Virus record (IMG/VR): IMGVR_UViG_3300012663_000707 | Span: 6,897-70,896 of that record | DNA from: a virus | Taxonomy: Duplodnaviria; Heunggongvirae; Uroviricota; Caudoviricetes | Direction: 5' to 3' (one strand) | DNA length: 64,000 nt | In this document: in pieces, positions 1 through 64,000 of the stretch | Layout: each line of letters starts with the position of its first letter | Numbering within the stretch: the first letter of the stretch is position 1 | Program-made: the position numbers and the translations under genes | The notes under the pieces: model-generated | The model's database searches: none | What the model saw: the letters and a program-made list of their open reading frames with translations, nothing else | Told to the model about the DNA's origin: nothing

Positions 1-549
1 TTCTATTAGATTACAAAGTGCAATATAGGACCATCTTTCATACGCCACTGCTTTTTGGTTCATTTTTAATTGTGGTATGTATTGTCTAATTGCAAAATCA
101 TAACCGAACTGCATTAAGAACTTCTTTGCACTTTCATATGTAAATCCATTAATAGGACCTTGTAACTTTGCATTCTCTGCAGTTTTACCAGATCTTTGTT
201 TCTTTATAAAACCCTCTTTTTGTTTATAAATAGCGTCTAATAATTCAATCCTTACTTTTGAAGGTAATAGATTTAAATTAATACCAACATCGTTCTTTTG
301 GTCGCTAGGATTCAGTGCTAATACTACTGGATGTCTATCCCACCAAGGTAACTCTTCTTTATGCTTAGGTTTCATATAATTAAAGACATAGATCATACCA
401 GGTTTAAAAGGTTTCCTAACACTGGCAACTGTATTGTCTTTTAATTTTGCAGCGCCACGCTCAAACCAACCTTCTGCTTCTTTTATTGCAGCGGCTCTAC
501 TACCGTGCTTTTTAAAAAGTTCTTGTATTTCGTCTTTAATTACGCCCAT
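1..549 (-). CDS. hypothetical protein, N-terminal 183 codons (ATG at 549; C-terminus runs off window start)
   Basis: Manual reverse-complement translation gives an uninterrupted frame MGVIKDEIQELFKKHGSRAAAIKEAEGWFERG... to position 1. It is co-oriented with and abuts the downstream gene. It is absent from the ORF track because no stop codon lies inside the window. Confidence 0.45.
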   Translation of the reverse strand, partial: MGVIKDEIQELFKKHGSRAAAIKEAEGWFERGAAKLKDNTVASVRKPFKPGMIYVFNYMKPKHKEELPWWDRHPVVLALNPSDQKNDVGINLNLLPSKVRIELLDAIYKQKEGFIKKQRSGKTAENAKLQGPINGFTYESAKKFLMQFGYDFAIRQYIPQLKMNQKAVAYERWSYIALCNLIE

Positions 550-550
550 T

Positions 551-1024
551 TTACTTCAATGATTTTTCAGTTAATACAATAAACCGCCAACCGCGGTTTG
601 AAGCATAAGCCTTTGCATATCCATATTTATCTCGGTTTCTAACATACTGTTCTGCAAGATATTTATAAGATTCCAATGCCTTCTTTGAATTTTTCATTGG
701 AGGTACTGGTTTCTTAATCTGTGCTTCTGGTTTTATTTCAACTAGAAACTCTTCAACTCCATCTTCAGTTTTAGTTTTCATATAGAAGTCTGGATAATAA
801 GTATGTTCCTTTTGATCTATTGAAGAGATGTATTTAACTTGAACTGGTTCACTAGCCCATGCAACAACTTTTTCTTTAGTGTCACACATAATCATAAACT
901 TACGTTCCCATGAACTTCTATAAATGATAGGTGTTGTACCTATGTACTTCTCTGGATTCTTAGGATTATAATAGCCTTGAATAAATCCACTTTTTGTAGT
1001 AGGTTTAACCTTCTTTATAGACAT
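551..1024 (-). CDS. PD-(D/E)XK-type nuclease-like protein (TnsA/restriction-endonuclease fold candidate)
   Basis: 157 aa; motif YYPDFY...VEIKP fits a PD-x(n)-E-x-K catalytic signature. Tightly packed in the operon with the upstream gene. Confidence 0.4.
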   Translation of the reverse strand: MSIKKVKPTTKSGFIQGYYNPKNPEKYIGTTPIIYRSSWERKFMIMCDTKEKVVAWASEPVQVKYISSIDQKEHTYYPDFYMKTKTEDGVEEFLVEIKPEAQIKKPVPPMKNSKKALESYKYLAEQYVRNRDKYGYAKAYASNRGWRFIVLTEKSLK

Positions 1025-1026
1025 TC

Positions 1027-1398
1027 TTAGATATTGAACATGCCACCATCATTATCACCTGTGTTGATACGATCGATTGACATTGTATTTTTATATTTTA
1101 CCGGGTGGATTTTATTCCAACCTTTAGCATAACCTCGTTTTGCGATCTCTGTAAAATATGCAAATGCGTTTGTGTACTTTGGATTAAAACCTCTCCAGTA
1201 TTTTAATAAATCCAATAAAGCGAATTGTAGACAATCTTGTCGATCGTCATTGTTTACGTAGCTTAATTTGTTAATTGCCTTTTCAGCTAGTAAGATTAAC
1301 ATCTTTTCTGCTTCAGGTGTAAGTTTATTCTGCTCAATAGACAATACGATCTGATCGTATAAATCTTTGTTATTCAGGTATTGTTTTTTTCTAGCCAC
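1027..1398 (-). CDS. T4 gp55-like late-transcription sigma factor
   Basis: 123 aa; YxNNKxLYxxI N-terminus and central TNAFAYFTEIAKRGY block resemble gp55-family late sigma factors. Apparent GTG start at 1398. Confidence 0.65.
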   Translation of the reverse strand: MARKKQYLNNKDLYDQIVLSIEQNKLTPEAEKMLILLAEKAINKLSYVNNDDRQDCLQFALLDLLKYWRGFNPKYTNAFAYFTEIAKRGYAKGWNKIHPVKYKNTMSIDRINTGDNDGGMFNI

Positions 1399-1422
1399 TT
1401 TATGTGTTGTTAATGTATTTAG

Positions 1423-1430
1423 TATTTATA
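1423..1430 (-). promoter_or_regulatory. TATAAATA (T4 late-promoter consensus) on the minus strand, about 35 nt upstream of the gp55-like gene
   Basis: Plus-strand tatttata at 1423-1430 is TATAAATA on the coding strand, directly after a hairpin terminator. Confidence 0.35.
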
Positions 1431-1433
1431 TGC

Positions 1434-1464
1434 AAAAAAACCCGTCTGTTTCCAAACGGGTTCC
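1434..1464 (-). terminator. rho-independent terminator-like hairpin downstream of 1485..2675
   Basis: Minus strand reads AACCCGTTTGGAAACAGACGGGTT followed by TTTTTTTGC. Confidence 0.5.
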
Positions 1465-1484
1465 TTATATTAATTTAGTGTGAG

Positions 1485-2675
1485 TTACACAGTTTCTGTA
1501 GAAGGCATTTCAATTCTAAATTTCTCAACTCTTACTGGATTGTCTTGAATGAAAACTGTTAAAATATCTTCTTTACCTGCTGAAGTATAATCTAAGGCAT
1601 CTACTTTAATTTCAGTACCTGTAGCATATTCTTCAATTTTAGTATTTAGGAATGCAGTGATAAAACCATCGTTTCTAGTTAGATTTTCTTCTTCTTCTAA
1701 ACCTTGGATTTCAGTACTAATCTTATTGATTTCTTCATCGATCAACAAATCTGCTGCTTTAATAGAAGGGATTGTTTTATTTGCTTCAGCTAATCTACCT
1801 TTTTGATCTTTCAAGAACGAAATCATTTCGTAACGCATGTCGATCTGACCTTGACGGTTAGCTGTCTTGCTTTTAAAGTGTTCTAAGATGTCTTCAACCA
1901 TGAAAGATACATCTACACCAGTCTGTTCAGCAACGTAATCTACGACAAGATCTGCATGCATCTTCTTGAATGTAGAAAGCTTAGTTGCTTCATTAATTCT
2001 GTATACGAAGATATTGTTTTCTGATCTCATTGTCAAAACCTTAACATTTTCATCAATTGATTCTGTTAAGAATTCTAAACGTACAAACTTATTAAAGTTC
2101 TTTGCTGCATATTCAAATAAATTTAAAAGATTTTTATCTTCATATTTAATTGCTGCCATTGCAAATGCATGTTCAGTTAAACCGAAATCAGATACAAAAG
2201 CATCTGCGATTTCTCTACTGCCCATAAAGAATTTGTTATCTTCTGCAACATATTTAAAATGAATAGCCAACGGGCCATTTTTAAATTCTTGAATTGCACC
2301 TTCAGTAAGTTTGATTTCATTCTCAACTTCTGGTAAAGCATTAACTTTATTCTGTAAAGATAGTTCTTTTTTAGTTTCTGTTAAGAAGCTTAACTTTTCT
2401 TCAAGTTTAAACATCTTCTCTAGATTTTTAACCGCAGTTTCATCTACTTTAGTGATTTGCGATTTTCTGTTCCAATCATAATAGAATTCAATACCATTTT
2501 CGTTGATCGTAAATGTTTTACTAGCTTCTACTAATGCATTAAATTCAGGTGTGATATTAACGAACTCCTGGATATGATTACCGGTCATTTTAAAGTTTTG
2601 ACCAGCAGCATGGAATACATATCCATGACCATGTTCCATTACAGGTGAGATCGTATATTTTTTAACTTCTGCCAT
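1485..2675 (-). CDS. hypothetical protein (396 aa), possibly virion-associated
   Basis: Long ORF in the operon; no recognisable catalytic motif. Confidence 0.5.
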   Translation of the reverse strand: MAEVKKYTISPVMEHGHGYVFHAAGQNFKMTGNHIQEFVNITPEFNALVEASKTFTINENGIEFYYDWNRKSQITKVDETAVKNLEKMFKLEEKLSFLTETKKELSLQNKVNALPEVENEIKLTEGAIQEFKNGPLAIHFKYVAEDNKFFMGSREIADAFVSDFGLTEHAFAMAAIKYEDKNLLNLFEYAAKNFNKFVRLEFLTESIDENVKVLTMRSENNIFVYRINEATKLSTFKKMHADLVVDYVAEQTGVDVSFMVEDILEHFKSKTANRQGQIDMRYEMISFLKDQKGRLAEANKTIPSIKAADLLIDEEINKISTEIQGLEEEENLTRNDGFITAFLNTKIEEYATGTEIKVDALDYTSAGKEDILTVFIQDNPVRVEKFRIEMPSTETV

Positions 2676-2713
2676 TTTGGTATATTTTTGTTTTTTATAT
2701 ATATCTTAGTTTT

Positions 2714-3772
2714 TTACTCATTGAACGGTAAGTCTCTACCGGTTACCTTATAGTTGTCTCCTAACAAAGGTTTCTGATTTTCTGAACTCTCTTTAACTAT
2801 ATCCGATGAACCTAATGTAAACATTCTATTAGATTCAGGTCTTCTACGTGAGATTCGCTCAATAAATTCATCTTGTATTGCAGGTTCTACTAGATCACCA
2901 GGTTGAATTACATGGTTTTCTGCAGTCAAAATCCATAATCCCGTGTTGTTACATTCCCAAACACTGTTATTACTAGAGAAATATTTAGTACCTTCAGGTG
3001 CATACGTGATATTGCCGCTTGCATTTGGATCTTCATAAGTTCCAAAAATATTACCGTTAGCGTATGTAGAAATTGTGACTTTCTTATAGATGTCTTCTTC
3101 AAAATCAAATGCTGGAATAAATGAATTTACTTCAATTGAAAAGGTTACTTTATGTGCACCTTTGTCATCAAATCCAAATTCAATAGGTCTCTCTTGTCCG
3201 TAATCATCTGGCATTGCATATTCCGATGCGATTCTATATGTACCGTCTTCAATATGTCCAGCATCAACTTGAAAGTTGTTTGCCTTATACATCTTAGTGA
3301 TTAAAGATTCTGTAACCTTAAACATATCCAGTTGACTTTCTAATAAGATCTCAATATCGATACCGATTACAATTGGAATCATTTGAAACTCAGAAACAAA
3401 GCCTTGTAAATTACCTTCTTCATTAATTCTAGTATAATGACCTAAATTTCGTTTGTTAACTAATTTAGATGGATCTACAGAAAGAGAAGTTAAAGTTACA
3501 ATACCTCTTGGAATCCTATCGTAGTTACCATTTGCTTTACTTGGATCTGGATCACAATTCTCACCATTTAATGTGCTAAACAAAAAGTTATCTCTCATGA
3601 AATTCTCATCACCTGAAATTGAATAATAGAAAGGCACGTCAACGATTACACGTCTATCATTAGTGATCTGCCTAGCAAAACTTAATTTTTTATTTAAGTC
3701 TGCTAGTAGACCAATCAAGATGTGTCTTATAACACTGTCATCTTTATTATATTTTAGGTTGTAAGTTGCCAT
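2714..3772 (-). CDS. hypothetical protein (352 aa), possibly virion-associated
   Basis: Long ORF, co-oriented, abuts the fibre-like gene upstream. Confidence 0.5.
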   Translation of the reverse strand: MATYNLKYNKDDSVIRHILIGLLADLNKKLSFARQITNDRRVIVDVPFYYSISGDENFMRDNFLFSTLNGENCDPDPSKANGNYDRIPRGIVTLTSLSVDPSKLVNKRNLGHYTRINEEGNLQGFVSEFQMIPIVIGIDIEILLESQLDMFKVTESLITKMYKANNFQVDAGHIEDGTYRIASEYAMPDDYGQERPIEFGFDDKGAHKVTFSIEVNSFIPAFDFEEDIYKKVTISTYANGNIFGTYEDPNASGNITYAPEGTKYFSSNNSVWECNNTGLWILTAENHVIQPGDLVEPAIQDEFIERISRRRPESNRMFTLGSSDIVKESSENQKPLLGDNYKVTGRDLPFNE

Positions 3773-3777
3773 ATGTT

Positions 3778-5082
3778 TTAACTAAATGTTAATGAAATTG
3801 GTTGACCAGAAACAAATGATGCTGCTGATGTTACTGTTTGTGTAGCTTGTCCAGTTTGGATAAAAATGAATTCATTTTCAGTATCGACAAGGAATACACC
3901 AGGCGATGTACTCGTATATGTTACAGCATTTGCACCTTGAGTTATAGTTATTGTACCACCATTAGTCGACAATGCTGTAAACTGAGTTGTATAATCTACA
4001 CCAGTACTATCACTTAAATTAAGATAAATTTCATTAGCACCACCTACTTTATTTGGATTAAATGTTTCAGTAACTACATTTTGATTATCTCTGATCAAGA
4101 ATACTGCGTTACCTTGTTGAATTGGTGGCGCTGCATTTAATGCACCTTCATCACTATAGAAGTACCAAGAACCTGATCCTGTTCCACTTGTACCTGAAGT
4201 TCCACTTGTACCTGAAGTTCCACTTGTACCTGAAGTACCATTTCCAGCACCGCTACCAACTATAACATTAATTGAATCTGCATTAGCACCTGTACCCCAT
4301 GTATAAGTATAAGTTCCATCTACAAAACCTACACCTGCTAAAGTTTGATTTCCAAATGTTTGAGTACTTGTAATTTGATCTCCGGTAGTATAACCTACAG
4401 GAACTACTAAATGATGTGGTGGTGCTCCTTGGTAGATAACACCTAATATATCACCACTACTTGAAGTTGAACCAAATCCATTCATTCCTGTTCCAAAATT
4501 AGAAGGAACTGATGTGAATCCCGAATACTCATCATAATATGCTGGAGTTGAACCCATTGCCCACGTTGCAGTATTAATTCCCATACCACCACCACCGAAT
4601 GGCCCGTTATTAGTAGCAACTAGAGTTAAATCATTAATATTAAGTGTACCAGTAGTTGTCATAACAATATCAGATCCAACTTGATCGATAGTTATTGTTA
4701 ATCCACTAGTAGGCGGTGTACCTGAATCTAAACCAAAAGAAGTCCAGAAACCTGCATTGATAAGTGCATTTTTTGCTACTGTTGTATCCGCTGTTGTATA
4801 TGTAGCGTTTAGAAGTTTATTTGCTAAAGTAATAAACGAAGCATCTGTTTTAGCTGGAGATCTCCAAAACCCAACATATGCTGGTTGTCCATCTGCACCC
4901 ATTTGAGGTTGACTAGAAGATCGAGCAACAACATATCCGTTGTCTTCGTCTGGTCCATTCCACCATTTTAAGTTAGTAGCTTCAAAACCACCGGTAGGAT
5001 AACCTACCGCTAGATTTGTAAATTGTTCGGTACCTGCTATATTAGGTCCTAAATTTTTTGTAAAAGGTCTGGCAGTTGCCAT
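3778..5082 (-). CDS. Gly/Thr/Ser-rich repeat protein, fibre-like
   Basis: 434 aa, very Gly/Thr/Ser rich, with a (SGT)n stretch GNGTSGTSGTSGTSGTSGTSGTGSGS encoded by a perfect 18-bp tandem repeat. Confidence 0.55.
   Translation of the reverse strand: MATARPFTKNLGPNIAGTEQFTNLAVGYPTGGFEATNLKWWNGPDEDNGYVVARSSSQPQMGADGQPAYVGFWRSPAKTDASFITLANKLLNATYTTADTTVAKNALINAGFWTSFGLDSGTPPTSGLTITIDQVGSDIVMTTTGTLNINDLTLVATNNGPFGGGGMGINTATWAMGSTPAYYDEYSGFTSVPSNFGTGMNGFGSTSSSGDILGVIYQGAPPHHLVVPVGYTTGDQITSTQTFGNQTLAGVGFVDGTYTYTWGTGANADSINVIVGSGAGNGTSGTSGTSGTSGTSGTSGTGSGSWYFYSDEGALNAAPPIQQGNAVFLIRDNQNVVTETFNPNKVGGANEIYLNLSDSTGVDYTTQFTALSTNGGTITITQGANAVTYTSTSPGVFLVDTENEFIFIQTGQATQTVTSAASFVSGQPISLTFS
4180..4233. repeat. 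perfect 18-bp tandem repeat x3 (gttccacttgtacctgaa) inside the fibre-like gene
   Basis: Seen directly in the sequence; encodes the (SGT) repeats. Confidence 0.85.
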
Positions 5083-5107
5083 AATTCTAATGCTTTATTT
5101 TTAATGA

Positions 5108-6487
5108 TTATAAGTATCTTGATGCCATTCTCTTCCAGTTCGATAGACCTGCTAGTTTAAAACCTGCAGCTTTTACGAATGTTCTCATTGAGATGTCTTT
5201 TGCTTCTTTCATGAATTCAAAGATCTCCTCTTTGTCTGCTATCGGCAATTCTCTTGGCTCTAAATGAGGTAGAAGGATTTTCATACGTTCCATTAATGTA
5301 GCATCATCTGGATCTACGTCAATTAAGATTGATCTTGATCTGATTGCTCCATCTGGATCTGCTACGTCTTTCTTCAAGTTTGAGATGAAGATTACACGAC
5401 CTGCAAATTCAAAATAAGCTGGTACTAAACCTGACTCAAGTGCATTAAATTCTGCTTCTGGATTATCTGCAACATCCAATGGATCAAATACAATTGAAGA
5501 TTTCTTTAACCAACTGATTTTTCTAATCTTCTTAGTATCTAGGGCTGCTTTTAGCATGTTTCTACCATTCTCATCACGGAATACAGAATCACAGTCATCA
5601 AAGATAAGTGTTTTATTTCTGTATTGGTACATTTTCTTGTACATCATGATTGGTGAAACCGCACCAGAAACTATGATATAGTCATCTTCATCGATTAGAC
5701 CTTCGTCTTGCATTGCTCTTTCAACGTTGAAAGTTTTACCAGTACCTGCACGACCAGAGATAAACAATGAGTTGAATGCTCCAGCAGCAACTCTTCTTGA
5801 GATTTGGTAAATATCTTCCATAGTCTCTTCAAAGAATTTAACTTTATCTGTTAAAGTCAATTCATTTTCTTGTTCAGCTTTACCTGGTGCTTCAGTAGCA
5901 CTTAAGTTTCTCTTTAATTTTACGATTGCTCTATATGGAATGCTTAGTTCTTCTGCAATTTGTGTTGCAGGAGTACCAGATGCTAACATAGATTCAACTT
6001 GCTTAAGTTCTGGTTTGCTAAAATTGTATTTGCTTGATTCTTCAACAGCATCATAAGCCTCAGTAACTGAAGCAGCATAACTTTTATCATTTACCATTAA
6101 GATAAATTCATTTACTAATGATACGATTGGGAAATTGTCTGAACTTACACTAAAATCTACTCTACCAGATGCATGATCCGCTGAGTATTCTAATGCACCA
6201 ACTAATCCAGGAACTCCTGGCATTGTTCCAGTTACTCTGAATGCTGCATCACTTTTATTTGAGTAAAAAATAATACCTTCGGTACTAATTCCATCAACAG
6301 TATAATAAACTGTGAATGGGAATTTCTTAAAGTCTAGACTAGTCTTCTTGTTAATAAAACTTGCAATTGCATCTGCAGCTTTATCTAATCTTGGATTGAT
6401 GTCTACTGTTTTAGCTTCGTTAATAAAGCTTTCAAAATCTAAAATTTTCATGTTATTATTGGGTGTTTGTTTTCTTTTATATATCAC
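5108..6487 (-). CDS. AAA+ family ATPase with CTS-like N-terminus
   Basis: Walker A FISGRAGTGKTF, Walker B-like LIFDDCD, and IRSRSILIDVD (arginine finger/sensor). N-terminus reads MKILDFESFINEAKT when read from the internal Met. Confidence 0.6.
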   Translation of the reverse strand: MIYKRKQTPNNNMKILDFESFINEAKTVDINPRLDKAADAIASFINKKTSLDFKKFPFTVYYTVDGISTEGIIFYSNKSDAAFRVTGTMPGVPGLVGALEYSADHASGRVDFSVSSDNFPIVSLVNEFILMVNDKSYAASVTEAYDAVEESSKYNFSKPELKQVESMLASGTPATQIAEELSIPYRAIVKLKRNLSATEAPGKAEQENELTLTDKVKFFEETMEDIYQISRRVAAGAFNSLFISGRAGTGKTFNVERAMQDEGLIDEDDYIIVSGAVSPIMMYKKMYQYRNKTLIFDDCDSVFRDENGRNMLKAALDTKKIRKISWLKKSSIVFDPLDVADNPEAEFNALESGLVPAYFEFAGRVIFISNLKKDVADPDGAIRSRSILIDVDPDDATLMERMKILLPHLEPRELPIADKEEIFEFMKEAKDISMRTFVKAAGFKLAGLSNWKRMASRYL

Positions 6488-6495
6488 CCAAAAAA

Positions 6496-8166
6496 TTACT
6501 CTATATTTTCAATAGTAAACTTAGAAAAGCCGTTTTCACGGTAGATTTGAATCTTTTTATCGAAGATCTCATGTGGCAACACTGTATGGTTAATTACAAA
6601 CGTGTTGATCTTGTTTTCTTTGATCACTTGATTTAAGATTTTAAGCATATTGTAGATACCATCGTGATCTACTGAACTAAGCAATTCATCTAGGAACAAT
6701 AAGTTCAATTGTGGGAATCTCAGTTTCAATATTTTGATAATTGCGATCACAATAATGAAGTCTGCTTTCTTACGTTCTCCAGTTGAAAGTGTAAGTGGAT
6801 TAATATCTTCGCCTAAGTGATTGATGATACAGTTAAACTTCTCATCAAATCTAATATGGAATGGTAAGTGCATGGTTTGACCCATTGCAGCAATATTTGC
6901 ATTTAAACCTGGTAAGATCGTTTTAACTGCAAGATTCTTTACACCATCTTCACCTAAAACTTGTTCCACTATTTCCATGAAATTATAGTCAGATGAGATT
7001 GTATCTTTCTTATTAGATTTTTCAGATTCGCTCTCTTCAAATTCTTCGATAAGAGTTTTAAGGTGATCAAACTGACCATCAGTAGCATCGTTCTTAATTT
7101 TTAGCAACTCATTCTTTAGAGTTTGCATATTGTATTTAATATCGGATGCTCTATCCGTGATCGATTTCTTCTGCTTTTTTAACTCTTCAGCAGCATCATG
7201 GATTGAATCCATCTCAGTTTTATAGATTCTAATCTGATCAGTATCTTCTGCTATCTTTTTAGTAAACTGGTCTTTCTGTTCAATATGCCATTCTGAATCC
7301 AGATGCGTTTCACATGTTGGACATTGACCTGCTTGGTAAAGATCTAGCTTTTTCTTAAGGTGCTCGATCTCATGTTTAAGTGAACTAGCATCATTTCTAA
7401 CATCTTCATAAGATTCTTTCTTAAGTGCAAGTTCAGTATCTAACTGATCCATCTCAGCTTTCATAGACTTAGCAGTATCATTTAATTCTACTAAGCTATT
7501 TTTAAGCTCATCAATTTTATCTTTATTCTTTTGTGAAGATTCTTCTAATAAAGTATTTAATTTATGGCGAACTGATTTAATGGATTCCATGATCTGATTT
7601 AACTCAGATTCATAAGTGTCCATATCCATCTTTAAGATCCTTCTCTCATTCTTAATAAAGGTCTGCATATCATTCAAGATAGAAAAGCCAAACATCTTAT
7701 CGATGATTTGCTTTTTATCAGAAGGTGACATTGTCAAAAAAGATTTAAAATCGTTAATTGACAATATGATGATATTTTTAAATACGTGGTATGGAATCCC
7801 AAACACCTCTTCTTCAAGGTAATCTTGTACTGACTTTTTACCAGCACGATCATATTCAACTCCGTTGATTAACACAGAGAATTTATTAGGCATTAAGCCT
7901 CTTTCGATTTCAACATTAATAGTTCCGCATTGAACTCCGATCTTAACCCAAAGTTCTTTGTTGATTCTATTCGGTAAGTCTGAAAGCTTTACACCTTCTA
8001 CTTTACCATACAATGCATATATAATTGCATTTGCGATAGTGGTTTTACCATCGCCATTTTTGCCTAACGTTAAGAAAAGTTCAGATTTGTCCTGATCGAA
8101 TGTTAGTTTTTGTTTTTGATTCCCGTATGATGCGAAATTCTTGAACTCTATGTAGTCTATTCTCAT
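6496..8166 (-). CDS. sbcC: SbcC/Rad50-family recombination ATPase (T4 gp46-like)
   Basis: Walker A GKNGDGKTT, coiled-coil middle with CPTC zinc hook, ABC signature LSTGERKK, Walker B LLFLDE, H-loop INHT. Confidence 0.85.
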   Translation of the reverse strand: MRIDYIEFKNFASYGNQKQKLTFDQDKSELFLTLGKNGDGKTTIANAIIYALYGKVEGVKLSDLPNRINKELWVKIGVQCGTINVEIERGLMPNKFSVLINGVEYDRAGKKSVQDYLEEEVFGIPYHVFKNIIILSINDFKSFLTMSPSDKKQIIDKMFGFSILNDMQTFIKNERRILKMDMDTYESELNQIMESIKSVRHKLNTLLEESSQKNKDKIDELKNSLVELNDTAKSMKAEMDQLDTELALKKESYEDVRNDASSLKHEIEHLKKKLDLYQAGQCPTCETHLDSEWHIEQKDQFTKKIAEDTDQIRIYKTEMDSIHDAAEELKKQKKSITDRASDIKYNMQTLKNELLKIKNDATDGQFDHLKTLIEEFEESESEKSNKKDTISSDYNFMEIVEQVLGEDGVKNLAVKTILPGLNANIAAMGQTMHLPFHIRFDEKFNCIINHLGEDINPLTLSTGERKKADFIIVIAIIKILKLRFPQLNLLFLDELLSSVDHDGIYNMLKILNQVIKENKINTFVINHTVLPHEIFDKKIQIYRENGFSKFTIENIE

Positions 8167-9278
8167 TGCTCAATATCATAATTATAAGCACATTGCGTGT
8201 ATAGTTGTTTTAGCTTCTGTTTAAGCTTTTGTTTCACTTCGTCATCAACTTGAATGCCATCTACATAAACATTACATAAATTTAAAATATTGTAATTCTT
8301 GTACATCTCTTCGATTGCATCAATGTCATGGAAGTCTCTATCTATAAAGTTCTCTTCTTGATAGATGTTTGGTTCTAACTTTCTACTAATATGCTGGATT
8401 TTACCAACCAATTGAGATAGTGCGTTTGATGTTGCAATTTGACTTGGTACATACAGATCCACAAAGTTATTTCTAATCTGCTCCTTAAATTTACCTAATG
8501 GCATTTCAAAGAGTTGTGTGATGTTGTATTTTAAAAACTTAGGAGATGCATGATTCTCAAAGAAAGTCTCATGCATGGTCTCTAAATCAACCAGGTCGAA
8601 ACCTTTAGCATTGTTAGCATCTGATCTTGTTAATTGATATGGAGTTCCTACCATTAGCAATCTACCTCTTTCTTGTCTATAATGAATATGACCGCTATAA
8701 ACTCTAGTGTATTTTGTATAGATGTTGCTATCTGTACCGTGTTCATTCTTTACCTTTGAGTTCAAATAAATACCTTTAACTTCTGAGTGACAGAATACTA
8801 TTTCTGCAGTTGGATAATTAGCCAATGTTTCTGCTTCATGATCTGAATCTCGTCTCCAAGGCATCATTAAGATCTTTCTACCGGACCAAGTTATAAGTTC
8901 TGGTTCTTTATATATTTGCACATTTGGGATCCACTTTAACGTATCAATTGATGTGATTTCATTTGACTTTTTAGCCCAAATGTCATGGTTACCGCAAATA
9001 ATATGAACTGGCAGAATCTTACCTAATCTTTCAAATAGATCTACTGCATAATTTAGAACCTTAATATTAATAGATTGTCGGTTATCAAACGTGTCTCCAA
9101 CTTGAACCAAGACATCTCCTGGTTGTACATTCTTTACTAAATTAGGTATGAATACCTTTTCAAAGAATTCTTGTTGAATTTCTAGCCATTCTTGTGAATT
9201 AGCTCGTACGCCAAAATGTAGGTCTCCTAGGACCCACACTCTTTTAGCACCTGCTTTGATTACCTTTGCTTCTATCAT
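8163..9278 (-). CDS. sbcD: SbcD/Mre11-family nuclease (T4 gp47-like)
   Basis: Calcineurin-like phosphoesterase motifs VLGDLHFG, GDTFDN, GNHD. Overlaps sbcC by 4 nt. Confidence 0.85.
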   Translation of the reverse strand: MIEAKVIKAGAKRVWVLGDLHFGVRANSQEWLEIQQEFFEKVFIPNLVKNVQPGDVLVQVGDTFDNRQSINIKVLNYAVDLFERLGKILPVHIICGNHDIWAKKSNEITSIDTLKWIPNVQIYKEPELITWSGRKILMMPWRRDSDHEAETLANYPTAEIVFCHSEVKGIYLNSKVKNEHGTDSNIYTKYTRVYSGHIHYRQERGRLLMVGTPYQLTRSDANNAKGFDLVDLETMHETFFENHASPKFLKYNITQLFEMPLGKFKEQIRNNFVDLYVPSQIATSNALSQLVGKIQHISRKLEPNIYQEENFIDRDFHDIDAIEEMYKNYNILNLCNVYVDGIQVDDEVKQKLKQKLKQLYTQCAYNYDIEQ

Positions 9279-9280
9279 TA

Positions 9281-9718
9281 TTAGAATAATTTTTTAATGT
9301 TCTTTTTCTGTAAGATTCCAGTTCTAATATCCAATTCTTGGATTAGATCTTCTTTGTACACGTTTGATAATGAGCTATAAAACTTGTCGGCTTTAATGTC
9401 AAAATAAATGCATAATTCTGAGAATACATCGATGCGGCTATATTTAGCAACCATCTCATCGATTATGAAACCATAGATTTCATTGATGTCTGCTTTCTTA
9501 AGTTTTGTACATCTGCCTAGATCGTCAACATCATTAAATGATTTGAATCTAGAACCTTGTACTAGTGAATGGATTTGTCTAGCGATCATATCAAAATGGA
9601 TCCTATCCTCTTCGTCCATGCTACCTCTAAAATCTGATTCTACCTCAAAACTCATGTTTGGGTTTACATCATATTCAGGTGCATCGAAACTGTTGTTAAA
9701 AATTTTGTCGTGTGCCAT
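9281..9718 (-). CDS. hypothetical protein (145 aa)
   Basis: ORF in the operon between sbcD and the helicase. Confidence 0.45.
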   Translation of the reverse strand: MAHDKIFNNSFDAPEYDVNPNMSFEVESDFRGSMDEEDRIHFDMIARQIHSLVQGSRFKSFNDVDDLGRCTKLKKADINEIYGFIIDEMVAKYSRIDVFSELCIYFDIKADKFYSSLSNVYKEDLIQELDIRTGILQKKNIKKLF

Positions 9719-9719
9719 T

Positions 9720-11036
9720 TTAAATGCTGTGTATGTTTGAATTTGTAATTTGATCTGTCTCTATTAAACGCATATAATTATAATCGATATTTAATTTACA
9801 TTTAACACCTTTACCTTCACCATCCCTGATCTTTAGGATTTTAAGCCAATACTCTAGATTTGCTTTCATGATGTCGTCTTGAATAATACCTAGCATAATA
9901 TCTGCAGTGTGTGAAAGACCTGCAGATTCTGCAACATCACCCATTGAAATATCTGATGAATTATAAGCGCCTCTAGTAATCTGTGTTGCTGTTACAATTA
10001 ACCAGTTGTTACGAATACCCATTGCTCTAAGATCTTCTGCAATTTGCTTGATCTTCATATAAGTATTTTCCGTATTTGGGTTTCTGTAGTTTGCCAAGAT
10101 ATTGATGTAGTCAATTACAACTGCACCAATCTTAATTTGTTTCTCCTCTTCAATTTGACTTACATAAGCTTCAATATCTAATACTGTTGCTTGTGAAGTA
10201 GGAAACTGTTTAACAAATAATTGACCTGGAGGTGTAAAGCCAGTACCAACCGTTTCTAATCTACGTTTGATGTGTTCTTTATTCTTTGACTTCTCAGCAT
10301 AATCATTAATGTTAATGCTTAATAGATTAGAACCGATACGTTTAACGAATTTATGTGCTGCCATCTCCGCAGTAACTACTACAGTATTTGTACCCATTTT
10401 AACAAAACTTGCAGCATCATTTGCTAAGAAGATTGATTTACCGATATTCTGTTCACCAGCATAAACGATTAAGTTTCCACCTTTGTCATATCCACCAGAT
10501 AGCAATCTATCGATGAAGTTATAACCAGAACTAACTTTATCAGTATCTTTCTGGTCGTGTGCGTCTGGATCAAAGAAATCTAAACCTAAATCTGAATTGA
10601 AGGTTAGATTATTACGATCGTTGATTAAGCTTTTTACCTTTTGGATAATACTATCTGCGTTATCTGGCGTTACCTGAGTTGTTTTAATGAACTCAATTGT
10701 ATCAATCAATGAAGTATCGAAGGTTCTCCACTTAATCCATGATTCAGCAGTTGAGGTTAACCATTCGTCATCATACTGGTCTAGATCTGTATTAAAGATC
10801 ATATCCATCATTGAATCGGAAATCTTATCCTTGGCTTTGCTTGAATGCTGAACAAGAAGTTTTAATTGCTCTTTGGAAGGTGTCTCATTAAACTTTGCAT
10901 AGAACTTATTGGCAAGATAACTTAACACATCGATTTCTTCAGATGTATAATATCCTGTCTTTATCGTCTGTAAATATTTAGGCTTATGTAGTGATAGCTT
11001 AAAAAAGATCTTCTCAAATTCTTGTCCGAATTGCAT
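9720..11036 (-). CDS. DnaB-like replicative helicase (T4 gp41-like)
   Basis: C-terminal RecA-fold with Walker A LIVYAGEQNIGKS and Walker B VVIDYINIL. Size and position are consistent with a gp41-type helicase. Confidence 0.7.
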   Translation of the reverse strand: MQFGQEFEKIFFKLSLHKPKYLQTIKTGYYTSEEIDVLSYLANKFYAKFNETPSKEQLKLLVQHSSKAKDKISDSMMDMIFNTDLDQYDDEWLTSTAESWIKWRTFDTSLIDTIEFIKTTQVTPDNADSIIQKVKSLINDRNNLTFNSDLGLDFFDPDAHDQKDTDKVSSGYNFIDRLLSGGYDKGGNLIVYAGEQNIGKSIFLANDAASFVKMGTNTVVVTAEMAAHKFVKRIGSNLLSININDYAEKSKNKEHIKRRLETVGTGFTPPGQLFVKQFPTSQATVLDIEAYVSQIEEEKQIKIGAVVIDYINILANYRNPNTENTYMKIKQIAEDLRAMGIRNNWLIVTATQITRGAYNSSDISMGDVAESAGLSHTADIMLGIIQDDIMKANLEYWLKILKIRDGEGKGVKCKLNIDYNYMRLIETDQITNSNIHSI

Positions 11037-11059
11037 ATTTTTATGTTGTTATGTTCTAA

Positions 11060-11377
11060 TTAAAGTGACGTTGCGTCATCAAACGGATTGATTAAAATCT
11101 TATACGCTTGTTTTCCGTCTTCATTGCACGTTTGTTCGATAAGACCTAATTTAATAAGTTCATCTAATGATTGTATGAGATGATCTTGTTCTGTTTCTGG
11201 AAACCTATATGTTTTCAATGCATGTAAAGTGAAAGAACCTTTGTATCGGTCCGGACTTTTCACACACATTCTAACTTCATTATATAGAATATCAAAACTG
11301 CCAGGATAACCCGGCAGTTCTTTTTCTATACCCAAGATATACTTAATAGGTATGTTGTCTTCGTTAATCTTCATCAC
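11060..11377 (-). CDS. hypothetical protein (105 aa)
   Basis: ORF between uvsX and the helicase; overlaps the uvsX end. Confidence 0.4.
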   Translation of the reverse strand: MMKINEDNIPIKYILGIEKELPGYPGSFDILYNEVRMCVKSPDRYKGSFTLHALKTYRFPETEQDHLIQSLDELIKLGLIEQTCNEDGKQAYKILINPFDDATSL

Positions 11378-12479
11378 CGATTTCGATTAATTCTTCAATA
11401 TCGATCTCATCAACTGATGTGTTATAATTAAAGATACTGTAAATTTTCTTATCGATCTTCTCAAGAACTTCTTGTGTAAATACTTTTTCAGTAAAGAATT
11501 CGTGGTTTTGTACTACTTCATCTAAGTGTTTACAGATCCAACCTCTTGCAGTTGCTTTAGGTACTTTAACACCTTTCTCGATTGATCCTTTAGCAATACC
11601 GATTTCATCCCAGTCAATGTATTGTTCTAGACCTACAAATCGGTTCATACCTTTTGAAAAGTCTAAGTGGAATTTAACAGGAGTTGGTTTTGCGAAACGA
11701 TTCTTGTTTGGTTTTGCAGTTACAATGATACCAGTCTTTTCTCCACCTTCTTTAAGTTGTGCTTTGTTCAAGAACAAAACGATTGAAGCTGCATACTCAG
11801 GTCCAGTTCCACCACCAGCAACTTGACGACTAATAAAGTCTTGTGTTTGGTATGTGTGGTTTGTAAATAAGAAAGGAATCTTAAGATCTGCCATTGGTGT
11901 CATGATAATTCTAAAGATTGATTTAAGTACTTTAGATCTAGTCATGTCAGATTTATCTGATCCAGAAGCTGCATCATCAATTTCTTTTTGTGTTGCCAAG
12001 TTACCAGCAGAATCTAAAATAATCATTACTTTAGGAATGCTAGCTCCAGCTCTTTTAGCCTCTTGCATTCTTCTAGTAATTGAAGTTACTGAAGTTCTAA
12101 ATTCTTGTACCGTGTTGATTGGTTGGTAGTTTACTTTAGTAGTATCAATACTGAAGTTCTCCATTAAAGTTTTATCGACAGCTGCTTCTGAATCATAAAA
12201 GATTACATTGTAGCCCATGTCGATTGCTCTTTTAATAGAGTTAAGGATTAGGTATGTCTTACCAGTTCCTGAAGGTCCTGCAATTGAACAAGATCTATTA
12301 TTAGGCCAACCACCGAAAAGTGATCCGGAGACACATGCGTTTAAATTGTAATTTCCAGTGTCGATCCATTCTGTAACTTCACTGAAATTTGATTGATCCA
12401 TTACGGATCCCATTGGGTTTAACTCTGCCAACTCTTTGTTGATGTCGTCAAAACTGAATTCTGATAGTTTCTTTGCCAT
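11364..12479 (-). CDS. uvsX: UvsX/RecA-family recombinase
   Basis: Walker A CSIAGPSGTGKT; RecA-like core IFYDSE...ILDSAGNLAT. Confidence 0.85.
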   Translation of the reverse strand: MAKKLSEFSFDDINKELAELNPMGSVMDQSNFSEVTEWIDTGNYNLNACVSGSLFGGWPNNRSCSIAGPSGTGKTYLILNSIKRAIDMGYNVIFYDSEAAVDKTLMENFSIDTTKVNYQPINTVQEFRTSVTSITRRMQEAKRAGASIPKVMIILDSAGNLATQKEIDDAASGSDKSDMTRSKVLKSIFRIIMTPMADLKIPFLFTNHTYQTQDFISRQVAGGGTGPEYAASIVLFLNKAQLKEGGEKTGIIVTAKPNKNRFAKPTPVKFHLDFSKGMNRFVGLEQYIDWDEIGIAKGSIEKGVKVPKATARGWICKHLDEVVQNHEFFTEKVFTQEVLEKIDKKIYSIFNYNTSVDEIDIEELIEIGDED

Positions 12480-12486
12480 AATAGTT

Positions 12487-12666
12487 TTACTCTGCGTTTG
12501 GAAATAGTTTATTTTCTAAGTCTCTTAATTCCTGTAGTTCTGACAGAATGTCCGCTGCTGCATTTTTCAGTTCTACCATTCTAAATTCAATATCACTTAG
12601 TTTAGTGTAGAGCTGTTGATATTTTGCGACATGCTCTGCTTGTTCTGGTGTTAGATTAAGATCCAT
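12487..12666 (-). CDS. small hypothetical protein (59 aa), predicted helical
   Basis: Manual translation: MDLNLTPEQAEHVAKYQQLYTKLSDIEFRMVELKNAAADILSELQELRDLENKLFPNAE. Not in the ORF track (below the size cutoff) and sits in an otherwise empty 175-bp gap. Confidence 0.3.
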   Translation of the reverse strand: MDLNLTPEQAEHVAKYQQLYTKLSDIEFRMVELKNAAADILSELQELRDLENKLFPNAE

Positions 12667-12797
12667 GTTGATTTTTTTGTTCGAGTTCAGTGATAAGTTT
12701 TCTAACTTTATCTCCTAATTCATAATTGTTTGGGTGTGCTTTTGCAAGTTGTATTAACTCGTCAAGAGTAACTGTGATTTGCGATTGCTCTTCCATA

Positions 12798-13040
12798 TTA
12801 TTCTTTGTCTTTGTTTTCGTAATCCTCGTTGTAATCTTCGATAGCTCTGTATTTTTGTAAGTAGCTTTGGTATGCGCCAAACATAAAATATGCAAATCCA
12901 CCAATAAAAATTACTTCAAGTACTGTGGTTCCATAAGATTTAACTAACCAGAAGAAACCGGTCATCCCTAATGTGATCAATAAGAAAAGTCCTACTGTTG
13001 ATAAAAGGGCTTTGAATTGTGGTGTTTTAAAATAACTCAT
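12798..13040 (-). CDS. small membrane protein (80 aa, two predicted TM helices)
   Basis: Hydrophobic stretches LLSTVGLFLLITLGMTGFFWLV and VLEVIFIGGFAYFMFGAY. Confidence 0.4.
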   Translation of the reverse strand: MSYFKTPQFKALLSTVGLFLLITLGMTGFFWLVKSYGTTVLEVIFIGGFAYFMFGAYQSYLQKYRAIEDYNEDYENKDKE

Positions 13041-13042
13041 AA

Positions 13043-14251
13043 TTAAAAAAGTGCTGATGCGTAAATAAGATTAGTGTCTAATGTTTGAAGACCAATTGCT
13101 GAAAGAACTCTATTCAAAGGATCGATCATTGATTTCTCGAATTGAATGTCATAATCTACAGGTGGTGCAAATTCATAAGGATGTTCGTTAGGTAGATATG
13201 CATACATCTCTGATATTGGAGACTTGCAATGATAGATCTTTAACTTTTCACCGTTATTAATTACCTTATATTTGGTCTTGTATTTTGTGTTGTTATTCAA
13301 CAAGTAATTGTAGTAACCTGCTGCTTTTACGTTTGCTGGACATTTAAGTCCAATTTGAAGTTCGATCTGATCATCCACAATATACTTATCAATGTTGTTT
13401 GTTCTCTTATTAAAAGAGATGTCATCGATATTTGCCATGTGGAATTCTTTCTTAGTCTCTTTCATGAAGACAACCAACTTCTCTAAATCTGTTGCTGTTG
13501 GTTTAAAGCCGCTTGTAAAAATAAGCTTAAGTGCAGCTACAAGTTTCTCACGAACAAACTTTGGTGTTGAAGATTGAATGGTATCATATCCGATTGTCTT
13601 AACCTTCTTTAAAGGTGGATGACGGTCTGTTGTTTCAAGTTTGTCATCCCATGCAATATTTTGGATATACTTTTTCTTTGCAAGCCAGATACCGTTATAT
13701 GCAATAGTCTCAAGTTCAAATACCAAGAAGTTGTCTGTGTTTCTTTTGTCAGCATAACGCTCCATGGATTTAACAATGTATTCCTTTAGTCTAAAGTGAT
13801 ACAAAGCTAAGATGAATACATCAATGCTCATCTTCTTCTCTTCGTCTAGCCAAACAATTGATTCATACATATCTTGAAACTGAACGTAACAAGAATCTGT
13901 GTCAATGTAAATTACCGCAGGCTTTTCTACTTTACCTTTAACTTTAAGTCCAAACTGTTTATGTACAAGTTCGTCTTTATGCCAAAAGTCATTTACATAT
14001 TTGTTTAAGACTGCTTCGGAATAAAGGATTGCATTCTTACCTTGCTTGGTAATAGATTCTGCAATATTAATGTTAAAGAAGTGGAACCATTTATTACCGA
14101 AAGCTCCGTAGATTGAATTTAGAGTCAGTTTAACTGCTTGTTCATACGCAGTGTACTTAGCAGAAAGCTGCTCATAGTGTTCTATGAGCAGCTCCGCTTC
14201 TTCTTTTGAAAGTTGATCGACTGGTTTATGTTCTAACTCTGTAATATTCAT
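13043..14251 (-). CDS. family-B DNA polymerase, C-terminal fragment (motif B to thumb)
   Basis: Motif B KLTLNSIYGAFGN (KxxxNSxYG) and motif C IYIDTDSCYV (YxDTDS). Begins immediately downstream of the clamp-like gene. Confidence 0.8.
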   Translation of the reverse strand: MNITELEHKPVDQLSKEEAELLIEHYEQLSAKYTAYEQAVKLTLNSIYGAFGNKWFHFFNINIAESITKQGKNAILYSEAVLNKYVNDFWHKDELVHKQFGLKVKGKVEKPAVIYIDTDSCYVQFQDMYESIVWLDEEKKMSIDVFILALYHFRLKEYIVKSMERYADKRNTDNFLVFELETIAYNGIWLAKKKYIQNIAWDDKLETTDRHPPLKKVKTIGYDTIQSSTPKFVREKLVAALKLIFTSGFKPTATDLEKLVVFMKETKKEFHMANIDDISFNKRTNNIDKYIVDDQIELQIGLKCPANVKAAGYYNYLLNNNTKYKTKYKVINNGEKLKIYHCKSPISEMYAYLPNEHPYEFAPPVDYDIQFEKSMIDPLNRVLSAIGLQTLDTNLIYASALF

Positions 14252-14254
14252 CTA

Positions 14255-14998
14255 TTAAGCAGTTTGGCAAGTTGATATAGTTAACAAAGTTTCTGAGTCA
14301 TTAGATTGGAATACAACCTTTGATCCTGAAACGTATACCGTTTGCTCTTCGCGATCTAATAGATTTAAATATTTTTTATAGACTGTAACGTCACCGTTAC
14401 CTTTTGAGTCTGGATTTACTACCACGTTAAATGTTTTACCTTTAACATTAACACCGGTTGTGCTTGAGTTGATGCTAAATGTTTCGTCTTTATCCAAACT
14501 GAATAAGTTCTTAACTTTAGTCAACATGTGGTTATCAATACCGAATGAGAAAGTGCTATTATCTCTAGCGAAGATTGCATTTACTTGATCTTCAGTAAGA
14601 TCTTTAAATCCTAAAGATGGTTCTGAACAAGAAAGTGTAATTTCCAACTCATCGTTGTAGATTCTAAATGTAGAAGCAACTAAGTCTTCTTCATTTTCAA
14701 TGAATTCGATTTCACCTTTAATAGCATCATGGTCGAAGTGCTTAATAGCTTCAATAACTTTGTTACCTTCAAAGAATGCAATTTTCATTTCTTTGTCAGT
14801 ATCCGGCCATTCACTTACTTGCAAGATAGTATCTGCGGAAACAGAGTGTGACTTAACAGCATCACGTTGTGGTAAGTACACAGTAGATTGAATTCTACCA
14901 TTAGAAACTTTCATATAGATGAAAGAATCAATTAATTTAACGCGACTGATAAAATCGGTTAGTGCATGTTGGTCAATGCGATCAATTTTTAACTTCAT
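14255..14998 (-). CDS. sliding clamp candidate (T4 gp45-like)
   Basis: 247 aa; N-terminus MKLKIDRID...LTDF...YMKVSNGRIQSTVY parallels gp45 MKLSKD...LKNF...IMTRAVNGTTY. Size fits a clamp. Confidence 0.45.
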   Translation of the reverse strand: MKLKIDRIDQHALTDFISRVKLIDSFIYMKVSNGRIQSTVYLPQRDAVKSHSVSADTILQVSEWPDTDKEMKIAFFEGNKVIEAIKHFDHDAIKGEIEFIENEEDLVASTFRIYNDELEITLSCSEPSLGFKDLTEDQVNAIFARDNSTFSFGIDNHMLTKVKNLFSLDKDETFSINSSTTGVNVKGKTFNVVVNPDSKGNGDVTVYKKYLNLLDREEQTVYVSGSKVVFQSNDSETLLTISTCQTA

Positions 14999-15038
14999 TT
15001 TTTTTATTTTTTGTTTATTGTTTTATGTGAAACTTAAC

Positions 15039-15974
15039 TTAATGTTTCACTGTGAATTCTTCTTTAACAGCATTGGCAGCTTCTAGGAAATCTAATTGAC
15101 TTACTAGTTCCATACCGATTGCTGCTTGTGCTTCAATTGTAGATCCTGCGATATGAGGAGTTACGATAATTCTTGGATTGTTTAATAGTCTTTCGTCTGG
15201 TGTTGGTTCACCTACAAAAGTATCTAAACATGCTCCAGCAATTGTGTTAGTTCTGATTGCATCTATCAAATCTTGCTCATTTACACAACCACCTCTAGAA
15301 CAGTTGATGATAATTGCGTTATTTTTCATTTTAACAATATCATTTGAGTTCAATACTTCGGCTTTACCAGAGATATGAATTGTTATGAAATCAGATTCTG
15401 CTAAAAGTTGTTCCTTTGAGACAAAAATACTGTCATCAATTGATGAAATATATGGATCGTGGATTAATACTCGCATTCCATTTGCAGATGCAAGTTTAGT
15501 TACTTCTTTTCCAATGTTACCATATCCGATAACTCCAAGTGTTTTACCGTATACTTGAGTAGAACATTCTAGATCTTTTTTCAATTCTTTGAAGTTCTCA
15601 GTGGATAAAGTAGTTGTTGCTGTATGGATATGTCTAGAGCTTGTATAAATATAACCGATTACAAGTTCTGCAACTGAACGAGAACTAGCTTTTGGCGTAT
15701 TGTAAACGTTTCTTCCAAGTTCTTTTGCTGCATCTAGGTCTATATTATCTAGACCAACTCCAGCTCTACCAATAAAGATTAGTCCTGGGCAAGCTTCCAT
15801 AAGTTCTCTAGTAACTTTAGTTGCTGAACGTACCAATAGACATTCTATATTTTTAAGGTTAATAAATGTTGCTAATTCTTCTGGATTTATTTTACCAGTG
15901 AAAACAGTATGACCTGCTTTTGTAAAGGCTTTAATGGCTTCTGTATCAAGACCATCATTCGCTAAAATGTACAT
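15039..15974 (-). CDS. D-isomer-specific 2-hydroxyacid dehydrogenase family (SerA/phosphoglycerate dehydrogenase-like)
   Basis: NAD-binding GVIGYGNIGKEV...D, catalytic region NCSRGG, and HIAGST; 311 aa. Confidence 0.8.
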   Translation of the reverse strand: MYILANDGLDTEAIKAFTKAGHTVFTGKINPEELATFINLKNIECLLVRSATKVTRELMEACPGLIFIGRAGVGLDNIDLDAAKELGRNVYNTPKASSRSVAELVIGYIYTSSRHIHTATTTLSTENFKELKKDLECSTQVYGKTLGVIGYGNIGKEVTKLASANGMRVLIHDPYISSIDDSIFVSKEQLLAESDFITIHISGKAEVLNSNDIVKMKNNAIIINCSRGGCVNEQDLIDAIRTNTIAGACLDTFVGEPTPDERLLNNPRIIVTPHIAGSTIEAQAAIGMELVSQLDFLEAANAVKEEFTVKH

Positions 15975-16027
15975 ATAAAAAGATTAAGATTATTTAGTAA
16001 TTATACGTTGAAACTAGTAAAAGTTTC

Positions 16028-16063
16028 ATAAAAAAAGGGCAAGGAGTAGCGAATTCCTTGCCC
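16028..16063 (-). terminator. rho-independent terminator after nrdA
   Basis: Minus strand GGGCAAGGAATTCGCTACTCCTTGCCC followed by TTTTTTT. Confidence 0.55.
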
Positions 16064-16117
16064 ATGTCCGAAACTATTTCGGTCCTAAGAAGTGGTTTTT
16101 ACACCACCACTATCTTT

Positions 16118-17947
16118 CTAACCATCGCAACTTAAACAGTCTGGGTTCATTGCTGCACTAGCAATATCTCCTCTAAGAACTGATTCTGTTCGCATATAAT
16201 AAAGAGTCTTGATTCCTTGTTTATAAGCTTCAAGATGTACTTGATTAATAAACTTAGGTTCTGCCTCTTTTGGAAAAGCTAGATTTAATGAAACTGCTTG
16301 GTCTACGTATTGTTGACGAATTCCAGCTTGTTTTACTAGATCTAGTTGGTTAACTTCTTTAAATGTTTTATAAACCTCTGCTAAAGGTACATACTCTGTT
16401 TTTTCCATATCAGATAGAGTATCGTATTTCTCTTTAGTGATTGGTTTATTATTTTTGTCGTCAATATGAGTTGCATGTTTAACAAAGTAATTCTCAATCC
16501 AAGATAATCCATAAACTGATCCTTCGTCTGCAAGTATTTGATCCCAAGTTTCTTTAGTATCTTTACCGATTTTTGATAGAGTTCTTTGTAACGTTGGGTT
16601 TTTACGAATGAATGTTCCTTTTGCTGTTTGTTCTGTGAAAACGTTAGCGGCCCAAGGTTCAATACCAGCAGATACATTACCGCTTAACTTTGAGTTGCTT
16701 ACAGTAGGTGCAATGGCTCTGAGGTGTGTGTTTCTCATTCCAGTACCAACACACCAAAGTGGTTCACCGAATTCTTGTGCCATATCTCTACTTGCTCTTT
16801 CAGATTCAATTTTGATTTGACTAAAAATCTTTCTAGTTTCAAATTGTGCAGTTAAACCTTCAAACGGAATGTTACGTTCTTGTAAATATGAATGCCATCC
16901 AAGAACTCCAAGCCCTAATGCTCTACCTTTTTCTGCAGAACGAACTGAGTTTTCAAAGCCTCTCATGTATTTTGCCTTAGTAATAAATTCTTCTAAGACT
17001 CCATCCAAGAACCAAGTTGCTGTGTAGATTAGATCTGTATCTTTCCATTCGTCATACTTAGTTAAGTTAACTGAAGATAGACAACAAACAAATGAATGGT
17101 TTTCATCGGTGTGTAACGTAATTTCAGAACAGATGTTAGTCATATAAACTTTCAATCCGTTTTGTTTGTAAGCGTCTGGATTAGCACGATTGACATTACC
17201 TTTGTACATGATGTAAGGCTCTCCTGTAGTTCTGCGTTTACGCAATACAGCTGCCCATCTTTTTCTAGCTTCTTTATCTCCTGCTTCTAATTTAGCCATA
17301 AAGCTATCAGAAACAATAACACATTGGTGGATATTCAATGATTGACGATTAACATCACCTTTAGGTTCTCTAATTTCTAACCATTCCCAGAAATCACCAT
17401 GCTCAATATCAATGTTAACTGATGCTGCACCTCTACGAACCGAACCTTGATTAGTTGCAAGAATTGCAGAATCATAGATTTTAATAAAAGGTACAACTCC
17501 ATCTGAAGTTCCGTTACCTTTGATCTTAGCTCCAGCTGGACGAATCATATTAACTCCGATTCCAACTCCACCACCATGCTTTGCAAGTAACATCATCTCT
17601 CTAGTTTTAGTTCCAATCTCATCAATTGAATCTCCTACATCCATACCGAAACAAGAAATAGGAAGACCTCTTTCAGTACCAGTGTTAGATAGAACTGGTG
17701 AAGCTAGATTTAACCAACCTCTCCAAATATAATCAAAGAACTTACTAGCAAGTTCTGGTTTATTTAAACGCTTTGCAGCTGTTGCTGAAACTCTCCAATA
17801 AGCATCTCTTGGTACTTCTCCTTCTAGAAGATAGCCACGGCTAATTGTTTTAATGTAAATTTCTGTATTACCCCATGTAGGAAAATCCACACCTATTTCC
17901 CAGCCTAATGCTTCGCCATGGTTAATTGTATTGTCTTCTTTTGTCAT
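16118..17947 (-). CDS. nrdA: ribonucleotide reductase large subunit, class I (NrdA-like, no obvious ATP-cone)
   Basis: Active-site NICSEI (C-x-E), upstream cysteine region PISCFGMD, and C-terminal redox pair CLSCDG. Confidence 0.85.
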   Translation of the reverse strand: MTKEDNTINHGEALGWEIGVDFPTWGNTEIYIKTISRGYLLEGEVPRDAYWRVSATAAKRLNKPELASKFFDYIWRGWLNLASPVLSNTGTERGLPISCFGMDVGDSIDEIGTKTREMMLLAKHGGGVGIGVNMIRPAGAKIKGNGTSDGVVPFIKIYDSAILATNQGSVRRGAASVNIDIEHGDFWEWLEIREPKGDVNRQSLNIHQCVIVSDSFMAKLEAGDKEARKRWAAVLRKRRTTGEPYIMYKGNVNRANPDAYKQNGLKVYMTNICSEITLHTDENHSFVCCLSSVNLTKYDEWKDTDLIYTATWFLDGVLEEFITKAKYMRGFENSVRSAEKGRALGLGVLGWHSYLQERNIPFEGLTAQFETRKIFSQIKIESERASRDMAQEFGEPLWCVGTGMRNTHLRAIAPTVSNSKLSGNVSAGIEPWAANVFTEQTAKGTFIRKNPTLQRTLSKIGKDTKETWDQILADEGSVYGLSWIENYFVKHATHIDDKNNKPITKEKYDTLSDMEKTEYVPLAEVYKTFKEVNQLDLVKQAGIRQQYVDQAVSLNLAFPKEAEPKFINQVHLEAYKQGIKTLYYMRTESVLRGDIASAAMNPDCLSCDG

Positions 17948-18192
17948 TTTTTATTTAATATATTATCAATGCGTTGTTCGACTTCGTGTGAGTCTATTGT
18001 GTTTGGACTACAATAAAATCTACTGTAACCCCATTTTTCTTTTATCTGTGAATATGAAAATTCAGGAACCTTTACAAATTCCTGAAACTTTTCATCCAAA
18101 TATTTAACTACTTCTGCATCATCTATTGCTAAACCATAGTGTCTTGGTTCTAAATATGCTTCGTATTTTTTATTAAATTCTTTACTAGTCAT
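17944..18192 (-). CDS. hypothetical small protein (82 aa) between nrdB and nrdA
   Basis: ORF with a 4-nt ATGA overlap into nrdA. Confidence 0.4.
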   Translation of the reverse strand: MTSKEFNKKYEAYLEPRHYGLAIDDAEVVKYLDEKFQEFVKVPEFSYSQIKEKWGYSRFYCSPNTIDSHEVEQRIDNILNKK

Positions 18193-18194
18193 TC

Positions 18195-19196
18195 TTAATC
18201 AAATAAATCGTCTTCGTCCCAATTTTCATCTTCTCCTGATTTTGCATAATCAGTAGGTCTAATTGCAAAGAAGTCAGTATGTGTATGTCCTCCAGTTAAA
18301 TGGTAAAACCAATCTAATTCTGCAGCCATTTCTTTGTCATATTCAAATGCAGATTCGTAACCTAACTCAATTAATTTCTCGTTGGTTCTCTTGTTGATAA
18401 ATTCTTTAAGATCATTTGGTTTAAGATTTTCCAAATCACCCATTTCAAAGATCTTATCAATAAATTTGTGTTCCATTTGACGCATTAGATCTGCTGCTTG
18501 TAATACGTCTTTATATACCTCTTGTTTCAACTCTGGAAACTCTTCACACATATGTCTGAATAACTGGCATCCCATTTTAGAGTGCAGTGATTCATCTCTA
18601 ACTGACCATTTCATTTGTTGGCCAATTCCTTTTAATAGATTTCTCATTTGGAATGAGTAAAGTACTGCAAACGAAGAATACAAAGATACTCCTTCTGCAA
18701 ATGCACTAAAGATTGCTAACGATCTAGCAACTTGTTTTCTTGCTCTTGCATTTGTAGCAAGATCTTCATGAGTCCAATCCGCTTCAACTGAAGTTAAATG
18801 TTCAAACTTCTCTGCGGTTGCAGGTTCATGTAAGAATGCAGAAAAATCATCTAATCCTAATGTCTCATTTAAATATGAGTATGCTGTGGCATGGATTGTT
18901 TCTTGTGAACCAAACATCATTGCCATTTGGCGAATCTCATGTTTTGGAAACCATTTGGTAACCATATTAGTCCAGTAATCAGAAACAGCACATTCTGTTT
19001 GTGCAAAACCTAGTAAAATGTTGCCGACCAGGTTCTTTTCATGCTCTTCTAATCTCTCGTTCCAATCTTTAACATCACCTTGCATTGAAATCTCCGTATG
19101 GAGCCAAAATGCCTGGGCTTGTTTTAACCATCCTTCGGTATAATACTCAGGGTATTCGAATGGTTTATATTCTATTCTTTCTGTAAATAATGACAT
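18195..19196 (-). CDS. nrdB: ribonucleotide reductase small subunit, class I (NrdB)
   Basis: Ferritin-like di-iron motifs (ETIHATAYSY, EGVSLYSSF, ESLHS) and an acidic aromatic C-tail ...DEDDLFD. Confidence 0.85.
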   Translation of the reverse strand: MSLFTERIEYKPFEYPEYYTEGWLKQAQAFWLHTEISMQGDVKDWNERLEEHEKNLVGNILLGFAQTECAVSDYWTNMVTKWFPKHEIRQMAMMFGSQETIHATAYSYLNETLGLDDFSAFLHEPATAEKFEHLTSVEADWTHEDLATNARARKQVARSLAIFSAFAEGVSLYSSFAVLYSFQMRNLLKGIGQQMKWSVRDESLHSKMGCQLFRHMCEEFPELKQEVYKDVLQAADLMRQMEHKFIDKIFEMGDLENLKPNDLKEFINKRTNEKLIELGYESAFEYDKEMAAELDWFYHLTGGHTHTDFFAIRPTDYAKSGEDENWDEDDLFD

Positions 19197-19260
19197 TTGC
19201 TAATATTTTTTTATTTTTAACCATAGACCAAAAAAGGTCCTCTTTTCAGTAGACCCATTC

Positions 19261-19344
19261 TAACCTCGATCGAGCAATTCAATAAAAATACTAGCAGCGC
19301 TGCTTGTATTCTATATATCAACGTCTCGATCGAAATTGAGGTTA
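19261..19344 (-). promoter_or_regulatory. structured intergenic element: nested palindromes between the polymerase N-fragment and nrdB
   Basis: taacctcgatcgag (19261-19274) pairs with ctcgatcgaaattgaggtta (19325-19344). A perfect 12-nt palindrome agcagcgctgct sits at the centre (19294-19305). Confidence 0.35.
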
Positions 19345-20745
19345 TGATCTGAATTTTTTCTTTAATTCATCTGCTTTTGTGTAGTAAGAATAAGATGTTT
19401 TCTTGTAATCTTTACGTTGAGCATATAGGTCACTTAAGATTAATTTTAACATTGAATCTTCTTTCTTATATACTACGCCATTTTCACAAACAATAATACT
19501 GTCATCTTTTCTTCTGGCTTCGATCTCTCTTTCTGGAATGATCTCAACATATGAATCGGGCGAGATATTAAATTGTCTCATGATCGAAGGATATAGAGAT
19601 GCAAAGTCAAACGCAGATACTCCAGAGTAATAACCGACAATTGGTTCTTTTACAAAGGCACCTTCATATTTGGTTTCTTTCTTACTATCTTCTTTATCAA
19701 ATTCAACTGCAATCTTCATATTAGAATCTACTAATTTTCTAGCAATTAATGATTCTGTTACTGCCACTGGAGATGCTGCTTTATATAGAGGCATTTTAGT
19801 GATCGTAGCTAATGTAAGTAGTACTTCCATTGATCTTAGTTTACGGTCAATATAGTAAACCAACACGGAATCGACTACGTTATAATATACAAATTTTGTA
19901 AAGTTATCACGATATAGATCTTGTAGAGATCCAGTATATTTGATCTTGCTTACATCCAATACTTGACCAGATACAAAGTCTAATGAGCTGGATTCTTTAA
20001 CAGCAACACTACGGTCATATTTGTCATAAAGTTGCATGTAATCTAGGATTCCCATATGTAATGGTCTACTGTCTGCTTTATCTAAAGCTCCAGTGATTGC
20101 AACTTCAGTAAGATCGATTTGTAGTCTTTTACATCTATTTACAATATACTGCCAGTCATAGTTGATGAAATTCCAACCAGTCATCATTGGAAACTTAGGT
20201 AAGAACTTATGCAAGAATGTATACAACATATTGTACTCATCCTTAAATTTGTAATACGTAAATGTCCAATCTTGATCTAGGTCTTTGAAGTGTGCGTTTG
20301 TATCATCTTCGATCTTTTTAATATCTGCAGCAGATAGATCTTCTAGTCCAAGTACAATTGCTTTACGTTCTGGTGTGATAATTGAGAAGGTTAAAATCCT
20401 ACTCTTAGCTTCTTCTGGCTTTGGAAAACCATCTACGATTTCTGTCTCAATATCGACATAATACGTTCTAGGCATATTGAACTCATAGATCTCATTACGA
20501 TCTTCTTCAGGCAATGAATCCATAAAATACAATAGACTGAACTTGTTAAAAGATCTAGCTCTATTTTTCTTAATGGATCGACCATCCCAGTTTTTAAAAC
20601 GTTGGTCTTTATACTTGTCATTATCTTCTGCAATTACCCAATTTTGGAATTCTTTTACTGGGTATCTTTTGAAGGCAACTTTACCTTCACGATCGTAATA
20701 AGAAACGATCAGTTCTTTTTCGGTTTGTTCAATGTCTAATAGCAT
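19342..20745 (-). CDS. family-B DNA polymerase, N-terminal fragment (3'-5' exonuclease domain through motif A)
   Basis: Exo I YYVDIETEI, an Exo II-like YNVVDS block, and polymerase motif A FDFASLYPSI. Ends in a stop after motif A; motif B resumes in 13043..14251. Confidence 0.8.
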   Translation of the reverse strand: MLLDIEQTEKELIVSYYDREGKVAFKRYPVKEFQNWVIAEDNDKYKDQRFKNWDGRSIKKNRARSFNKFSLLYFMDSLPEEDRNEIYEFNMPRTYYVDIETEIVDGFPKPEEAKSRILTFSIITPERKAIVLGLEDLSAADIKKIEDDTNAHFKDLDQDWTFTYYKFKDEYNMLYTFLHKFLPKFPMMTGWNFINYDWQYIVNRCKRLQIDLTEVAITGALDKADSRPLHMGILDYMQLYDKYDRSVAVKESSSLDFVSGQVLDVSKIKYTGSLQDLYRDNFTKFVYYNVVDSVLVYYIDRKLRSMEVLLTLATITKMPLYKAASPVAVTESLIARKLVDSNMKIAVEFDKEDSKKETKYEGAFVKEPIVGYYSGVSAFDFASLYPSIMRQFNISPDSYVEIIPEREIEARRKDDSIIVCENGVVYKKEDSMLKLILSDLYAQRKDYKKTSYSYYTKADELKKKFRS

Positions 20746-21212
20746 TAATAATTATTCTTTTGGCGATTAACATTCTCTTCAGCTTTTGCAAAATAATAGT
20801 TGTATGCTGTCTTAGCATCTAAACCGATTGATGCTGCATAATTAATAAAGAAGTGTAGAATGTCTACCCATTCCATATATAATTCTTTCTTGTCGCCTTC
20901 AGATAGATCTGAAACTTTCATTGTTTCGTACTTGGTAAAGTCTTTCTTCCAGTATTTCCATACTGCATTTCCACTACCATCTTTAATACCACCAAGTGCA
21001 TCTGTCATCTCGTGGATTTCATCAATTACTGCGTGAGTGTTAACATGCCAGAAGTTCATTACTTCTCTAAGTGTCATGTCTTCGAATTTAAAACCATAAG
21101 TCTGCTCTTGCATCTTTTTTTGGTTTTCCATTATATCTGCTAAATGTGTTGTTGATTGGTCGTAAAAATCTTTTACATCAAGATCTTTACATTCGTTGTC
21201 TATGTTTGCCAT
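20745..21212 (-). CDS. MazG-like all-alpha NTP pyrophosphohydrolase
   Basis: EIHE ... EWVD spacing matches the MazG ExxE...ExxD metal-binding pattern; 155 aa. Confidence 0.45.
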   Translation of the reverse strand: MANIDNECKDLDVKDFYDQSTTHLADIMENQKKMQEQTYGFKFEDMTLREVMNFWHVNTHAVIDEIHEMTDALGGIKDGSGNAVWKYWKKDFTKYETMKVSDLSEGDKKELYMEWVDILHFFINYAASIGLDAKTAYNYYFAKAEENVNRQKNNY

Positions 21213-21263
21213 TATCTTTTATTTAGTTTAATACAGTTAATATGTCTTAAGTTTCATGTATTT

Positions 21264-22160
21264 TTACAAGTCGGTGTCGTTTACTTGACCCCAATCTCTA
21301 TAAGAATCTGTGATCAATTTCGTCTCTGCATTCTCAGGTTTTGGATCTCCACCTACATTCCAGAACCAAGCTCCAGGATTACCATGTGTCTTCATGAATT
21401 CCCATGCCTTTGCATCATAATTAAGTGCTGATGGAAATGGTGGCATGAATTTAGCGTCTACATTTTGACTAAATTCTTTTGGATGTGACCAAACTTTAGC
21501 TCTTCCTAGTTCACCATCTTTAATGTTACGTGCAACAGCAACTGCATTAAAGTCTGCGTTAGGCCATGCGATTTGTAGGGCTCTTGATAGAACTCCAGTA
21601 GAAATAGCAGACCAAACTTCTTTAGGTTCTCCATGTTTCTGTGCAAGATCATAAGCTACTCGAACTGCTGCTGCAGTTACCAACTCGTGTCTTAATCCAA
21701 GTGGAATAAAGAATGCATTGTTTTGTTCTGCCCATTTTTTAGCATGTGCATTTAGAACTGGCATTGCTGCAATTCGTTGAAACTTCATCTCAGCTCCTCT
21801 TTCAATACAAATTGCTTGGTGGTCTGAGATCTCTTGTTGACTAGGACTGAAAAGTACAAGTTTCTTATTGTACTTATTTGCAAGATAAGCCAATGAGATT
21901 CCTGCAAATCCATATCTAGGCTGTACGTATACCAGTGTGTCTGATTGCGCGTTCTGAACTAAGATGTCACCAAATCTACATTTAGATCCAAAGCCCATCA
22001 TATCTTCTCTAACTACGTTAAATCCATCATGTTCTGTTATAATCGGATCTGGAAATGGATCTTTCCAATCTCCTGCTAACTCTAACCATGCATCTCTATT
22101 CGGATACATTAGATTTAAATCCTGGTTAAAGTTCTTTTTAGTGTGTTGATTATGCGACAT
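21264..22160 (-). CDS. hypothetical enzyme-sized protein (298 aa)
   Basis: Conserved-looking glycine-rich blocks (GFGSKCRFGD, GAWFWNVGGDP); no confident family assignment. Confidence 0.5.
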   Translation of the reverse strand: MSHNQHTKKNFNQDLNLMYPNRDAWLELAGDWKDPFPDPIITEHDGFNVVREDMMGFGSKCRFGDILVQNAQSDTLVYVQPRYGFAGISLAYLANKYNKKLVLFSPSQQEISDHQAICIERGAEMKFQRIAAMPVLNAHAKKWAEQNNAFFIPLGLRHELVTAAAVRVAYDLAQKHGEPKEVWSAISTGVLSRALQIAWPNADFNAVAVARNIKDGELGRAKVWSHPKEFSQNVDAKFMPPFPSALNYDAKAWEFMKTHGNPGAWFWNVGGDPKPENAETKLITDSYRDWGQVNDTDL

Positions 22161-23367
22161 ATAATTTTGCTACTTTGTTTTTATACTCTTCAACGCTTAC
22201 TCCAGCTTCTACTAAAATTTTATCATCCGATGGGTGGTTTGCCATCCCATTAAATGTTTTTATTAGACCTAGATCCAACATTGCTTTTTGTCTACCGTAT
22301 GGATGGTCTAGAATTGTTGAACTGTTCCAGATTTTATCCATATCAATATGGTTGTAATTAGCACCTGGTTTTAAATAATTCTCAATCCAACGAATAAAGT
22401 CACATGCAACGTCCTCAGCATTATAAGGTAGACTTCCAGTGTCCTCATAGATTCTATTCATTACTGCATCTAAGAAGTCTGTACTTCCTTTACCTTTGCC
22501 ATTCAATGGATCTGCTAAGTAACCAATACATTCCGTTGCGTTTGTTCCATAATAGAACATACTGTCTCTATGAATAAATTCAGGAAACCAATCAGCAACA
22601 TCTGCAATTACTGCAGCATACTGGAATCTATAAACTCTAAGTCCATTTGCTTGATTCCAAGCAAACATCCAATCGCCAAGTTCACGAAGTGTTTTCTTTT
22701 CACCTTGCTGCAAATAAGTTGCCATCTCTCTTGCAAGTCTAGGTGCATATTCGCAAAGATAGTAATCGCCACCTCTTTTATAAGTGTAGTCTTGGTTTGT
22801 AAAACCGGACATGCCGATGAATAAATCATCAGCGTGAGTTGGTTGAGGTGGCTTTGGAAATGCTGGAAACTGATAACCTACCGAAGTATAAAATGGTTTA
22901 TCATAACCTTTGATCACTTCACACATTTGCTCGATTGTATCTGCTTCATGTAAGTGAAATAGAATTGTGTTATGGTATCCAGATGGTTTGGTTGCATAGT
23001 TAATAGCAGAACCAGTAACTCGATGTAGAATAAATAGGTAAAGCCAATCTGCTAGATCTAACGTATTTCTTTTACCGGTCCAGTTATTTGCAACCGTATT
23101 TCGTTGTGGATGAATCTTACCGGCTTTCATATGTTCCCAATAAGGGTGTTCTTCTGACCAACCGTAAAAAATGTCATTTACTATTTGACTGAAACCCGCA
23201 TATTTACGTTCCACCACATCGTATAAGTGAATGTGTTCCATTAGATCATCATTCATACCACTTTCTTCATGTGGTACCATACCTAAGTTAGAAAGTTCTT
23301 GCTGTTTTAAAGCAAGATCAAAATACCTTAGGAATTCGTCGTAATATTTTGTTGTTTTAATCTCCAT
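22150..23367 (-). CDS. hypothetical protein (405 aa)
   Basis: Long ORF overlapping its neighbours by a few nt (operon packing); no confident motif. Confidence 0.5.
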   Translation of the reverse strand: MEIKTTKYYDEFLRYFDLALKQQELSNLGMVPHEESGMNDDLMEHIHLYDVVERKYAGFSQIVNDIFYGWSEEHPYWEHMKAGKIHPQRNTVANNWTGKRNTLDLADWLYLFILHRVTGSAINYATKPSGYHNTILFHLHEADTIEQMCEVIKGYDKPFYTSVGYQFPAFPKPPQPTHADDLFIGMSGFTNQDYTYKRGGDYYLCEYAPRLAREMATYLQQGEKKTLRELGDWMFAWNQANGLRVYRFQYAAVIADVADWFPEFIHRDSMFYYGTNATECIGYLADPLNGKGKGSTDFLDAVMNRIYEDTGSLPYNAEDVACDFIRWIENYLKPGANYNHIDMDKIWNSSTILDHPYGRQKAMLDLGLIKTFNGMANHPSDDKILVEAGVSVEEYKNKVAKLYVA

Positions 23368-24443
23368 TAGAAAAGTGCTGATGTAATTTGTCTGTGTTCA
23401 AGCTTTTTGTTAGGTTCGTTCTTAACGAGATCCCAACGATAATATTCTCGTGCAATATGAACTGACTTAGGTTTTTCCATCACTTCAAAATCCAATTCTC
23501 CGATTGAATTCTTGTAGACTGAAGGATGTTCCCAAGTTGACCAGCCATTTCTATTGCACATGTCTTTGATCATTCGATTAAAGTTGTGTACCAATTCTGT
23601 TCGTTCAGCCCAAGTGCCAATGAAAGGCGTTCCTTTGTAGAAACCAGTCTTAGGTAAGACTCTGCTTTCGTTTTCAATCGGTAATGCTTGAACTACTTCG
23701 ATCTCTTTAATACACAATTGCTTCAATTGTTGTTCGTAATCCAAGACCATTTTTTCTAGTGATTCCAAAGGTTTACTTTGACGCATCAAGTGGTGTCTAA
23801 TATCGATATTGCCCAAGTAGATTCTTAACGTTGTGATCGAAGGATCTACAAATGTATTAATACCTTTCTTTAAAGTACCGAATAGAGTCATACCATCATT
23901 ACGGTCACACATATAACCTGGAGTGTACTGGCTGAATGAATGGCTATCACCGAAGCATAGACTATTGGTTTGTTCAATCATGTCTACACGTTGAATCTTT
24001 GAGCAAATTGAGATTGCATCTTCAATTCTAGACTCTAACGTTTTAAACAATTCGGAACCAGTCTTTAATCTACCTTTGATTAGATCACCTACGTTCGGCA
24101 TGTCATGGTGCAGTGAATACATTCTAGTACCTTCGGTAAATAGACGATTGACTTGGTGATATAAGTCATCGTTTGCTCCACCGAAGATATTAAAGGTACC
24201 TTTGTATTCCATGCCATGTTCGATTAAGATCACATCGTAATCAGACCAATCTGTTTCAGTCTTGGTGATAACTTCAGCATTCTTATAACCTGCACTCCAC
24301 AACTGGTTGCACAACATATGTGCCCAACCAGATTTATGTGAACTTAACTTCTCGCTTAGTTTTCCAACAAGTGCTGAAATACCAACTCGAATGTTTTTAT
24401 CTGACTCATAGTCAGTAAAGAATTTAGATTCCGCTATTTGCAT
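23367..24443 (-). CDS. two-domain protein with C-terminal SGNH/GDSL-hydrolase-like motif
   Basis: SLCFGDSHSF resembles the GDSx block I of SGNH hydrolases; the N-terminal domain is unassigned. Confidence 0.45.
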   Translation of the reverse strand: MQIAESKFFTDYESDKNIRVGISALVGKLSEKLSSHKSGWAHMLCNQLWSAGYKNAEVITKTETDWSDYDVILIEHGMEYKGTFNIFGGANDDLYHQVNRLFTEGTRMYSLHHDMPNVGDLIKGRLKTGSELFKTLESRIEDAISICSKIQRVDMIEQTNSLCFGDSHSFSQYTPGYMCDRNDGMTLFGTLKKGINTFVDPSITTLRIYLGNIDIRHHLMRQSKPLESLEKMVLDYEQQLKQLCIKEIEVVQALPIENESRVLPKTGFYKGTPFIGTWAERTELVHNFNRMIKDMCNRNGWSTWEHPSVYKNSIGELDFEVMEKPKSVHIAREYYRWDLVKNEPNKKLEHRQITSALF

Positions 24444-24828
24444 CTGATAAATCTATAGGTTTCTCTGTTTCTTTATAACCGTACTTTTTGATATAGTTGT
24501 CCAGACCTCCGATATATGCAACTGCATCTAATAAGTTATCTTCTTTGTAATTGTATGAATGTCTACTAAGTTTCAATGCAACTAATGCTGCATACATGTC
24601 TGCACCGGACCATTCTTTACCAGTCATACCTGAACAGATCATTGCGGCTCTACGCATACCCTCTTCAAAGGGACCGTACATACGTTCTTTTTCTTCTGAT
24701 CTGTGATTAATGATTTTGTCTGCTTCTTCTAAGATATTGCTCATATTTAATACTTTAAGTGTTATATGGACTAAGTTTGCTTTGTTTAGATATGTATATA
24801 AGAAAGCTGGGCAACGCGTTTCTTGCAT
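24424..24828 (-). CDS. hypothetical protein (likely start at internal MSNILEE)
   Basis: ORF in the operon. Confidence 0.4.
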   Translation of the reverse strand: MQETRCPAFLYTYLNKANLVHITLKVLNMSNILEEADKIINHRSEEKERMYGPFEEGMRRAAMICSGMTGKEWSGADMYAALVALKLSRHSYNYKEDNLLDAVAYIGGLDNYIKKYGYKETEKPIDLSDANSGI

Positions 24829-24840
24829 TGCCCAGGCTCG

Positions 24841-25122
24841 TTATAATGGATAATTTGCGTTGTAGATCAACTTGCAATAGAAAGGTAACATCCTTACGTT
24901 AGTACCATCTGCTCTACCGACAGCTTCCATTAATTTGTTATCAACAACTGCTTGTACGAAACTACCTCCAGGAAAACCGATGTTCCATTTTGTACACAAG
25001 ATTGAAGTTCCAATGTTGATGATGTGATCTCGTTCGTCTTCAGAATATTTGTACTCAAATGATTTATCCAAGTAAGCTTCTACAACGTTACGTACTGCTT
25101 TGATTTGATCTACTGTTTCCAT
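24841..25122 (-). CDS. hypothetical protein (93 aa)
   Basis: ORF immediately downstream of intergenic cassette E1. Confidence 0.4.
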   Translation of the reverse strand: METVDQIKAVRNVVEAYLDKSFEYKYSEDERDHIINIGTSILCTKWNIGFPGGSFVQAVVDNKLMEAVGRADGTNVRMLPFYCKLIYNANYPL

Positions 25123-25138
25123 ACTTTATTTGTTTTTT

Positions 25139-25215
25139 GTTACAGTGTAAATATAATAAAAAAGCCTGACATAAAAAAATGTCAGGCCAATTATTTTGCC
25201 AAAAGTTATTAACAA
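25139..25215 (-). repeat. conserved intergenic cassette copy E1 (stop-proximal TTGTTAATAACTTTT box, hairpin terminator, ATTATATTTACAC box)
   Basis: Minus strand TTGTTAATAACTTTTGGCAAAATAATTG-GCCTGACATTTTTTTATGTCAGGC-TTTTTTATTATATTTACACTGTAAC. Near-identical to 32847-32923. Confidence 0.8.
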
Positions 25216-25698
25216 TTACTTTACGTTCTTAAGAACTGTTCTAAGTCTACCGATTGCTGCATCTAATGAACTGTAGATTGGAACGTTGTATCTGCTACAA
25301 ATAACATCTACGTTTCCTTTTCTCCAGAATTCATCCGGACAACAAACGATCATCTTACCGGAAGCAGCGTACAATCCAAGTTCTGCTAAACTAATTGGAC
25401 TCTTAGTTCCTGGTGAGAAGTACATAAAGATGATGTCGCAATTATCTAACATATCCATTTCCCAATTTACTTGTTCGTTGAATTGTGGGTTAGCTTCTGT
25501 TTGTTCCCAACTTGAATCCCAATCATCACGTCTAGGATTTAAAAAGACTATATCTTCACGATCCTGAAATTGATTAGGAATTACCTCTTGCCAATTTTCA
25601 GCAGCTCCCATTTCGATAGATCCTGCTAAGAATATAGTAAGTTGTTTTTGGTCTCCGTATGGGAGTGGTATTTGATTTGGTGCTTTAACTATGTTCAT
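25216..25698 (-). CDS. nucleoside 2-deoxyribosyltransferase-like (NDT/DNPH1 fold) protein
   Basis: IFLAGSIEMG N-terminal motif and SPISLAELGLYAASGKMIV resemble the NDT-family Rossmann-like signature. Confidence 0.45.
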   Translation of the reverse strand: MNIVKAPNQIPLPYGDQKQLTIFLAGSIEMGAAENWQEVIPNQFQDREDIVFLNPRRDDWDSSWEQTEANPQFNEQVNWEMDMLDNCDIIFMYFSPGTKSPISLAELGLYAASGKMIVCCPDEFWRKGNVDVICSRYNVPIYSSLDAAIGRLRTVLKNVK

Positions 25699-25701
25699 AA
25701 T

Positions 25702-25971
25702 TTATTTATTGATTTGATTATGTATCGGGTTTTTACAATTACCTTTATGAGATCCCCATTGAGTTTGTCCAATTCCACCTACAATATATTCACAACCTTC
25801 AAGAGTATAAACTCTATAATTTTGGTCAAAATACTTTGAACTATTGTCTAGTTCCATTTTATGCGGATTTGATTGAGTCGAAACTTGTACGTTGCCTTCG
25901 CAACTTGTAACCATAAAGGCTACAAGTGCTGCAAAGATCAATAAGAATAGAGTTATATTTTTTCTGTTCAT
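25702..25971 (-). CDS. small secreted lipoprotein (89 aa)
   Basis: Signal peptide with lipobox LVAFMVTSC; cysteine-containing mature part. Confidence 0.5.
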   Translation of the reverse strand: MNRKNITLFLLIFAALVAFMVTSCEGNVQVSTQSNPHKMELDNSSKYFDQNYRVYTLEGCEYIVGGIGQTQWGSHKGNCKNPIHNQINK

Positions 25972-27470
25972 TTAGCAGATTTTAAACGTTCTCTGATTTC
26001 AGTTAATGTTGTTTGGTTTTCAAAGAAACCATTTCTATAAATAGTCTGTAATTCACCTTTTGCCTCATCTTCCCATGAACATTGATCCAGTAAAATTAAT
26101 AATCCAGCGGAGTTATATACACTCAACAATCCAGTTGCTGATTTCTTTGTCCCATCATCTGTAATTGGGTCTTTAAAGATTTGTCTACCTTCGCCATTAA
26201 CATCAACATACGTTGCTTTCATTGCGAAACCAAATGTGTCTCTGGTATTGTATTGGTATGTGAATGAACCTACACCTAAAACGATGTTTGTACTTGCAAA
26301 TCCTTTTGCTTCTAAACGCTTACAGATTTCTTCAGCTCTTTCAATTGTAATTGAGTCTCCGTAGATTGCTCCGATATGAGAGTCAAGAACTTTGTAACCT
26401 TGTTCGTTGATAGTTCCTCCGAAAACATCCCAAAGTAATTCAATAACACCTTTCTTTTCAGGACTATCAGAATTAGTGATTACATTATCATCGCCAAATG
26501 TTGCTTTATTTGATTGAATCCATGATGAATTATCATAACCACAAATAATATCGACCGGATCACCAGAGTCAGGTCTAATAACTACTTTACCATCACGAGC
26601 TAAAATCTCTTCTTTCAAAGTAACTACGTGTTCGGTACAAACTTTCCATAAGTCCCAAGTATCTGATACGATTGAAAGAATTCCTGTTGGATATGTTTCC
26701 ATCAAGTTTCTAAATGTTCCAACCTCATCTTCTTTAGATCCAGCGCACATAACTGAATGTTCAGTTGCATTCACACTTCCACAAACAGTATCTGTTGCAC
26801 CATAAAATTTACGTGCTCCATAAATTGTTGGTAAACTATCTGAACCTAAGAAACTTGTTAAGTGACCAAGACCTGAAGAGATTACTGCCTCCACTGAATC
26901 CATACCTCTCATTGAGAAATCATGTCCTTGCCAATCAATAAACCATCCGCGCTCAGCATCAGTTTTTTCTTGCCATTTGGTCAATACCTTACGGTAAGTA
27001 TGGGCAATAGTTGCAGAAGTCATTGGTTTCCATAACAAGTTTGAAAGGATAGTTTCCAAGTAATTTGTTACCCAATAGAAATCTGGATGTGTATTATAGA
27101 TTGTTAATACAGGAACTTTGATAGGAACTAATGTACCTTCTGGAAGAGCTTTAACCGCGATTGGCAAATAACCTAGATCATGTAGGGCTTCAAAGTGACT
27201 AACATCATAATCAGTTCCAAGGTACATTGATAACTCACGTTTCATTTCTCCACAAACCTCATCTTTTGGTTTGCTAAAGAAATCCTTCTCAAAAGATTCG
27301 TGAATTTGCTTCATTACCATTTGTTGTCCAAACGATACTAATTGGTCGCAACCCTTTGGTGCATACTTGTTACTTCTTGGTGTGAAGTTTGAATAAACCA
27401 ACGTAGTTCCTTTTGGATATTGTTGGTGGTGTCCTGTTTTGTACCCGTCTGTTAAAAATAATGGATTCAT
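25968..27470 (-). CDS. nadV: nicotinamide phosphoribosyltransferase family (NadV/NAMPT-like; could equally be the Namat type)
   Basis: N-terminus MNPLFLTDGYKTGHHQQYP is typical of NAMPT; 500 aa. Confidence 0.85.
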   Translation of the reverse strand: MNPLFLTDGYKTGHHQQYPKGTTLVYSNFTPRSNKYAPKGCDQLVSFGQQMVMKQIHESFEKDFFSKPKDEVCGEMKRELSMYLGTDYDVSHFEALHDLGYLPIAVKALPEGTLVPIKVPVLTIYNTHPDFYWVTNYLETILSNLLWKPMTSATIAHTYRKVLTKWQEKTDAERGWFIDWQGHDFSMRGMDSVEAVISSGLGHLTSFLGSDSLPTIYGARKFYGATDTVCGSVNATEHSVMCAGSKEDEVGTFRNLMETYPTGILSIVSDTWDLWKVCTEHVVTLKEEILARDGKVVIRPDSGDPVDIICGYDNSSWIQSNKATFGDDNVITNSDSPEKKGVIELLWDVFGGTINEQGYKVLDSHIGAIYGDSITIERAEEICKRLEAKGFASTNIVLGVGSFTYQYNTRDTFGFAMKATYVDVNGEGRQIFKDPITDDGTKKSATGLLSVYNSAGLLILLDQCSWEDEAKGELQTIYRNGFFENQTTLTEIRERLKSAK

Positions 27471-27490
27471 ATGTTTATTGTTTTAATTTT

Positions 27491-27565
27491 GATATGTAAA
27501 TATAATCAATTTATTTTGATCCCGAAAACATTTTTCAATTTATTTTCAAAAAGTTATTAACAATC
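27491..27565 (-). repeat. intergenic cassette copy E5 (hairpin replaced by a duplicated AAAATAAATTGA segment)
   Basis: Shares the TTGTTAATAACTTTTTGAAAATAA and ATTATATTTACA boxes with E1-E4. Confidence 0.6.
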
Positions 27566-28015
27566 TACAAGATTCGCCAAAACACTTTTTACCATGCCAA
27601 TCTCTGCACGACCTTGGTATCTTTTATTAAATTCACCAATAGTTTTACCTTGCAAAGCCTGTGGATTTGTAATAGTAACAGACAAATCCTGTAGAATTTC
27701 CTTTAAAGCCAATACAATCTCATCAGCTGTCATTTGAGCTGGCATATATCTTCTAAGAACTGCACTTTCATCTGCCTCTTTTTTCGCCAATTCTGGTCGA
27801 TTTGCAACATCATACATTTTTTGGGCATCCTCTCTGGTCTTGATCGCTTTATTAACGATTTTAATAATCTCAGCATCGGTTGCAACCCAAGTTCCATTGT
27901 TTTTTTCAGCAACCTGGATTGCTGCTTTAATACTACCTAATGCATCCTTTGCATTTGTGTCTTTTGCTTTGTATGCAGCAATATAATCTGCATCTATTCT
28001 TTCTTTAATTGTCAT
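27557..28015 (-). CDS. GatB/YqeY domain protein
   Basis: 152 aa helical protein whose pattern (IKERIDADYIAAYKAKD...LGSIKAAIQ...) is typical of YqeY-like proteins. Confidence 0.65.
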   Translation of the reverse strand: MTIKERIDADYIAAYKAKDTNAKDALGSIKAAIQVAEKNNGTWVATDAEIIKIVNKAIKTREDAQKMYDVANRPELAKKEADESAVLRRYMPAQMTADEIVLALKEILQDLSVTITNPQALQGKTIGEFNKRYQGRAEIGMVKSVLANLVDC

Positions 28016-28021
28016 CTTTCT

Positions 28022-28237
28022 TTATTTTATGTTTTCTAATGGGTATGCGTTTAAAATGAAATTTTTATCATTAAGATGGTCCCAAGTACCTTCAGGTAAT
28101 TCATATTCTGCTTGAGAATCTACAGCCTTTAATGCTTGTTCAACATGGTACCTTGCAAATAATACACCAAATTCTTTCCAGTCGAATGCGTATTTACCGT
28201 TTTCACTGATATGGTCTAAAAAATCTTCTGCTGTCAT
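28022..28237 (-). CDS. hypothetical small protein (71 aa)
   Basis: ORF in the operon. Confidence 0.35.
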   Translation of the reverse strand: MTAEDFLDHISENGKYAFDWKEFGVLFARYHVEQALKAVDSQAEYELPEGTWDHLNDKNFILNAYPLENIK

Positions 28238-28243
28238 CTTTCT

Positions 28244-28450
28244 TTAGTTTTTTCTGATTCCTGTTACCATAACGTATTTAAACGTTCCATCCTTTTTAAA
28301 CATATGCTGAATAAATGTTACATCATACGTTTTAAATCCATTGTCAAATTCCATTGTTATTTGTTCATCGATTAATGGTTTTTCAACTTCACAAATAAAA
28401 TCACTTTCACAGACTCCACCATTCATTAAAACAAATCTACACCTTGTCAT
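28244..28450 (-). CDS. hypothetical small protein (68 aa)
   Basis: ORF in the operon, overlapping the Thg1-like gene end. Confidence 0.35.
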   Translation of the reverse strand: MTRCRFVLMNGGVCESDFICEVEKPLIDEQITMEFDNGFKTYDVTFIQHMFKKDGTFKYVMVTGIRKN

Positions 28451-29378
28451 AATCTATATTTTTAGATGGGTTTAATAGTCCTTTAATAAAAAATCTGTCT
28501 TGTGTAAATGTTGGAGTTTCAATAACTTTCCATTTGTTTCGCTTTACAATTTGATTTGGATCGATCATATGAGTTTTACCATCATTAACAAATTTTGTTG
28601 TAGTTGATCCAATCGTAACAACTTCTACTTTACCAATCACAGCACCTCTTTTCTTACGAAAATCATAATCATTCCAGTTGATTCCCTTTTGAAAAATCAT
28701 CTCTTGCATCTGATCTGTCTTTACACCATTTAATTCTTTTGGACTATAAAGACTTTGTGCAACTGAAGAGATACTGTTTCGTACAGCGTCTTGTTGTCTC
28801 CAAATAAAATAGTTTTCAACTTCATCAATGAATGGAATTTGAAAAGCTCTGGCATCAAATTGAGCCATTTTGAATTTTTGAATTTCATTCTCAGTTAATA
28901 AGTTTTCAACATAGTCTCCCATGATGTCATTACATGCTCTTATTAATCTTAAACGATTAAATTCAGAAGTTGCCATAGAGGCAGCAACACTTACCATTTT
29001 CTGTAAGTTATTGTCAAACCATGCATGAGTTCCTAATTCATCAAAGTCTGTTAGGACTAAACTAATCTCATCTGATTGTACGTAACCAAACTTGGCACCT
29101 TGGATATTTTTACATAGATATGCAGTAGTTGCATTCATGTCTTCAATAAGTCCTTGGTCAAATGGTCGTTCTAATCCTCGAGTGTAAGTGTGGAATGCTT
29201 TTCCGTCAATACGGATAATTGTGAATGTTCTCCTTGGGAGCTTGATTCTAGTTCTATCTTCGTAGAACTCTTTCATACGGTCGCCTAATGCGTCTTTCAT
29301 AATATATGTTATTGTGCAACCTTCGTTAGTTGGATGCTGGTTATGTTCTTTATACTTAGAACATTTGTTTTGTTTCAA
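28437..29378 (-). CDS. Thg1-like protein (tRNA-His guanylyltransferase / 3'-5' nucleotidyltransferase family)
   Basis: IIRIDGKAFHTYTRGLERPFD, GYVQSDEISLVL and the downstream block match Thg1 motifs VVRIDGKKFH..., ..GESDEYSF... Probable true start is the internal MKDALG at about 29300, which clears the adjacent tRNA-like gene. Confidence 0.75.
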   Translation of the reverse strand: MKQNKCSKYKEHNQHPTNEGCTITYIMKDALGDRMKEFYEDRTRIKLPRRTFTIIRIDGKAFHTYTRGLERPFDQGLIEDMNATTAYLCKNIQGAKFGYVQSDEISLVLTDFDELGTHAWFDNNLQKMVSVAASMATSEFNRLRLIRACNDIMGDYVENLLTENEIQKFKMAQFDARAFQIPFIDEVENYFIWRQQDAVRNSISSVAQSLYSPKELNGVKTDQMQEMIFQKGINWNDYDFRKKRGAVIGKVEVVTIGSTTTKFVNDGKTHMIDPNQIVKRNKWKVIETPTFTQDRFFIKGLLNPSKNIDYDKV

Positions 29379-29380
29379 AT

Positions 29381-29505
29381 TGTAGTCAGGACAGGATTCG
29401 AACCTGTGATAGTCTCCATCAGCACATTGATAAAGCAGAGACTCCGTAGCAGTTGGGGAACTTACTCAATGTTTCGGGGCGTGTTTCCATCTCGCCACCT
29501 GACTA
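29381..29505 (-). tRNA. tRNA-like gene, atypically long (about 125 nt)
   Basis: Minus strand has T-arm ACAGG-TTCGAAT-CCTGT, a 3' acceptor strand CCTGACT+A, and a perfectly complementary 5' end TAGTCAGG. The D-arm-like GGCG/CGCC is present. The body is too long for a canonical tRNA, suggesting an insertion or intron, or a tRNA-like stable RNA. Confidence 0.4.
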
Positions 29506-29661
29506 TATTGACTTTAAGAGCACGTTGTTCTTTGCATCTCTTTGATATTCTCCGCGGTTAGTCAAACCGGATATAAATTTGTTATATCAGCAGTCCCATG
29601 CAGGTAATCACCCTGCTTCTCATCATATTAGGCATACTATTCGGTGATGAACCGAACCGTG

Positions 29662-29741
29662 TCGTCAGGGCCGGACTCGAACCGGATAAGCAACCATTTA
29701 ACTGGATTCGGGGACCAATCCCTCATTACGCCCACCTGACT
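29662..29741 (-). tRNA. tRNA-like gene (80 nt) with GGTTCGAGTCC T-loop region
   Basis: Minus strand AGTCAGGTGGGCG...CCGGTTCGAGTCCGGCCCTGACGA. Six of seven acceptor pairs are Watson-Crick, and the 5' end is identical to that of the first tRNA-like gene. The anticodon arm could not be assigned by eye. Confidence 0.45.
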
Positions 29742-29870
29742 ATTTTAGCTGTTTATTCCGCTTCTTTTTTTTCAGTTACTTCAACTTCAATTTCCTTTAA
29801 AACATAAGTAGATCCTAAGATTACATCATGTTCAAGTACTACTACTTCAATTGTTTCTTTCTTGCTCATA

Positions 29871-30785
29871 TTAAAATACATTAAATTGTGTTACTAAATT
29901 AGGTTTTGTTATACTTGATCCTTTACTATTTGTAGTAGAAGCTTTATCTCCGGATACTTTAGATTCAATATCTTCATAAGAATTAGTGCAGAATATGCCA
30001 TCAAATAATTCATTAAGATCATGGAATCCACTACTAAAAATACCGTGAGTGACCACCAAATAAATTTTAGCAGTTGGGCGTCCTTCTTTAATCGCCTTTG
30101 CCAATTCAACGAATGTTCTACCTCCGTCGCAAATATCATCCACGATTACATATTTAATATCATCATGTTGATTTAATACTGGGATCTCAGTTCTAAGAAT
30201 ATTTCCGGTTCTCATATCCCTTACTTTATTTGCAGTAATGATATTGTTAATGCCGAATTTCTTAGCAACATCAAAGATCTTTTTGTAGGCTCCAGCATCT
30301 GGACTTACTAAGCAGATGCGTGATTGAGCATCGTTTTTGTTGTCTATAGCGGTAAGAGCATATTTGACTAATAGATGATTGTCCACTTTGTCATAGTTGT
30401 TTAGGCATGCCTCTAATACATCTGAGTGCGGATCTAGAGTTAAGACTGTACTTAAGTTTAATGAATTGATGATTGGGCAAATAACTTGCTTTAAGTAGTT
30501 AACTCCGCCATCAACAAATTTACGGTCTGAACGAGCTCCTAAGAAATAAGGAACATAAAGTGCAATCTCTTTGTTTGGTACGATGTTACGTATCGCTTGC
30601 ACTGCGCAGATAAGTAATTCTACGTCTCCGAATGAATTCAAACGAGTGCTTAATTTAACTGCATCGTCATTATTCATCAAAATACTCCAACTTGTAAGAT
30701 CTACAGTTTGTTGTCCGTCAGGAAACTTACTGATCTTATACTTGATTTGAGATTTTTCTTGATCGATTAAATTTAATGTTATCAT
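29871..30785 (-). CDS. prs: ribose-phosphate pyrophosphokinase family (Prs; possibly ADP-ribose pyrophosphokinase Adps-type)
   Basis: PRPP-binding loop YVIVDDICDGGRTF; 304 aa; a two-domain PRTase-like layout. Confidence 0.8.
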   Translation of the reverse strand: MITLNLIDQEKSQIKYKISKFPDGQQTVDLTSWSILMNNDDAVKLSTRLNSFGDVELLICAVQAIRNIVPNKEIALYVPYFLGARSDRKFVDGGVNYLKQVICPIINSLNLSTVLTLDPHSDVLEACLNNYDKVDNHLLVKYALTAIDNKNDAQSRICLVSPDAGAYKKIFDVAKKFGINNIITANKVRDMRTGNILRTEIPVLNQHDDIKYVIVDDICDGGRTFVELAKAIKEGRPTAKIYLVVTHGIFSSGFHDLNELFDGIFCTNSYEDIESKVSGDKASTTNSKGSSITKPNLVTQFNVF

Positions 30786-30800
30786 GTGTTTGTTTGTTTG

Positions 30801-30875
30801 TATAGTGTAAATATAATAAAAAAGATTGACAATTAAAAATTTATTTGCAATTATTTTGCAAAAGTTATTAACAAT
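30801..30875 (-). repeat. intergenic cassette copy E2 (hairpin degenerate)
   Basis: TTGTTAATAACTTTTGCAAAATAATTG ... TTTTTTATTATATTTACAC boxes conserved. Confidence 0.7.
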
Positions 30876-31473
30876 TTTCTAAGCTATCTGGGTAATACAA
30901 GAGAGTTGGATTCTTCTTCTGAATGTCAACCTCCGGGTATTGTTTCTTGAATGCCAAAACATCGAAGCGATCTGTAATCAAATGGAAACCATTTTTAGTA
31001 GGAATGACAAATTTAGTCTTTGGTCCTTCTGGCTTACATTTGTTAATAGTAACTTGAATGTTACGTAACTCTTGCATGTCTTTCGTATCAATATCGACGA
31101 TCCAAAGTTTCTCTTTAGTCTTAATTTGCCCAACAACAGAGTCGAATAAACCTTTTTGGTTATGGTTACCATCTTGGATCCTCTGTGCTAATTGAACCAT
31201 CATATTTAAACTGACATCAAAGTGGTTTTGTTTCTGTACATGGATGTAAGCTCTGGCTTTAAACATTTCACAAAGCTGCATGATCTCATCATATCTTCTT
31301 TCTAAGTGATCAATGCTTTCAATACAATAAGTACTGATTGTTCTTACCGATTGATGGTTGTCTCTTTCTCCTTCTGGTTGATCCTTCTTACGCTTAAAAA
31401 CATAAAGCATATAGAAGTCTCCTTTGTTTTCAAAGTTTAAGAGATGTTTGATTATTTCTAGATTGTTTATCAT
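30868..31473 (-). CDS. hypothetical protein (201 aa)
   Basis: ORF flanked by cassettes E2 and E3. Confidence 0.5.
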   Translation of the reverse strand: MINNLEIIKHLLNFENKGDFYMLYVFKRKKDQPEGERDNHQSVRTISTYCIESIDHLERRYDEIMQLCEMFKARAYIHVQKQNHFDVSLNMMVQLAQRIQDGNHNQKGLFDSVVGQIKTKEKLWIVDIDTKDMQELRNIQVTINKCKPEGPKTKFVIPTKNGFHLITDRFDVLAFKKQYPEVDIQKKNPTLLYYPDSLENC

Positions 31474-31485
31474 CTTGTTCGTTTG

Positions 31486-31565
31486 TTACAGTACAAATAT
31501 AATAAAAAAGCCTGAGACTAAAAAATCTCAGGCAAATTATTTTGTAAAAGTTATTAACAATTTTA
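31486..31565 (-). repeat. intergenic cassette copy E3 (hairpin carries compensatory substitutions)
   Basis: Hairpin GCCTGAGATTTTTTAGTCTCAGGC differs from E1/E4 GCCTGACAT...ATGTCAGGC by paired changes that preserve the stem. Confidence 0.8.
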
Positions 31566-32423
31566 TTTGATGCCAATCATTGCATTGGTTTTATCACCTA
31601 ACATTGTTTCTGGTAATTTACCATTCCATTTGTTAATCCACTCAAGTTGAAGCAACATTGGCGTAATGGTCTTCTGTTTTAGACTATTTGCCTCCGCTTC
31701 AGCTTTTGCACCGGTTAACATTGCCTGAGCATTACCATTTGCGGTTGCAATTTTGATCTTGGCTTGTGCCTCCGCTGTCTTAACTTCATTTTCAGCTCGT
31801 AATGCTGCTTGTACTGCATTGTTCTTAGCTTCAATTGATTTCTTAAACGTTTCAGGATAGACCAAGTTTGATGTGAATTGATTAATGACAAAGCCTTCGG
31901 TCAATAATTGCCCTTCCAATAGTCTACGTACTTCAATTTCAAATAGTGCACGATTAGAAATTAGATCATCTGCGGTATACTTGTTCGTAGCTAATCGGAA
32001 CGCATCATAAACTGCAGTCTTTAAGAAACCTTCTTCAATCTCTGGCAAACTTCTGCGGTATTTAGAGAAGATCTGTGGTACTTTCTCTCGTGCGATTGAG
32101 TAGTTAATGATCGGACTTACATGGAACTCAGATCCATCCTTTGAGTTAACTACGAATGATTCGTCTGCTACAACTACACCTTCTTCTACGACTTGCTTAT
32201 ACTCTTTGTGCTGCATAAAGATTGGAAACTCATAGATCTTTTGTGTAAACGGGTTAAAGAATGCCCAACCTGTAACTTCGGTAACATCTGAGACTCCTTT
32301 GCTAGATCCATACATGTTTACCTTTACTCCAACGTGACCTGCATCAATACGTTCACATGAGTTAATTCCTAGAGTTAATCCTGCAAGGATAATTACTCCT
32401 ACTAAAATTGCTTTGATTTTCAT
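31563..32423 (-). CDS. SPFH/band-7 (prohibitin/HflK-like) lipoprotein
   Basis: Signal peptide plus lipobox LGINSC; the downstream GHVGVKVNMYG... region and Ala/Glu-rich coiled-coil tail are typical of an SPFH domain. Confidence 0.55.
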   Translation of the reverse strand: MKIKAILVGVIILAGLTLGINSCERIDAGHVGVKVNMYGSSKGVSDVTEVTGWAFFNPFTQKIYEFPIFMQHKEYKQVVEEGVVVADESFVVNSKDGSEFHVSPIINYSIAREKVPQIFSKYRRSLPEIEEGFLKTAVYDAFRLATNKYTADDLISNRALFEIEVRRLLEGQLLTEGFVINQFTSNLVYPETFKKSIEAKNNAVQAALRAENEVKTAEAQAKIKIATANGNAQAMLTGAKAEAEANSLKQKTITPMLLQLEWINKWNGKLPETMLGDKTNAMIGIK

Positions 32424-32425
32424 TT

Positions 32426-32632
32426 TTATTTGTTTTTACGGTTTAAAATTTTAATACCTAAATCTGCTAATGTGTATCCGATGAATACTCCAATAGTTGC
32501 TACGATTGCAGTGCCTGACCAAAAGGAAACTGTACTCTTTTTATTCATTAACTCAAATCCAAAGGTTAAGAGTTCTACTGATGCGATACCAGCTAGGAAA
32601 TAAACTATCCCTGTAATTATGTTCTTTTTCAT
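32426..32632 (-). CDS. small membrane protein (68 aa, two TM)
   Basis: IITGIVYFLAGIASVELLTFGF and TAIVATIGVFIGYTLADL. Confidence 0.4.
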   Translation of the reverse strand: MKKNIITGIVYFLAGIASVELLTFGFELMNKKSTVSFWSGTAIVATIGVFIGYTLADLGIKILNRKNK

Positions 32633-32668
32633 GTATGTTGTATTGTATGTTACCGGTTTTGTTCCAAA

Positions 32669-32836
32669 TTAATCCTGATCGGTTGGATCTTCTTTGTGTC
32701 TTGTTTTACGAGAATAGACATTCATGTTACCATGATCCCGAGTAATCATCTTACGTCGAATAATAGCCGAGACATGTCGGTCCGATAATCCATTTAAGTT
32801 TGGATTTGGTTTATTCTTTTTATTTTTCTTTGCCAT
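32669..32836 (-). CDS. small highly basic protein (55 aa), not in the ORF track
   Basis: Manual translation MAKKNKKNKPNPNLNGLSDRHVSAIIRRKMITRDHGNMNVYSRKTRHKEDPTDQD. Starts about 10 nt downstream of cassette E4. Confidence 0.35.
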   Translation of the reverse strand: MAKKNKKNKPNPNLNGLSDRHVSAIIRRKMITRDHGNMNVYSRKTRHKEDPTDQD

Positions 32837-32846
32837 TGTGTTTTAG

Positions 32847-32923
32847 TTACAGTGTAAATATAATAAAAAAGCCTGACATAAAAAAATGTCAGGCCAATTA
32901 TTTTGAAAAAGTTATTAACAATC
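32847..32923 (-). repeat. intergenic cassette copy E4
   Basis: Near-identical to E1, including the GCCTGACAT-TTTTTTT-ATGTCAGGC hairpin. Confidence 0.8.
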
Positions 32924-33535
32924 TTATCTAAAGTCTGCGTTAACTTTAAACTTTCTATTCTTAATGATGTCGTTCATCTTGTTAGAAAGATATGCTAGGA
33001 TCTCCATCTGAGCATTCTTTGCTGCTTCATCAATTGAATCTTCAGCCATATCTTCTTTAAAGTCTTCCCAGTTGTTATCTGTATCATTGTACCATTGTTC
33101 GAAAGCATCTACAAGTTCGTCAGCAGGCTCCATTAAACTTGGTAGTTCAATAAATTCTTCATTGACTTTTTTTGTTGTTTGTGTTTTGCTATTTATAAAA
33201 GATTCGAAATTCATAGTCTTTTTTATTTTTTTCATTCTTTTTTTGTATTCTTCTTCAGCATCACCTTTACCTGCTGGTTTATCACCAGATCCAGGTTCTG
33301 TTTGTGTTGGAAATGCTGGTGCACCCATACCATGCATACTTGCTGGTGTTATATTCTCTTTTACCTCAGGTAAATTATCATGCTTTGTGCTAGCAAAGTC
33401 TTTTAATTGCTGTAAAGTCATTGAGTCGGCTAAGTCTTTAACCTCTTGGCTTGCCTCTTTAGGATCTAGATCACCTTTCTTATAGGCATAAGCCATACCC
33501 ATTAATCTTTGTTGTACTTTACTAGTTGCTGGCAT
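32924..33535 (-). CDS. hypothetical protein with conserved MPATSKVQQRLMGMAYAYKKG N-terminus and an internal CTS-like MNFESFINS
   Basis: 203 aa. The N-terminal 20 residues look like a conserved phage-family signature; the second half begins with the F-E-S-F-I-N motif. Confidence 0.5.
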   Translation of the reverse strand: MPATSKVQQRLMGMAYAYKKGDLDPKEASQEVKDLADSMTLQQLKDFASTKHDNLPEVKENITPASMHGMGAPAFPTQTEPGSGDKPAGKGDAEEEYKKRMKKIKKTMNFESFINSKTQTTKKVNEEFIELPSLMEPADELVDAFEQWYNDTDNNWEDFKEDMAEDSIDEAAKNAQMEILAYLSNKMNDIIKNRKFKVNADFR

Positions 33536-33543
33536 GTCTTAAA

Positions 33544-34080
33544 TTATTTTATATCGATTTGCATGTATTCAACATCTCTGATTTCAACATTGTTATATCC
33601 TACTTGAGAATCAAAAGTACCGTAGATGTCTTCACCCATTTGAATTCCAGTATTCATCATACCACCTAATTTTCTTGAGAATTTAGAACCATCAACATCA
33701 TCCATGAAACCAACGTTAATTACAAAGTCACCTGGTATTGCAATAAACAATGCATCGCTTCCTCTGTTTAGATTGTTAATCTCATCAGCTTTCCATTTTT
33801 TATGGAGGCCGCTAACATGCACATATACTACTTGATCCATGTCTTTAACTACCTTTTTAACTTCATCCAAGATAATTTTTACACCATCTTTATGGAAATC
33901 TTCCCAAGCAGCGTTAACTTCATCAAGCGTAGCGTTAACGTTTTCTTCGAATTTAACTCTCTCGATTTGTTTTTTAAAGGCCTGCATTAATTTACCAATA
34001 AGTCCTTTAGATGTATAAATGCCTGTCATTCGGTATACTTTCTCGTTGACAAACTGTTCAAATAATTGTACGTGTTTCAT
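33544..34080 (-). CDS. hypothetical protein with CTS-like N-terminus (MKHVQLFEQFVNEK)
   Basis: 178 aa; shares the N-terminal motif. Confidence 0.5.
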   Translation of the reverse strand: MKHVQLFEQFVNEKVYRMTGIYTSKGLIGKLMQAFKKQIERVKFEENVNATLDEVNAAWEDFHKDGVKIILDEVKKVVKDMDQVVYVHVSGLHKKWKADEINNLNRGSDALFIAIPGDFVINVGFMDDVDGSKFSRKLGGMMNTGIQMGEDIYGTFDSQVGYNNVEIRDVEYMQIDIK

Positions 34081-34099
34081 TTTAATATCTTATTTTAAA

Positions 34100-35746
34100 T
34101 TACCAAGCGTAATCCATGTTTTCAATTTTTCTAACTCTATCTTGTATAGTTTTAGCATAGTTTGCAGCTTCGCGTTTGTAATATTGATCGCTAGTACCAT
34201 ATCTCTTTTCTGATTCAATTGAACTTGAAAGTGCACTAACATATCTAGAATAATCGTCTAGTAAGTTTCTCATAATGTTTGCAGCATCTGATAATTTAAC
34301 ATCACGATCTTTCTTATCTTTACCGATTAAGATTTCACCGTATTGTGATTTTACATTTTTAGCGACTGCATCTTTAATATGTGATGATAATGTATCAATA
34401 CAATCCAATACAATTTTATCCAAAGGCAATTCCATTGCTTTTTGAGATAAGATCTTGTTGTATCTTGCGATGTTTGCATCTTTAAACTCTTTATCATTCA
34501 TGAATACAGTAGCACCTTTTTTCGCTTCTGCTCTTGATCCTCTAACAGATTCAGCTGAGTATCTTTGTTTAAGAATATCGATGTCTAAGATGATTGCTCT
34601 ATCTGCAACTTCTGAGATTCTCTTTGCATTATAAAGTCCAGTTGCATCATAACCTCTGTAAACTTTACCAATACCGATACTGTCATTACCTGGCTTACCG
34701 TCAATCTTTTTGAATGTACGAGAATTTAAACCACGAACATATGCAGTTCCGTAGAATGTATTTTCAGCATCAGTTACAGCTAATAAATAACCACCACCTG
34801 GTACCATCTTGTTAGTTCTATAAGAATCTGAAGGTGCATATGGATTTTCCTTTTCTACATCCGAGATATAGAATACAAATTTGCTTCCACCTTTAGCTTT
34901 GTAAGCTGCATCTGGAGAAACCTCAATTAGATCGAAATCTTCAATTTGGTCTAATTGCAATCTAGTCGAGTTATAAAAAGCCTTTGATAATTCTTTTGCT
35001 TGATTACCTGCAGTTGCAAATAGGTTTGAAAGTCTTGTAGATTTAAAAGCCTCATTTACTGGTTTAGTTGCAGAGATAAACTCACTGAATGACTCATATA
35101 AGAAAGTATTCTTAGATTCAAAAGTACCGCTAGTTGCTAAATCACATAAGATCTCAGCAATCTTTTTAGCTTGAGTACCTTTATGTCCATAAGATTCTAC
35201 TGTATCTTGCGCTTCTTCTGGCAACATATCTTTTAATTCCCATGGATCGTGTTCTGCCAATAGATCTTGCAAGATTGCTTTAGCTTCTTTTTCTTCTTTA
35301 GACTCGTTCATTTTTTCTTCTTCTTTAATTATTGTTTTATCTTTTACTGTAACTGGAAAAGTTTTACCATTGAATTCAAATTCTGTTAAACCTTCTTGTT
35401 TTGCTTTTTTTGCAGCTCCAGTAAATTTATTACCTTCATGAACAATAATAGAATCTAGGATTTTCTTACCGAATGATGAAAGTGAAATACCGCCATCTTC
35501 TGAGACAGTAAAATATTTCTTATTTGTAGTAAACCATCTCTTTGCATTTGTAGAATGCTCAGAAACAATTTTCATTAATTCTTCTTGATTTAATGTACCA
35601 TCAGCAATTGCCTCTAATACTTTATTTCTGATCTTAGCATGTAGACCTGCAGTCATTGCTGGATGTTGATCAGTATATTGTCTCTTAAGAGTAACTGTTT
35701 TGGTTTCATTAATAAAACCGTCAAATGAAGTTGAAATAGTTTCCAT
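34100..35746 (-). CDS. hypothetical protein (548 aa) with CTS-like N-terminus (METISTSFDGFINETK)
   Basis: Long ORF preceded by TATAAATA 10 nt upstream of the ATG. Confidence 0.55.
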   Translation of the reverse strand: METISTSFDGFINETKTVTLKRQYTDQHPAMTAGLHAKIRNKVLEAIADGTLNQEELMKIVSEHSTNAKRWFTTNKKYFTVSEDGGISLSSFGKKILDSIIVHEGNKFTGAAKKAKQEGLTEFEFNGKTFPVTVKDKTIIKEEEKMNESKEEKEAKAILQDLLAEHDPWELKDMLPEEAQDTVESYGHKGTQAKKIAEILCDLATSGTFESKNTFLYESFSEFISATKPVNEAFKSTRLSNLFATAGNQAKELSKAFYNSTRLQLDQIEDFDLIEVSPDAAYKAKGGSKFVFYISDVEKENPYAPSDSYRTNKMVPGGGYLLAVTDAENTFYGTAYVRGLNSRTFKKIDGKPGNDSIGIGKVYRGYDATGLYNAKRISEVADRAIILDIDILKQRYSAESVRGSRAEAKKGATVFMNDKEFKDANIARYNKILSQKAMELPLDKIVLDCIDTLSSHIKDAVAKNVKSQYGEILIGKDKKDRDVKLSDAANIMRNLLDDYSRYVSALSSSIESEKRYGTSDQYYKREAANYAKTIQDRVRKIENMDYAW

Positions 35747-35755
35747 TTTACTTTT

Positions 35756-35763
35756 TATTTATA
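35756..35763 (-). promoter_or_regulatory. TATAAATA late-promoter-like motif upstream of 34100..35746
   Basis: Plus tatttata at 35756-35763; minus strand reads TATATAAATAAAAAGTAAAATG. Confidence 0.3.
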
Positions 35764-37597
35764 TATTTTTAAGAAATTCATTGAATGTTAGGAAGTTACT
35801 CTCGTTAGTAGCCATTGACTGCTGAAGTTTATCCTTAAGCTCAGTATACATACCATGAATTGCTCTAGGTGTTAATTTTTTAAATGTCTTTTCGTCATCT
35901 TCTAACATTGCATTTCTAACTTGAGTAGCTGAAACATCATTGTCACCTCTTGTAATTTCAAATAAACCAAAGTCTGGTCTTACATTTAAATCATTTCTAT
36001 ACTCTTCTTTGTCTACTTGATATGAATAAGTCTTCATTCTATCAGTACCGGTACCCCATAAAACTGGTTCGTACTTGGGTCTAAGTTCATTAAACATCAA
36101 ATCAATACCAGCGCTTGGCAAGATAAATACATCTTGAATCGGGTAAGTACTCTTTAACGCTTCAAGCATTCTTACTTGTGTATCTTCATCATAAGGTCTA
36201 GAGAAAGCATCTTCTTTCTTTTTAGTCTTAGATTTAATTAAGAAGATTACAACTGGATAGCCATTTTGTTTCTGCATGTTCTCAATAACTTTGGCATGTC
36301 CTAATGTAAATGGTTGGAATCTACCAACAAACATATTTACCGGCATTTTACCATGGTCAGTTGTATTAACTTTTAATGCTTCCAAGATTGGACTAGTTTG
36401 CACTGATAAGTTTTGGTGTTTTAAATAAGATTGGAAATTCAATACGTCTCCTTCTTTTATTGTACCCATAACGATATTTTCTATTTCGTTCACAATATCA
36501 TTAATTTGAGCCATTAGATCAGCATTGATAATCGTGGTTTCTTTAGTTCTAATTTTTCTAAAAGAACCTAAGATAATTTTAAAAAGTTCAGCAACAACTT
36601 TATTTTGTACTAATGCAACCGTCTTTTCATTTTGAATATACTTAGTGTTCAATTCAAAACCTGGAATTGTTGCAAAGTCTGCTGAGTCGAAAGAAGCACC
36701 AATATACTTGGTAGCATTATCTTCCATATATGCATTAAAGATGATCGACATTAATTCTAAATATCTTTCATCTGTTTTTTCTGCTTTTAGTTCTACCTTA
36801 CTTAGATCATATTGAGCCATATACTCTACTAGATCTAAGATTGAGATTTGATACATGTCCGATGGAGCTCTATCCACTGGTGCTTTTTTATCAAATCTTT
36901 CTAGTTTAAAACTTTTAACGGCTTTACCATCAAAGAAATTTAAGATTAGGCAGTCGATTGGTTTATCAAGATCTCTATTTAACGCAGTGTTGTTTAGACC
37001 TTTATTAAAAATATTGTAAACATATCTTGTAAATGATCGATCATTAAAGTAAGATGTAAAATCGCCATCAGACATACTTAAGAGATCCGTTAACGCATCC
37101 TTTTGGTCCGACTGTAAGATTCCATTGTAAATAACTTGAGGTCGCTGTACTTCAAGATAATCAGCCCATTCGTTTAAAACTTTAGGATCTCTAATTACCT
37201 TTTTAACTTGAGTTAGATCTACAGGATTCAATACTTGAATATGAGTTAAAACCAAATGATTCTTTGGCAACATATCATATTCGATGTCTACTGTCTTTGG
37301 ATCTATCATATAGTCAAATCCAAATTTCCAGTCTACTGGCATCTTTTCTCTAACGTCGGCAGATAATGTGCCGAAATAATTAATAGCATTCTCGTAATAT
37401 TTTACGATCGTGCGATCAACTTTATCCATTTCACTTTTTTGACCACTTTTAAAATAGTCAAAGCCTTCCGATGTTTTTTTAACATGGAAAGAAGATGCTT
37501 GTATCTTTTCAGTAACAACGCATGGAACCGTTAATAAGTCCGTGAACTCATTAGTATTAGCCGATTCAAAATATGTTTTTAAGTTTTGTAGAGCCAT
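35759..37597 (-). CDS. large protein with C-terminal NMNAT-type (cytidylyltransferase-like) nucleotidyltransferase domain
   Basis: Class-I nucleotidyltransferase motifs GRFQPFTLGH (HxGH) and VSATQVRN (ISSTxxR) in the last 200 aa. The roughly 400-aa N-terminal part is unassigned. The C-terminus ends ...NFLTFNEFLKNI. Confidence 0.55.
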   Translation of the reverse strand: MALQNLKTYFESANTNEFTDLLTVPCVVTEKIQASSFHVKKTSEGFDYFKSGQKSEMDKVDRTIVKYYENAINYFGTLSADVREKMPVDWKFGFDYMIDPKTVDIEYDMLPKNHLVLTHIQVLNPVDLTQVKKVIRDPKVLNEWADYLEVQRPQVIYNGILQSDQKDALTDLLSMSDGDFTSYFNDRSFTRYVYNIFNKGLNNTALNRDLDKPIDCLILNFFDGKAVKSFKLERFDKKAPVDRAPSDMYQISILDLVEYMAQYDLSKVELKAEKTDERYLELMSIIFNAYMEDNATKYIGASFDSADFATIPGFELNTKYIQNEKTVALVQNKVVAELFKIILGSFRKIRTKETTIINADLMAQINDIVNEIENIVMGTIKEGDVLNFQSYLKHQNLSVQTSPILEALKVNTTDHGKMPVNMFVGRFQPFTLGHAKVIENMQKQNGYPVVIFLIKSKTKKKEDAFSRPYDEDTQVRMLEALKSTYPIQDVFILPSAGIDLMFNELRPKYEPVLWGTGTDRMKTYSYQVDKEEYRNDLNVRPDFGLFEITRGDNDVSATQVRNAMLEDDEKTFKKLTPRAIHGMYTELKDKLQQSMATNESNFLTFNEFLKNI

Positions 37598-37601
37598 TCT
37601 T

Positions 37602-39002
37602 TTATCTACCGTATTTAATGATACCCATTAGTTGGTTAATTGCAGCAAAGGTACCTGTTAATTTGTAAGTATGTCCTTTGTATCTGAATACTAGGCCTTC
37701 TGTCGGAATGATGGATTGTACACCACCGATTCTATCCAATCTAGCAAGTTCAGATTCTACTTTATCTATCTGTTTTTGGTCACCGCCTTTTCTAACGTTT
37801 TCAGCTGCATTTTTAATCTCGTTATGCAACCTTTGCATTTCTTTATCTGGTGACAAAGCTAAAAAGTTAGAAGCATTTTTAAGGATGATCGAACCTAGTT
37901 CTAAGAAAATATCTTCAAAAGGTCTAATGTTTTCTTTATACTTCTTTTTTGCATCTTCTTTATCAAATTGCTTGATTGCAGCTTCTTGTTCTTTGCTTAA
38001 AGACTTTCCTAAATCTCTTAGATTCAAAGTCTTCTTGTCATCGTAAGCCCATCTTAACATTAAACCTTCTTTAATGTCTTGTGGCATTTCTCCAAAGATA
38101 GCATCGATTTGTTCTCTCCACCACATTTCGTGGTATTTAGAAACTGGATCTGAATCCATTAAACCATATTGGTCTCTTAATGCTTCGATCTTTTTGATAA
38201 ATTTATCTTTGTTAGTATCAAAGTCGATGTCTTTTCTTAGTTGAATGATTTGTGGGGGAATTATTGTAAATTTAGAACCTACGTTTGCATTCAATTCTTT
38301 TAATACTTTAGCGATCTCTGACGCAGCTTTAGGCTGTTCATTAATGATATTACCTTCGCCATCAGTTTCTTTAATACCATGGAACTGGATCACATCTACA
38401 TCATAATGAATTACATTAGGATTAAGTGAATAGATCAACTCCATGTTCATAAAGTTCTTTCCATTTTGGAAAGTGCTATCTTGTACACCTTTTGGAAGTC
38501 TAATTAATAGACTTGCCAAATCCGCTGCTGCGAATTGAAAAGTATCTTGTACTAATTTGCTAGGGTGTCCTTCAAACTTAGATTGGAAATCAGCAAGAGA
38601 CATCGGTAATTTCATATCACCTTTATTTCTTGCAAATTTAACTTCACCATCTTGGATAGTAGCAAATACATTTTGACCATCTGTTTTTTCAGTCGGTTGC
38701 TCTTCAAAATTAAGTTCACCTTGTAAACCTGATTCTGCCATAGCTTTTAAATCGCCGAAAGTCAAATCCTTATTATCAAATGGGTGTGACATGTGTCCTG
38801 CTGCACCACCTTCTAATACAAGTTGGTTAAACATTTTAGCTTCATATGTTTGTACAAAGCCTTCTGTTAAAAATTGATCTAAGTTAAGTAATTTCATTTC
38901 TTTATAATCTATTAAAGACCCAGTTGCCCAGGTCTTTTGTTTTGTTTGTTTTATTAAGCTTCTTGTGAAATCATTGCTTGAATAACATTGCTTGAGATCC
39001 AA
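37602..39002 (-). CDS. hypothetical protein with KxDG nucleotidyltransferase-like motif (ligase-like candidate), CTS-like MKLLNLDQFLTEG near the N-terminus
   Basis: EKTDGQNVFATIQDGEVKF resembles ligase/capping motif I (KxDG); other ligase motifs were not confidently located. Confidence 0.3.
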   Translation of the reverse strand: MDLKQCYSSNDFTRSLIKQTKQKTWATGSLIDYKEMKLLNLDQFLTEGFVQTYEAKMFNQLVLEGGAAGHMSHPFDNKDLTFGDLKAMAESGLQGELNFEEQPTEKTDGQNVFATIQDGEVKFARNKGDMKLPMSLADFQSKFEGHPSKLVQDTFQFAAADLASLLIRLPKGVQDSTFQNGKNFMNMELIYSLNPNVIHYDVDVIQFHGIKETDGEGNIINEQPKAASEIAKVLKELNANVGSKFTIIPPQIIQLRKDIDFDTNKDKFIKKIEALRDQYGLMDSDPVSKYHEMWWREQIDAIFGEMPQDIKEGLMLRWAYDDKKTLNLRDLGKSLSKEQEAAIKQFDKEDAKKKYKENIRPFEDIFLELGSIILKNASNFLALSPDKEMQRLHNEIKNAAENVRKGGDQKQIDKVESELARLDRIGGVQSIIPTEGLVFRYKGHTYKLTGTFAAINQLMGIIKYGR

Positions 39003-40315
39003 CCTGCTTTTTTAAAGAATTCTTGTGCTAATTTCTTAATATTTTGAATTTGTGCACCTTTGATGCGATTTTCAGCACCGTCAGCTTCTTGATTCCAGTA
39101 AACTACTGCATCTTCGAATGTATCTTCAAAATCTTTAGATTTCACTTCGTGTTCTTTTTGACCTTGACCAGAAGTATCTGTATTGTAATCCGACCAGTAT
39201 TTAACATCAATTGATTCGTTTGAAACTGATTCTCCTAAAGAACTTGTTAACATACCAACACATTTACCATAGTCACCATCACATTTACCAAGGATACCTG
39301 TAACTACATCATTTGCTTTAGCCTCATCAAAATCAGCACCAAATGCTTTTTTCAAAATAGTCATTGCATATTCTTTAAACTCATCATCAGATTTAATCTC
39401 TGCTGCTTCATTTAATGTAGACTCTTTAATGTATTCTGCTAATTCAGGCTCATCCCAACCTGCAGTAGGATCTGATAATACTGTTGTTAGATCTTTTTTA
39501 CTACCGGTTAATTTTACTTCCCATCCTGCAGGATTTTCACCTAGTACTTTCATCTTAACGTTATTCTTCTTTAATAACTTTTTAAGGTTTTCATCTTCTG
39601 GTTGTAATGCATCAAGGTTAATTGTAGCTTCATGTAGTTTGCTCTCGTTAAACAGTCCATTGAAATCATCAATCAACGCTTGGCCAGTTCCAGCCATACC
39701 AATTGAATCTAAATATAAACCGGTACCTTCAACGATTGTAATACCACCCCACTCGCCAGCACTTGAAATTCTACTATAAACGCTATCTAAATAAGCATTA
39801 ATAGTTTGTGGTCCAACTGCAACTGCAAAGTTTCCTAATTCCGGAGAATTAATCGTAATTGTTTTAAATTTAGAAGGTGCTCTGAAGAGTTTAAGCAATT
39901 GGTAACCTTCTTTAGCAAAGTTTGCATCTTCCATAGCTAACCAAAAAAGTTGTCTTAGAGCCATAATATGTACTTCTTTATCTTTTGTAAGCAATGTTGC
40001 TTCAGTAAAGATTTTATTATATACATTGAATACTTTGTTAGCGCCTCTCTTAGAAGAAACTTTAACAGCTTCAGTAACTGAATCGCCATCGATCACCATT
40101 GATTCGCTGATCCCTTGACCTCTTAATTTTTCAAAGAATTCTGATCTTTGTTCTTCTGCTAATTCTTTAACTGTTGCAACACCATACTCTGATAATAGAG
40201 CTTTGAATGTGTTTGCTGAATTAGTTCTTTTTGCTTCTTGTTCTTCTCTGATAGCCGCTTGTGTTTGTTCAGCTTTCTGACTTGAGAATTGTTCAAATGA
40301 TACTAGTTTATTCAT
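38954..40315 (-). CDS. hypothetical protein (453 aa) with CTS-like N-terminus (MNKLVSFEQFSS)
   Basis: Long ORF; shares the N-terminal motif. Confidence 0.5.
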   Translation of the reverse strand: MNKLVSFEQFSSQKAEQTQAAIREEQEAKRTNSANTFKALLSEYGVATVKELAEEQRSEFFEKLRGQGISESMVIDGDSVTEAVKVSSKRGANKVFNVYNKIFTEATLLTKDKEVHIMALRQLFWLAMEDANFAKEGYQLLKLFRAPSKFKTITINSPELGNFAVAVGPQTINAYLDSVYSRISSAGEWGGITIVEGTGLYLDSIGMAGTGQALIDDFNGLFNESKLHEATINLDALQPEDENLKKLLKKNNVKMKVLGENPAGWEVKLTGSKKDLTTVLSDPTAGWDEPELAEYIKESTLNEAAEIKSDDEFKEYAMTILKKAFGADFDEAKANDVVTGILGKCDGDYGKCVGMLTSSLGESVSNESIDVKYWSDYNTDTSGQGQKEHEVKSKDFEDTFEDAVVYWNQEADGAENRIKGAQIQNIKKLAQEFFKKAGWISSNVIQAMISQEA

Positions 40316-40348
40316 TTTAATTATTTTTTGTTTTTCAAGATTATTAGA

Positions 40349-41857
40349 TTATATATCCCCCTCAAAAGATACATTTTTTATTTCGTATTGAAACTTCTGT
40401 TCTTTATAGATTTTTTGTCTAGACTTAGCATGTCGCATTAGATAGTTATCCCAATCAGGTGATGATATGTCATCTACAAAATCAATGATATTAACAATGT
40501 CTTTTGATTGATGTTGTCTTAGACCTCTACCAATCGATTGACGTATGATTACTTCTGATTTGAAGGACTCCGTAAAGAAAATGTTGTGTATCTTTTTAAT
40601 TGAGATACCAGTTGAGAATGTACCGTAAGATGCTACGATTACGATTTCTTCACCGGCTTCCATTTTCTTTTTAAACTCTTCTCGTATATCTTTGTCGATA
40701 CCTCCATCAACATAATAGACCGTCTTGTCACTCTCTTGGCGAAGCTTTTCATATATCTTTTTACCGTGTTCAATTCTATGGAATAATACCAAACTATTCC
40801 TGCGTACTCTGGAAATAATGCTGCAAATAAAGTTAAGGCGACCTGGGGAATTGATGATATAATTTTGTTCAAATTTAAAAACATCTTTACTTTCATATTT
40901 ATTAAATGCCATTTCTCTAAAAGCATTCTTAGCAGATTCAGGTGCATAGTTCATCTGAATCACTTTAACTTGACATTTAGCAATGTGGCCTTCGTTCTGT
41001 AAGAAATTTGCACTTACATCTGCGATTACTGGACCTGTATATGACATTAGTGTCAATCGATCCAAAGTACCAGGTTTAGGTATTGTACCTGATAAACCAA
41101 ATCTATAATTTGCTTTAGTACACTTCTGTAAAATCGTCTTGATTGAAGCCGATTTTGCTTTATGTGTTTCATCAATTATAACAGCATCAAACTGTTCAAA
41201 ATATTCTTTCTCTTTTTTAACTAGAGATTGATAAGTTCCAATTACAACATTTCTACCTGGTCTAATCTTCTGTCCACTATATATTTGCTGGATTTTGATT
41301 GGCACTCTATTTTGCCAATTGTACTCGGTAAAATCTTCAGTAGCTTGTACTACCAAAGATACGTTTGGAACTATAAATAGAATCTTTTCAGCCTTTTGTT
41401 TTTCTAGCATATAAGCTACAGTCATAAAGGAGATCATTGTCTTTCCAGCAGAGGTTGCTAGTTCAGCAAGACATTTTCTAAATTTAAGGATATTAAACGC
41501 AGCTTCAATTTGATAATCGTGTGGTGTTAATTTATAACCATCAAAGAAATCAATTGCCCATTTTTCAAATGGTTCAGTTTGGATATTTTTATCGAATAGA
41601 TTAGTAATACCGTTGATCTTTAATTCATAACGGTATTCCTTACATATATTCATGACTTCACGCCAAAGACCTGCTGGAATCCATTTATCTTCTTTAATAT
41701 AAGAGATATAACCGTCCCAGAGTCCTTTCTTTACTAAAGGGTGAAATCTCCAGTTTTCTACCCTTCGGTTTAACGAAATATTCAATTGCTCGATTTCCAT
41801 CTCGGAAGCCGAATCAATTCGCAGCAACTGCATATTTTCTGTTAAACTTATTTCCAT
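40349..41857 (-). CDS. SF2 DNA/RNA helicase (UvsW-like candidate)
   Basis: Motif I AELATSAGKT, motif II IIDETHKA (DExH), and motif VI QSIGRGLRQ. Confidence 0.8.
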   Translation of the reverse strand: MEISLTENMQLLRIDSASEMEIEQLNISLNRRVENWRFHPLVKKGLWDGYISYIKEDKWIPAGLWREVMNICKEYRYELKINGITNLFDKNIQTEPFEKWAIDFFDGYKLTPHDYQIEAAFNILKFRKCLAELATSAGKTMISFMTVAYMLEKQKAEKILFIVPNVSLVVQATEDFTEYNWQNRVPIKIQQIYSGQKIRPGRNVVIGTYQSLVKKEKEYFEQFDAVIIDETHKAKSASIKTILQKCTKANYRFGLSGTIPKPGTLDRLTLMSYTGPVIADVSANFLQNEGHIAKCQVKVIQMNYAPESAKNAFREMAFNKYESKDVFKFEQNYIINSPGRLNFICSIISRVRRNSLVLFHRIEHGKKIYEKLRQESDKTVYYVDGGIDKDIREEFKKKMEAGEEIVIVASYGTFSTGISIKKIHNIFFTESFKSEVIIRQSIGRGLRQHQSKDIVNIIDFVDDISSPDWDNYLMRHAKSRQKIYKEQKFQYEIKNVSFEGDI

Positions 41858-41881
41858 TATCTTTAATTCTGTTTCTTCTCC

Positions 41882-42304
41882 TTATAGATCTTTTAATGCA
41901 AGTCTATTTCGGATGGCAAAGCCCATGTTATCCAAAGTCTTTACCGACTCCCTGAAAAAGTCAAGTTGATTTTCAAGGTGTGAAAGTATCATATTGTCTG
42001 CTTCAAGATCATTCTCAATAAAGCGTTCTTTCTGTTTTTCAGCTAATTTATAGTCGTACTCATAGTATCTAATATATGCGTCTCTATAACGACTATTGAG
42101 TTTTGCTTTCTGTTCTTTTACCTTTACGTTAACATATGCAATCTGATCGATTAACATTTGTCTAGAAGATAGAACATCTGCAATTGTTGACTCAAGTGTA
42201 TTAAGATGTCTTAAACTCTGTGCAAGTTCTTTAATCTTATCTGACCATTCGGTCCTTTGTTGACTTAACTTACCGTCAAGTGCTAATATTTTTTCTTTGC
42301 TCAT
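41882..42304 (-). CDS. hypothetical coiled-coil protein (140 aa)
   Basis: ORF in the operon. Confidence 0.45.
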   Translation of the reverse strand: MSKEKILALDGKLSQQRTEWSDKIKELAQSLRHLNTLESTIADVLSSRQMLIDQIAYVNVKVKEQKAKLNSRYRDAYIRYYEYDYKLAEKQKERFIENDLEADNMILSHLENQLDFFRESVKTLDNMGFAIRNRLALKDL

Positions 42305-42314
42305 TTCTTAATTT

Positions 42315-42530
42315 TTAAAAGAGCGACTTATCATTCCCTTTAGGTTTAATGTAAGTGCTTATTGTTTGTTTCTTTTTAAACTTGGGCTTCCCCGGATCAA
42401 AAGAAGGTGTTTCAACCTTGATATTAATCTGGTTGAAATCTATCAGCAGCTTCATTTGTTTAAACCTAGCTCCGTCTCTATAAAAATCGTCTAGTTGATC
42501 TTCCACTTCAAAACTTTTTATACGTACCAT
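42315..42530 (-). CDS. hypothetical small protein (71 aa)
   Basis: ORF overlapping the primase end. Confidence 0.35.
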   Translation of the reverse strand: MVRIKSFEVEDQLDDFYRDGARFKQMKLLIDFNQINIKVETPSFDPGKPKFKKKQTISTYIKPKGNDKSLF

Positions 42531-43594
42531 AGGTCTAATTGACTTGATGTAAAATACTGATCTATCTTTTTGTGCGCGTTATTCTTTAGCTCAAAACATT
42601 TTAACATCAGATCGTTTAGATCCTTTATATTATATGTATCTAGCCCATTTTCTTTAAGGAATTTAGACCACATGAATACTGGTCTGCCTCTCTTTAGTTT
42701 CTCTGCCATTTTCTTTCTACCGGTATCATCATTATCAAACATATACCTAACTGTAGCCATTTGATCGAATTCTTCAGTAGATCTACCTGCAGTTGCTAAT
42801 GCAATAGAGTTATGCATGAACTTAGCATCGATCGGACCTTCAAATAAAGTTACTGATTGCTGGAAATTGATTTGCATGATACCAAAGAGTGTAGAAGCTT
42901 TGTTGACATGGTTTAGAGCCTCTGGTTCGAGGTTTAATTCTTTCCCCATCTCATCATACAGTTTTCCTAGATCATACGTTAGATAGCGTGTACCATAGCC
43001 TTTCATACGTCTAATTTGTGCACCCATAATTTTACCGGTGTTTGTTAGATTTAAAATCCATAGACGATGGCCCTTTGGACTATAAAGAAATTCTTCACTT
43101 CTTTTATGTAGAAGTCTTTCTTTAAGTTTAAACCAGATCCAATCTCCAGGCTCGATCTTTGTTGCACCAAAATGCTTTTTAAATTCATCAACTGTAATTG
43201 CCAATTCTTCAACCTTAACCATGACTTCATGTTTCATGGTATCAGCATCTTCAGCTTTGGTTTTATGTTGTTGAATAAAATCGATTACTGCAAATGAGTC
43301 TTCAGATTTATCTAACTTTAAATTATGATCTTTAAGAAGGGTATGGACATTAGAGTGTTGACTACAATTATAACAGTGATATTGTAGAGTGTCCCAGTAC
43401 ATATTGCCACGTTTCTTCGTGTCATCTGTATATGAATCGCCACAATAAGGACAAGCCAGGGTTATTCGCCCTGGCATGTTCTTAAGTAGTTGCTTGTTAG
43501 GAGTTGAATGTTCTTGAACAACTAAGGCTTTAAGCGCTAGTTTGATCTTCTCCTTAAGCTTTTCAGTTAATTGTATGTTAGATGTCGAGGTCAT
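42518..43594 (-). CDS. DNA primase, zinc-ribbon plus TOPRIM (T4 gp61-like)
   Basis: N-terminal CPYCGDSY...CYNCSQH zinc finger; C-terminal FDNDDTGRKK (DxD TOPRIM). Confidence 0.75.
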   Translation of the reverse strand: MTSTSNIQLTEKLKEKIKLALKALVVQEHSTPNKQLLKNMPGRITLACPYCGDSYTDDTKKRGNMYWDTLQYHCYNCSQHSNVHTLLKDHNLKLDKSEDSFAVIDFIQQHKTKAEDADTMKHEVMVKVEELAITVDEFKKHFGATKIEPGDWIWFKLKERLLHKRSEEFLYSPKGHRLWILNLTNTGKIMGAQIRRMKGYGTRYLTYDLGKLYDEMGKELNLEPEALNHVNKASTLFGIMQINFQQSVTLFEGPIDAKFMHNSIALATAGRSTEEFDQMATVRYMFDNDDTGRKKMAEKLKRGRPVFMWSKFLKENGLDTYNIKDLNDLMLKCFELKNNAHKKIDQYFTSSQLDLWYV

Positions 43595-44528
43595 TCAAGA
43601 AAGCATCTAAGTCATCTTCAGAATTAACGTTGTTTTTGGCTGCTGGACTTTCATCCACTCCAAAGCCAAAGTCTTCATCATTAGATGTTGCTTCTCCAGC
43701 TGCTTCAGCAACTTTGCTTTTTGCAGGAGCTGCTTTACTTTCTTTCTTGCTTGATCCTGTAATTTCAGCGATTGAGTCACCTGGATTCAAATACATACGT
43801 AATACGTTATTAACGAAGTTACGTGTTTCTTCATCCCATACTTTGTAATCATAAGTATCCAAAGAAGGTGCAGCATCTAATTCTGCTTTAATTACAGACA
43901 TACTTTCTTTACTACGTTCTGCTGGTTTACCGTCAAGTGCGATAGATGAGCGAGTAGATGAGAATTTAGATTTGTCATAGTTGTTGAATTCACCTTGACG
44001 GTTAATGATCAACTCAAAGTTCTTACCTTCAAAAAGGTCGAATACTTGTGTTGGCTCACCAAAGTCTGGTTTCAATTCAGCATCAATTTTCTCTTTGATC
44101 TTGTAACCAAATTTGAAGATCTTGTAAGTACCTTCTAATTCTGGGTTTTGAGGATCTTTAACGATTTTGATCAATGCGTAGTACTGCTCGCGTCTTTTAA
44201 GCTTTTCAGAAGCTTTACGATCTACTGCTGAATCTGATTTACGAAGTTTCCAGAATACATCAGCAATTGGACACTTTTCACCGATAGATGAAGGAGAGTC
44301 AACAAGCTTACCGTCTCCTGAAGAATCAGTTAACCAGTGTACGTACTTTTGAATTAGTGATTTACGTGGGTTTGATGGATTAGGAACGAAACGAATCATC
44401 GCTTTGTAGGTTCCATCTTTGCCGTCATCGGCTGTTGGTTTGTAGATCTCTGTTGATGATCCGCTTTTTTGGGGTTGGTGGGTTTCCACGTCTTCCACGC
44501 CCAAGTTAAAAATGTCAAATTCTGCCAT
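43578..44528 (-). CDS. ssDNA-binding protein (T4 gp32-like)
   Basis: YKAMIRFVPNPSNPRK parallels gp32 GQAVIRFLPSKND. A long acidic C-tail ...EDDLDAFLNDLDI is typical of SSB protein-interaction tails. Confidence 0.65.
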   Translation of the reverse strand: MAEFDIFNLGVEDVETHQPQKSGSSTEIYKPTADDGKDGTYKAMIRFVPNPSNPRKSLIQKYVHWLTDSSGDGKLVDSPSSIGEKCPIADVFWKLRKSDSAVDRKASEKLKRREQYYALIKIVKDPQNPELEGTYKIFKFGYKIKEKIDAELKPDFGEPTQVFDLFEGKNFELIINRQGEFNNYDKSKFSSTRSSIALDGKPAERSKESMSVIKAELDAAPSLDTYDYKVWDEETRNFVNNVLRMYLNPGDSIAEITGSSKKESKAAPAKSKVAEAAGEATSNDEDFGFGVDESPAAKNNVNSEDDLDAFLNDLDI

Positions 44529-44609
44529 GTCTTTAATACTTTAATTTTGTTAAATTGGTTATCTGTTAAAAAACTTTTAAGTGTCTTTCGAAACTTATAG
44601 TGTACGCAA

Positions 44610-44792
44610 TTAAATAGTTTCAGGCGAATGAAGGGTTAATACAGAATTTTCATCTTGTCTCCAGAGGTCTCCTTCAAGCTTAAGTAGCCCTGACTTATGG
44701 AGGAAGTCTTCACGCTCAACATTTGTGATGCGTTCTTCTCTAACCATATTAACTAGGATCTCGTTGAGTCTAATGTAGTGTATTGTTACCAT
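44610..44792 (-). CDS. hypothetical small protein (60 aa from ATG; the track's longer version uses a GTG start)
   Basis: Isolated small ORF flanked by two hairpins (ggaacaata...tattgttcc and tagtttc-gca-gaaacta). Confidence 0.3.
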   Translation of the reverse strand: MVTIHYIRLNEILVNMVREERITNVEREDFLHKSGLLKLEGDLWRQDENSVLTLHSPETI

Positions 44793-44960
44793 TCTAAATT
44801 TGCCCACAACATATAGTCATTGTGTACATATTATATATCTGATCTCTGCTTAGTTTCGCAGAAACTAAATAAAATTATTTTGAATCTTTTTGTAAATAGT
44901 TTGGAACAATAGCCTGGGCCTTGCATATAAGTATTGTTCCTTTTGGAAAGGTAAGGTTAG

Positions 44961-45608
44961 CTAAGAGCCAGAAGCACACAAAGCAGCCAGAAAGAATGCA
45001 TCAACAAGGTCATCAAGCGGTTTAGGAATCTTCTTATCGCACTCTAAAGCAGAAACATAGCTAAAGAACTGGCTTTTAAGCAGAGACTTATCTTCAATAC
45101 GATTTGTTTGGAAAGCCATAAACAATTCAGTCTTATTCATATTACCTTTACCTGCAAATTTCTTTAGTGATGTCGGTGCAATAGTTCTAATATCATCTGG
45201 CTTCAAAGTCTTAAGAATCTTAAGTTTTAAAATCGCTGCTCCTGCTGCCATATCGATCATATTATTGGTTCCCATCTTAGAACCATAAGAAGTTCCTTCG
45301 AACGCAATAATAAAGCCGTCACCAGCAAATGAGTTTTGTAATATTAAATTAATGATGTCATCAGCCATTCGATCATATCTTTTGATCTTTGCTAATTCTC
45401 CATCTGAATAACCTTCTTCTTTTGTAAAATCAGGTTGATGGATTAAAGTTACATCTGAAAGCAGACCAATTTCTTCCTGCAGCTTTTGTTCAGCTTTAGT
45501 TCCGGTCTTCAGTTTAATGTAACTTATAAAATGGTATTTTTTACTCTTATCGTTATAGACACAAATGCCTGGCGAGTTAAGAGAATAATCGACTGCTACA
45601 AAATTCAT
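44961..45608 (-). CDS. RuvC-like Holliday junction resolvase
   Basis: VAVDYSLNSPGICV (N-terminal catalytic Asp), AFEGTSYG (Glu), and C-terminal LDDLVDAFFLAA acidic pair in RuvC-fold order. Confidence 0.5.
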   Translation of the reverse strand: MNFVAVDYSLNSPGICVYNDKSKKYHFISYIKLKTGTKAEQKLQEEIGLLSDVTLIHQPDFTKEEGYSDGELAKIKRYDRMADDIINLILQNSFAGDGFIIAFEGTSYGSKMGTNNMIDMAAGAAILKLKILKTLKPDDIRTIAPTSLKKFAGKGNMNKTELFMAFQTNRIEDKSLLKSQFFSYVSALECDKKIPKPLDDLVDAFFLAALCASGS

Positions 45609-45986
45609 TTATACACGTTTACCGATAGAAGCACCTAAAGCGGTACCAACTAATCTTGATGTTAATAGATCAAATAAGATACCTCTTTCAACACCTAATA
45701 CTCTACAGATCATAGAACCTATAGATTTACCTAATGCAAATCCGGTTAAACCACCAATAATAGAACCTAATAGTCCTTCATTAGTAATCTCTTCATTAAG
45801 ACGATCTAAATCAAATGTACCATCTTCATTCTGATACTCTTTAATAAAGGCATCGATCGCTTCATTTACTTTAGCTTCTAATTCCGGAGTCCATTCTGAT
45901 TGTAATCCTTCTTTAAGCATTTGTAGATCTTCTTCTGTATATTGATTCTCCGTTAGGTAATCGTTAAAAGTCTTAATGTTTTCCAT
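45609..45986 (-). CDS. glycine-zipper membrane protein (holin or membrane-active candidate) with CTS-like N-terminus (KTFNDYLTE)
   Basis: C-terminal GSIIGGLTGFALGKSIGS and VGTALGASIG GxxxG repeats. Confidence 0.45.
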   Translation of the reverse strand: MENIKTFNDYLTENQYTEEDLQMLKEGLQSEWTPELEAKVNEAIDAFIKEYQNEDGTFDLDRLNEEITNEGLLGSIIGGLTGFALGKSIGSMICRVLGVERGILFDLLTSRLVGTALGASIGKRV

Positions 45987-45996
45987 ATTTTATATA

Positions 45997-46545
45997 TCAA
46001 TCTATTTCAATTCTTAAATCAAGCTTGTTATAAACAAAGTTCAATTCGAATGTATTAAATGCGGCAACGTTTTCTGAAAAACTTAGATTTAAATCATTCA
46101 TAGATTTTAAAATAGGTTTTTGAAATTCCATATATGCAACACTAGCTCCTTCAGCATCCAAGATTCTTAATGTTAAATCTTGACAATAAGGATCCTTAGT
46201 ACTTCTTGCATAATACCACAATAACGTATCCATCATGATCCAGTAATTAATGTAACCATCTAATAGTTGCATGGTCACTGTAAATTCCCTATTAATCGTA
46301 TTTTGGATTGGCACTGCTCCTCTATGGTATCTTAACGTACCGTCATTATCTTGTAAAGTTACCGGATCAAAAGAAACTCCAGGTATATTAATGCCTTGAA
46401 CTGAATAATTTACAATATCAATAGGTTCTGCTAAAAGAGCACCAGGAATTTTATCCATGTACTTTCTGTACTTGGCAGCAACTACTTCCGGAATAAACTT
46501 TCTCGGAAATTTAAAGTCGAATGAATTATTTCTACTACTTAACAT
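45997..46545 (-). CDS. hypothetical virion protein (182 aa)
   Basis: Within the contiguous structural operon. Confidence 0.45.
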   Translation of the reverse strand: MLSSRNNSFDFKFPRKFIPEVVAAKYRKYMDKIPGALLAEPIDIVNYSVQGINIPGVSFDPVTLQDNDGTLRYHRGAVPIQNTINREFTVTMQLLDGYINYWIMMDTLLWYYARSTKDPYCQDLTLRILDAEGASVAYMEFQKPILKSMNDLNLSFSENVAAFNTFELNFVYNKLDLRIEID

Positions 46546-46547
46546 GC

Positions 46548-48608
46548 TTAGATATTAAAATTACCTTTAGTAACCATAGTTTCTGTGGTTCCGTTATTAA
46601 TTGAAATGTAGAATTTATTATTGGCCATCCCTCTAATTGCAGCAGCATTAGCATCATTAATAAAGAATAAAACTTCACCAGTTGCCATGTTGATACTTTG
46701 ATCAGTTACATGGTTAAATCTAAGTTTGTTTTGTCCATCAATAAATGAAAGTACTACATTCTCGACGTTATCGAAAGTTAGGTACTCTAAATCGTTACCT
46801 CTTAATTTAGCAATCTTAAATTTGTAATAACTTGCAAATGGAGATACGTAAATATTTAGATCGTTCTCGTTAACATAAGGCATTGTATCTACTTCAATTG
46901 CTTCAACTTGTCCATTAACTCCAGTCGAAGCTAAAAATTCTACGTTTGATGCAGAAGCTACTACATTATATCTTTCTACAAATGCAGGTACTTTTTTAAT
47001 GCTTCTAGGCATTGTACTACTAATCAAGTCTCTAACCGCTCTATTCGCACTTACGTTGGGCAGGATGTTATAAATCTCAGTAGTTGCGTTACCATTCAAT
47101 TTAACTTGCAATAGTCTCTTACCGTACTTACCGGCTTGTGGTATTGTCAATGACGCTTTCTTTACAATCTGCGTATTATCAGTTTGGTTATAAATTCTCA
47201 TCGTAACATCGATTGAGAAGTTAACCGCAATATTTGAATTAATAACAACCGGTCTAAAAAGAATCGGTGTACTAAAGTCTTCTGTTTGTGAGAATATCGT
47301 TGAGAATGTTTTAACTTCACTAGCTCCAATTTGTTCAAACTGTTCTACTTCATATAGAACTACAATATCATCGCTTGTTAAATTAATTCTTTCTAAGATG
47401 TAAGCCTCAAATTTTTCAATTGCCCCGAATCTTTCACCGTAGATTTTAAAGTAATCTCCATCTGGTGCATCTTCTACAACTACTGTAAAACTCTGGAACT
47501 CATCTTCTCTAGATACAGTTAAACTATTTTCTAGACCAGTAAAAATATAATCGAATCCGTTGATAGTTTTCAACTGATCAATCATCTTTAGATTGATCTT
47601 ATAATTTGTATCTACTTTAAGATCCGAAGAGTTTGCGGTACCATCACCGTAGAATAAATCCAAGAATTCAGGATTTTGTTGTACTACTGTCGGTAATTTA
47701 ACCTCAATAAATTTAGCATATAAAGTTTCTCCTAAGATAAAAGGCTTAGGGTTTGCAATTTCATAATTTGAAGTATTAAGATATACAAGTTGCGTTAAGT
47801 TATTTGATACTCCTGAATTTCTTTCAGCAAGTACTTCAAACATAAAACCTTGTAAACCTCTTGAAGCAAAAGAATATCCGCTTCTTAAATGCAATCTAAC
47901 AGTATCGTATTTGATATAGTTAATATTTGCAGTATTATAACTTTGGCTTTGGATTAAATCAGTCTCTTTAGAACCTAACCAAGCAGTATTGTTATTAATA
48001 TAATTGAACTTCTCATAAGTACCCGTAGAATCATAACCGATTAAAGCATACTTAGTTTTATCTTCAGCGGTTTGAACTGCATGGTATCTACCTAAAGTTT
48101 GGTTTATATCGTTACCTGTATTTTCACTTGGATTTGCAAAAAATGGATTTGCTTTTGCAGCAACTGTAATCTTACCACCAATTAAACCAGGGTATTCATA
48201 AGAAACCGTACCGTTTTGAGTTGGTACATAAGTGCCTATTCCAGACGATACTGAAAATGACCAGATACCTAAATTACCTGTAATTTGAAAATCAGCAGGA
48301 TTAGAAAGAGCACTAAGATCAAACTTATAAGTCTTTCCGTTTTGTAGTAATAAAGTTCTTGCTGCAAAACTTTCAATTGCGATATAACCACTGGTTGATG
48401 TCACATCAAAGTTAACAACATCAGATCCAAGTTCATGAATCAAGTGTCTCTTCGAGAAAGAATCTCCAAGTACTGTATCGACAAACATAACTTCACTACC
48501 ATTGTCATCAACTTCAATATGATATGCAGTTGGGTTTGATTGATCATGATAGATGAATTCTAGTAGAATGTCTTGGTCTATTCTATAATATTTAGATGAT
48601 TGTGCCAT
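46548..48608 (-). CDS. virion structural protein (686 aa)
   Basis: Large ORF within the structural operon. Confidence 0.5.
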   Translation of the reverse strand: MAQSSKYYRIDQDILLEFIYHDQSNPTAYHIEVDDNGSEVMFVDTVLGDSFSKRHLIHELGSDVVNFDVTSTSGYIAIESFAARTLLLQNGKTYKFDLSALSNPADFQITGNLGIWSFSVSSGIGTYVPTQNGTVSYEYPGLIGGKITVAAKANPFFANPSENTGNDINQTLGRYHAVQTAEDKTKYALIGYDSTGTYEKFNYINNNTAWLGSKETDLIQSQSYNTANINYIKYDTVRLHLRSGYSFASRGLQGFMFEVLAERNSGVSNNLTQLVYLNTSNYEIANPKPFILGETLYAKFIEVKLPTVVQQNPEFLDLFYGDGTANSSDLKVDTNYKINLKMIDQLKTINGFDYIFTGLENSLTVSREDEFQSFTVVVEDAPDGDYFKIYGERFGAIEKFEAYILERINLTSDDIVVLYEVEQFEQIGASEVKTFSTIFSQTEDFSTPILFRPVVINSNIAVNFSIDVTMRIYNQTDNTQIVKKASLTIPQAGKYGKRLLQVKLNGNATTEIYNILPNVSANRAVRDLISSTMPRSIKKVPAFVERYNVVASASNVEFLASTGVNGQVEAIEVDTMPYVNENDLNIYVSPFASYYKFKIAKLRGNDLEYLTFDNVENVVLSFIDGQNKLRFNHVTDQSINMATGEVLFFINDANAAAIRGMANNKFYISINNGTTETMVTKGNFNI

Positions 48609-48610
48609 AC

Positions 48611-49435
48611 TTAGTTAAATCTTAGCCATTTTGGTGACCAGATAGCATTAATGCCAATGGTCGGACCGAACGATACAATATTTCCAGGAGTTAAGCATAC
48701 GCCATAACCAACACCAAGTCCAATCGACCATCCAGCTTTCTTTTCGAGCTTCTGGTTCAGTTTATTATTTATCAGGTTTATATTTTCAATGTCATTGAAT
48801 TTTAAACCTGGGTAATCTGTTGTTATTTTTAATTGTTGCACTCCAGTTGATTCATCAATTGCAGCGACCAATTTTATATTTTGATCCAATACAAAGATTG
48901 GATTTTGTGCGATAATTTCATTTGTAAGATAGTTTCTCTTAACAATCACAGATCCCTTTAAAGATCTAGAATTCCCATTACCAAAATCATTTGTTTTATC
49001 AAATTCTAATCTGGTCGTTAAACTATCTACTTTAACTTGTCTTAAGTTTGCAATAATACTATCTTTGATTCCAATGTCAAACATCAATAAAGAGTTAACA
49101 TTCTTTAAATCCTTATTTAAGTTTAACGCAGTTCTATACTTTTCAGTTAGTTTCTTCTGTTCATCTCTTAAGTTTGCAACATCAAATTCATAACTTTTAA
49201 TTTCAGCAACAAGACCACCTGTTTTATTCTTATAATAACGAACGCTATCATTTGCAGCATTATTGTTATTAATTTCACGTTGTGTTGATTCGGTTGCAGC
49301 CTTTACATCTTGTTTTAAGTCTGATATTTGATTACATTGCTTTAGGAACAATAAAATAAAAAGCATGCCCAAAACAAAGGATATAAGCCCTCTATTTTTA
49401 TCTATTATGTCTAACCATTTTTTCATTGTTTCCAT
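48611..49435 (-). CDS. membrane-anchored coiled-coil protein (274 aa)
   Basis: N-terminal TM helix (LISFVLGMLFILLFL) and a coiled-coil region. Confidence 0.45.
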   Translation of the reverse strand: METMKKWLDIIDKNRGLISFVLGMLFILLFLKQCNQISDLKQDVKAATESTQREINNNNAANDSVRYYKNKTGGLVAEIKSYEFDVANLRDEQKKLTEKYRTALNLNKDLKNVNSLLMFDIGIKDSIIANLRQVKVDSLTTRLEFDKTNDFGNGNSRSLKGSVIVKRNYLTNEIIAQNPIFVLDQNIKLVAAIDESTGVQQLKITTDYPGLKFNDIENINLINNKLNQKLEKKAGWSIGLGVGYGVCLTPGNIVSFGPTIGINAIWSPKWLRFN

Positions 49436-49443
49436 ATTAATTA

Positions 49444-51468
49444 TTAGTTACCTCCTGCTGGTCCACCGTTAATACCCGCCAAACTAATACTGCCATCTTC
49501 AGTATACATTGCTCTAACTGTCGAAATCACTGGTTGATCAAATGAATCATCATTAGTAGGCATTACAAAATTAAATTCTAAAGTTACTTTACCAACTAAA
49601 TTCCATGCTGCAGAAAAATCTTCTAGATTCATATAAGTTGCAGTCCAATTGTTAGGATCAATACCAGATGTTCCAGCTGCTTCTGGTGATGTACCTGGTA
49701 TTGTAACTTCTCTAGACTTAACTTGCATAATATTAAAACAAGCTTGTCCAGGGAAGATTACACCATAATATTGCATATTTTCTTCAGACAATGCAGTAGG
49801 TGACACATAATCCAATCCTTGTAAACTAACGGTAATAGGGAAGATTACTTTCTGTCCACTAGTCACGTTTCTATAAGGCCATGTTTTTGCTTGTGCTGGA
49901 AATATACCTATTCTTGATACTTTAGCAGCCGAACTTTCAGAAGTTCCTGTTGTTTGTCCTCTAAAATTAACAGAACCAGCTGGATTTAATTGATAATTAA
50001 CAGGATGCGGCCAAAACGTAATATTACCCCAAACTGATACTTGGTGTCCTACCTTTGTATAAGATATTTTTGAAGCAACAGTATCGATCATTACAGATAC
50101 TGGTGTTTTAGGATATGCTTCATCACCAACAGCACTAATTCTCCTATGTGTATAGAATAAATCAGTACTAATTTTATCCACTGTAGTTTCAATGGTTCTA
50201 GTAATCTGAGAACCCGACGCGTAACTATTATCAAACGGTGACGTATCAGTAGAAGTTACAACAGAATCATCTGCTACAACAGAACTACGGTAAAAATAAT
50301 CATGAATCGTTCTTCTATCAATTGCACTACCATAATTAGGCGGTTGTAAACCAGACGATGCACTCTTTGCAGCGTAAGCAGGTCCATCATTAGAACCTAA
50401 AAAGACAATCTTTTTACCAGTGTTAACAAATAAATCTTGTTTTGCTAAAATAGCTTTATTAAAGTTATTAACACCATCATTTTGTACATCTCCTATTTTT
50501 ACAACTTCATCAGAAGTAGTACCTCCGATATAAATTCTAATGATATTATCGTTAGCTGTTTCTTCAGCTGTAATATAAGTATCTCCATCTGTATCTTGTA
50601 ATCCACCGATTGGTTTCCAAGCAGCTCCATAATAACCTTCAAATGCATTATTTTCAGTATTATATCTGGTCATACCTTGCAACGGAGTCCCAGGTCTTTG
50701 TGAATCATCACCGACTGGAAACTTAATAGCACTTGTAGTATCAAAATTAGTATAATCTCTAATAGTCACTGGCATGTCAACGTCCAAGATTCCAGCACCA
50801 TCAGTTTCAAATACAATATTTGTATCTGCTAAAGGTTTAAGTCTTATTTGTTGACCTTGGATTAAAAATTCACTAGAGTTAGCTAATAATGTAATTTTAT
50901 CTAGATCCATTTTAAAGGCAATATCAGTATTACCAAGATCCTTTAAGAATCTAAATTCTGTATAACCTCCATCAACAACACTAGTTATCCTAGCATTTTT
51001 ATTACTTGCATGTCTAAACCTAATATACTCATCAAAGATACCATCTTCTTTTTCTAATGTAAGTCTAGCGTTGCTATCATTTACACCTTCAGCATTAGTA
51101 GTTTCATCATATGAACTATCTCCTAAATAAAGAGCAGCAAAATTAAGGTATTGTGTAGGAGTACCATCTCCATCAACATCAATCGATGTTTTAGGTTTAA
51201 GAATTACAGCATCTCCACTAACATGTTCAATAACACCCCAAGGTGAATCCGTAACTCCAACTTCACCTTTTAAACCAATTTCACCTTTGTCACCTTTACC
51301 ACCTTTTAAGCCGGTTAAACCCTGGTCACCCTGGATTCCTTTTTCACCTTTAGGTCCAGTTGGTCCACCTCCATTTGCAAGGATTTGGTCAAAATTATAG
51401 TTGACTTTACCCCATTTAATAGAGTCAGAGTCAGTTGGGTGTAGTACTTCTTTTATATTAATCGCCAT
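49444..51468 (-). CDS. collagen-like repeat tail fibre protein
   Basis: G-X-Y repeats GPTGPKGEKGIQGDQGLTGLKGGKGDKGEIGLKGEVG near the N-terminus (about 51250-51370); 674 aa. Confidence 0.7.
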   Translation of the reverse strand: MAINIKEVLHPTDSDSIKWGKVNYNFDQILANGGGPTGPKGEKGIQGDQGLTGLKGGKGDKGEIGLKGEVGVTDSPWGVIEHVSGDAVILKPKTSIDVDGDGTPTQYLNFAALYLGDSSYDETTNAEGVNDSNARLTLEKEDGIFDEYIRFRHASNKNARITSVVDGGYTEFRFLKDLGNTDIAFKMDLDKITLLANSSEFLIQGQQIRLKPLADTNIVFETDGAGILDVDMPVTIRDYTNFDTTSAIKFPVGDDSQRPGTPLQGMTRYNTENNAFEGYYGAAWKPIGGLQDTDGDTYITAEETANDNIIRIYIGGTTSDEVVKIGDVQNDGVNNFNKAILAKQDLFVNTGKKIVFLGSNDGPAYAAKSASSGLQPPNYGSAIDRRTIHDYFYRSSVVADDSVVTSTDTSPFDNSYASGSQITRTIETTVDKISTDLFYTHRRISAVGDEAYPKTPVSVMIDTVASKISYTKVGHQVSVWGNITFWPHPVNYQLNPAGSVNFRGQTTGTSESSAAKVSRIGIFPAQAKTWPYRNVTSGQKVIFPITVSLQGLDYVSPTALSEENMQYYGVIFPGQACFNIMQVKSREVTIPGTSPEAAGTSGIDPNNWTATYMNLEDFSAAWNLVGKVTLEFNFVMPTNDDSFDQPVISTVRAMYTEDGSISLAGINGGPAGGN

Positions 51469-51469
51469 T

Positions 51470-54400
51470 TTATGACTTTATTTTTACCATAGGACGTATG
51501 TCGTATGAATATCCTAGTCTTTTATTATATATCAACCTGAAATTAAGCGGAGTTTGACCATGCATCTTATACGTATATGATGTGTCTTCAGCAAATCCAG
51601 TTGAACTTAATTCAGCAAGAGTTGAACTACTGATCACATTAGATACTGTTTCTTTCTGAGGTCTAACATATAGACTAATACCGTTGATTGTATACAAATC
51701 TAATAGATTTTTAAATACATAAGATTCTGTGTCATCAATTAATGAAGTCTTATCTCCGATTGAATCTTGTGGATTTATAAATCTAGTCAATGTATTTAAT
51801 ACACCATCATCTTTTAGCCTTTTATAAACCACGTCTGTCATATAGAAATCTATAACCACTCTATTTCTATCTTCAAATATAACAACATCAGTCTTATTAT
51901 TTGAATTCTTTAAAATCAGATCTAGATCTTCTTCGGTATCAACTACCATTGATGTAAATGCAGTCAAATCATATAAAGCTTTTACAGTCATTATGGTTGA
52001 AGCCATATAAGATCTTTCTTCAATTGCATCTAGAGTTCCAGGTACTTGTTCAGTTCTACCAGCCTCTAAAGATCTAGTATAATAGAAATTATCCCATGAA
52101 GATCTAAATACATTTACATCTTTTTTGTCAATTGCAATTTCACCAATCAAAGGATATAACGGTGAGTCTTCAGCAGAAGCACTTAATTTAGTTACTGACG
52201 TCGGATTGATTTCATTTACTTTATGATAGAAATGGTTTTTAATTTTACCCCAATTAGAATCATGTGTTCCATCATCTTTGATGAAACCAATATTAAATGA
52301 GATTCCAGTTCTATTATATTTTTTATAGTATGATTTAGCAATATTAATTGCAACAATATCAGTTAACGAATGTTTGTATAAAGCTTCTTCAAATTGCTTT
52401 TCATACGGATTAAAAGTAAACTGATCAGTATTGGATTTAAAATGCGTATATAAATCAGTGAACGTAACCACAGGTGTAAGATCAACTGTGTAGTTTCCTG
52501 AATGTCTAACCAACGTTGGATAGTAAACTCCAGTTTCTTCAATTTGATAACCGATTGCGCCTTTAAATAATTTATAACTTTTAGGAATATTAGGATCCTC
52601 CGTAATTGTTAAATTAGAGATCTTTAAGAATTCCTTACCATTATCAAATTCAACCGTAAATCTATTGCTTAATTGAGTACCATCTTCTTCAATTGTAGTA
52701 TACTTAATTAACTCATCATTAGTTCTTAATAAATTAGCAACATAACCAATAGAAAGCTTATTCAATAAAGTAGTGTTTGCATTTGCACCTCCATTTTGAT
52801 AGATATAACTTGCATTAGCAATTTGGGATTGACTAAGATATTGTGGTTGTAGGAAATTAGTAGGATCTGTAATATCTACAGGTAAGCCTTTAATTTCTAT
52901 TTCAGTCGAACTTATAACTGAAATTACATCAATTGCATAAGTAGTTCCTGTACCATAATCAACCAGAATTTTACCGTAAATTTTATCAGCACCTAAAGTC
53001 ATTTGTACATCAAATATAGGATCTGTATTATTTCCAATATGGTGTATACCTTTTACAAGGTAAGGTCCTTGTGCTGCAAAATCTACTATATTTAAGGCTA
53101 ATGCTCCATCTAATTGAAGATCACTATATTCGTAACCCATAGTTATATCATTAACAACATCATGTTGTAATTCATACATTAATTTTCGGTTCATATAACC
53201 ATGAGTCCATACGTCCGCAATATTTAATGTGATGTAGAATATTACAAAATCAAACTTCTTGTTTTGAATTACTTCATAGTCAATTGAATTACTTGCAGCG
53301 CCAGCATTAACTTTAACAAGTGTGCTAAATCTATAACCATTAAACTCTGTGCCCTTTAAAAATTCAGATGGATTTGCTTTATCAAATTCCTTTCTATTTT
53401 TAAAGAATACTTTAATGCCTTTAAATATTGTACTTGCAAAAGATAAATCACTACCTCCATCAACCGGACTATATTTTTTTGATCTATCAGTTTTAAGGAA
53501 AGTATTTATGTCAAAATTACCCTCATTAACAGACATTAAGTCTGAAGAATCTGACATAACTTCTAGGCCATCCATGATCATAAACCTATCAAAATAATCA
53601 GCCGTTGTACTTTTAAATAAATCTTTAGTTAATTCAAAACCTTGTACAAAATTAACATAACTAAAAGAATCATTAACCATATTATATCTAAAGTAGACTG
53701 GTAACTTATCTAAGTAGAACCATTCATGTGTGAATAGATCTTTATTTCTATCGACTGCAGTTATATCTGGCGTAAAATTAGTTTTACCAAATGCTTCATT
53801 TGCATTTAAGTAATATGGATTATCTCTACATGTAAATGCATCTTTTAAAACCCATTTATTAATCGTAGGTACCACTCTAGAATCCAGAGCAAATGTCTTA
53901 TTATAGTTTTCTTTTAATCTATCAAACTCATTTGTAATAGCAGCAGGTTCATCACTATGCACCGACTCATCTTTTAATAGAGGTTGTAGACCTGAAAAAT
54001 ATAAATCAGGGCTTAAACTAAAATCAGGACCAAAAATATTTAAAATATCTATTAATTCCCAGTAAACTAAATTTATAGGTGAATTAGCAATACCAGCAGG
54101 TACTGTAGTTAATGCTGTATAATTAGAACCTTGGTATTCAACCAGGTCGCCTGTATTATAACTAACAGTAGCATTCCATGCAACAGGTACGATATACGGT
54201 TGGTAATCTATATTAGCATCCGTTTCATATTTTAATTCTTTAAGATCAGAATTAGAAGTATCATAGAAATCAAAGTTCATGTCATACATATCATATGCAG
54301 AGAATAAACCTATTCTTAAACCAGACTCATGGTAAACCTTAGTCTCTCCTGAATCTATGTTTGAAGCTTCAGTTAAGATACATTTTTTATAGCCAAGTCT

Positions 54401-57400
54401 TAAATCATCAGTATAGTCTACGATGTCAATAATCTTATTATATTTGCCAGCATACATAGTCGGCAAATAATCTCCAATTACTAATTGAGATTGAGTCTCA
54501 TTAGTTACAAGGAATGATTTCTTAGGTGAATGTCCACCTTTTAAATAATGGGTAGTCCAATATGTTAGTATCACATCACTTAATTCTAGCTCGTTATTAG
54601 AATCTAAATTTTCAGCAGTAATGAACTGACTATTATTTGTTACAGCTAACATAAATGCATGTTGCATTAATTTATAACCGCCTATTTTAGCACTTACGTA
54701 AACATTATTTCCTAATGTAGTTGCTGTAAATTTACCAGCTTTATTCACTGCAGCAGCAATTGCAATTGCAATATCACTATAAGTACCATCCGATGAAAAT
54801 CTATTTTCAGAGAAAGTACCTTTGTCTAATTCACCAGGTGAAGCAGCAAAGAAAGTTTCATCTGCTAGACTTACGTTTGTATAAATACTATTAACTCGAA
54901 TAACGTTAGCATTCGCAACCGAAATATATAGACCTAAACTTTCTAAGCTAGCTTTCTTTTCAGTAAGTATAATTGTACTTACATCTGGTCTAGAAAGTTT
55001 AAATTGAGAACTAAATGAAGTAGAAGCGTTAAAACTTGTAGTAAAAGCATCAAACGCTGCTTCAATATCAGTCGAAGTATTAAAACTAAACGAGTTGCCA
55101 TGTACATCTTCTACAGTTACTGTAGTCGAAGGCATATGTTTTATGAATTTAAATTTAAATGCTTCTTCTTTAATTGATACCACTGCAAATTTATCGTTTG
55201 CGCCTGGAGTATCTACCACTTCAAGTTTGATATAATCATATCCGATATTATCATTCTTTAATATATTAACCGAAGGTCCTTTAGCATTAACACCTAATAA
55301 AGTTTTAATCTCATTTTGTGAATCTTCAACATTTAAGCTGTATTTAGATTCGTCGTAGAACTTGTTATTAGCGATCTTGTAATACTTACCGGCAATAGAA
55401 ACATAACCTAAGGTCGGTGTCTCTGACATCATCTTACTTGCTGGGATTGCGGACTGTGGTATCGTTGAATTCACATAAGAATCCAAAGATTTAAATTTAA
55501 GTTTACCTTTTTCAGCAACCGTTACATTTCCATAACCTGAATCAATATCATCTACGTAAAGTCCAAAGTATCTATTAACACTATAATCTGTTGAAGTAGG
55601 ATCATTGAACAAAAATTCAAGATTCATAATGTTAGCAACAGCCAACATATTTCTTTTAAAACCATCAGTAATTAAATCGTTTGCCTCAATTAAAGGTTTA
55701 TCTTTAACGACAAAGTCTTCGTACATATATTCAGCCTTAGTTGTAAAGCCACCTTTCTTTAAGTCAATTCCATTGTATGTTGATTTCTCTCCGTTTTCAA
55801 AAGAGAAAGTCAAAGGTGCTTTTGGGAAGAATTCATCTTGTACATGGTTTCTTAAATAGTTACCAATTGATGAACTTCTAGTTAGATCAAATGTTTTTAC
55901 GATCTCTGCATTTGCCAACATGGATTGAATTCTTTTCAAGTTATCAGAAGCACCATCGCCTAAACCTTTAGCATCGATCGGATTGTTAACTTTAAAGATA
56001 ACAAACATTTTAGGGATATTTACATCTAACCAAATAGGAGCAAATATTCTAAAGTCTTCATCGTGTAATTTAGAAAAATTAGAGATAGCACCAGATTGGT
56101 ATGTCTCTTCTAATTGGAACTGATATGAATCTAATACTGATAAATCCGAAGATTCTCTTTTAACAGCATACATTATTTCAGCAGGTGTTCTTCTAGTATT
56201 GTAGAACGCTGCTAAATCTTGAGCATACGAACTACTTCTACTTAATTCAAATTTCTTATATTCAACAGATGCTAACTCTTTAGTCGCATCAATAGATTCT
56301 AAAAATATCTGGTCGCTTTCATTAACCACCACTTTTACGTTTGTGGTTAATTTAGGATTTGTTCTAAGCAAAGGCTTGGATACATTATCCAAATTATAAT
56401 TCTTTTCAAGATCTAAATTTGGACCTTCTTCTTGAGGTACCGAACCTTCGATAACGCCAAATCCATAAGTACCAACTGGTGACGCATTAGTTGCGCATGC
56501 ATTACAATCAGATCTTAATGCCAATGTATTGTTACTAAAAATTCCAACGTATGCTGGATTTACTTGTTGAATCCAAGTGGCATCATAACCCGCAATCTGT
56601 ACTAATAATAACTCTGCTTCAGCAATACTGTTTGCAATTATTTTATGAGTATAACTCATGCATTCAGTTCCTGGAGTATTCTTAAATGTATTTAATCCAG
56701 TTGAATTAATTACATCTATAAAATTTGTAATATGATTTGTTTGCCCATTTAAGTGATCTCCATCGATCAAATACATTGGCCATAAAATTTGTGTATTGTT
56801 AACTACAGGTACACAAGACCAGAACGAATAGTATACTTTAGCAGCAAATGGATTTGGGCTCGTAATTAATTCAGTCCCGTAACCATTTGGCTGTTGATAT
56901 AATGAACAAGAACCACCAGTTGTAATTCCAGTACCAGATGTTAAAGCACCTGCATTATCAAAACCATACCATTGGTATGCAGTACCGTTATTATCATTAA
57001 TCCAAACATAGAATCCATCTGAATCATTTGGATCGTCTAATATATTTGTTTTAACCATAGTTAACGGGCTTGAATTATAAGCACCGCTTGCTGTATTATA
57101 AATAGGTATGTTATTAACAGCAATATCATTTAATGATAGGTTACTGTTCTCATCATACATATAATAGTATGTCTTCTGTTCTTTTACATCAGTACAGAAT
57201 TCTGCTACAGTAGGATCGTTATAATTTACAGATCTTTCTACAGTAATTGCATATAATTGTTGAGGTACTTGCACTGGACAAGGCGAACCTGAAGTCCATG
57301 TCAAAGAACTACTATTCCAAATATAAGGGAAAGCCGTTGATATACCAAAAATAGAATTTTGCCAAACGCCAGTTGAAGTTCCAATTTGCCCTGCATTTAA

Positions 57401-58432
57401 TGCAGATGCATAAGCACCTGCAAACCCAGCAGTTGTAAATGGATATAAGCCAGCGTTTACAATATCTGATAATGTACTTAATGGATTAATTGAAACATAA
57501 AAGAATGAGGTATTAGGTACGCTAGATGTACAAAAATCATTATATGTAGATTGCCATAAACCTGTCCAAGGCCAAACTGAATATGTTTGTTGGGATGAAC
57601 ATGGTTCTATTGTAATAATTTTACCACTACCACCATCAATGAAAAATGCAGTGCCATCAAGCACATATGCTCTCCATTCATCGCCATTTGTTGGTATGTA
57701 TTCAGTACCTGGTACTGCAGTTGGATCTGTGTATAAAAAATCACCAGGCTGAATTGCAGATACAACAGTTGCTGAATATAGAATAAAACTAGCAGTATCC
57801 AAACATGCTTCACCCTTACTAGGGTGTCCTGAATCTGATACTGTTAATTGATTCGATGATCCAGTATTACATGCACCACCAGCCATAATAGCTCCCATGT
57901 TATTAACTTGCATTGCAGTTTCACCTGAATTTAAAAACCATTTATTGTTACCATTAAATGGCGTCAATAAAAGTATATTAGAATACAGTAACGTTGGTAC
58001 ACTAAATATATCACTTAATTGATTATCAGAATAAACAGTAGCACTTAAATTCGCAGCACAAGCTGATGTCTGATCTATATCACCGTTGCTTCTTAAAAAA
58101 GAGTATAAAGAGTTAGGATTATTAGTAAGATCACAATCAAAGATTTGAATAATCTCTCCGTCACTATTAAGACGTACACTTATACCAGGCGTTGTATTAT
58201 AATTATAATCGATATAAATCCAAAACATAGACTGATCATCCACAGGGGACGTAGTCGCATTGGTATCGTAATATAAAATAGTACCTAACGTAGGAGTTGC
58301 TAATGCAACACCGTTAAAGTATAAATCGATAACACCCGGGCCACCTATACCACTTGCGCCTGTAGCACAAGCATCCGGTCCATTAGTAACGACCAGGTCG
58401 AATATTTGAGCGTGAATTGTATTTACTGCCAT
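51470..58432 (-). CDS. giant virion protein (2320 aa) with CBM5/12-like carbohydrate-binding motif
   Basis: AWNATVSYNTGDLVEYQGSNYTALTTV resembles the CBM5/12 chitin-binding consensus (AW..T.Y..GD.V.Y.G..Y.A). Size and position suggest a fibre, adhesin or baseplate component. Confidence 0.6.
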   Translation of the reverse strand: MAVNTIHAQIFDLVVTNGPDACATGASGIGGPGVIDLYFNGVALATPTLGTILYYDTNATTSPVDDQSMFWIYIDYNYNTTPGISVRLNSDGEIIQIFDCDLTNNPNSLYSFLRSNGDIDQTSACAANLSATVYSDNQLSDIFSVPTLLYSNILLLTPFNGNNKWFLNSGETAMQVNNMGAIMAGGACNTGSSNQLTVSDSGHPSKGEACLDTASFILYSATVVSAIQPGDFLYTDPTAVPGTEYIPTNGDEWRAYVLDGTAFFIDGGSGKIITIEPCSSQQTYSVWPWTGLWQSTYNDFCTSSVPNTSFFYVSINPLSTLSDIVNAGLYPFTTAGFAGAYASALNAGQIGTSTGVWQNSIFGISTAFPYIWNSSSLTWTSGSPCPVQVPQQLYAITVERSVNYNDPTVAEFCTDVKEQKTYYYMYDENSNLSLNDIAVNNIPIYNTASGAYNSSPLTMVKTNILDDPNDSDGFYVWINDNNGTAYQWYGFDNAGALTSGTGITTGGSCSLYQQPNGYGTELITSPNPFAAKVYYSFWSCVPVVNNTQILWPMYLIDGDHLNGQTNHITNFIDVINSTGLNTFKNTPGTECMSYTHKIIANSIAEAELLLVQIAGYDATWIQQVNPAYVGIFSNNTLALRSDCNACATNASPVGTYGFGVIEGSVPQEEGPNLDLEKNYNLDNVSKPLLRTNPKLTTNVKVVVNESDQIFLESIDATKELASVEYKKFELSRSSSYAQDLAAFYNTRRTPAEIMYAVKRESSDLSVLDSYQFQLEETYQSGAISNFSKLHDEDFRIFAPIWLDVNIPKMFVIFKVNNPIDAKGLGDGASDNLKRIQSMLANAEIVKTFDLTRSSSIGNYLRNHVQDEFFPKAPLTFSFENGEKSTYNGIDLKKGGFTTKAEYMYEDFVVKDKPLIEANDLITDGFKRNMLAVANIMNLEFLFNDPTSTDYSVNRYFGLYVDDIDSGYGNVTVAEKGKLKFKSLDSYVNSTIPQSAIPASKMMSETPTLGYVSIAGKYYKIANNKFYDESKYSLNVEDSQNEIKTLLGVNAKGPSVNILKNDNIGYDYIKLEVVDTPGANDKFAVVSIKEEAFKFKFIKHMPSTTVTVEDVHGNSFSFNTSTDIEAAFDAFTTSFNASTSFSSQFKLSRPDVSTIILTEKKASLESLGLYISVANANVIRVNSIYTNVSLADETFFAASPGELDKGTFSENRFSSDGTYSDIAIAIAAAVNKAGKFTATTLGNNVYVSAKIGGYKLMQHAFMLAVTNNSQFITAENLDSNNELELSDVILTYWTTHYLKGGHSPKKSFLVTNETQSQLVIGDYLPTMYAGKYNKIIDIVDYTDDLRLGYKKCILTEASNIDSGETKVYHESGLRIGLFSAYDMYDMNFDFYDTSNSDLKELKYETDANIDYQPYIVPVAWNATVSYNTGDLVEYQGSNYTALTTVPAGIANSPINLVYWELIDILNIFGPDFSLSPDLYFSGLQPLLKDESVHSDEPAAITNEFDRLKENYNKTFALDSRVVPTINKWVLKDAFTCRDNPYYLNANEAFGKTNFTPDITAVDRNKDLFTHEWFYLDKLPVYFRYNMVNDSFSYVNFVQGFELTKDLFKSTTADYFDRFMIMDGLEVMSDSSDLMSVNEGNFDINTFLKTDRSKKYSPVDGGSDLSFASTIFKGIKVFFKNRKEFDKANPSEFLKGTEFNGYRFSTLVKVNAGAASNSIDYEVIQNKKFDFVIFYITLNIADVWTHGYMNRKLMYELQHDVVNDITMGYEYSDLQLDGALALNIVDFAAQGPYLVKGIHHIGNNTDPIFDVQMTLGADKIYGKILVDYGTGTTYAIDVISVISSTEIEIKGLPVDITDPTNFLQPQYLSQSQIANASYIYQNGGANANTTLLNKLSIGYVANLLRTNDELIKYTTIEEDGTQLSNRFTVEFDNGKEFLKISNLTITEDPNIPKSYKLFKGAIGYQIEETGVYYPTLVRHSGNYTVDLTPVVTFTDLYTHFKSNTDQFTFNPYEKQFEEALYKHSLTDIVAINIAKSYYKKYNRTGISFNIGFIKDDGTHDSNWGKIKNHFYHKVNEINPTSVTKLSASAEDSPLYPLIGEIAIDKKDVNVFRSSWDNFYYTRSLEAGRTEQVPGTLDAIEERSYMASTIMTVKALYDLTAFTSMVVDTEEDLDLILKNSNNKTDVVIFEDRNRVVIDFYMTDVVYKRLKDDGVLNTLTRFINPQDSIGDKTSLIDDTESYVFKNLLDLYTINGISLYVRPQKETVSNVISSSTLAELSSTGFAEDTSYTYKMHGQTPLNFRLIYNKRLGYSYDIRPMVKIKS

Positions 58433-58521
58433 TTATGTATGAATCTTTCTTTATAGTATACGCATCTATTTAGAGCGTTCCTCTATTATATATTCAACAA
58501 AATTATGGCTATATCAGCTTA

Positions 58522-61500
58522 CTATCTAACTAATTGTGCTGCTCTAATAGAACTTAAGTTTTTACCCTTAGGTGCATATTTAGAGAATACTTCTAAATCA
58601 AATGTAAATTGACTATCAAACTTATCAAATATGTCAATACCCAATACTTTAGTATATGTTAAATTAGAGAAACCTAGTTTAGCAAATCCACCAACTCTAC
58701 CTAAATCAGTAGAAGGATCGTTACCTGCGTAATCGGTCATTCTATATTGGAACACAATATCAACAGCAACTGAGTTGTTATCACCATACGCGATTTTCTT
58801 AGTGCCTTGTTTATTGTCTCCATCAACTGATAATGTAGAAATATTATTAGGTGCAATGAATAAGAATGCTCCGCATGATTTACCACCTAGAAGATATTGA
58901 TCATTTGCGTCAAACGACATTTTAAATGATCTGTCTCCGGCATTAATCATACCATTCATTTTCATATATCCTAATTGCTTCTTAGCATTTGCACCACCAG
59001 AAACTATAGGTGATACTGCTGGGTTATAAATAGAATAAGCACCACCAGTTTCAATATTTGCCGTAATAGGCATTGTATAGATTGCATTGTCAATTAAAGC
59101 TTGAACGCTTTCTTTCATTTCAGTTTCAGTAACAGCCGCAGCATCTACAGCAGCATTTGCGTAGTCTGAATAAATAGCAGTTAAGTCTGGGTGTTCTTTA
59201 TGCATATAAATACCCGAGTTGTATTCCAACGCTCCAACTTCTGCAATATCCACTAAAGCTTCTCCAAACGGAGCAGATATATCATATGTTGTCGCAATAC
59301 CAGCTGCAAATCTACCAAAAGTACCAGCCCAAATAAAACCTGTATCACCAGCATCTCCAGTTGGAGTTAACAAAGTTAATGTTGTAGGATCTCCTTCAAA
59401 ACCAGCGTAACCTAAACTATACTCGTATTCTGAAAATACGTTAGTTCCGTTAATCATCGGTGACACAACATAAAGAGCTTCTTTATTAGATACGTCCATA
59501 AATCTTGAGTAGATAAATTGACCTCTTCTTTGCGCTGATTGATATGGCACATCTGCTATTAAATTATATGTAGCAAGTTCTGTAGTCGATAAATTTTGAT
59601 ATTGTATTGGTGCTAAATCGTACATTCCTTCGGTTGTATAATAAGCATCAGATACGATCTTATTGTCTACTGCAATATTACCTTCATCATTGATAGGATT
59701 ACCAAATCCGTTTAATGAAGCAGTACCAGTAGCTCCAACCGATTTGTAAGCAGGCCAGTTTCTATCTCCAGAGATTCTAGAAATAAGTTCAAGCATTGTA
59801 GCTTTAGTATTTTCAAGAACCAATTTAAATGTTTTAGTAACAATGTGTCCTTTCTTAACGCTTAACTGTGCAACTTCATCTGTATAATAACCAGCAAAGA
59901 TTTGGTTCACACTATTATTTTGAATCATAGTGACTGTACCATCTTCTGCAACCAACTTAACTCTAAGTTCACCTTTAGCAGCAGCAATCTGTTCTTGTAA
60001 TGCTAGGATTTGTTGTTGTAATTCTGCAATCTTATCAAATACTGAAATTGGTTTTTGTTCAGCGGATAAGAATCCAGAAGCAACATCGGTTGCAGTATGT
60101 GCATAATACTTTTCATTTGCAGTAAAACTACCAGCAACGTGAGTATAAACACCTTGAGCTGTTAGTTCTTCCGTAAGACGTACTTTAGCACTCTCAGCGA
60201 TGTTCTGGTTAACTAATGCTTGCAAGTCTGTAGTATCTACTTCTCCGTCTGGAAAATCAATCTTGATTGGCGCAGACCATTGTGACATGATCGGATTTGC
60301 TGGATAACCAGCTTCTGAAACAGATTTAATTCTGATCTCAACGCTTTCACCTTGATTAATTGCAATGTCTAATTGATTGAAATTAACTGCTTGACCATCT
60401 TCAATAGCCGGAGTTAACCAAACGAATTTACCTTCGGCATTTCTAGCTCTATCACGAGGTGGAGTTTTCATTTCATTCCAGTTAGAGAAAATCGCAGTCT
60501 TTTCAGTTGATTCAGCAGTAAAAGGAATTTGTGTAACTTCAGGTGATTTACCACCAGTTGAAATATATCTATATTGTACAACGAATTGTATAACTTCTTG
60601 GTCTACAGTATTAGCAACTTGTTTAGCAGTTGGTACCGCCCAGAAACCACGTACTCTATATTTAGGAGCAATGTTACTTAAGTTTGTATCTGTTGATAGA
60701 CTTTGAATTTGATTCACGATAGAAGCATATAACTTAGCCTCAGATGATCTTTGTTCAACCAATGAGCTTAAATCACTTTTATCTTTATCAGATGCAATAG
60801 AAGACTTATATTTTTTAGTCGCAATCTCAGATCTCTTCTTATAGATTGTATCGTCTAATTTCTTAATTGTTTCTTCACTAGATATTTTATCTGCGCTTAA
60901 TTTCTTAATTTTATTTGCAGAATCACTATCCGTTAAGTGTTTATTAATTTGTACAACTTTAAAGTTATTAACATAAATAGCCGGAGCATCAGGTTCAACA
61001 CCTTGTGCTGATGGCGGAATTGCATCTTCTTTTAATGCGCTAATAAATCTTCCAAAGTCTACAACTTCAGTCTTATAATATACAGCAAGATCTTCGATCG
61101 AACCGTCTTCTTTAATATGTACTAATTCATTAGAGTATAAACCAACACCAGGCGACCAGTTTTCAGCAACCATTTTAGAGTCAGCATCAATTGGCTTAAC
61201 GAAGATTAAGATTCTTTCATTAAATCCAACATTGATCTCAACGTTTAAAGTATCATCAATACTTTTATAAATTGAAAGTACATCTGCACCAATTCTAATT
61301 GGCTCATAACCTTCAATCAATTCTAATTCAACTTGACGTGATGAAGTATCAATCTTAGCAACTTTATATCTTGTATTCCTATTGTTAGAATTAACTAATA
61401 GTTCGTCATTTACTTTTAGGAACTCAGTGTTATTTAAATCTTTCGAACCATCGTTATAAGTCAATTGATCTAATGTATAAAGTTTAATGTTTTTCTTTTG

Positions 61501-62190
61501 TGTAACTCCAGAAATAACTACATCCTTTTGAGAATCAATGATAGAGATGACATCAAATTTACCACTATATCTACTAGTTCTGTAAGGCATCATTCTAACC
61601 TCTTCATCAATTAGATGTGGGATTTTATTATTTACGATGTCTCTACTTGCCGTAGCAAAACTAATATTATTTTGGTTTCTATAGTTATCATTAAAGAAGT
61701 CTACAGAAATAGGACTAGTTGAATCAAAAATATATCTTCTAACTAAAACTTGTTCAGTCTCAACCGGAACTTGTCCAGTAACATCAAGGTTTATCGTTAA
61801 TAAAGGATTTAAGAAATCTTCAAAGAAAAGATTAGACTTAGTGTTAAATTCCACGGGACGGTTAACGCTTGTAATATCATTCGCAGGAGTCTTCAAAGTT
61901 GAAGTCATAATAGTCTGGAATGTACCATCCGGTAATTTAACTTTCGTACTACCAGTACCTAAACCAGATAACGCTTTAAGATTTGCATCTAAGCGCTCAA
62001 GTTCTCTCTTCATGAAACCAAATGATGGCACATAAACGGTTTTAGTACCTTCTGGAGTTAATATCTCTAATGGGACATTCTTCTCATCAGTGGTCACTGC
62101 TTCATTAATTCTCTCGAATGTTTTCAATGAATTAACATTGATCTCGAGCAATTGTTTGATCGCGTTTGAAATAGAGTTGTTACTGTTCAT
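58522..62190 (-). CDS. large virion structural protein (1222 aa)
   Basis: Long ORF, co-transcribed with neighbours; internal coiled coil (QQQILALQEQIAAAKGEL). Confidence 0.55.
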   Translation of the reverse strand: MNSNNSISNAIKQLLEINVNSLKTFERINEAVTTDEKNVPLEILTPEGTKTVYVPSFGFMKRELERLDANLKALSGLGTGSTKVKLPDGTFQTIMTSTLKTPANDITSVNRPVEFNTKSNLFFEDFLNPLLTINLDVTGQVPVETEQVLVRRYIFDSTSPISVDFFNDNYRNQNNISFATASRDIVNNKIPHLIDEEVRMMPYRTSRYSGKFDVISIIDSQKDVVISGVTQKKNIKLYTLDQLTYNDGSKDLNNTEFLKVNDELLVNSNNRNTRYKVAKIDTSSRQVELELIEGYEPIRIGADVLSIYKSIDDTLNVEINVGFNERILIFVKPIDADSKMVAENWSPGVGLYSNELVHIKEDGSIEDLAVYYKTEVVDFGRFISALKEDAIPPSAQGVEPDAPAIYVNNFKVVQINKHLTDSDSANKIKKLSADKISSEETIKKLDDTIYKKRSEIATKKYKSSIASDKDKSDLSSLVEQRSSEAKLYASIVNQIQSLSTDTNLSNIAPKYRVRGFWAVPTAKQVANTVDQEVIQFVVQYRYISTGGKSPEVTQIPFTAESTEKTAIFSNWNEMKTPPRDRARNAEGKFVWLTPAIEDGQAVNFNQLDIAINQGESVEIRIKSVSEAGYPANPIMSQWSAPIKIDFPDGEVDTTDLQALVNQNIAESAKVRLTEELTAQGVYTHVAGSFTANEKYYAHTATDVASGFLSAEQKPISVFDKIAELQQQILALQEQIAAAKGELRVKLVAEDGTVTMIQNNSVNQIFAGYYTDEVAQLSVKKGHIVTKTFKLVLENTKATMLELISRISGDRNWPAYKSVGATGTASLNGFGNPINDEGNIAVDNKIVSDAYYTTEGMYDLAPIQYQNLSTTELATYNLIADVPYQSAQRRGQFIYSRFMDVSNKEALYVVSPMINGTNVFSEYEYSLGYAGFEGDPTTLTLLTPTGDAGDTGFIWAGTFGRFAAGIATTYDISAPFGEALVDIAEVGALEYNSGIYMHKEHPDLTAIYSDYANAAVDAAAVTETEMKESVQALIDNAIYTMPITANIETGGAYSIYNPAVSPIVSGGANAKKQLGYMKMNGMINAGDRSFKMSFDANDQYLLGGKSCGAFLFIAPNNISTLSVDGDNKQGTKKIAYGDNNSVAVDIVFQYRMTDYAGNDPSTDLGRVGGFAKLGFSNLTYTKVLGIDIFDKFDSQFTFDLEVFSKYAPKGKNLSSIRAAQLVR

Positions 62191-62191
62191 C

Positions 62192-64000
62192 TTATCTTAA
62201 AATATCTGCTTCGAATTCGTAGTTTGTTGGGTTTATACAAGTAATTTCAATGTATGGCTTGTTTGAAGCAAGCTGACTAGGTTGAATCGTTGCTACGATT
62301 TTATCAAAGCCTGTTGATTTTTTTGTTTTAATGATAATGTCATTGGCACCCATGTTGATTGTATCAAATGCAATTTTGAAAACTTGTCCAGCTTTCCATA
62401 CATTAGAACTATCATCAATGTATATATTTAGGTTCCCGTTAGGGTCACTACTAAATGATTGTTTTAAACTCAATCGGTTGTCATAAGGTAAAAGTTTTGT
62501 CCAAATACCATATTGTGTTGCACCTGATCCTGCTAAACCTGCATCAAAAGGTAAAGCCGATGTGATTTGAGAAGTTACAGTTGAACCAGCAATATTCCAT
62601 AAGAATTTAACATTCAAAGAATAGCCATCAACTATATTGTGTATTTTAATTTTACCATCAACTGATTTATCGACTTGAGTACCTCTACCCGGAAAAATTA
62701 CATCTGTGTTATATTGTAATTCTACAGGAATTGTACCGTCAATCATTGAGTTAATTTTATCGTGTGCCTTAGTGATCAATTTAAGTAAAGCTTCGCTATC
62801 TTGTAATTGGACAGCTGAGTTTTGAAATAATTGTTCTAATGCAGCAACTCTAGAAGTTAACTCACTTGAATTTTGAGTAGACATTACCATTGCCTCGATA
62901 GTATCAAGTCTTAAAGCTTGATTTGTATATCTTGTATTGGCTTGGAGCATCAACTCGGTTGCATTTTCTAATGCAGTTGTAGTATCCATAAACAAATCCA
63001 TCGAGAATGTTGTAAAGTCGTTGATCGAAGTTTCAACACCAACATTATCCAATGATGAATTAAATTTAAGATTTAATTTTAATGAGAACGCATTACCATT
63101 TAAACCTGTAATCTCATTAGGTTTATTTTTAATTTGTTCGTGAATTTTAGAACCAGAACCACCAACAGTTTTAATATCATCAAGAATTAAAATTCCATAT
63201 AGATTTGTTGCTCTGTTTGAAGGCACTGATTGACTATATAAATCATAATAGATTAAAATAGCGTTAAACGTAAACTGTTGTCCAGATTTAGCATAATCCA
63301 ATAAACTCTTCATGCTAGAGTTATTGGTAATCGCAGCATAAGACTGTGGATTCCAATCGATTCCAACTGCCACTGTAGAATTTTCATTGATACTATAATA
63401 TGCACCTTCATTTTGTGTATAAGCATCAACTACAGATTCCATATTGATATTTGGATCTGGGTGTTGTTGTCCTGCTCTACCTGAAATATAATTGCTAGCA
63501 TACAACTTAGTTGCAGTAGTATTATAATTACTAGGATTAAAAAGAACGGTTGGTGTATTACCAACTGCAGTCGGTACATTAATGTAAACCTCATGATAAG
63601 TATTACCTACATAAGATACGTCATTTTCTGCATCGATTGAACCTAAATATTTAACAACTCGATCATACACAATACCAGTCTGTGTAGAATCATTATCTTC
63701 AGCATAACCTCCTAGAATACTCTCATTAGAATCTGCAGATCTAAGTCTTAGTGCACCAAGTGCATCTAACCATTTAAAAAAGATTTTTTCAGAGTCTGAT
63801 TGCATTAAGATAGGATCTCGATCATCATCTTGCAATAGTAATTCTTCAATGTTTAACGCATAATTTTGAAAAGTTTGTGCGAAATCAACATTAGGTTGGC
63901 TGGCAATATAGCTAGCACCTGAAGCCTGTTTAAGGTTCACTTCAAAGTCGATGGTATTAGAACCATTAACTGGTGTTGTAAAATCAGGTAGATCTAACAA
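62192..64000 (-). CDS. virion structural protein, partial (N-terminus beyond window end)
   Basis: ORF open to the window edge with a stop at 62192. Confidence 0.5.
   Translation of the reverse strand: MLDLPDFTTPVNGSNTIDFEVNLKQASGASYIASQPNVDFAQTFQNYALNIEELLLQDDDRDPILMQSDSEKIFFKWLDALGALRLRSADSNESILGGYAEDNDSTQTGIVYDRVVKYLGSIDAENDVSYVGNTYHEVYINVPTAVGNTPTVLFNPSNYNTTATKLYASNYISGRAGQQHPDPNINMESVVDAYTQNEGAYYSINENSTVAVGIDWNPQSYAAITNNSSMKSLLDYAKSGQQFTFNAILIYYDLYSQSVPSNRATNLYGILILDDIKTVGGSGSKIHEQIKNKPNEITGLNGNAFSLKLNLKFNSSLDNVGVETSINDFTTFSMDLFMDTTTALENATELMLQANTRYTNQALRLDTIEAMVMSTQNSSELTSRVAALEQLFQNSAVQLQDSEALLKLITKAHDKINSMIDGTIPVELQYNTDVIFPGRGTQVDKSVDGKIKIHNIVDGYSLNVKFLWNIAGSTVTSQITSALPFDAGLAGSGATQYGIWTKLLPYDNRLSLKQSFSSDPNGNLNIYIDDSSNVWKAGQVFKIAFDTINMGANDIIIKTKKSTGFDKIVATIQPSQLASNKPYIEITCINPTNYEFEADILR

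Follow-up and report, generated by a model that had tools for sequence, protein, structure and literature searches.

A family-B DNA polymerase encoded by two genes

The phage sequence analyzed here very probably encodes its replicative family-B DNA polymerase (PolB) as two polypeptides, made from two independent genes and cut at the finger-tip loop. The analyzed stretch (hereafter the window) covers 64 kb of a marine jumbo phage, whose whole genome is probably 215-260 kb long judging from related contigs. Read from their sequences, two minus-strand ORFs at 19342..20745 and 13043..14251 together make up one complete family-B polymerase of the RB69/T4 gp43 type. The features of the two halves are as follows.

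19342..20745, minus strand: polB-N, 467 aa; N-terminal domain, 3'-5' exonuclease, first part of the palm with motif A, and first fingers helix
20440..20457, minus strand: Exo I VDIETE, polB-N aa 97-102, read off the translation
20155..20172, minus strand: Exo II NFINYD, polB-N aa 192-197, read off the translation
19870..19887, minus strand: Exo III YYNVVD, polB-N aa 287-292, read off the translation
19585..19608, minus strand: polymerase motif A DFASLYPS with the catalytic aspartate, polB-N aa 380-387
19342..19395, minus strand: last 17 residues of polB-N (aa 451-467, TSYSYYTKADELKKKFRS region) and stop codon, the N-side finger-tip stump
13043..14251, minus strand: polB-C, 402 aa; second fingers helix, remaining palm and thumb
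14105..14131, minus strand: motif B KLTLNSIYG, polB-C aa 41-49
13892..13909, minus strand: motif C YIDTDS with the catalytic aspartates, polB-C aa 115-120
13667..13678, minus strand: KKKY motif, polB-C aa 192-195
13046..13069, minus strand: C-terminal tail LIYASALF (conservation of 0.95 across 56 relatives), a candidate for clamp binding

An earlier note on this DNA had proposed a family-B polymerase divided into two genes between motif A and motif B, and both ORFs and their motifs were confirmed. Coordinates, motifs and Pfam matches agree that the first ORF runs from the exonuclease through motif A and is closed by a stop codon. The second ORF carries motifs B and C behind its own ATG, located 3 nt past the stop of the upstream clamp-fold gene. 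All exonuclease and polymerase motifs typical of the family (Exo I DxE, Exo II NxxxFD-like, Exo III YxxxD, motif A DxxSLYPS, motif B KxxxNSxYG, motif C YxDTDS, and KKRY) were found across the two halves. polB-N matches the Pfam families DNA_pol_B_exo1 (E 1.6e-11) and DNA_pol_B at profile positions 25-137, and polB-C covers the complementary positions 151-237 of the latter. Searched against the PDB with phmmer, the halves are collinear with RB69 gp43 over all domains, polB-N aligning with residues 84-488 (E 5e-33) and polB-C with residues 552-832 (E 3e-18). The polB-N end past RB69 residue 488 does not align, and the unaligned ends of both proteins (N aa 451-467, C aa 1-31) correspond to RB69 gp43 489-551, the finger-tip loop. 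The break thus lies between the two fingers helices, past the QRKxxKK helix and ahead of motif B. A multiple alignment places it in the loop shared with gp43A/B of the phages 44RR and Acj133.

Absence of a joining element at the break

The halves are independent cistrons, each with a start and a stop codon of its own, and 5,090 nt separate the stop of polB-N from the start of polB-C. The summed length of 869 aa (467 + 402) equals that of the closest intact homologue, P0124, which leaves no room for additional intein sequence. The junction ends (...KKKFRS* and MNITELE...) carry no intein splice motifs, with neither a Cys/Ser/Thr nucleophile nor an HN motif. A split-intein "fractured gene" was consequently rejected for the genes in the window. 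An E-value scan of 12000..22000 against Rfam returned no family at E <= 1, introns included, and a group I or II intron was rejected because of this result and because the gap consists of conserved protein-coding genes under selection. The earlier view that neither an intein nor a group I intron accounts for the arrangement therefore holds.

A single-chain enzyme might nevertheless arise if RNA trans-splicing, ribosomal bypass or a split intein united the two frames at the transcript or protein level. The lineage is clearly exposed to such elements, since inteins and homing endonucleases break polB in relatives, and the C halves of LR756500 and Lak-B6 are themselves interrupted at motif C by intein-like sequence. 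We consider joining extremely unlikely, given the lack of any intein-sized surplus, the bare junction, the empty Rfam scan and the 5.1 kb of selected coding sequence between the halves. Furthermore, the halves lie 280 kb apart on opposite strands in LR756504 and are reversed in Lak-B6, with C before N, which rules out joining in cis within the lineage.

Genes and hairpins between and beside the halves

The intervening and flanking features are listed in the direction of transcription.

20745..21212, minus strand: MazG/dUTPase-like NTP pyrophosphohydrolase, with a stop codon overlapping the start of polB-N (TAATG)
19229..19256, minus strand: predicted hairpin GGGUCUACUGAAAAGAGGACC with a trailing U-run, resembling a terminator; within the 145-nt spacer that follows polB-N
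18195..19196, minus strand: nrdB, ribonucleotide reductase small subunit, 333 aa (Ribonuc_red_sm, E 2e-56)
17944..18192, minus strand: 82-aa ORF, function unassigned, strain-specific; no family match in Pfam or PHROG
16118..17947, minus strand: nrdA, ribonucleotide reductase large subunit, 609 aa (Ribonuc_red_lgC, E 6e-90, and Ribonuc_red_lgN)
16030..16063, minus strand: predicted hairpin GGGCAAGGAAUUCGCUACUCCUUGCCC with a trailing U7, resembling a terminator; located past nrdA
15039..15974, minus strand: D-isomer 2-hydroxyacid dehydrogenase, phosphoglycerate-dehydrogenase-like, 311 aa
14255..14998, minus strand: PCNA/gp45-type sliding-clamp protomer, 247 aa (fold predicted with AlphaFold2 and Foldseek)
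11364..12479, minus strand: UvsX-like recombinase, downstream of polB-C

All four genes previously noted between the halves (nrdB, nrdA, the dehydrogenase and a clamp-like gene) were located, the clamp by its predicted fold. The 247-aa ORF has no Pfam or PHROG match, and its AlphaFold2 model (pLDDT 75.6, pTM 0.74) shows the two-domain fold of a clamp protomer. Foldseek against the PDB retrieved PCNA and beta clamps (E 2e-10, probability 1.00, TM about 0.6), and the top 50 matches were all PCNA or beta clamps with E-values of about 1e-10 to 1e-8. The ORF also aligns weakly (20% identity, blastp E 0.016) with gp109 of Sphingomonas phage PAU, which is a T4 gp45-like clamp (PMC4889955). The protein is hence predicted to be a PCNA-type clamp.

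The top NCBIfam match of the dehydrogenase is phosphoglycerate dehydrogenase, below the curated cut-off. None of the 80 related loci carries such a gene, and relatives differ in the length of the slot that separates nrdA from the clamp gene (94 to 2,034 nt). The slot gathers variable cargo, and the dehydrogenase is accessory cargo here. The 82-aa ORF between nrdB and nrdA, left out of the earlier note, likewise has no counterpart in the 80 related loci at E <= 1e-8.

Terminator hairpins in the gap were also noted previously. Predicted hairpins with U-runs do follow polB-N and nrdA; a simple consensus scanner listed neither GGGUCUACUGAAAAGAGGACC nor GGGCAAGGAAUUCGCUACUCCUUGCCC, and a consensus promoter and terminator scan yielded sites no more numerous than in shuffled sequence. 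Hairpins similar to GGGUCUACUGAAAAGAGGACC (GGTCT...AGACC with a T-run) occur in the spacers of 14 of 45 distinct relatives, and the spacer holding the GGGCAAGGAAUUCGCUACUCCUUGCCC hairpin has a folding z of -4.9 against shuffles. The MazG-like gene is found upstream of polB-N in 51 of 61 relatives. polB-N is coupled to this gene and followed by a terminator-like hairpin, so the halves are probably on different transcripts. The clamp gene is packed onto polB-C with a 3-nt spacer, and the clamp and the C half are thus probably co-expressed. The UvsX-like gene lies 3' of polB-C, in the same synteny as 3' of the intact polB of relative L008.

Conservation, selection and spread among relatives

Rather than being peculiar to one genome, the two-gene layout has become fixed across a large clade. 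More than 120 N-half protein clusters with 78-100% identity, drawn from JGI, ENA, Logan, Tara and NCBI data, have lengths of 440-475 aa, nearly all of them 466-475 aa. The order N-nrdB-nrdA-clamp-C recurs in 61 of 61 related viral contigs (IMG/VR loci), with nrdB in the gap in every relative surveyed (61/61), and the spacer between the clamp and the C half measures 3-22 nt across the split IMG/VR loci. A 224-kb contig has the same two-gene layout, and 100 of 121 complete representative clusters are split. The finger-tip split is also shared by the cultured phages PAU and Chryseobacterium phage MA9V-1, as well as by LR756500, LR756504 and Lak-B6 (Lak megaphages and huge phages). The number of clusters of like length and the uniform layout of the 61 contigs argue against both a chance pattern and an artefact. 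The probability that the split reflects an assembly or sequencing error, or a recent inactivating rearrangement in one genome, is negligible in light of these independent clusters and contigs and of the cultured phages sharing the break, and nothing was found that speaks for it. Within this marine jumbo-phage lineage, the layout is ancient and has become fixed.

Purifying selection acts strongly on both halves, with dN/dS of 0.058 for polB-N (against a relative of 84% identity) and 0.069 for polB-C, and they are inherited together. The 56 paired relatives always have two ORFs, of 466-475 aa and 400-405 aa, which diverge at equal rates (19.3% for N and 19.2% for C). N and C divergences are tightly correlated (Mantel r = 0.90; 0 of 999 permutations as high). 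Conservation in polB-C peaks at residues 32-60 (0.98). In the same relatives, conservation of both proteins is lowest at their finger-tip ends; for polB-N it is 0.77 at aa 451-467, compared to 0.86 for the remaining protein.

The halves could alternatively not form one enzyme, with polB-N acting as a lone exonuclease and polB-C surviving as a remnant that is decaying or has taken on another use, or with these roles exchanged. polB-N does have a complete exonuclease domain (Exo I-III) that could act alone in principle, and the halves appear in different transcription units. However, every catalytic motif is kept, purifying selection is equally strong on both proteins, and their divergences are correlated as described. 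Motifs A and C are jointly needed for catalysis, as established by PolB biochemistry. A third polymerase-like ORF, which the earlier note recognized could make one fragment redundant, was not found in the window. No further polB-like sequence was detected in the 64 kb, and Pfam scans of 40 window ORFs revealed no other polymerase family, despite an otherwise full T4-type replication set (gp32, UvsW, DnaB-like helicase, UvsX and clamp); any additional polymerase would have to lie elsewhere in the genome. Separate roles of the halves are therefore very unlikely.

Assembly of the two-chain enzyme

The active site is divided, with the motif A aspartate on one chain and the motif C aspartates on the other, which makes assembly in trans the only workable reading. 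The analysis shows the gene structure, the motifs, where the break lies, the conservation and selection of the halves, and the synteny. We infer physical assembly of polB-N and polB-C from the divided active site, their joint inheritance and the precedents described below, and we also infer its stoichiometry, the transcription units and clamp binding. The chains would form a non-covalent 1:1 heterodimer with normal PolB architecture, as neither holds a complete polymerase active site. The chains would touch mainly where the antiparallel fingers helices pack against each other and where one palm half packs against the other. A cut at the finger-tip loop costs little because this site is permissive. 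An AlphaFold2 model of an artificial N+C fusion, computed without an alignment, was unusable (pLDDT 31.8), and structural support for the assembly therefore comes from homology. By analogy with the C-terminus of RB69/T4 gp43, the LIYASALF tail of polB-C is a candidate for binding the clamp.

Comparison with known split polymerases

The split is of a kind already known from some T4-like phages, phiKZ and engineered Pfu polymerase, and it represents a further example rather than a new principle or mechanism. Splits of gene 43 into gp43A and gp43B are described for the Aeromonas phages 44RR2.8t, 25, 31 and 65 and Acinetobacter phage 133 (Petrov et al. 2006, 2010, as cited in PMC3061061). The likeness to the Aeromonas phages suggested earlier is supported, as the break falls in the same finger-tip loop as in 44RR2.8t and phage 133. 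In both cases, a family-B replicative polymerase of a T4-type replisome is cut between the fingers helices into two genes with separate start and stop codons, the first encoding motif A and the second motifs B and C. Phage 133 also has unrelated small genes between the halves. The polymerase analyzed here belongs to another lineage though, with about 28% identity to T4-like gp43 in a separate clade, and the split is almost certainly an independent event. Common descent with the Aeromonas and Acinetobacter split genes was not borne out, given the low identity, the separate clade and the fact that most T4-like gp43 are intact. The gap is also larger (5.1 kb, compared to 49 nt in 44RR and 2.9 kb in phage 133), and it contains core nrdAB and clamp genes instead of small unknown ORFs. 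T4-like splits are found in few isolates, whereas the present one is fixed in a very large clade.

PAU (gp105/gp110) and MA9V-1 (ORF135/ORF138) fall into the same broad PolB clade, share the finger-tip break and show 31-32% identity to polB-N. The PAU clamp gene gp109 also lies directly upstream of the C half. Their gaps are shorter, at about 2.2-2.4 kb, and the PAU gap holds a dUTPase and unknown ORFs but no nrdAB. Both halves were already annotated as DNA polymerase, in GenBank for PAU and in the phage's own paper for MA9V-1; no discussion of either split was found in the searchable literature. In phiKZ (Chimalliviridae), DNAP-N gp82 and DNAP-C gp50 form a stable 1:1 complex by cryo-EM that resembles RB69 polymerase (PMC13648687). 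This is likewise a jumbo-phage PolB from two distant genes, its N chain contributing the motif A aspartate and its C chain that of motif C. Unlike here, the phiKZ break is away from the finger tip, in a large clade-specific palm insertion. At 1,369 aa the enzyme is also far bigger, and an RNase H-clamp subunit is present without a canonical clamp, as opposed to the predicted PCNA-type clamp of the window. Pfu polymerase split near the finger tip and rebuilt from separately expressed fragments has wild-type kinetics (PMC3061061), which is direct proof that the site tolerates a break, even though that system is archaeal, artificial and bicistronic. Methanothermobacter thermautotrophicus has a natural split PolB, also archaeal, with halves encoded 85 kb apart and a break about 83 residues farther along, within the palm.

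The natural two-chain PolBs are thereby extended by a marine lineage that is large, abundant and uncultured, along with PAU, MA9V-1, Lak and huge phages. In this wider group, the halves are about 2 kb to 280 kb apart and can even be reordered. For annotation, the two ORFs should be named as subunits of one essential enzyme and not as a truncated polymerase and a second polymerase. Half-length PolB matches in metagenomes are not necessarily fragments, which matters for marker-gene phylogenies, gene callers and genome-completeness tools. If the halves assemble as proposed, the lineage would also be a source of natural self-assembling polymerase halves for enzyme engineering.

Origin and possible benefit of the split

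The search for phages with an intact polymerase, suggested in the earlier note, retrieved such relatives (P0124 included; about 20 intact versus about 100 split), and the split and intact forms are interleaved. Intact relatives carry the clamp gene directly upstream of full-length polB. The clamp gene is similarly placed 5' of the C half in split genomes, which suggests that the C half is in the ancestral position and that the N half was displaced. The earlier description of a far larger insertion than in T4-like phages is thus right about the size of the gap, but the picture of an insertion is probably wrong.

A very large clade, comprising jumbo, mega and huge phages, could have had the finger-tip split ancestrally, in which case the intact polB genes (~20 among ~100 split lineages) would be secondary re-fusions. 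We regard this scenario as tentative and rather doubtful. If true, the finger tip would be a reversible point of fission and fusion at which the polymerase was repeatedly taken apart and healed, with possible consequences for nucleotide selectivity. The window's lineage would then be a stable and abundant marine example, with the N half as the mobile piece.

The split might also be adaptive, if an open finger tip alters nucleotide selection (e.g., for modified dNTPs) or if dosage and timing of the exonuclease and polymerase halves can be set independently. Split Pfu tolerates gamma-phosphate-modified nucleotides, only together with Q484R, and its authors speculated likewise for natural splits (PMC3061061). 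The DNA of the cultured relative PAU is reported to be extensively modified (PMC7824862), and the split has long been kept across a very large clade. Yet no nucleotide-modification pathway was identified beside the polB genes, the finger-tip ends are poorly conserved, and the interleaving of intact and split forms is expected if the state is nearly neutral. An adaptive role is hence unlikely. A tentative assignment of 22150..23367 as a thymidine-hypermodification enzyme gained no support. Cultured or host-assigned relatives in the clade infect Chryseobacterium, Tenacibaculum and Prevotella, and the clade appears to consist mostly of phages infecting Bacteroidota.

Two genes encode complementary parts of one polymerase

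The family-B DNA polymerase (PolB) of the window is encoded by two open reading frames (ORFs), polB-N and polB-C. All genes between them share their strand.

Features of the polymerase region (the two polB genes from ORF calls and Pfam, the clamp from an AlphaFold2 model and Foldseek)
19342..20745, minus strand: polB-N, family-B polymerase piece of 467 aa
18195..19196, minus strand: nrdB
17944..18192, minus strand: ORF of 82 aa
16118..17947, minus strand: nrdA
15039..15974, minus strand: D-2-hydroxyacid dehydrogenase, nearest to phosphoglycerate dehydrogenase
14255..14998, minus strand: predicted clamp of 247 aa
13043..14251, minus strand: polB-C, family-B polymerase piece of 402 aa

Pfam assigned DNA_pol_B_exo1 and positions 25-137 of the DNA_pol_B profile to polB-N, and positions 151-237 of the latter profile to polB-C, so that the two ORFs are complementary without overlap. 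The polB-N translation carries Exo I (VDIETE), Exo II (NFINYD), Exo III (YYNVVD) and motif A (DFASLYPS). Motif B (KLTLNSIYG), motif C (YIDTDS), KKKY and the C-terminal LIYASALF are found in polB-C. An earlier note had described a polymerase in two ORFs, and the coordinates, Pfam matches and translated motifs agree with it in every particular, the 82-aa ORF being its sole omission.

The 247-aa ORF, previously labeled clamp-like, had no match in Pfam or PHROGs, and a four-sequence profile of it produced only a chance match against PDB sequences (E 0.32). An AlphaFold2 model built from 31 homologues (pLDDT 75.6, pTM 0.74) retrieved PCNA and beta clamps as all of the top 50 Foldseek matches (E about 1e-10 to 1e-8, probability 1.00). 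The label is upheld by this match, and the ORF is a predicted clamp, identified by structure prediction and fold search alone.

The products of polB-N and polB-C add up to 869 aa, identical to the length of P0124, the closest uninterrupted homologue. An intein was ruled out, as this sum leaves no intein-sized sequence and the junction ends carry no splice motifs. Scanning 12000..22000 against Rfam with permissive settings gave no match at E <= 1, and the earlier exclusion of both an intein and a group I intron thus stands. A third polymerase-like ORF, which the note had proposed to look for, was not found when the window was searched in six frames with either half as query. Other polymerase families were absent among 40 window ORFs scanned with Pfam. 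These polymerase searches cover the window, which is part of a genome of probably 215-260 kb judging from related contigs. For phages of this group, Iyer et al. report a split mini-PolIII alpha (PMC7824862). The window otherwise encodes a T4-type set consisting of a gp32-like SSB, UvsW, a DnaB-like helicase, UvsX and Mre11/Rad50-like proteins.

The break lies at the tip of the fingers

Alignment to solved structures places polB-N residues 65-450 on RB69 gp43 84-488 and polB-C residues 32-339 on 552-832. The unaligned ends (17 residues of polB-N and 31 of polB-C) correspond to RB69 489-551, which we take to be the finger tip, between the two long helices of the fingers domain. In a multiple alignment with Aeromonas phage 44RR2.8t and Acinetobacter phage 133, all breaks fall in one loop between the QRKxxKK helix and motif B, confirming the suggested likeness to the split gene 43 of T4-like phages. 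The annotated genes 43 and 43B of 44RR2.8t are separated by 49 nt, and 43A and 43B of phage 133 by 2.9 kb with eight small ORFs. The gap in the window exceeds those of these T4-like phages and is occupied by core genes for replication and nucleotide metabolism. Family-B polymerases divided at the finger tip into two cooperating cistrons are already known. The split described here is a separate, independent case from another clade, which is far larger. GenBank annotations of cultured relatives already show the same split, and an incomplete survey of the literature found no discussion of a split PolB for this clade.

Both halves are conserved among close relatives

No phage genome matched the 9-kb region in megablast, and the collection searched thus includes no close sequenced relative of this phage. 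Data from JGI, ENA, Logan, Tara and NCBI (contigs up to 224 kb) contain more than 120 clusters of polB-N at 78-100% identity, all of 440-475 aa and nearly all of 466-475 aa. A scan of IMG/VR with polB-C recovered 80 loci at 66-83% identity. The order polB-N, nrdB, nrdA, clamp, polB-C, UvsX is kept in all 61 loci with enough upstream sequence, and a MazG-like gene precedes polB-N in 51 of the 61. Across the surveyed loci the gap between the halves spans 3,660 to 5,778 nt, and the spacer between clamp and polB-C measures 3-22 nt in every case. From nrdA to the clamp (14999..16117 in the window) the distance varies from 94 to 2,034 nt across 61 relatives. Neither the dehydrogenase nor the 82-aa ORF occurs in any of the 80 related loci; judging by this distribution, both are strain-specific cargo of a variable slot.

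With an 84%-identical relative as reference, polB-N has a dN/dS of 0.058 and polB-C one of 0.069. Both match the low values of nrdA, nrdB and the clamp, and all are approximate because dS is near saturation. Divergence is equally fast in the two halves across 56 paired relatives (19.3% and 19.2%), and the correlation between their distance matrices (r = 0.90) was reached in none of 999 permutations. Conservation in the 56 relatives is lowest at the finger-tip ends (0.73-0.78 vs 0.86-0.98 elsewhere), and the C-terminal tail of polB-C is nearly invariant (0.95).

Split and intact polymerases in the wider clade

The nearest sequenced genomes in tblastn are the uncultured huge phages LR756500-LR756504 and LR745206, Lak megaphages, Sphingomonas phage PAU and the Chryseobacterium phages MA9V-1 and MA9V-2. 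T4-like phages appear only at about 28% identity.

Polymerase genes of informative relatives
L008 (P0124, JGI 3300010357 contig) 10001..12610: intact polB of 869 aa, clamp homologue directly upstream
L092 (P0145) 10001..12634: intact polB of 877 aa, clamp homologue directly upstream
LR756500, L001 (240000-272000), 8784..12184 and 16360..20531: polB C half broken at motif C
LR756504, L009 and L010, around 255.9 kb and 538-539 kb: polB halves on opposite strands
Lak-B6, L011 (MK250025.1 485000-533000): C half 34592..30864 and N half 24633..23188, same strand

PAU encodes gp105 (487 aa) and gp110 (404 aa, with the note 'DNA polymerase'), with a dUTPase, two unknown genes and gp109 between them. 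Gp109 was identified as a T4 gp45-like clamp by Kazlauskas et al. (PMC4889955); its similarity to the clamp of the window is weak (20% identity, blastp E 0.016). For MA9V-1, ORF135 and ORF138 are listed without comment as two polymerases (PMC10537231).

In the 462-kb huge phage LR756500 the order is N half, a homing-endonuclease-like gene, an intein-ridden ribonucleotide reductase (RNR), clamp and C half. Motif C is the site of a further break, where intein-like ends and a second endonuclease gene interrupt the C half, so that polB is in three pieces owing to one plain split and one 'fractured gene'. The first C-half ORF reads ...GVYIDTDS and then closes with an intein-N-like tail; behind it lies a homing-endonuclease-like ORF of 567 aa, and the third ORF opens with an intein-C-like end (...VHNS|CYLAF). 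The nearby RNR large subunit is broken in the same way. In LR756504 (636 kb) the N ORF terminates at the finger tip, with the start of the C ORF 280 kb off on the opposite strand. Lak-B6 has a permuted order, with the C half about 6 kb upstream of the N half. These two layouts exclude joining of the halves in cis in this lineage. Motif C of the Lak-B6 C half is also interrupted, by 2.7 kb of sequence whose ends are intein-like (...ILAHNS|IYVEFG). In LR756502 and LR745206 the halves lie about 100-130 kb apart.

An exhaustive search of 1.84 billion representatives with polB-N allowed us to class the 121 top-ranking clusters in which the N part is complete. The protein ends just past the first fingers helix in 100 of these (447-575 aa) and runs on into the C part in 21 (747-990 aa). 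Related phages with an intact polymerase, whose search had been recommended, thus exist, and three intact genes that were checked have no internal stops. The intact forms are dispersed over a neighbor-joining tree with 19 parsimony changes, the tree being noisy at 30-40% identity, rooted with split T4-likes as outgroups and silent on the direction of change. Such dispersal among split relatives hints that fission or re-fusion may have occurred repeatedly at the finger tip. That the split was ancestral to the whole clade and repeatedly healed by re-fusion, perhaps affecting nucleotide selectivity, seems rather unlikely.

The closest intact relative, P0124, carries, in this sequence, nrdB, nrdA, NUDIX, a clamp homologue (37% identity), intact polB, UvsX, DnaB, Mre11 and Rad50, and the window differs from it mainly by the N-coding part upstream of nrdB. 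The clamp adjoins polB in both intact relatives and polB-C in the window, which places the C half in the ancestral position and makes the N half the one displaced. Displacement of the N half, as suggested by gene order, would also fit its wandering position in huge phages. Whether described as a 5-kb insertion into polB or as a move of the N half past the nrd-clamp block, the event is topologically the same. The earlier note saw a far larger insertion than in T4-like phages. The gap does exceed those cases, but the comparative data favor an old rearrangement over a recent insertion.

A putative two-chain enzyme

Polymerase activity needs association of the chains because the motif A aspartate lies in one and the motif C aspartates in the other. 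Most likely, polB-N and polB-C form a non-covalent 1:1 heterodimer with normal PolB architecture, which would be held by the antiparallel fingers helices and the two palm halves. The conserved C-terminal tail of polB-C is a candidate binding site for the clamp, a role we assume by analogy with RB69/T4 gp43. An artificial fusion of both halves modeled by AlphaFold2 without an alignment was unusable (pLDDT 31.8).

The natural finger-tip splits of T4-like gp43 are a precedent for a two-chain polymerase. When Pfu polymerase was cut near the finger tip and its fragments were expressed separately and refolded, the enzyme had wild-type kinetics and PCR performance, with the C fragment folding only together with the N fragment (PMC3061061). 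DNAP-N and DNAP-C of phiKZ, encoded by distant genes, form by cryo-EM a stable 1:1 RB69-like polymerase whose motifs A and C lie in different subunits (PMC13648687).

Expression of the two genes is probably uncoupled, given their sequence surroundings. The polB-N start overlaps the stop of the MazG-like gene (TAATG), with a terminator-like hairpin 3' of polB-N, and polB-C starts 3 nt past the clamp stop codon. No Shine-Dalgarno-like sequence is visible ahead of either start. Folding of the spacers 3' of polB-N and nrdA recovered stable hairpins followed by U-runs (z = -3.9 and -4.9 vs shuffles). These hairpins did not come from the consensus promoter/terminator scan, which was uninformative and found fewer promoter-like sites than in shuffles. 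The post-polB-N spacer (19265..19341, minus strand) also contains a long inverted repeat, CCUCAAUUUCGAUCGAG ... CUCGAUCGAGG, forming a stem of about 13 bp around a second hairpin upstream of the terminator-like hairpin. Similar GCAGCGCTGC-centred palindromes are present in the corresponding spacers of relatives.

Gene neighborhood and likely host

Genes around the polymerase region
551..1024: ORF of 157 aa with a TnsA-like endonuclease N-terminal domain (E 3.5e-18)
21264..22160: PLP-dependent, threonine-dehydratase-like gene (phrog_7093)
22150..23367: ORF of 405 aa, upstream of the MazG-like gene and polB-N
25216..25698: nucleoside 2-deoxyribosyltransferase-like
25968..27470: NAMPT/NAPRTase
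27557..28015: YqeY
28437..29378: Thg1-like tRNA-His guanylyltransferase
29871..30785: PRPP-synthetase-like
35759..37597: cytidylyltransferase-like domain protein

The 405-aa ORF and the PLP-dependent gene overlap by 11 nt just upstream of the MazG-like gene and polB-N. The former was suspected to be a thymidine-hypermodification enzyme, which would have tied the split to modified DNA. The idea was dropped, as the ORF had no match in Pfam, PHROGs, NCBIfam or tblastn against 50,697 phage genomes. The stretch 25216..37597 forms a cluster of nucleotide- and NAD-related genes.

Among 50 window ORFs of at least 120 aa, 48 are on the minus strand, and the two on the plus strand lie inside minus-strand ORFs. 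Nearly all 1-kb intervals of 1..64000 have negative GC skew. Together with the lack of Shine-Dalgarno-like sequence and the hosts of cultured relatives (Chryseobacterium, Tenacibaculum, Prevotella), the strand bias and skew suggest a Bacteroidota host. The product of 551..1024 is possibly a free-standing homing or restriction-type nuclease.

Follow-up and report, generated by a model that had tools for sequence, protein, structure and literature searches.

An intergenic cassette of about 85 bp occurs in five copies on the minus (gene) strand of the window, the 64-kb stretch of phage DNA analysed here, far beyond what chance would allow. We read each copy as a compact intergenic expression cassette that would act mainly at the DNA level and comprise a distal module, a Bacteroidota-type promoter, a leader and an optional terminator, and we give this reading, which is built on sequence comparison, a probability of about 0.68. 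The five copies are most likely Bacteroidota-type gene-start signals, three of them with a built-in hairpin that would stop transcription.

Five cassette copies in the window

The distal box TTGTTAATAACTTTT has five exact matches in the window, all on the minus strand; at up to two mismatches there are eight matches against 1.3 expected, a count that 0 of 100 shuffles reached. The AT-rich box TTATTATATTTACAC matches at the same five places with 0-2 mismatches. A profile of the cassette finds the five copies at E-values of 1e-12 to 1e-20, the next best match in the 64 kb having E = 0.75, and distal-only and proximal-only profiles each match just these five sites. An earlier note on this DNA had described five copies, and this count holds, but the strand has to be corrected, as the cassette lies on the minus strand and the sequences quoted in the note are reverse complements of the plus strand.

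The window genes all have the same orientation, and the gaps between them are very short. Copy E1 (25123-25215) lies between the stop of a deoxyribosyltransferase-like ORF (25216-25698) and the ATG of a 93-aa ORF (24841-25122), E2 (27471-27564) between a YqeY-like ORF (27557-28015) and NadV (25968-27470), E3 (30786-30875) between a 201-aa ORF (30868-31473) and a Prs-like ORF (29871-30785), E4 (31474-31562) between an SPFH ORF (31563-32423) and the same 201-aa ORF, and E5 (32837-32923) between a DUF3008 ORF (32924-33535) and a 55-aa ORF (32669-32836); the upstream gene is named first, and all these features are on the minus strand. About 60 nt are identical between E5 and E1. Each copy abuts or overlaps the upstream stop codon, as the note had it: the stop lies 0-2 nt upstream of the box in E1, E4 and E5, and is the distal box's own TAA in E2 and E3. 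The distance from TTATTATATTTACAC to the ATG is 15-22 nt, within the 10-30 nt given earlier, and the description as a composite regulatory cassette before accessory genes (NadV, Prs, SPFH, the 201-aa protein and others) is likewise borne out.

Distal module and its spacing

The most conserved part of the cassette is the distal GTTAATAAC box, found on the minus strand at 25201-25215 (E1), 27549-27563 (E2), 30860-30874 (E3), 31546-31560 (E4) and 32907-32921 (E5). The whole distal module has the form ATTGTTAATAACTTTT-n-CAAAATAATT, in which a palindromic GTTAaTAAC core (4+1+4), at about -69 to -61, is combined with an A-tract. Because the first 120 loci were chosen by a distal 16-mer, the conservation of the box in these loci is partly circular, and unselected NadV loci serve as the correction.

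In all five window copies the G of GTT lies 57-58 bp upstream of the TA of the -7 box, and among 151 full-length cassettes this spacing is quantised at 37, 47, 57 or 67 bp. A regex-only count that includes loci unselected on the motif gives the same classes, and GTTnnnAAC stands at these distances in 32 of 77 unselected promoters against about 1.6 by chance. UP elements (rrnB P1) and class I activator sites (CRP) are tolerated upstream of the core promoter only in helical-turn steps. Since the distance to the core promoter in the cassette also steps by one helical turn, the distal module is probably an upstream activating site, bound by a dimeric DNA-binding protein or making a UP-like contact with RNA polymerase; the helical phasing is seen here as a sequence signature, in the spacing classes. 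The cassette has A/T-tract sequences upstream of the core promoter in common with these elements, whereas its 9-bp palindromic core, with near 2-bit conservation, sets it apart from them.

Proposed core promoter and leader

Every copy carries TATATTTA/G, a candidate -7 box of the Bacteroidota type (TAnnTTTG), 26-34 nt before the ATG. By sequence match, the candidate boxes on the minus strand are TATATTTA at 25148-25155 (E1), 27497-27504 (E2), 30808-30815 (E3) and 32855-32862 (E5), and TATATTTG at 31494-31501 (E4). Only E4 fits TAnnTTTG at 8/8 positions; the other four fit at 7/8, with A in place of the near-invariant G at -5 (TATATTTAC), and the consensus of the cassette family at this box is TTATATTTAC. 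Candidate -33 elements, all TTTT and all in the same register on the minus strand, lie at 25176-25179 (E1), 27525-27528 (E2), 30836-30839 (E3), 31522-31525 (E4) and 32883-32886 (E5). By hand count on the sequences, the arrangement TTTT-N20-TATATTTA holds in 5/5 window copies and in the family, and the register is the same with or without a hairpin. The published Bacteroidota consensus is TTTG/TAnnTTTG with a weak -33 element, the TTTG lying 19-21 bp upstream of the -7 element and the transcription start 4-5 nt after it, and the mRNAs are leadered and lack a Shine-Dalgarno (SD) sequence (PMC6847099). The -33 element of the cassette reads TTTT, not TTTG.

The distance from the -7 TA to the ATG peaks at 32 nt in the 151 full-length cassettes. 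An SD-like 4-mer precedes 1 of 61 window genes, against 8% of random positions, and 61% of the window genes have A at -3 of the start codon. Housekeeping promoters of Bacteroidota (sigma-ABfr, PMC6847099) resemble the cassette in the TAnnTTT(G/A) box, in a T-rich element that precedes it by about 20 bp, in mRNAs that have a leader but no SD, and in start contexts rich in A; they differ in that the cassette has A for G at -5 in most copies, added distal modules and many more conserved positions (TTTTnnATGTCAAA..TTATATTTACATATAAT). We propose a layout of three modules, in which the predicted upstream activating site would be followed by a Bacteroidota-type core promoter (TTTT at the -33 register, 20 bp, TATATTTA/G at -7) and then by an SD-less, A-rich leader of about 15-22 nt, up to the ATG.

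An optional hairpin around the candidate -33 element

The note had placed a hairpin and T-run in every copy. This stands for E1, E4 and E5, whose folding z-scores are -5.5, -5.2 and -4.7 (0 of 200 shuffles as stable), whereas E2 and E3 fold no better than shuffles (z of +0.15 and -0.09). On the minus strand, the E1 hairpin (25163-25188) reads GGCCTGACA-T7A-TGTCAGGCT, with the TTTT at the -33 register in its loop, the E5 hairpin (32870-32895) is identical to it, and the E4 hairpin (31510-31533) reads GCCTGAGA-TTTTTTAG-TCTCAGGC; a T-run follows in each. The stem arms GCCTGACA/TGTCAGGC of E1 and E5 are replaced in E4 by GCCTGAGA/TCTCAGGC, a paired C>G / G>C change that gives the compensatory GAGA/TCTC variant. 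Such a stem-preserving change had been reported earlier and is real, but it belongs to the fourth copy (31486-31565) and not to the third. Across the family a hairpin is present in 49 of 139 members (35%), with very diverse stems in one register, and where present it encloses the -33 TTTT in its loop. The covariation is confirmed at this scale, as both sides have changed in 7 of 9 pairs, and none of 500 shuffles scores as high. A search of Rfam gave no match for the cassette.

With its GC-rich stem of 8-11 pairs, short loop and T-run, the hairpin of E1, E4 and E5 resembles an intrinsic (Rho-independent) terminator, a form that E2 and E3 lack. All three hairpins were called terminator-like, and with its upstream A-tract the cassette hairpin, as in E1, is so on both strands. 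In contrast to ordinary intrinsic terminators, the predicted terminator overlaps the next promoter, so that its loop is the -33 element and its T-run the spacer, and it is dispensable in most copies. In the three copies the free bases flanking the -33 TTTT are complementary, and RNA read in from the upstream gene would fold into a GC stem with a T-run, a predicted intrinsic terminator. Because terminator and promoter would thus be combined, the cassette could close one transcription unit and open the following one in the space of about 85 bp.

The cassette family, the phage lineage and the host

The motif search proposed in the note was productive: it yielded about 150 further full-length cassettes in other viral contigs, with five only in the 64 kb, and a refined profile gives 227 matches in 100 loci. 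In the NadV-clade loci, 102 of 102 matches are on the gene strand (114 with the window's own strand included), and all classified sites are intergenic. In about 70% of the 151 full-length cassettes no more than 8 nt separate the box from the upstream stop codon, and in 32 cassettes the box's own TAA is the upstream stop. Many promoters in the same phages have a different distal module or none. The proximal half is present in the Chryseobacterium phages MA9V-1/2; in the cultured MA9V-2 a single copy with the distal box precedes an annotated sigma factor gene and has the host-like TATATTTG. No cassette was found in the sampled parts of pT24, MaF61 and LR756500. Among bacterial genomes the composite distal motif was found in 6 contigs among 185,579 species, 5 of the 6 in Bacteroidota MAGs.

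The DNA polymerase of the phage is closest (46% aa) to that of the uncultured huge phage LR756500 and next to those of Lak megaphages, and a 1222-aa marker protein is common only to Lak, Tenacibaculum, Chryseobacterium, Flavobacterium and PAU jumbo phages. By these sequence affinities the relatives of the phage are Bacteroidota jumbo phages (Lak, Tenacibaculum, Chryseobacterium), and a T4-type phage is ruled out. The marker protein, the SD-less genes, the A-rich starts, the proximal halves in Chryseobacterium phages and the MAG matches point to a host in Bacteroidota.

Cassettes and the edges of gene blocks

Comparison of related phages, which the note had proposed for gene content, showed that homology breakpoints are enriched 2-3 fold at cassettes and pile up at both cassette edges. 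Between 13 and 22% of homology breakpoints fall at cassettes, which make up 2-3% of the sequence, and for intergenic breakpoints the figure is 17-27%, against 7.5-10% of junctions carrying a cassette. In the window, the limits of homology blocks fall on the edges of E1, E2 and E4, and the interior of E2 was exchanged independently of its flanks. At 98% identity, two phage groups differ by a cassette-led block of two genes, which one of them has and the other lacks. The modular shuffling suggested earlier is upheld to the extent that exchanged gene blocks in relatives have their limits at cassette edges. However, 30 of 48 indels have no end at a cassette, and a coarse gene-adjacency test found rearrangement no commoner than expected at junctions with a cassette (p = 0.37).

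Homogenisation is seen among the copies of a genome: they are 60% identical at free positions, compared with 41% between genomes, and 0 of 2000 permutations gave a value as high. As copies share up to about 60 identical nt, they would provide portable homology for the exchange or loss of gene blocks. Breakpoints at promoter edges could also reflect selection for intact transcription units rather than cassette-driven recombination, and gene-block exchange at cassettes may be a by-product rather than a purpose.

Discussion

The element had been compared with the PeSL (promoter-early stem-loop) cassettes of T4-like myoviruses (Arbiol et al. 2010, PMC2839356; Comeau et al. 2014, PMC4122927), and this comparison is supported in part. 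Both are repeated composite terminator/promoter elements that directly precede start codons, both cluster among variable accessory genes near indels or replacements between related phages, as seen here in the clean cassette-led indel, and in both the similarity within a genome is high enough to recombine. Excision of mini-circles between tandem elements is a further PeSL criterion, and for such an event the identical stretch of E1 and E5 would be a possible substrate. The two differ in phage lineage and host phylum, and in the promoter, which by sequence match is of the Bacteroidota -33/-7 type in the cassette and sigma-70 (-35/N17/-10) in PeSL. PeSL carries an SD at its 3' end with the start codon, whereas the cassette has none and a start codon at a fixed distance; the PeSL stem-loop lies just upstream of the promoter, whereas that of the cassette is optional (3/5 in the window) and lies around the -33 element; and the distal GTTAATAAC module with its helically phased spacing has no PeSL counterpart. 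Because its promoter fits the Bacteroidota type, the cassette is an analogue of PeSL that works in a similar way and is not a member of the PeSL family. That the cassette is itself a PeSL, with a stem-loop ahead of an early sigma-70 promoter of the T4 type, is highly improbable despite the similar order of AT-rich region, stem-loop, promoter and start codon and the link with accessory genes and indels. A sigma-70 scan of the window gave 26 sites against 38.8 expected, no consistent -35/N17/-10 was found across the cassettes (single weak 9/12 matches in E1 and E3 only), the SD is lacking, the -33 element lies inside the hairpin and the phage belongs with the Bacteroidota jumbo phages.

The cassette core shows stronger conservation than is usual for host promoters, which could mean that a phage-encoded sigma factor is used rather than host sigma-A. 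The core would then be a middle or late promoter for such a factor or for a phage-modified polymerase, not a host sigma-A early promoter, and the distal box would be part of a phage-specific circuit. We consider this possible, though on the unlikely side. The information in the core, the deviation at the near-invariant G, the sigma gene behind the distal box in MA9V-2 and the near absence of the composite motif from bacterial genomes are in its favour, but no sigma homologue was found in the 64 kb or across 1.3 Mb of loci from relatives (partial genomes), the nucleotide-metabolism and accessory genes downstream are typical of early or middle expression, and the -7 geometry and leader match the host type. 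Less plausible is an RNA-level signal for intercistronic processing, stability or translation initiation in a long polycistronic transcript, without a promoter of its own. Closely packed genes on one strand, covarying stems and an A-rich leader at a fixed distance from the ATG would suit it; however, 2/5 window copies and 65% of the family lack a stable structure, conservation is strongest in unpaired boxes with a match to a DNA promoter element, spacing in 10-bp steps is a property of double-helical DNA and not of RNA, and Rfam holds no match. We give slightly less credit still to the idea that a site-specific recombinase or nuclease acts on the distal palindrome and that the cassettes are the ends of a mobile gene-cassette system, with regulation being secondary. 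The sharp 5' edge directly after upstream stop codons, the 32 cassettes that supply the stop themselves, the block boundaries at cassette edges and the palindromic core fit this idea, but neither a recombinase nor a nuclease is a consistent neighbour, the fixed promoter phase and ATG distance are left unexplained, promoters of the same phages often have another distal module or none, and most indels lie away from cassettes.

Returning to the expression cassette as the preferred reading, we tentatively suggest a wider one, which we hold to be doubtful at present: a large uncultured clade of Bacteroidota jumbo phages may use a plug-and-play expression system, in which a shared core promoter would be combined with interchangeable distal operator modules, read by phage-encoded regulators to give separate regulons, while the cassettes double as homology that moves gene units. 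The GTTAATAAC palindrome would define distal type I, to which all five window copies belong, type II would consist of TTTAACA repeated in tandem every 11 bp, and the optional terminator would be folded around the -33 element. The same cassette is found in many related uncultured phages, often at the edges of swapped gene blocks, and if this wider reading is true, the system would be a recombinase-free counterpart of gene-cassette systems, moving cassette-led units between genomes.

Results

All window ORFs of at least 100 aa lie on the minus strand, barring a few that overlap longer minus-strand ORFs, so the cassette, an intergenic repeat of about 85 bp, has to be read as the reverse complement of the plus strand. 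Exact TTGTTAATAACTTTT occurs five times in the window, as the earlier note had reported, and with up to two mismatches it gives eight matches against 1.3 expected, a number reached in none of 100 shuffles; TTATTATATTTACAC matches at the same five places. The five copies, E1 (25123-25215), E2 (27471-27564), E3 (30786-30875), E4 (31474-31562) and E5 (32837-32923), score E-values of 1e-12 to 1e-20 against their own nhmmer profile, the next best hit in the 64 kb having E = 0.75, and profiles of the distal and the proximal half, run separately, each find only E1-E5 in the window. With motif counts and profile scores this far beyond chance, the five-copy repeat is real. The 5' edge of the aligned copies is sharp, at ATTGTTAATAAC, with the stop codon of the upstream gene directly before it or overlapping it, an arrangement that had been claimed and that the ORF positions bear out, and conservation weakens toward the ATG. 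The genes that follow are a 93-aa ORF (E1), NadV (E2), Prs (E3), a 201-aa protein (E4) and a 55-aa ORF with a membrane ORF and SPFH behind it (E5).

The window has a GC content of 34%, and a 10-kb region of it found no megablast match among 50,697 phage records. The best match of the window's family-B DNA polymerase is in the 462-kb uncultured phage LR756500 (46% aa identity), ahead of other huge phages and the Prevotella Lak megaphages. A 1222-aa protein (58522-62190, minus strand; phrog_29329, function unassigned) is common to just 31 phage records, namely Lak, uncultured huge phages, Tenacibaculum PTm1/PTm5/pT24, Chryseobacterium MA9V-1/2, Flavobacterium MaF61 and PAU. PAU aside, every carrier is a jumbo or mega phage of Bacteroidota type, and the protein serves well to mark the lineage. 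A Shine-Dalgarno (SD)-like 4-mer precedes 1 of 61 window genes, against 8% of random positions, and the leaders are rich in A, which stands at -3 in 61%; SD-less, A-rich starts are a known Bacteroidota translation signature (PMC6847099). Together, the polymerase, the 1222-aa protein and the SD-less starts place the window phage in a Bacteroidota jumbo-phage lineage and not among T4-type phages.

Other features of the window were also recorded. The polymerase seems to be divided between two minus-strand genes some 5 kb from each other, 19342-20745 (the N-terminal part, phrog_262 positions 89-495) and 13043-14251 (the C-terminal part, positions 491-841), with the genes for the large and small ribonucleotide reductase subunits between them. 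In the 570-nt gap 29301-29870, beside a Thg1-like gene (28437-29378, a tRNA-His guanylyltransferase homologue), a 122-nt stretch (29383-29504, minus strand) matches the whole Rfam tRNA model at 28.4 bits (gathering score 29; E 0.014), yet ARAGORN predicts none anywhere in the window. Either a tRNA-like element or a tRNA gene interrupted by some 50 inserted nt may explain the match. Within ORF 3778-5082 (434 aa, minus strand), three to four tandem copies of the 18-nt unit GTTCCACTTGTACCTGAA at 4171-4243 imply a repeated hexapeptide in the product.

The anatomy of the cassette was drawn from 151 full-length unique copies. There are two high-information blocks, AAATTGTTAATAACTTTT and TTATATTTAC, with ATTTT about 24 nt upstream of the latter. 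Bacteroidota promoters have a -7 box TAnnTTTG and a -33/-7 geometry (PMC6847099); TATATTTA/G is a candidate for this box, and TTTT-N20-TATATTTA is consistent with this geometry. The ATG stands 30-36 nt beyond the -7 TA in the family and 26-34 nt beyond it in the window, from which a leader of about 15-22 nt is predicted; this leader often contains TAAAA, a proposed ribosome-binding motif of Flavobacterium (PMC2483708). Spacing between the distal box and the -7 box is quantised at 37 bp (n = 5), 47 bp (28), 57 bp (100) and 67 bp (3), with E1-E5 all in the 57-58 class, and a regex-only count that includes unselected loci has the same peaks. Such helical-turn steps point to a protein-DNA architecture on one helix face, which would make the distal box a putative UP-like or activator site. 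Its core, GTTAaTAAC, forms a perfect palindrome (4+1+4), with symmetry at 7/9 positions on each side; its variants are GTTCGTAAC (10 copies) and its reverse complement GTTACGAAC (one copy), and GTTnnnAAC stands at the quantised distances in 32 of 77 unselected promoters, against about 1.6 expected.

Most other promoters of the same phages have a different distal module, made of two to three TTTAACA repeats with an 11-bp period, which is absent from the 64-kb window. This module (AAACTTTAACATAATTTTAACAC) was seen with the same core promoter in relatives, for example at L141 5156-5289, L149 12249 and L128 11291, and a phage that has it can also have the GTTAATAAC type. The distal module is thus interchangeable. 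Another string, GATATATA, occurs seven times on the minus strand of the window (2698, 6478, 19312, 40350, 44832, 45991 and 51526), every time on the gene strand and in most cases 15-30 nt upstream of start codons; as a second promoter class it was rejected, its count not being above chance (22 of 100 shuffles reach seven).

The earlier note had assigned a hairpin and T-run to every copy. In the fold test this holds for E1, E4 and E5 (z -5.5, -5.2 and -4.7), whereas the folds of E2 and E3 are no more stable than those of shuffles, and a terminator scan called the same three, on both strands, and no other copy. The compensatory stem change is likewise real, but the GAGA/TCTC variant sits in the fourth copy and not in the third. 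Across the family, 49 of 139 cassettes carry a hairpin, with bimodal energies; the stems are very diverse (CCTGACA, CCCGAGA, GCCCAGA, GCCAAACA, CTCCAGA and others) and stand in one register, followed by T5-8. Among 35 aligned copies, chosen for having a hairpin, both sides change in 7 of 9 pairs, and the covariation score was equalled in none of 500 shuffles and collapsed in slid controls. The loop of the hairpin is the -33 TTTT and its T-run is the promoter spacer, and copies without a hairpin keep TTTT in the same register; the optional predicted terminator is thus made from the free positions around the -33 element. The cassettes match no Rfam family. GC hairpins with T-runs also stand in cassette-free gaps of the minus strand (38898-38953, 15975-16117, 19197-19341 and 1303-1484); examples such as GACCTGGGCAACTGGGTC-TTT and AACCCGTTTGGAAACAGACGGGTTTTTTT resemble ordinary terminators at other gene boundaries.

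A motif search for further copies, proposed earlier, gave none beyond the five in the 64-kb window and many in the loci of relatives. Scanning viral contigs for the 16-mer gave at least 120 loci, selected on the motif; because the exact 16-mer alone is unspecific in AT-rich viromes, a profile was needed, and its 87 hits in 55 of these loci reflect the whole architecture and not the 16-mer alone. Viral contigs, which reach 288 kb, contain 317 relatives of NadV, and 80 NadV loci (1.28 Mb) were fetched without motif selection. The refined profile has 227 hits in 100 loci; in the loci fetched by NadV homology, 102 of 102 hits are on the gene strand (114 including the window's own strand), and every classified site is intergenic. 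A distal-only profile at E ≤ 1e-3 proved too strict for classification, and a regex took its place. The cassette is thus common across a large clade of jumbo phages, most of them uncultured. A cassette consensus has 9 blastn matches in MA9V-1 and 12 in MA9V-2, both cultured Chryseobacterium phages, and 40 kb of MA9V-2 holds seven proximal halves, each with its own upstream terminator. The sole GTTAATAAC-box copy in these 40 kb (OR513085, 38202-38292) has a host-like -7 box, TATATTTG, and directly precedes the annotated RNA polymerase sigma factor gene MA9V2_076, whose product has no homologue in the window or in the relatives' loci. The sampled parts of pT24 (50 kb), MaF61 (50 kb) and LR756500 (25 kb) gave no cassette. 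Across 185,579 species of bacteria and archaea, each represented by one genome, six contigs had the composite distal motif, five of them Bacteroidota MAGs. Literature searches on the motif strings returned nothing relevant and found nothing on promoter motifs of Flavobacterium, Cellulophaga or Tenacibaculum phages; the words promoter, sigma, terminator and intergenic are absent from the MA9V-2 paper.

Discussion

Comparison of the genes next to cassettes in relatives, another check proposed earlier, found highly mosaic NadV surroundings and breakpoints enriched at cassette edges. Upstream of the relatives' NadV there is a full cassette, the proximal half alone, variant boxes or none, and in cassette-less relatives Prs or another gene directly adjoins NadV. 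A coarse gene-adjacency test, which had no power, gave no excess of rearrangement at cassette junctions (p = 0.37) and was replaced by nucleotide-level homology breakpoints. Between related loci, 13-22% of homology ends fall at cassettes, against 2-3% of the sequence; among intergenic ends the share is 17-27%, against 7.5-10% of junctions carrying a cassette (p 1e-7 to 1e-3, from pairs that are not independent), and the ends concentrate at the two cassette edges. In the window, the ends of homology blocks are 25215/25216 for E1, 27558-27562 and 27475-27504 for E2, and 31562 and 31484 for E4. Two related loci, L147 and L148, have the SPFH block on the opposite side of NadV; the gene upstream of E2 is shared with L147 (78% against a 60% baseline), and the proximal half of E2 is shared with L128 and L149 (82% and 78%, against 65% for L147). 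Four loci that are 98% identical to L141 (L162-L165) carry, between two conserved genes, a 1086-nt cassette-led two-gene block where L141 has a single cassette.

On these sequence comparisons, the cassette is linked to the points where exchanged gene blocks begin and end. The L162-L165 case does not prove simple repeat-mediated deletion, as the cassettes flanking the block are of different types, and most indels (30 of 48) involve no cassette. Breakpoints at promoter edges could also come from selection that keeps transcription units intact. Free cassette positions are 60% alike within a locus and 41% between loci (0 of 2000 permutations as high), and E1 and E5 have about 60 identical nt in common, a likeness that indicates duplication or gene conversion within genomes. 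A transposon-like reading was rejected: no terminal inverted repeats were found at the inspected cassette ends, and orientation and distance to the ATG are fixed.

The earlier note had likened the element to the promoter-early stem-loop (PeSL) cassettes of T4-like phages. The defining parts of a PeSL are a sigma-70-like promoter (-35/N17/-10) with a stem-loop immediately before it, a region rich in A and T, an SD and a start codon, and PeSLs lie in hyperplastic regions next to indels (PMC4122927). The likeness stands as a functional analogy and fails as membership. A sigma-70 reading does not hold, as the scan gave 26 sites, below the shuffle expectation of 38.8, and no consistent site in the cassettes; SD sequences are absent from the window's genes, and the lineage is that of Bacteroidota jumbo phages and not T4-like. 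The repeat finding is therefore real and biologically meaningful but has to be re-interpreted: the cassette is a PeSL analogue in a different lineage, built from different parts. We infer a Bacteroidota-type predicted promoter that has a distal module in phase with it and, in some copies, a terminator folded around -33; promoter and terminator activity, the sigma factor used and a binder of the distal box are predictions from sequence.

To our knowledge, almost nothing is known about the transcription signals of Bacteroidota jumbo and mega phages, which are Lak-related and mostly uncultured, and E. coli expression parts are, as far as we know, not functional in Bacteroidota. Compact and highly conserved, the cassette offers an annotation key to transcription units in hundreds of metagenomic phage genomes, and for Bacteroidota genetics its copies are candidates for expression parts that are strong and portable. 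The predictions are testable in MA9V-1 and MA9V-2, cultured phages that carry the proximal half. The idea drawn from PeSL, that regulatory cassettes mark and perhaps mediate the exchange of gene blocks, thereby gains a testable extension to a second, unrelated lineage with another type of promoter.

Follow-up and report, generated by a model that had tools for sequence, protein, structure and literature searches.

A probable NARP1 pair, Adps and Namat, in an accessory island of an uncultured T4-like aquatic phage

A Prs-like and a NAMPT-like gene of an uncultured T4-like aquatic phage very probably encode the enzymes of NARP1, which would act against NAD+-depleting defences of the host, as judged from their sequences and by analogy with characterised homologues. 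Both lie in a 64,000-nucleotide stretch of viral DNA (IMGVR_UViG_3300012663_000707:6897-70896; hereafter, the window), the phage being without a nucleotide-level match in INPHARED. The three open reading frames that an earlier note on this DNA had singled out were found in place, all on the minus strand (table 1). NARP1 (Adps plus Namat) is known in the Bacillus phages SPbetaL1 and FADO and in E. coli phage Bas63 (Osterman et al., bioRxiv 10.1101/2024.02.11.579819; Namat structures, PMC12774641), and the window pair adds one member to a two-enzyme pathway that is itself already known. It would extend NARP1 from phages in culture (Bacillus, E. coli, Vibrio and mycobacterial) to a very abundant uncultured T4-like aquatic lineage, with hundreds of metagenomic homologues found, and it does so as cargo of a hypervariable accessory island, not as core equipment.

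Table 1. Features of the NARP1 unit and of the separate 612-aa gene, in window positions.
Feature	Position	Strand	Remarks
Terminator-like hairpin at the end of the unit	25163..25188	-	After NDT-like gene; 10-bp stem then T run
Nucleoside 2-deoxyribosyltransferase-like (NDT-like) protein, downstream of Namat	25216-25698	-	PF15891 2e-36
Lipoprotein-like ORF, downstream of Namat	25702-25971	-	89 aa
Namat (nicotinamide ADP-ribose transferase; NAMPT-like), probable second NARP1 enzyme	25968..27470	-	500 aa
YqeY-like (GatB/YqeY domain) protein	27557..28015	-	Pfam YqeY 2e-28
Small ORF	28022-28237	-	71 aa; called on contig L029
Small ORF	28244-28450	-	68 aa; called on contig L029; recurs in 6 related contigs
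Thg1-like protein (tRNA-His guanylyltransferase / 3'-5' polymerase family)	28437..29300	-	ATG at 29300
tRNA-like element A	29383..29506	-	Perfect 7-bp acceptor stem, canonical T arm
tRNA-like element B	29658..29742	-	Read from sequence, aligned to element A
Adps (ADP-ribose pyrophosphate synthetase; Prs-like), probable first NARP1 enzyme	29871..30785	-	304 aa
First gene of the unit, 201-aa protein	30868..31473	-	phrog_14949
Terminator-like hairpin upstream of the unit	31510..31533	-	After Band_7 gene; 10-bp stem then T run
Conserved fusion protein outside NARP1	35759..37597	-	612 aa; Rnl2-like and NadM-like domains

The assignment is carried by direct observations, namely membership of family and clade, conserved residues for catalysis and specificity, and the way the genes are arranged. 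The Prs-like protein matches phrog_619 (230 bits) and, weakly, the Pfam families Pribosyltran and Pribosyl_synth, and it scores 85.8 bits with TIGR01251 (ribP_PPkin; cutoff, 113), as compared with 96-118 bits for the reference Adps of SPbetaL1, FADO and JohannJBalmer/Bas62 and 422.7 bits for E. coli Prs. It is under the cutoff of all 11 NCBIfam Prs models, with a score profile resembling that of validated Adps, so that the earlier description of the protein as Prs-like holds in the broad sense only and does not extend to a canonical Prs. In a neighbour-joining tree of 22 sequences and 269 columns, small and not the full published dataset, the phage Adps-type proteins were separated from all cellular Prs with 100% bootstrap, and the window protein was nested between those of Lbo-JY46, ICP1 and Bas62 and the validated Adps of SPbetaL1 and FADO. 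Phylogenetic placement, proposed in the earlier note as a check on both proteins, thus sets this one in the Adps clade. The alignment shows the motifs FPDGQ, RSDRK and DPHS and, in NKVRD, the conserved catalytic lysine, which corresponds to K162 of SPbetaL1 Adps and K197 of B. subtilis Prs. The Prs loop DDxIDTxGT is replaced by VDDICDGGRTF, which phage JohannJBalmer (Bas62) also has in its Adps; the shortened N-terminus, too, is common to the window protein and the reference Adps. The sub-cutoff model scores, the DDICDGGRTF loop, the shortened N-terminus and the Adps clade rule out a canonical Prs.

Membership of the NAMPT-like protein in its family, as claimed earlier, was borne out by Pfam (NAPRTase, 3e-39, and NAMPT_N) and by NCBIfam NF006629 (557.7 bits; cutoff, 405). 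The protein is 53% identical over its full length to the crystallised Namat of SPbetaL1, which also provides its best PDB matches (9w5x/9w5w, 540 bits), as compared with only approximately 220 bits for the human and bacterial (Xanthomonas) Nampt structures. A second neighbour-joining tree (14 sequences, 451 columns; also small and not the full published dataset) split Namat-type proteins from the KVP40-like, P-KP2 and CcrKarma Nampt with 100% bootstrap, placing the window protein in the Namat group and apart from KVP40-type Nampt. The SCH selectivity clamp of Namats has the signature GSX-phi-X-phi-X-phi-TRD with aromatic X (PMC12774641); this adenine-clamp motif reads GSFTYQYNTRD in the window protein, the same as in SPbetaL1, whereas NARP2-type proteins have GGGLLQ at this position. 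The SCL loop, PRSNKYAPKGCD, is of the long Namat type, with a K aligned to R40 and then Y. In Namats this loop contributes an Arg, Lys or Tyr stacking residue, and a Lys/Tyr variant has been described; the K-Y of the window protein is the predicted Lys/Tyr stacking variant. All catalytic and NAD-contact residues of Namat are conserved, the positions kept being those of D13, Y15, F189, R192, D215, R306, D308, R399/D400 and the catalytic His. A NadV/Nampt identity is ruled out by the clade and the selectivity-clamp motif.

With the NAMPT-like protein a Namat and the Prs-like protein an Adps, the pair is therefore assigned to NARP1, not to NARP2. The earlier note had offered the gene set as serving either or both routes: an NAD+ reconstitution gene set it is, and the literature invoked was the right one, but NARP2 drops out, as the clades and motifs of Namat and Adps lead to NARP1 alone. 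By analogy with the published biochemistry of the homologues, NAD+-cleaving effectors of the host (SIR2, TIR or SEFIR of Thoeris, DSR1/2, SIR2-HerA and others) would split NAD+ into ADP-ribose and nicotinamide; Adps would catalyse the ATP-driven pyrophosphorylation of the terminal ribose of ADP-ribose to yield ADPR-PP; and Namat would let nicotinamide displace the pyrophosphate of ADPR-PP, giving NAD+ directly, its adenine-binding selectivity clamp presumably favouring ADPR-PP over PRPP. As in known NARP1, both window enzymes fall in the same clades, the SCH clamp is identical, the catalytic residues are kept, Adps has the flexible-loop Lys and the altered ribose-phosphate loop, and the genes lie on one strand, few genes apart. 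What differs is the carrier, an uncultured T4-like aquatic phage, the identity of Adps to the experimentally studied ones, only 26-38%, and an 18-residue loop insertion of Namat (at residues 312-330 approximately, with respect to SPbetaL1). The criteria applied here, all taken from sequence, provide a worked example of how Adps can be distinguished from Prs, and Namat from Nampt; automatic annotation errs on both, with the names 'ribose-phosphate pyrophosphokinase' (Adps) and 'nicotinate phosphoribosyltransferase' (Namat).

That the genes serve instead a classical salvage (NARP2-like) route is very improbable, with the NAMPT-like protein outside the KVP40-type clade and bearing the ADPR-PP clamp, the Prs-like protein outside the Prs clade, and its homologue SPbetaL1 Adps endowed with ADPR-pyrophosphorylating, not Prs, activity. 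As with NARP2 of Vibrio phage KVP40 (Nampt plus Nmnat/NatV), one genome encodes both a member of the NAMPT family and a nucleotidyltransferase domain of the HIGH superfamily; here, however, the first is a Namat-type and not a KVP40-type protein, and the second comes joined to a ligase-like domain, lacks a Nudix domain and is encoded away from the island.

The latter protein, of 612 residues, is made up of two domains. The N-terminal one (residues 1-400 approximately) is an Rnl2-like ligase nucleotidyltransferase domain in which Lys31, within EKIQASSF, is invariant; the C-terminal one (residues 415-600 approximately, with GRFQPFTLGH and ISATQVR) is a NadM-like nucleotidyltransferase domain of the HIGH superfamily, where residues 422-562 of the protein match PF01467 CTP_transf_like at 6e-10. 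An NMNAT-type domain with HxGH had been reported here: the superfamily is correct, but the motif is TxGH, followed by ISATQVR, and the NMNAT models give 27-29 bits against cutoffs of 127-409, none of which is passed. With 50 representatives of the family, none of these models did better than an E-value of approximately 1e-10. The nearest relatives of the C-terminal domain are NadM-type NMNATs, with PPAT structurally nearly as close. A Foldseek search of BFVD with the model of the protein matched S-PM2 and S-RIM2 proteins, among them, at full length, one of 591 aa from S-PM2, and on this structural basis the 612-aa protein is assigned to a family conserved in T4-like phages, the 'cytitidyltransferase' family. 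It resembles the S-PM2 and S-RIM2 proteins also in its location in a T4-like replication module; identity with proteins of this type is, however, 12-26%, and domain extensions differ, the relatives ranging from 180 to 1288 aa. To our knowledge, no function has been characterised for these 'cytitidyltransferase' proteins of the T4-like cyanophages S-PM2 and S-RIM2. In relatives whose replication module has no Adps/Namat island, an orthologue is found at the corresponding position of that module. From the ligase fusion, the family, the NMNAT scores and this orthologue, it follows that the 612-aa protein is outside the dedicated NAD+ gene set. It is not demonstrably an NMNAT, and a NARP2 route through it is unsupported: both its TxGH motif and its nature of core replication-module gene, present without the island, are further arguments against classical salvage. 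In T4-like phages, evidence is needed before an 'NMNAT-like' domain is scored as NARP2.

It is also decidedly unlikely that both routes operate, with NARP1 complemented by the NadM-like domain converting NMN into NAD+, and NMN supplied by a side activity of Namat on PRPP, by the ligase or by host turnover. The NadM-like sequence and fold of the domain are consistent with it, and so is the residual PRPP activity of Namat: because Namat homologues keep PRPP-to-NMN activity in vitro (PMC12774641), some NMN may be produced by the window Namat. Such a NARP2-like back-up would counter defences with non-ADPR products, e.g. aRES, and would be adaptive because NARP2, but not NARP1, overcomes aRES. A more specific proposal, unlikely as it is, makes the 612-aa protein a bifunctional enzyme, an Rnl2-like nick-sealing ligase and a working NMN adenylyltransferase, combined here with NARP1. 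If true, the lineage would carry its own final step of NAD+ synthesis, or would recycle cofactors at the replication fork, and this would be the first phage with both ADPR-based and NMN-based routes to NAD+.

Returning to the NARP1 pair, its genes belong to one minus-strand unit of approximately 6.3 kb flanked by two terminator-like hairpins; no comparable minus-strand hairpin was found between these two, from which we infer that Adps and Namat are probably co-transcribed. The 201-aa product of the first gene has more than 6600 homologues, the best 120 of which are 83-98% identical; it is very highly conserved in the lineage and, therefore, not NARP1-specific. The NDT-like gene is the next after Namat in contigs L005 and L029 and in 11 related contigs. 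Unlike in SPbetaL1, FADO and Bas63, the pair is non-adjacent, 2.4 kb with four ORFs (Thg1-like, YqeY and two small ones) and two tRNA-like elements, all on one strand, separating Adps from Namat. This spacing is within the limit of 10 genes used by Osterman et al. to define linkage in NARP1, and inserts between the two genes are also found in PN09, AS-sw, Lbo-JY46 and L005.

The unit forms an accessory island that interrupts the phage's replication module, in a hypervariable region, and it is missing from close relatives. The surroundings, a replication and nucleotide-metabolism module with NrdAB and PolB, could suggest that the two genes simply enlarge the pools of PRPP and pyridine nucleotides in support of phage DNA synthesis, with no anti-defence role. 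This explanation is hardly credible in the light of the clade and motif evidence for Adps and Namat and of the distribution of the island, which is that expected of counter-defence cargo. Extra genes within or beside the Adps-Namat pair are found as well in the NARP1-AP operon, where the Macro-domain phosphatase Adpp is added (10.64898/2026.01.28.702374), and in the DyoEdafos NARP1 locus, which has gained the RyDEP glycosidase (10.64898/2026.05.28.727677). At variance with both, the window inserts are tRNA-related (Thg1-like, YqeY), without a known link to ADPR, and scans of the island ORFs and of three further batches of window ORFs, all lying before 43578, turned up neither a Macro nor an RyR nor a Nudix domain.

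The presence of Thg1 in the insert, as indicated earlier, was confirmed by Pfam (PF04446, 2e-28, 99.3 bits with a cutoff of 29.2) and by phrog_4717 (1e-84). The ORF reaches as far as a TTG at 29378, the gene callers taking the ATG, and on contig L029 the protein is called as 287 aa; it is 45% identical to Thg1 of the Bacillus phages FADO and Bc431v3. No Pfam match was obtained for the 71-aa and 68-aa ORFs of the cassette. The tRNA placed in the insert by the earlier note turned out not to be a bona fide one: ARAGORN at default settings and Rfam at the gathering score yielded no tRNA in the whole window, and what is present are two non-canonical tRNA-like elements. Element A contains an insertion of approximately 64 nt in the anticodon region and scores 28.4 bits (E 0.0011) with the Rfam tRNA model RF00005, the gathering score of which is 29. 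Element B has no Rfam or ARAGORN call and no recognisable tRNA; it shares with element A the 5' start AGTCAGGTGG and has the T arm CCGGTTCGAGTCCGG, its predicted fold being no more stable than that of shuffled sequence (z +0.3).

Most likely, the cassette is a variable tRNA-directed module that shares the island and is not a step of NAD+ synthesis, although it may, much less probably, be a co-regulated partner in counter-defence, with tRNA repair going along with NAD+ repair. The YqeY-like gene lies beside Thg1 in 12 of 77 related contigs, and homologues of element A are found upstream of Thg1 in contigs L037, L039 and L041; the acceptor and T arms of these elements are invariant, and the middle varies.

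The three open reading frames (ORFs) proposed in an earlier note to form an NAD+ rebuilding set were found precisely at 25968-27470, 29871-30785 and 35759-37597, encoding a NAMPT-like, a Prs-like and a nucleotidyltransferase-domain protein, respectively. The 500-residue NAMPT-like protein matches Pfam NAPRTase (3e-39) and NAMPT_N, and scores 557.7 bits with NCBIfam NF006629 (cutoff, 405), so that its placement in the NAMPT family is confirmed. Osterman et al. (10.1101/2024.02.11.579819) demonstrated that the majority of the NAMPT homologues of phages function as nicotinamide ADPR-transferases (Namat), which use ADPR-PP and form a clade apart from the KVP40-type Nampt. The window protein is 53% identical to SPbetaL1 Namat over the full length, and its closest solved structures are those of the latter (9w5x and 9w5w, 540 bits versus approx. 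220 bits for human and Xanthomonas Nampt). In a 14-sequence tree comprising two experimentally characterized Namats (SPbetaL1 and FADO), eight Namat-type proteins encoded near an Adps-type gene, one lineage relative and three NARP2-type Nampts, Namats and Nampts are separated with 100% bootstrap support, and the window protein falls within the Namat group. The adenine-binding selectivity clamp of Namat carries an SCH signature GSX-phi-X-phi-X-phi-TRD, with X aromatic (2026 structural paper, PMC12774641). The corresponding motif is GSFTYQYNTRD in the window protein, as in SPbetaL1, while KVP40-like proteins have GGGLLQ. The alignment also revealed a long SCL loop, as in Namats, where Lys-Tyr occupies the stacking position, and conservation of all the catalytic and NAD-contacting residues listed for SPbetaL1. 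From its sequence, the protein is thus assigned as a Namat rather than as the NadV/Nampt type that had also been considered.

The 304-residue Prs-like protein gives weak Pfam matches to Pribosyltran and Pribosyl_synth and scores under the cutoff of all 11 NCBIfam Prs models, the best being TIGR01251 (85.8 bits versus 113). With the latter model the reference Adps of SPbetaL1, FADO and JohannJBalmer (Bas62) yield 96-118 bits and E. coli Prs 422.7 bits, and the NCBIfam profile of the window protein is the same as that of the three reference proteins. Phylogenetic placement had been suggested as a check: in a 22-sequence tree, where the Prs set, taken from plasmid or chromid records, includes five class I enzymes, a divergent Burkholderia Prs and a class III-like Sphingobium Prs, the phage Adps-type proteins are split from all Prs with 100% bootstrap support, and the window protein is nested among them, adjoining Lbo-JY46 and near ICP1 and Bas62. 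Alignment shows the Adps hallmarks of a shortened N-terminus and a catalytic Lys in NKVRD (K162 of SPbetaL1), with DPHS at the position of the Prs DLHA motif. The ribose-5-phosphate loop of Prs, DDxIDTxGT, is replaced by DDICDGGRTF, as in the Adps of JohannJBalmer, whose NARP1 gene annotations are those described for Bas63. A tblastn search with this protein returned 1,477 phage records, and a NAMPT-like gene was close to every match inspected (JohannJBalmer, ICP1, phage K, Wigglewiggle, PN09, EcoM2, Lbo-JY46, FADO, SPbetaL1 and AS-sw). The gene product is accordingly classified as a predicted Adps.

With the NAMPT-like protein assigned as Namat and the Prs-like one as Adps, the pair is therefore predicted to constitute NARP1. 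The general idea of an NAD+ rebuilding set is retained, and the proposal that it could serve NARP1, NARP2 or both is narrowed, by clades and motifs, to NARP1; no phage was found to carry the two pathways together (Osterman et al., 10.1101/2024.02.11.579819). By analogy with the experimentally studied homologues, it is most likely that NAD+ would be cleaved by host NADases to ADPR and nicotinamide, that Adps would pyrophosphorylate ADPR at the expense of ATP, that Namat would join nicotinamide to the resulting ADPR-PP to regenerate NAD+, and that the pathway would stay idle except when ADPR accumulates. What the analysis shows for this phage itself is to which clades the two proteins belong, that their key residues are conserved and how the genes are arranged. 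The assignment brings NARP1 to a new lineage that is both uncultured and abundant; notable are the operon, split by a probably tRNA-directed cassette, and the conserved ligase/NadM-like fusion encoded nearby.

All genes of this region are encoded by the minus strand. Two strong terminator-like hairpins flank a unit of approximately 6.3 kb, and no other such hairpin was detected on this strand within it.

Features of the NARP1 unit and other genes of the window discussed in the text
Feature	Coordinates	Strand	Order in unit	Remarks
Terminator-like hairpins	31533-31510, 25188-25163	minus		flank the unit
201-aa conserved protein	30868-31473	minus	1	phrog_14949
Adps (predicted)	29871-30785	minus	2	
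tRNA-like elements A and B	29383-29506, 29658-29742	minus	3	
Thg1-like gene		minus	4	Pfam 2e-28, phrog_4717 1e-84
ORFs of 68 and 71 aa		minus	5	
YqeY		minus	6	
Namat (predicted)	25968-27470	minus	7	
89-aa lipoprotein-like ORF		minus	8	
Nucleoside 2-deoxyribosyltransferase-like (NDT-like) protein	25216-25698	minus	9	PF15891 2e-36
612-aa protein	35759-37597	minus		
466-aa protein	37602-39002	minus		
PolB, exonuclease and N-terminal polymerase part	19342-20745	minus		
PolB, C-terminal part	13043-14251	minus		
2-Hydroxyacid dehydrogenase, D-isomer-specific, NAD-binding domain	15039-15974	minus		Pfam 3e-44
TnsA-like endonuclease N-terminal domain protein	551-1024	minus		Pfam 3.5e-18

The first protein of the unit contains the motif pair WIVDIDTKD...TKNGFHLI and has more than 6600 metagenomic homologues, the best 120 listed being 83-98% identical; this conservation, far above that of Adps, led us to reject it as a NARP1 accessory enzyme. 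At the other end, the NDT-like gene follows Namat in the window, in L005 (15229-15696) and in 11 related contigs, and a role of its product as an analogue of an ADPR-signal glycosidase is a speculation.

The phage belongs to the T4-like aquatic phages, and the unit is set in a T4-like replication and nucleotide module (gp15-like, gp46/47-like, DnaB-like, UvsX-like, split PolB, NrdAB and UvsW). The interval between the DUF3008 and DUF6378 genes spans approximately 7.7 kb in the window, including Band_7 and the NARP1 unit; the island is accessory, and the same interval has a single 53-aa ORF in the relatives L027 and L028. A megablast search of the phage collection with 13 kb gave no match, and the phage has therefore no close cultured relative. 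The cassette between Adps and Namat is itself variable. The contigs retrieved by exact-match look-up of the 304-aa Adps are 1.6-2.8 kb long and differ from the window in their downstream genes. When L002 and L003 (1644-2738), which encode the identical protein, are compared with window 29379-29870, a 42-aa ORF, a 155-aa ORF and a HAD_SAK_2 protein stand in for the tRNA-like/Thg1 cassette, which points to a recombination hot spot immediately past Adps; in a 234-kb relative, the Adps-Namat interval contains five unrelated small ORFs. NARP1 operons with inserts are known for Adpp (10.64898/2026.01.28.702374) and RyDEP (10.64898/2026.05.28.727677), and those of the window have inserted genes of a tRNA-related kind. 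A scan of the ORFs of the island and most of the larger ones below 43.6 kb detected no domain of the Macro, RyR or Nudix type.

The earlier note had described the insert as Thg1/tRNA. The Thg1 identification held, but ARAGORN with default settings found no tRNA across the whole window and Rfam none at gathering score, and lowering the ARAGORN thresholds or allowing introns led to implausible calls only, so that the term tRNA genes was dropped for tRNA-like elements. Element A has a perfect 7-bp acceptor stem, a canonical T arm and an insertion of approximately 64 nt at the anticodon region, and reaches 28.4 bits on the Rfam tRNA model (gathering score, 29; E, 0.0011). Element B shares with it the 5' sequence AGTCAGGTGG and has a T arm, and is unrecognizable as a tRNA. 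Homologues of element A immediately precede the Thg1 gene in the related contigs L037 (approx. 3810-3918), L039 (3682-3776) and L041 (662-756), the last two being reported by ARAGORN as 'tRNA-???' with a 4-base anticodon. In this family, 95-124 nt long, the acceptor stem AGUCAGG/CCUGACU and the T arm are invariant, and the centre varies in sequence and length. In a more distant relative (L057), the Thg1 gene lies within a true tRNA cluster, beside tRNA-His. These features suggest that the elements either serve as substrates of Thg1/TLP enzymes or derive from tRNAs by decay; a decoy function is also conceivable.

Adps and/or Namat are found within 4 kb of a Thg1 homologue, in several gene orders, in approximately 24 of 77 viral contigs (L031-L107), and in each of these 24 Thg1 is at least 60% identical to that of the window. 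Bacillus phage FADO (L011, 2103-4470 and 6692-7420), in which the NARP1 operon is followed after 2.2 kb by a Thg1-like gene, is an independent case. Such recurrence may stem from common islands of accessory or counter-defence genes, or from a functional connection.

The 612-aa protein had been described as carrying an HxGH NMNAT-type domain. Residues 422-562 match the cytidylyltransferase-like family PF01467 (6e-10), in agreement with the nucleotidyltransferase superfamily, but the motif is TxGH (GRFQPFTLGH), accompanied by ISATQVR. An AlphaFold2 model (49 orthologues; mean pLDDT, 77) shows two domains, and the conserved protein is predicted to join an Rnl2-like ligase fold, with an invariant Lys31, to a NadM-like TxGH nucleotidyltransferase. 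NadM-type NMNATs were the sole, marginal matches of the family profile in the PDB (best E, 4e-4). When the C-terminal domain was used in an exhaustive search, 614 representatives were retrieved, from stand-alone proteins of approximately 180 aa to a multidomain one of 1288 aa, and the best NMNAT-model match among 50 scanned (E approx. 1e-10) is far below equivalog-level scores. Foldseek against viral models retrieved 'cytitidyltransferase'/cytidyltransferase-like proteins of the T4-like cyanophages S-PM2 and S-RIM2, along with numerous Rnl2 proteins from phages and giant viruses; a literature search found no description of an RNA-ligase/cytidylyltransferase fusion. The protein has relatives in P0121-P0240 and in L027 and L028 (10001-11848), and the order gp32, UvsW, two ORFs, the orthologue, ..., PolB is the same in relatives lacking the NARP1 island at the corresponding position, which removes the protein from the NAD+ set. 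We conclude that it is a conserved, NMNAT-related protein of the replication module, at most a candidate NMNAT, with no link to the Adps and Namat genes.

Directly upstream of the fusion gene is that of the 466-aa protein, whose conserved counterpart in L027 has 428 aa. Sequence searches of Pfam, PHROG and the PDB gave no match for it, and it does not resemble the 612-aa protein; its motifs, GGAAGHMSHPFD and the KxDG-like EKTDGQN, are suggestive of another covalent nucleotidyltransferase, perhaps a second ligase.

The family B DNA polymerase is seemingly split, with approximately 5 kb between its parts that encode NrdA, NrdB, a 247-aa protein and the 2-hydroxyacid dehydrogenase. The latter is an auxiliary enzyme dependent on NAD(H), carried by this phage alongside NARP1. 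Finally, the TnsA-like protein, possibly a homing or a mobile endonuclease, is encoded next to structural and replication genes.
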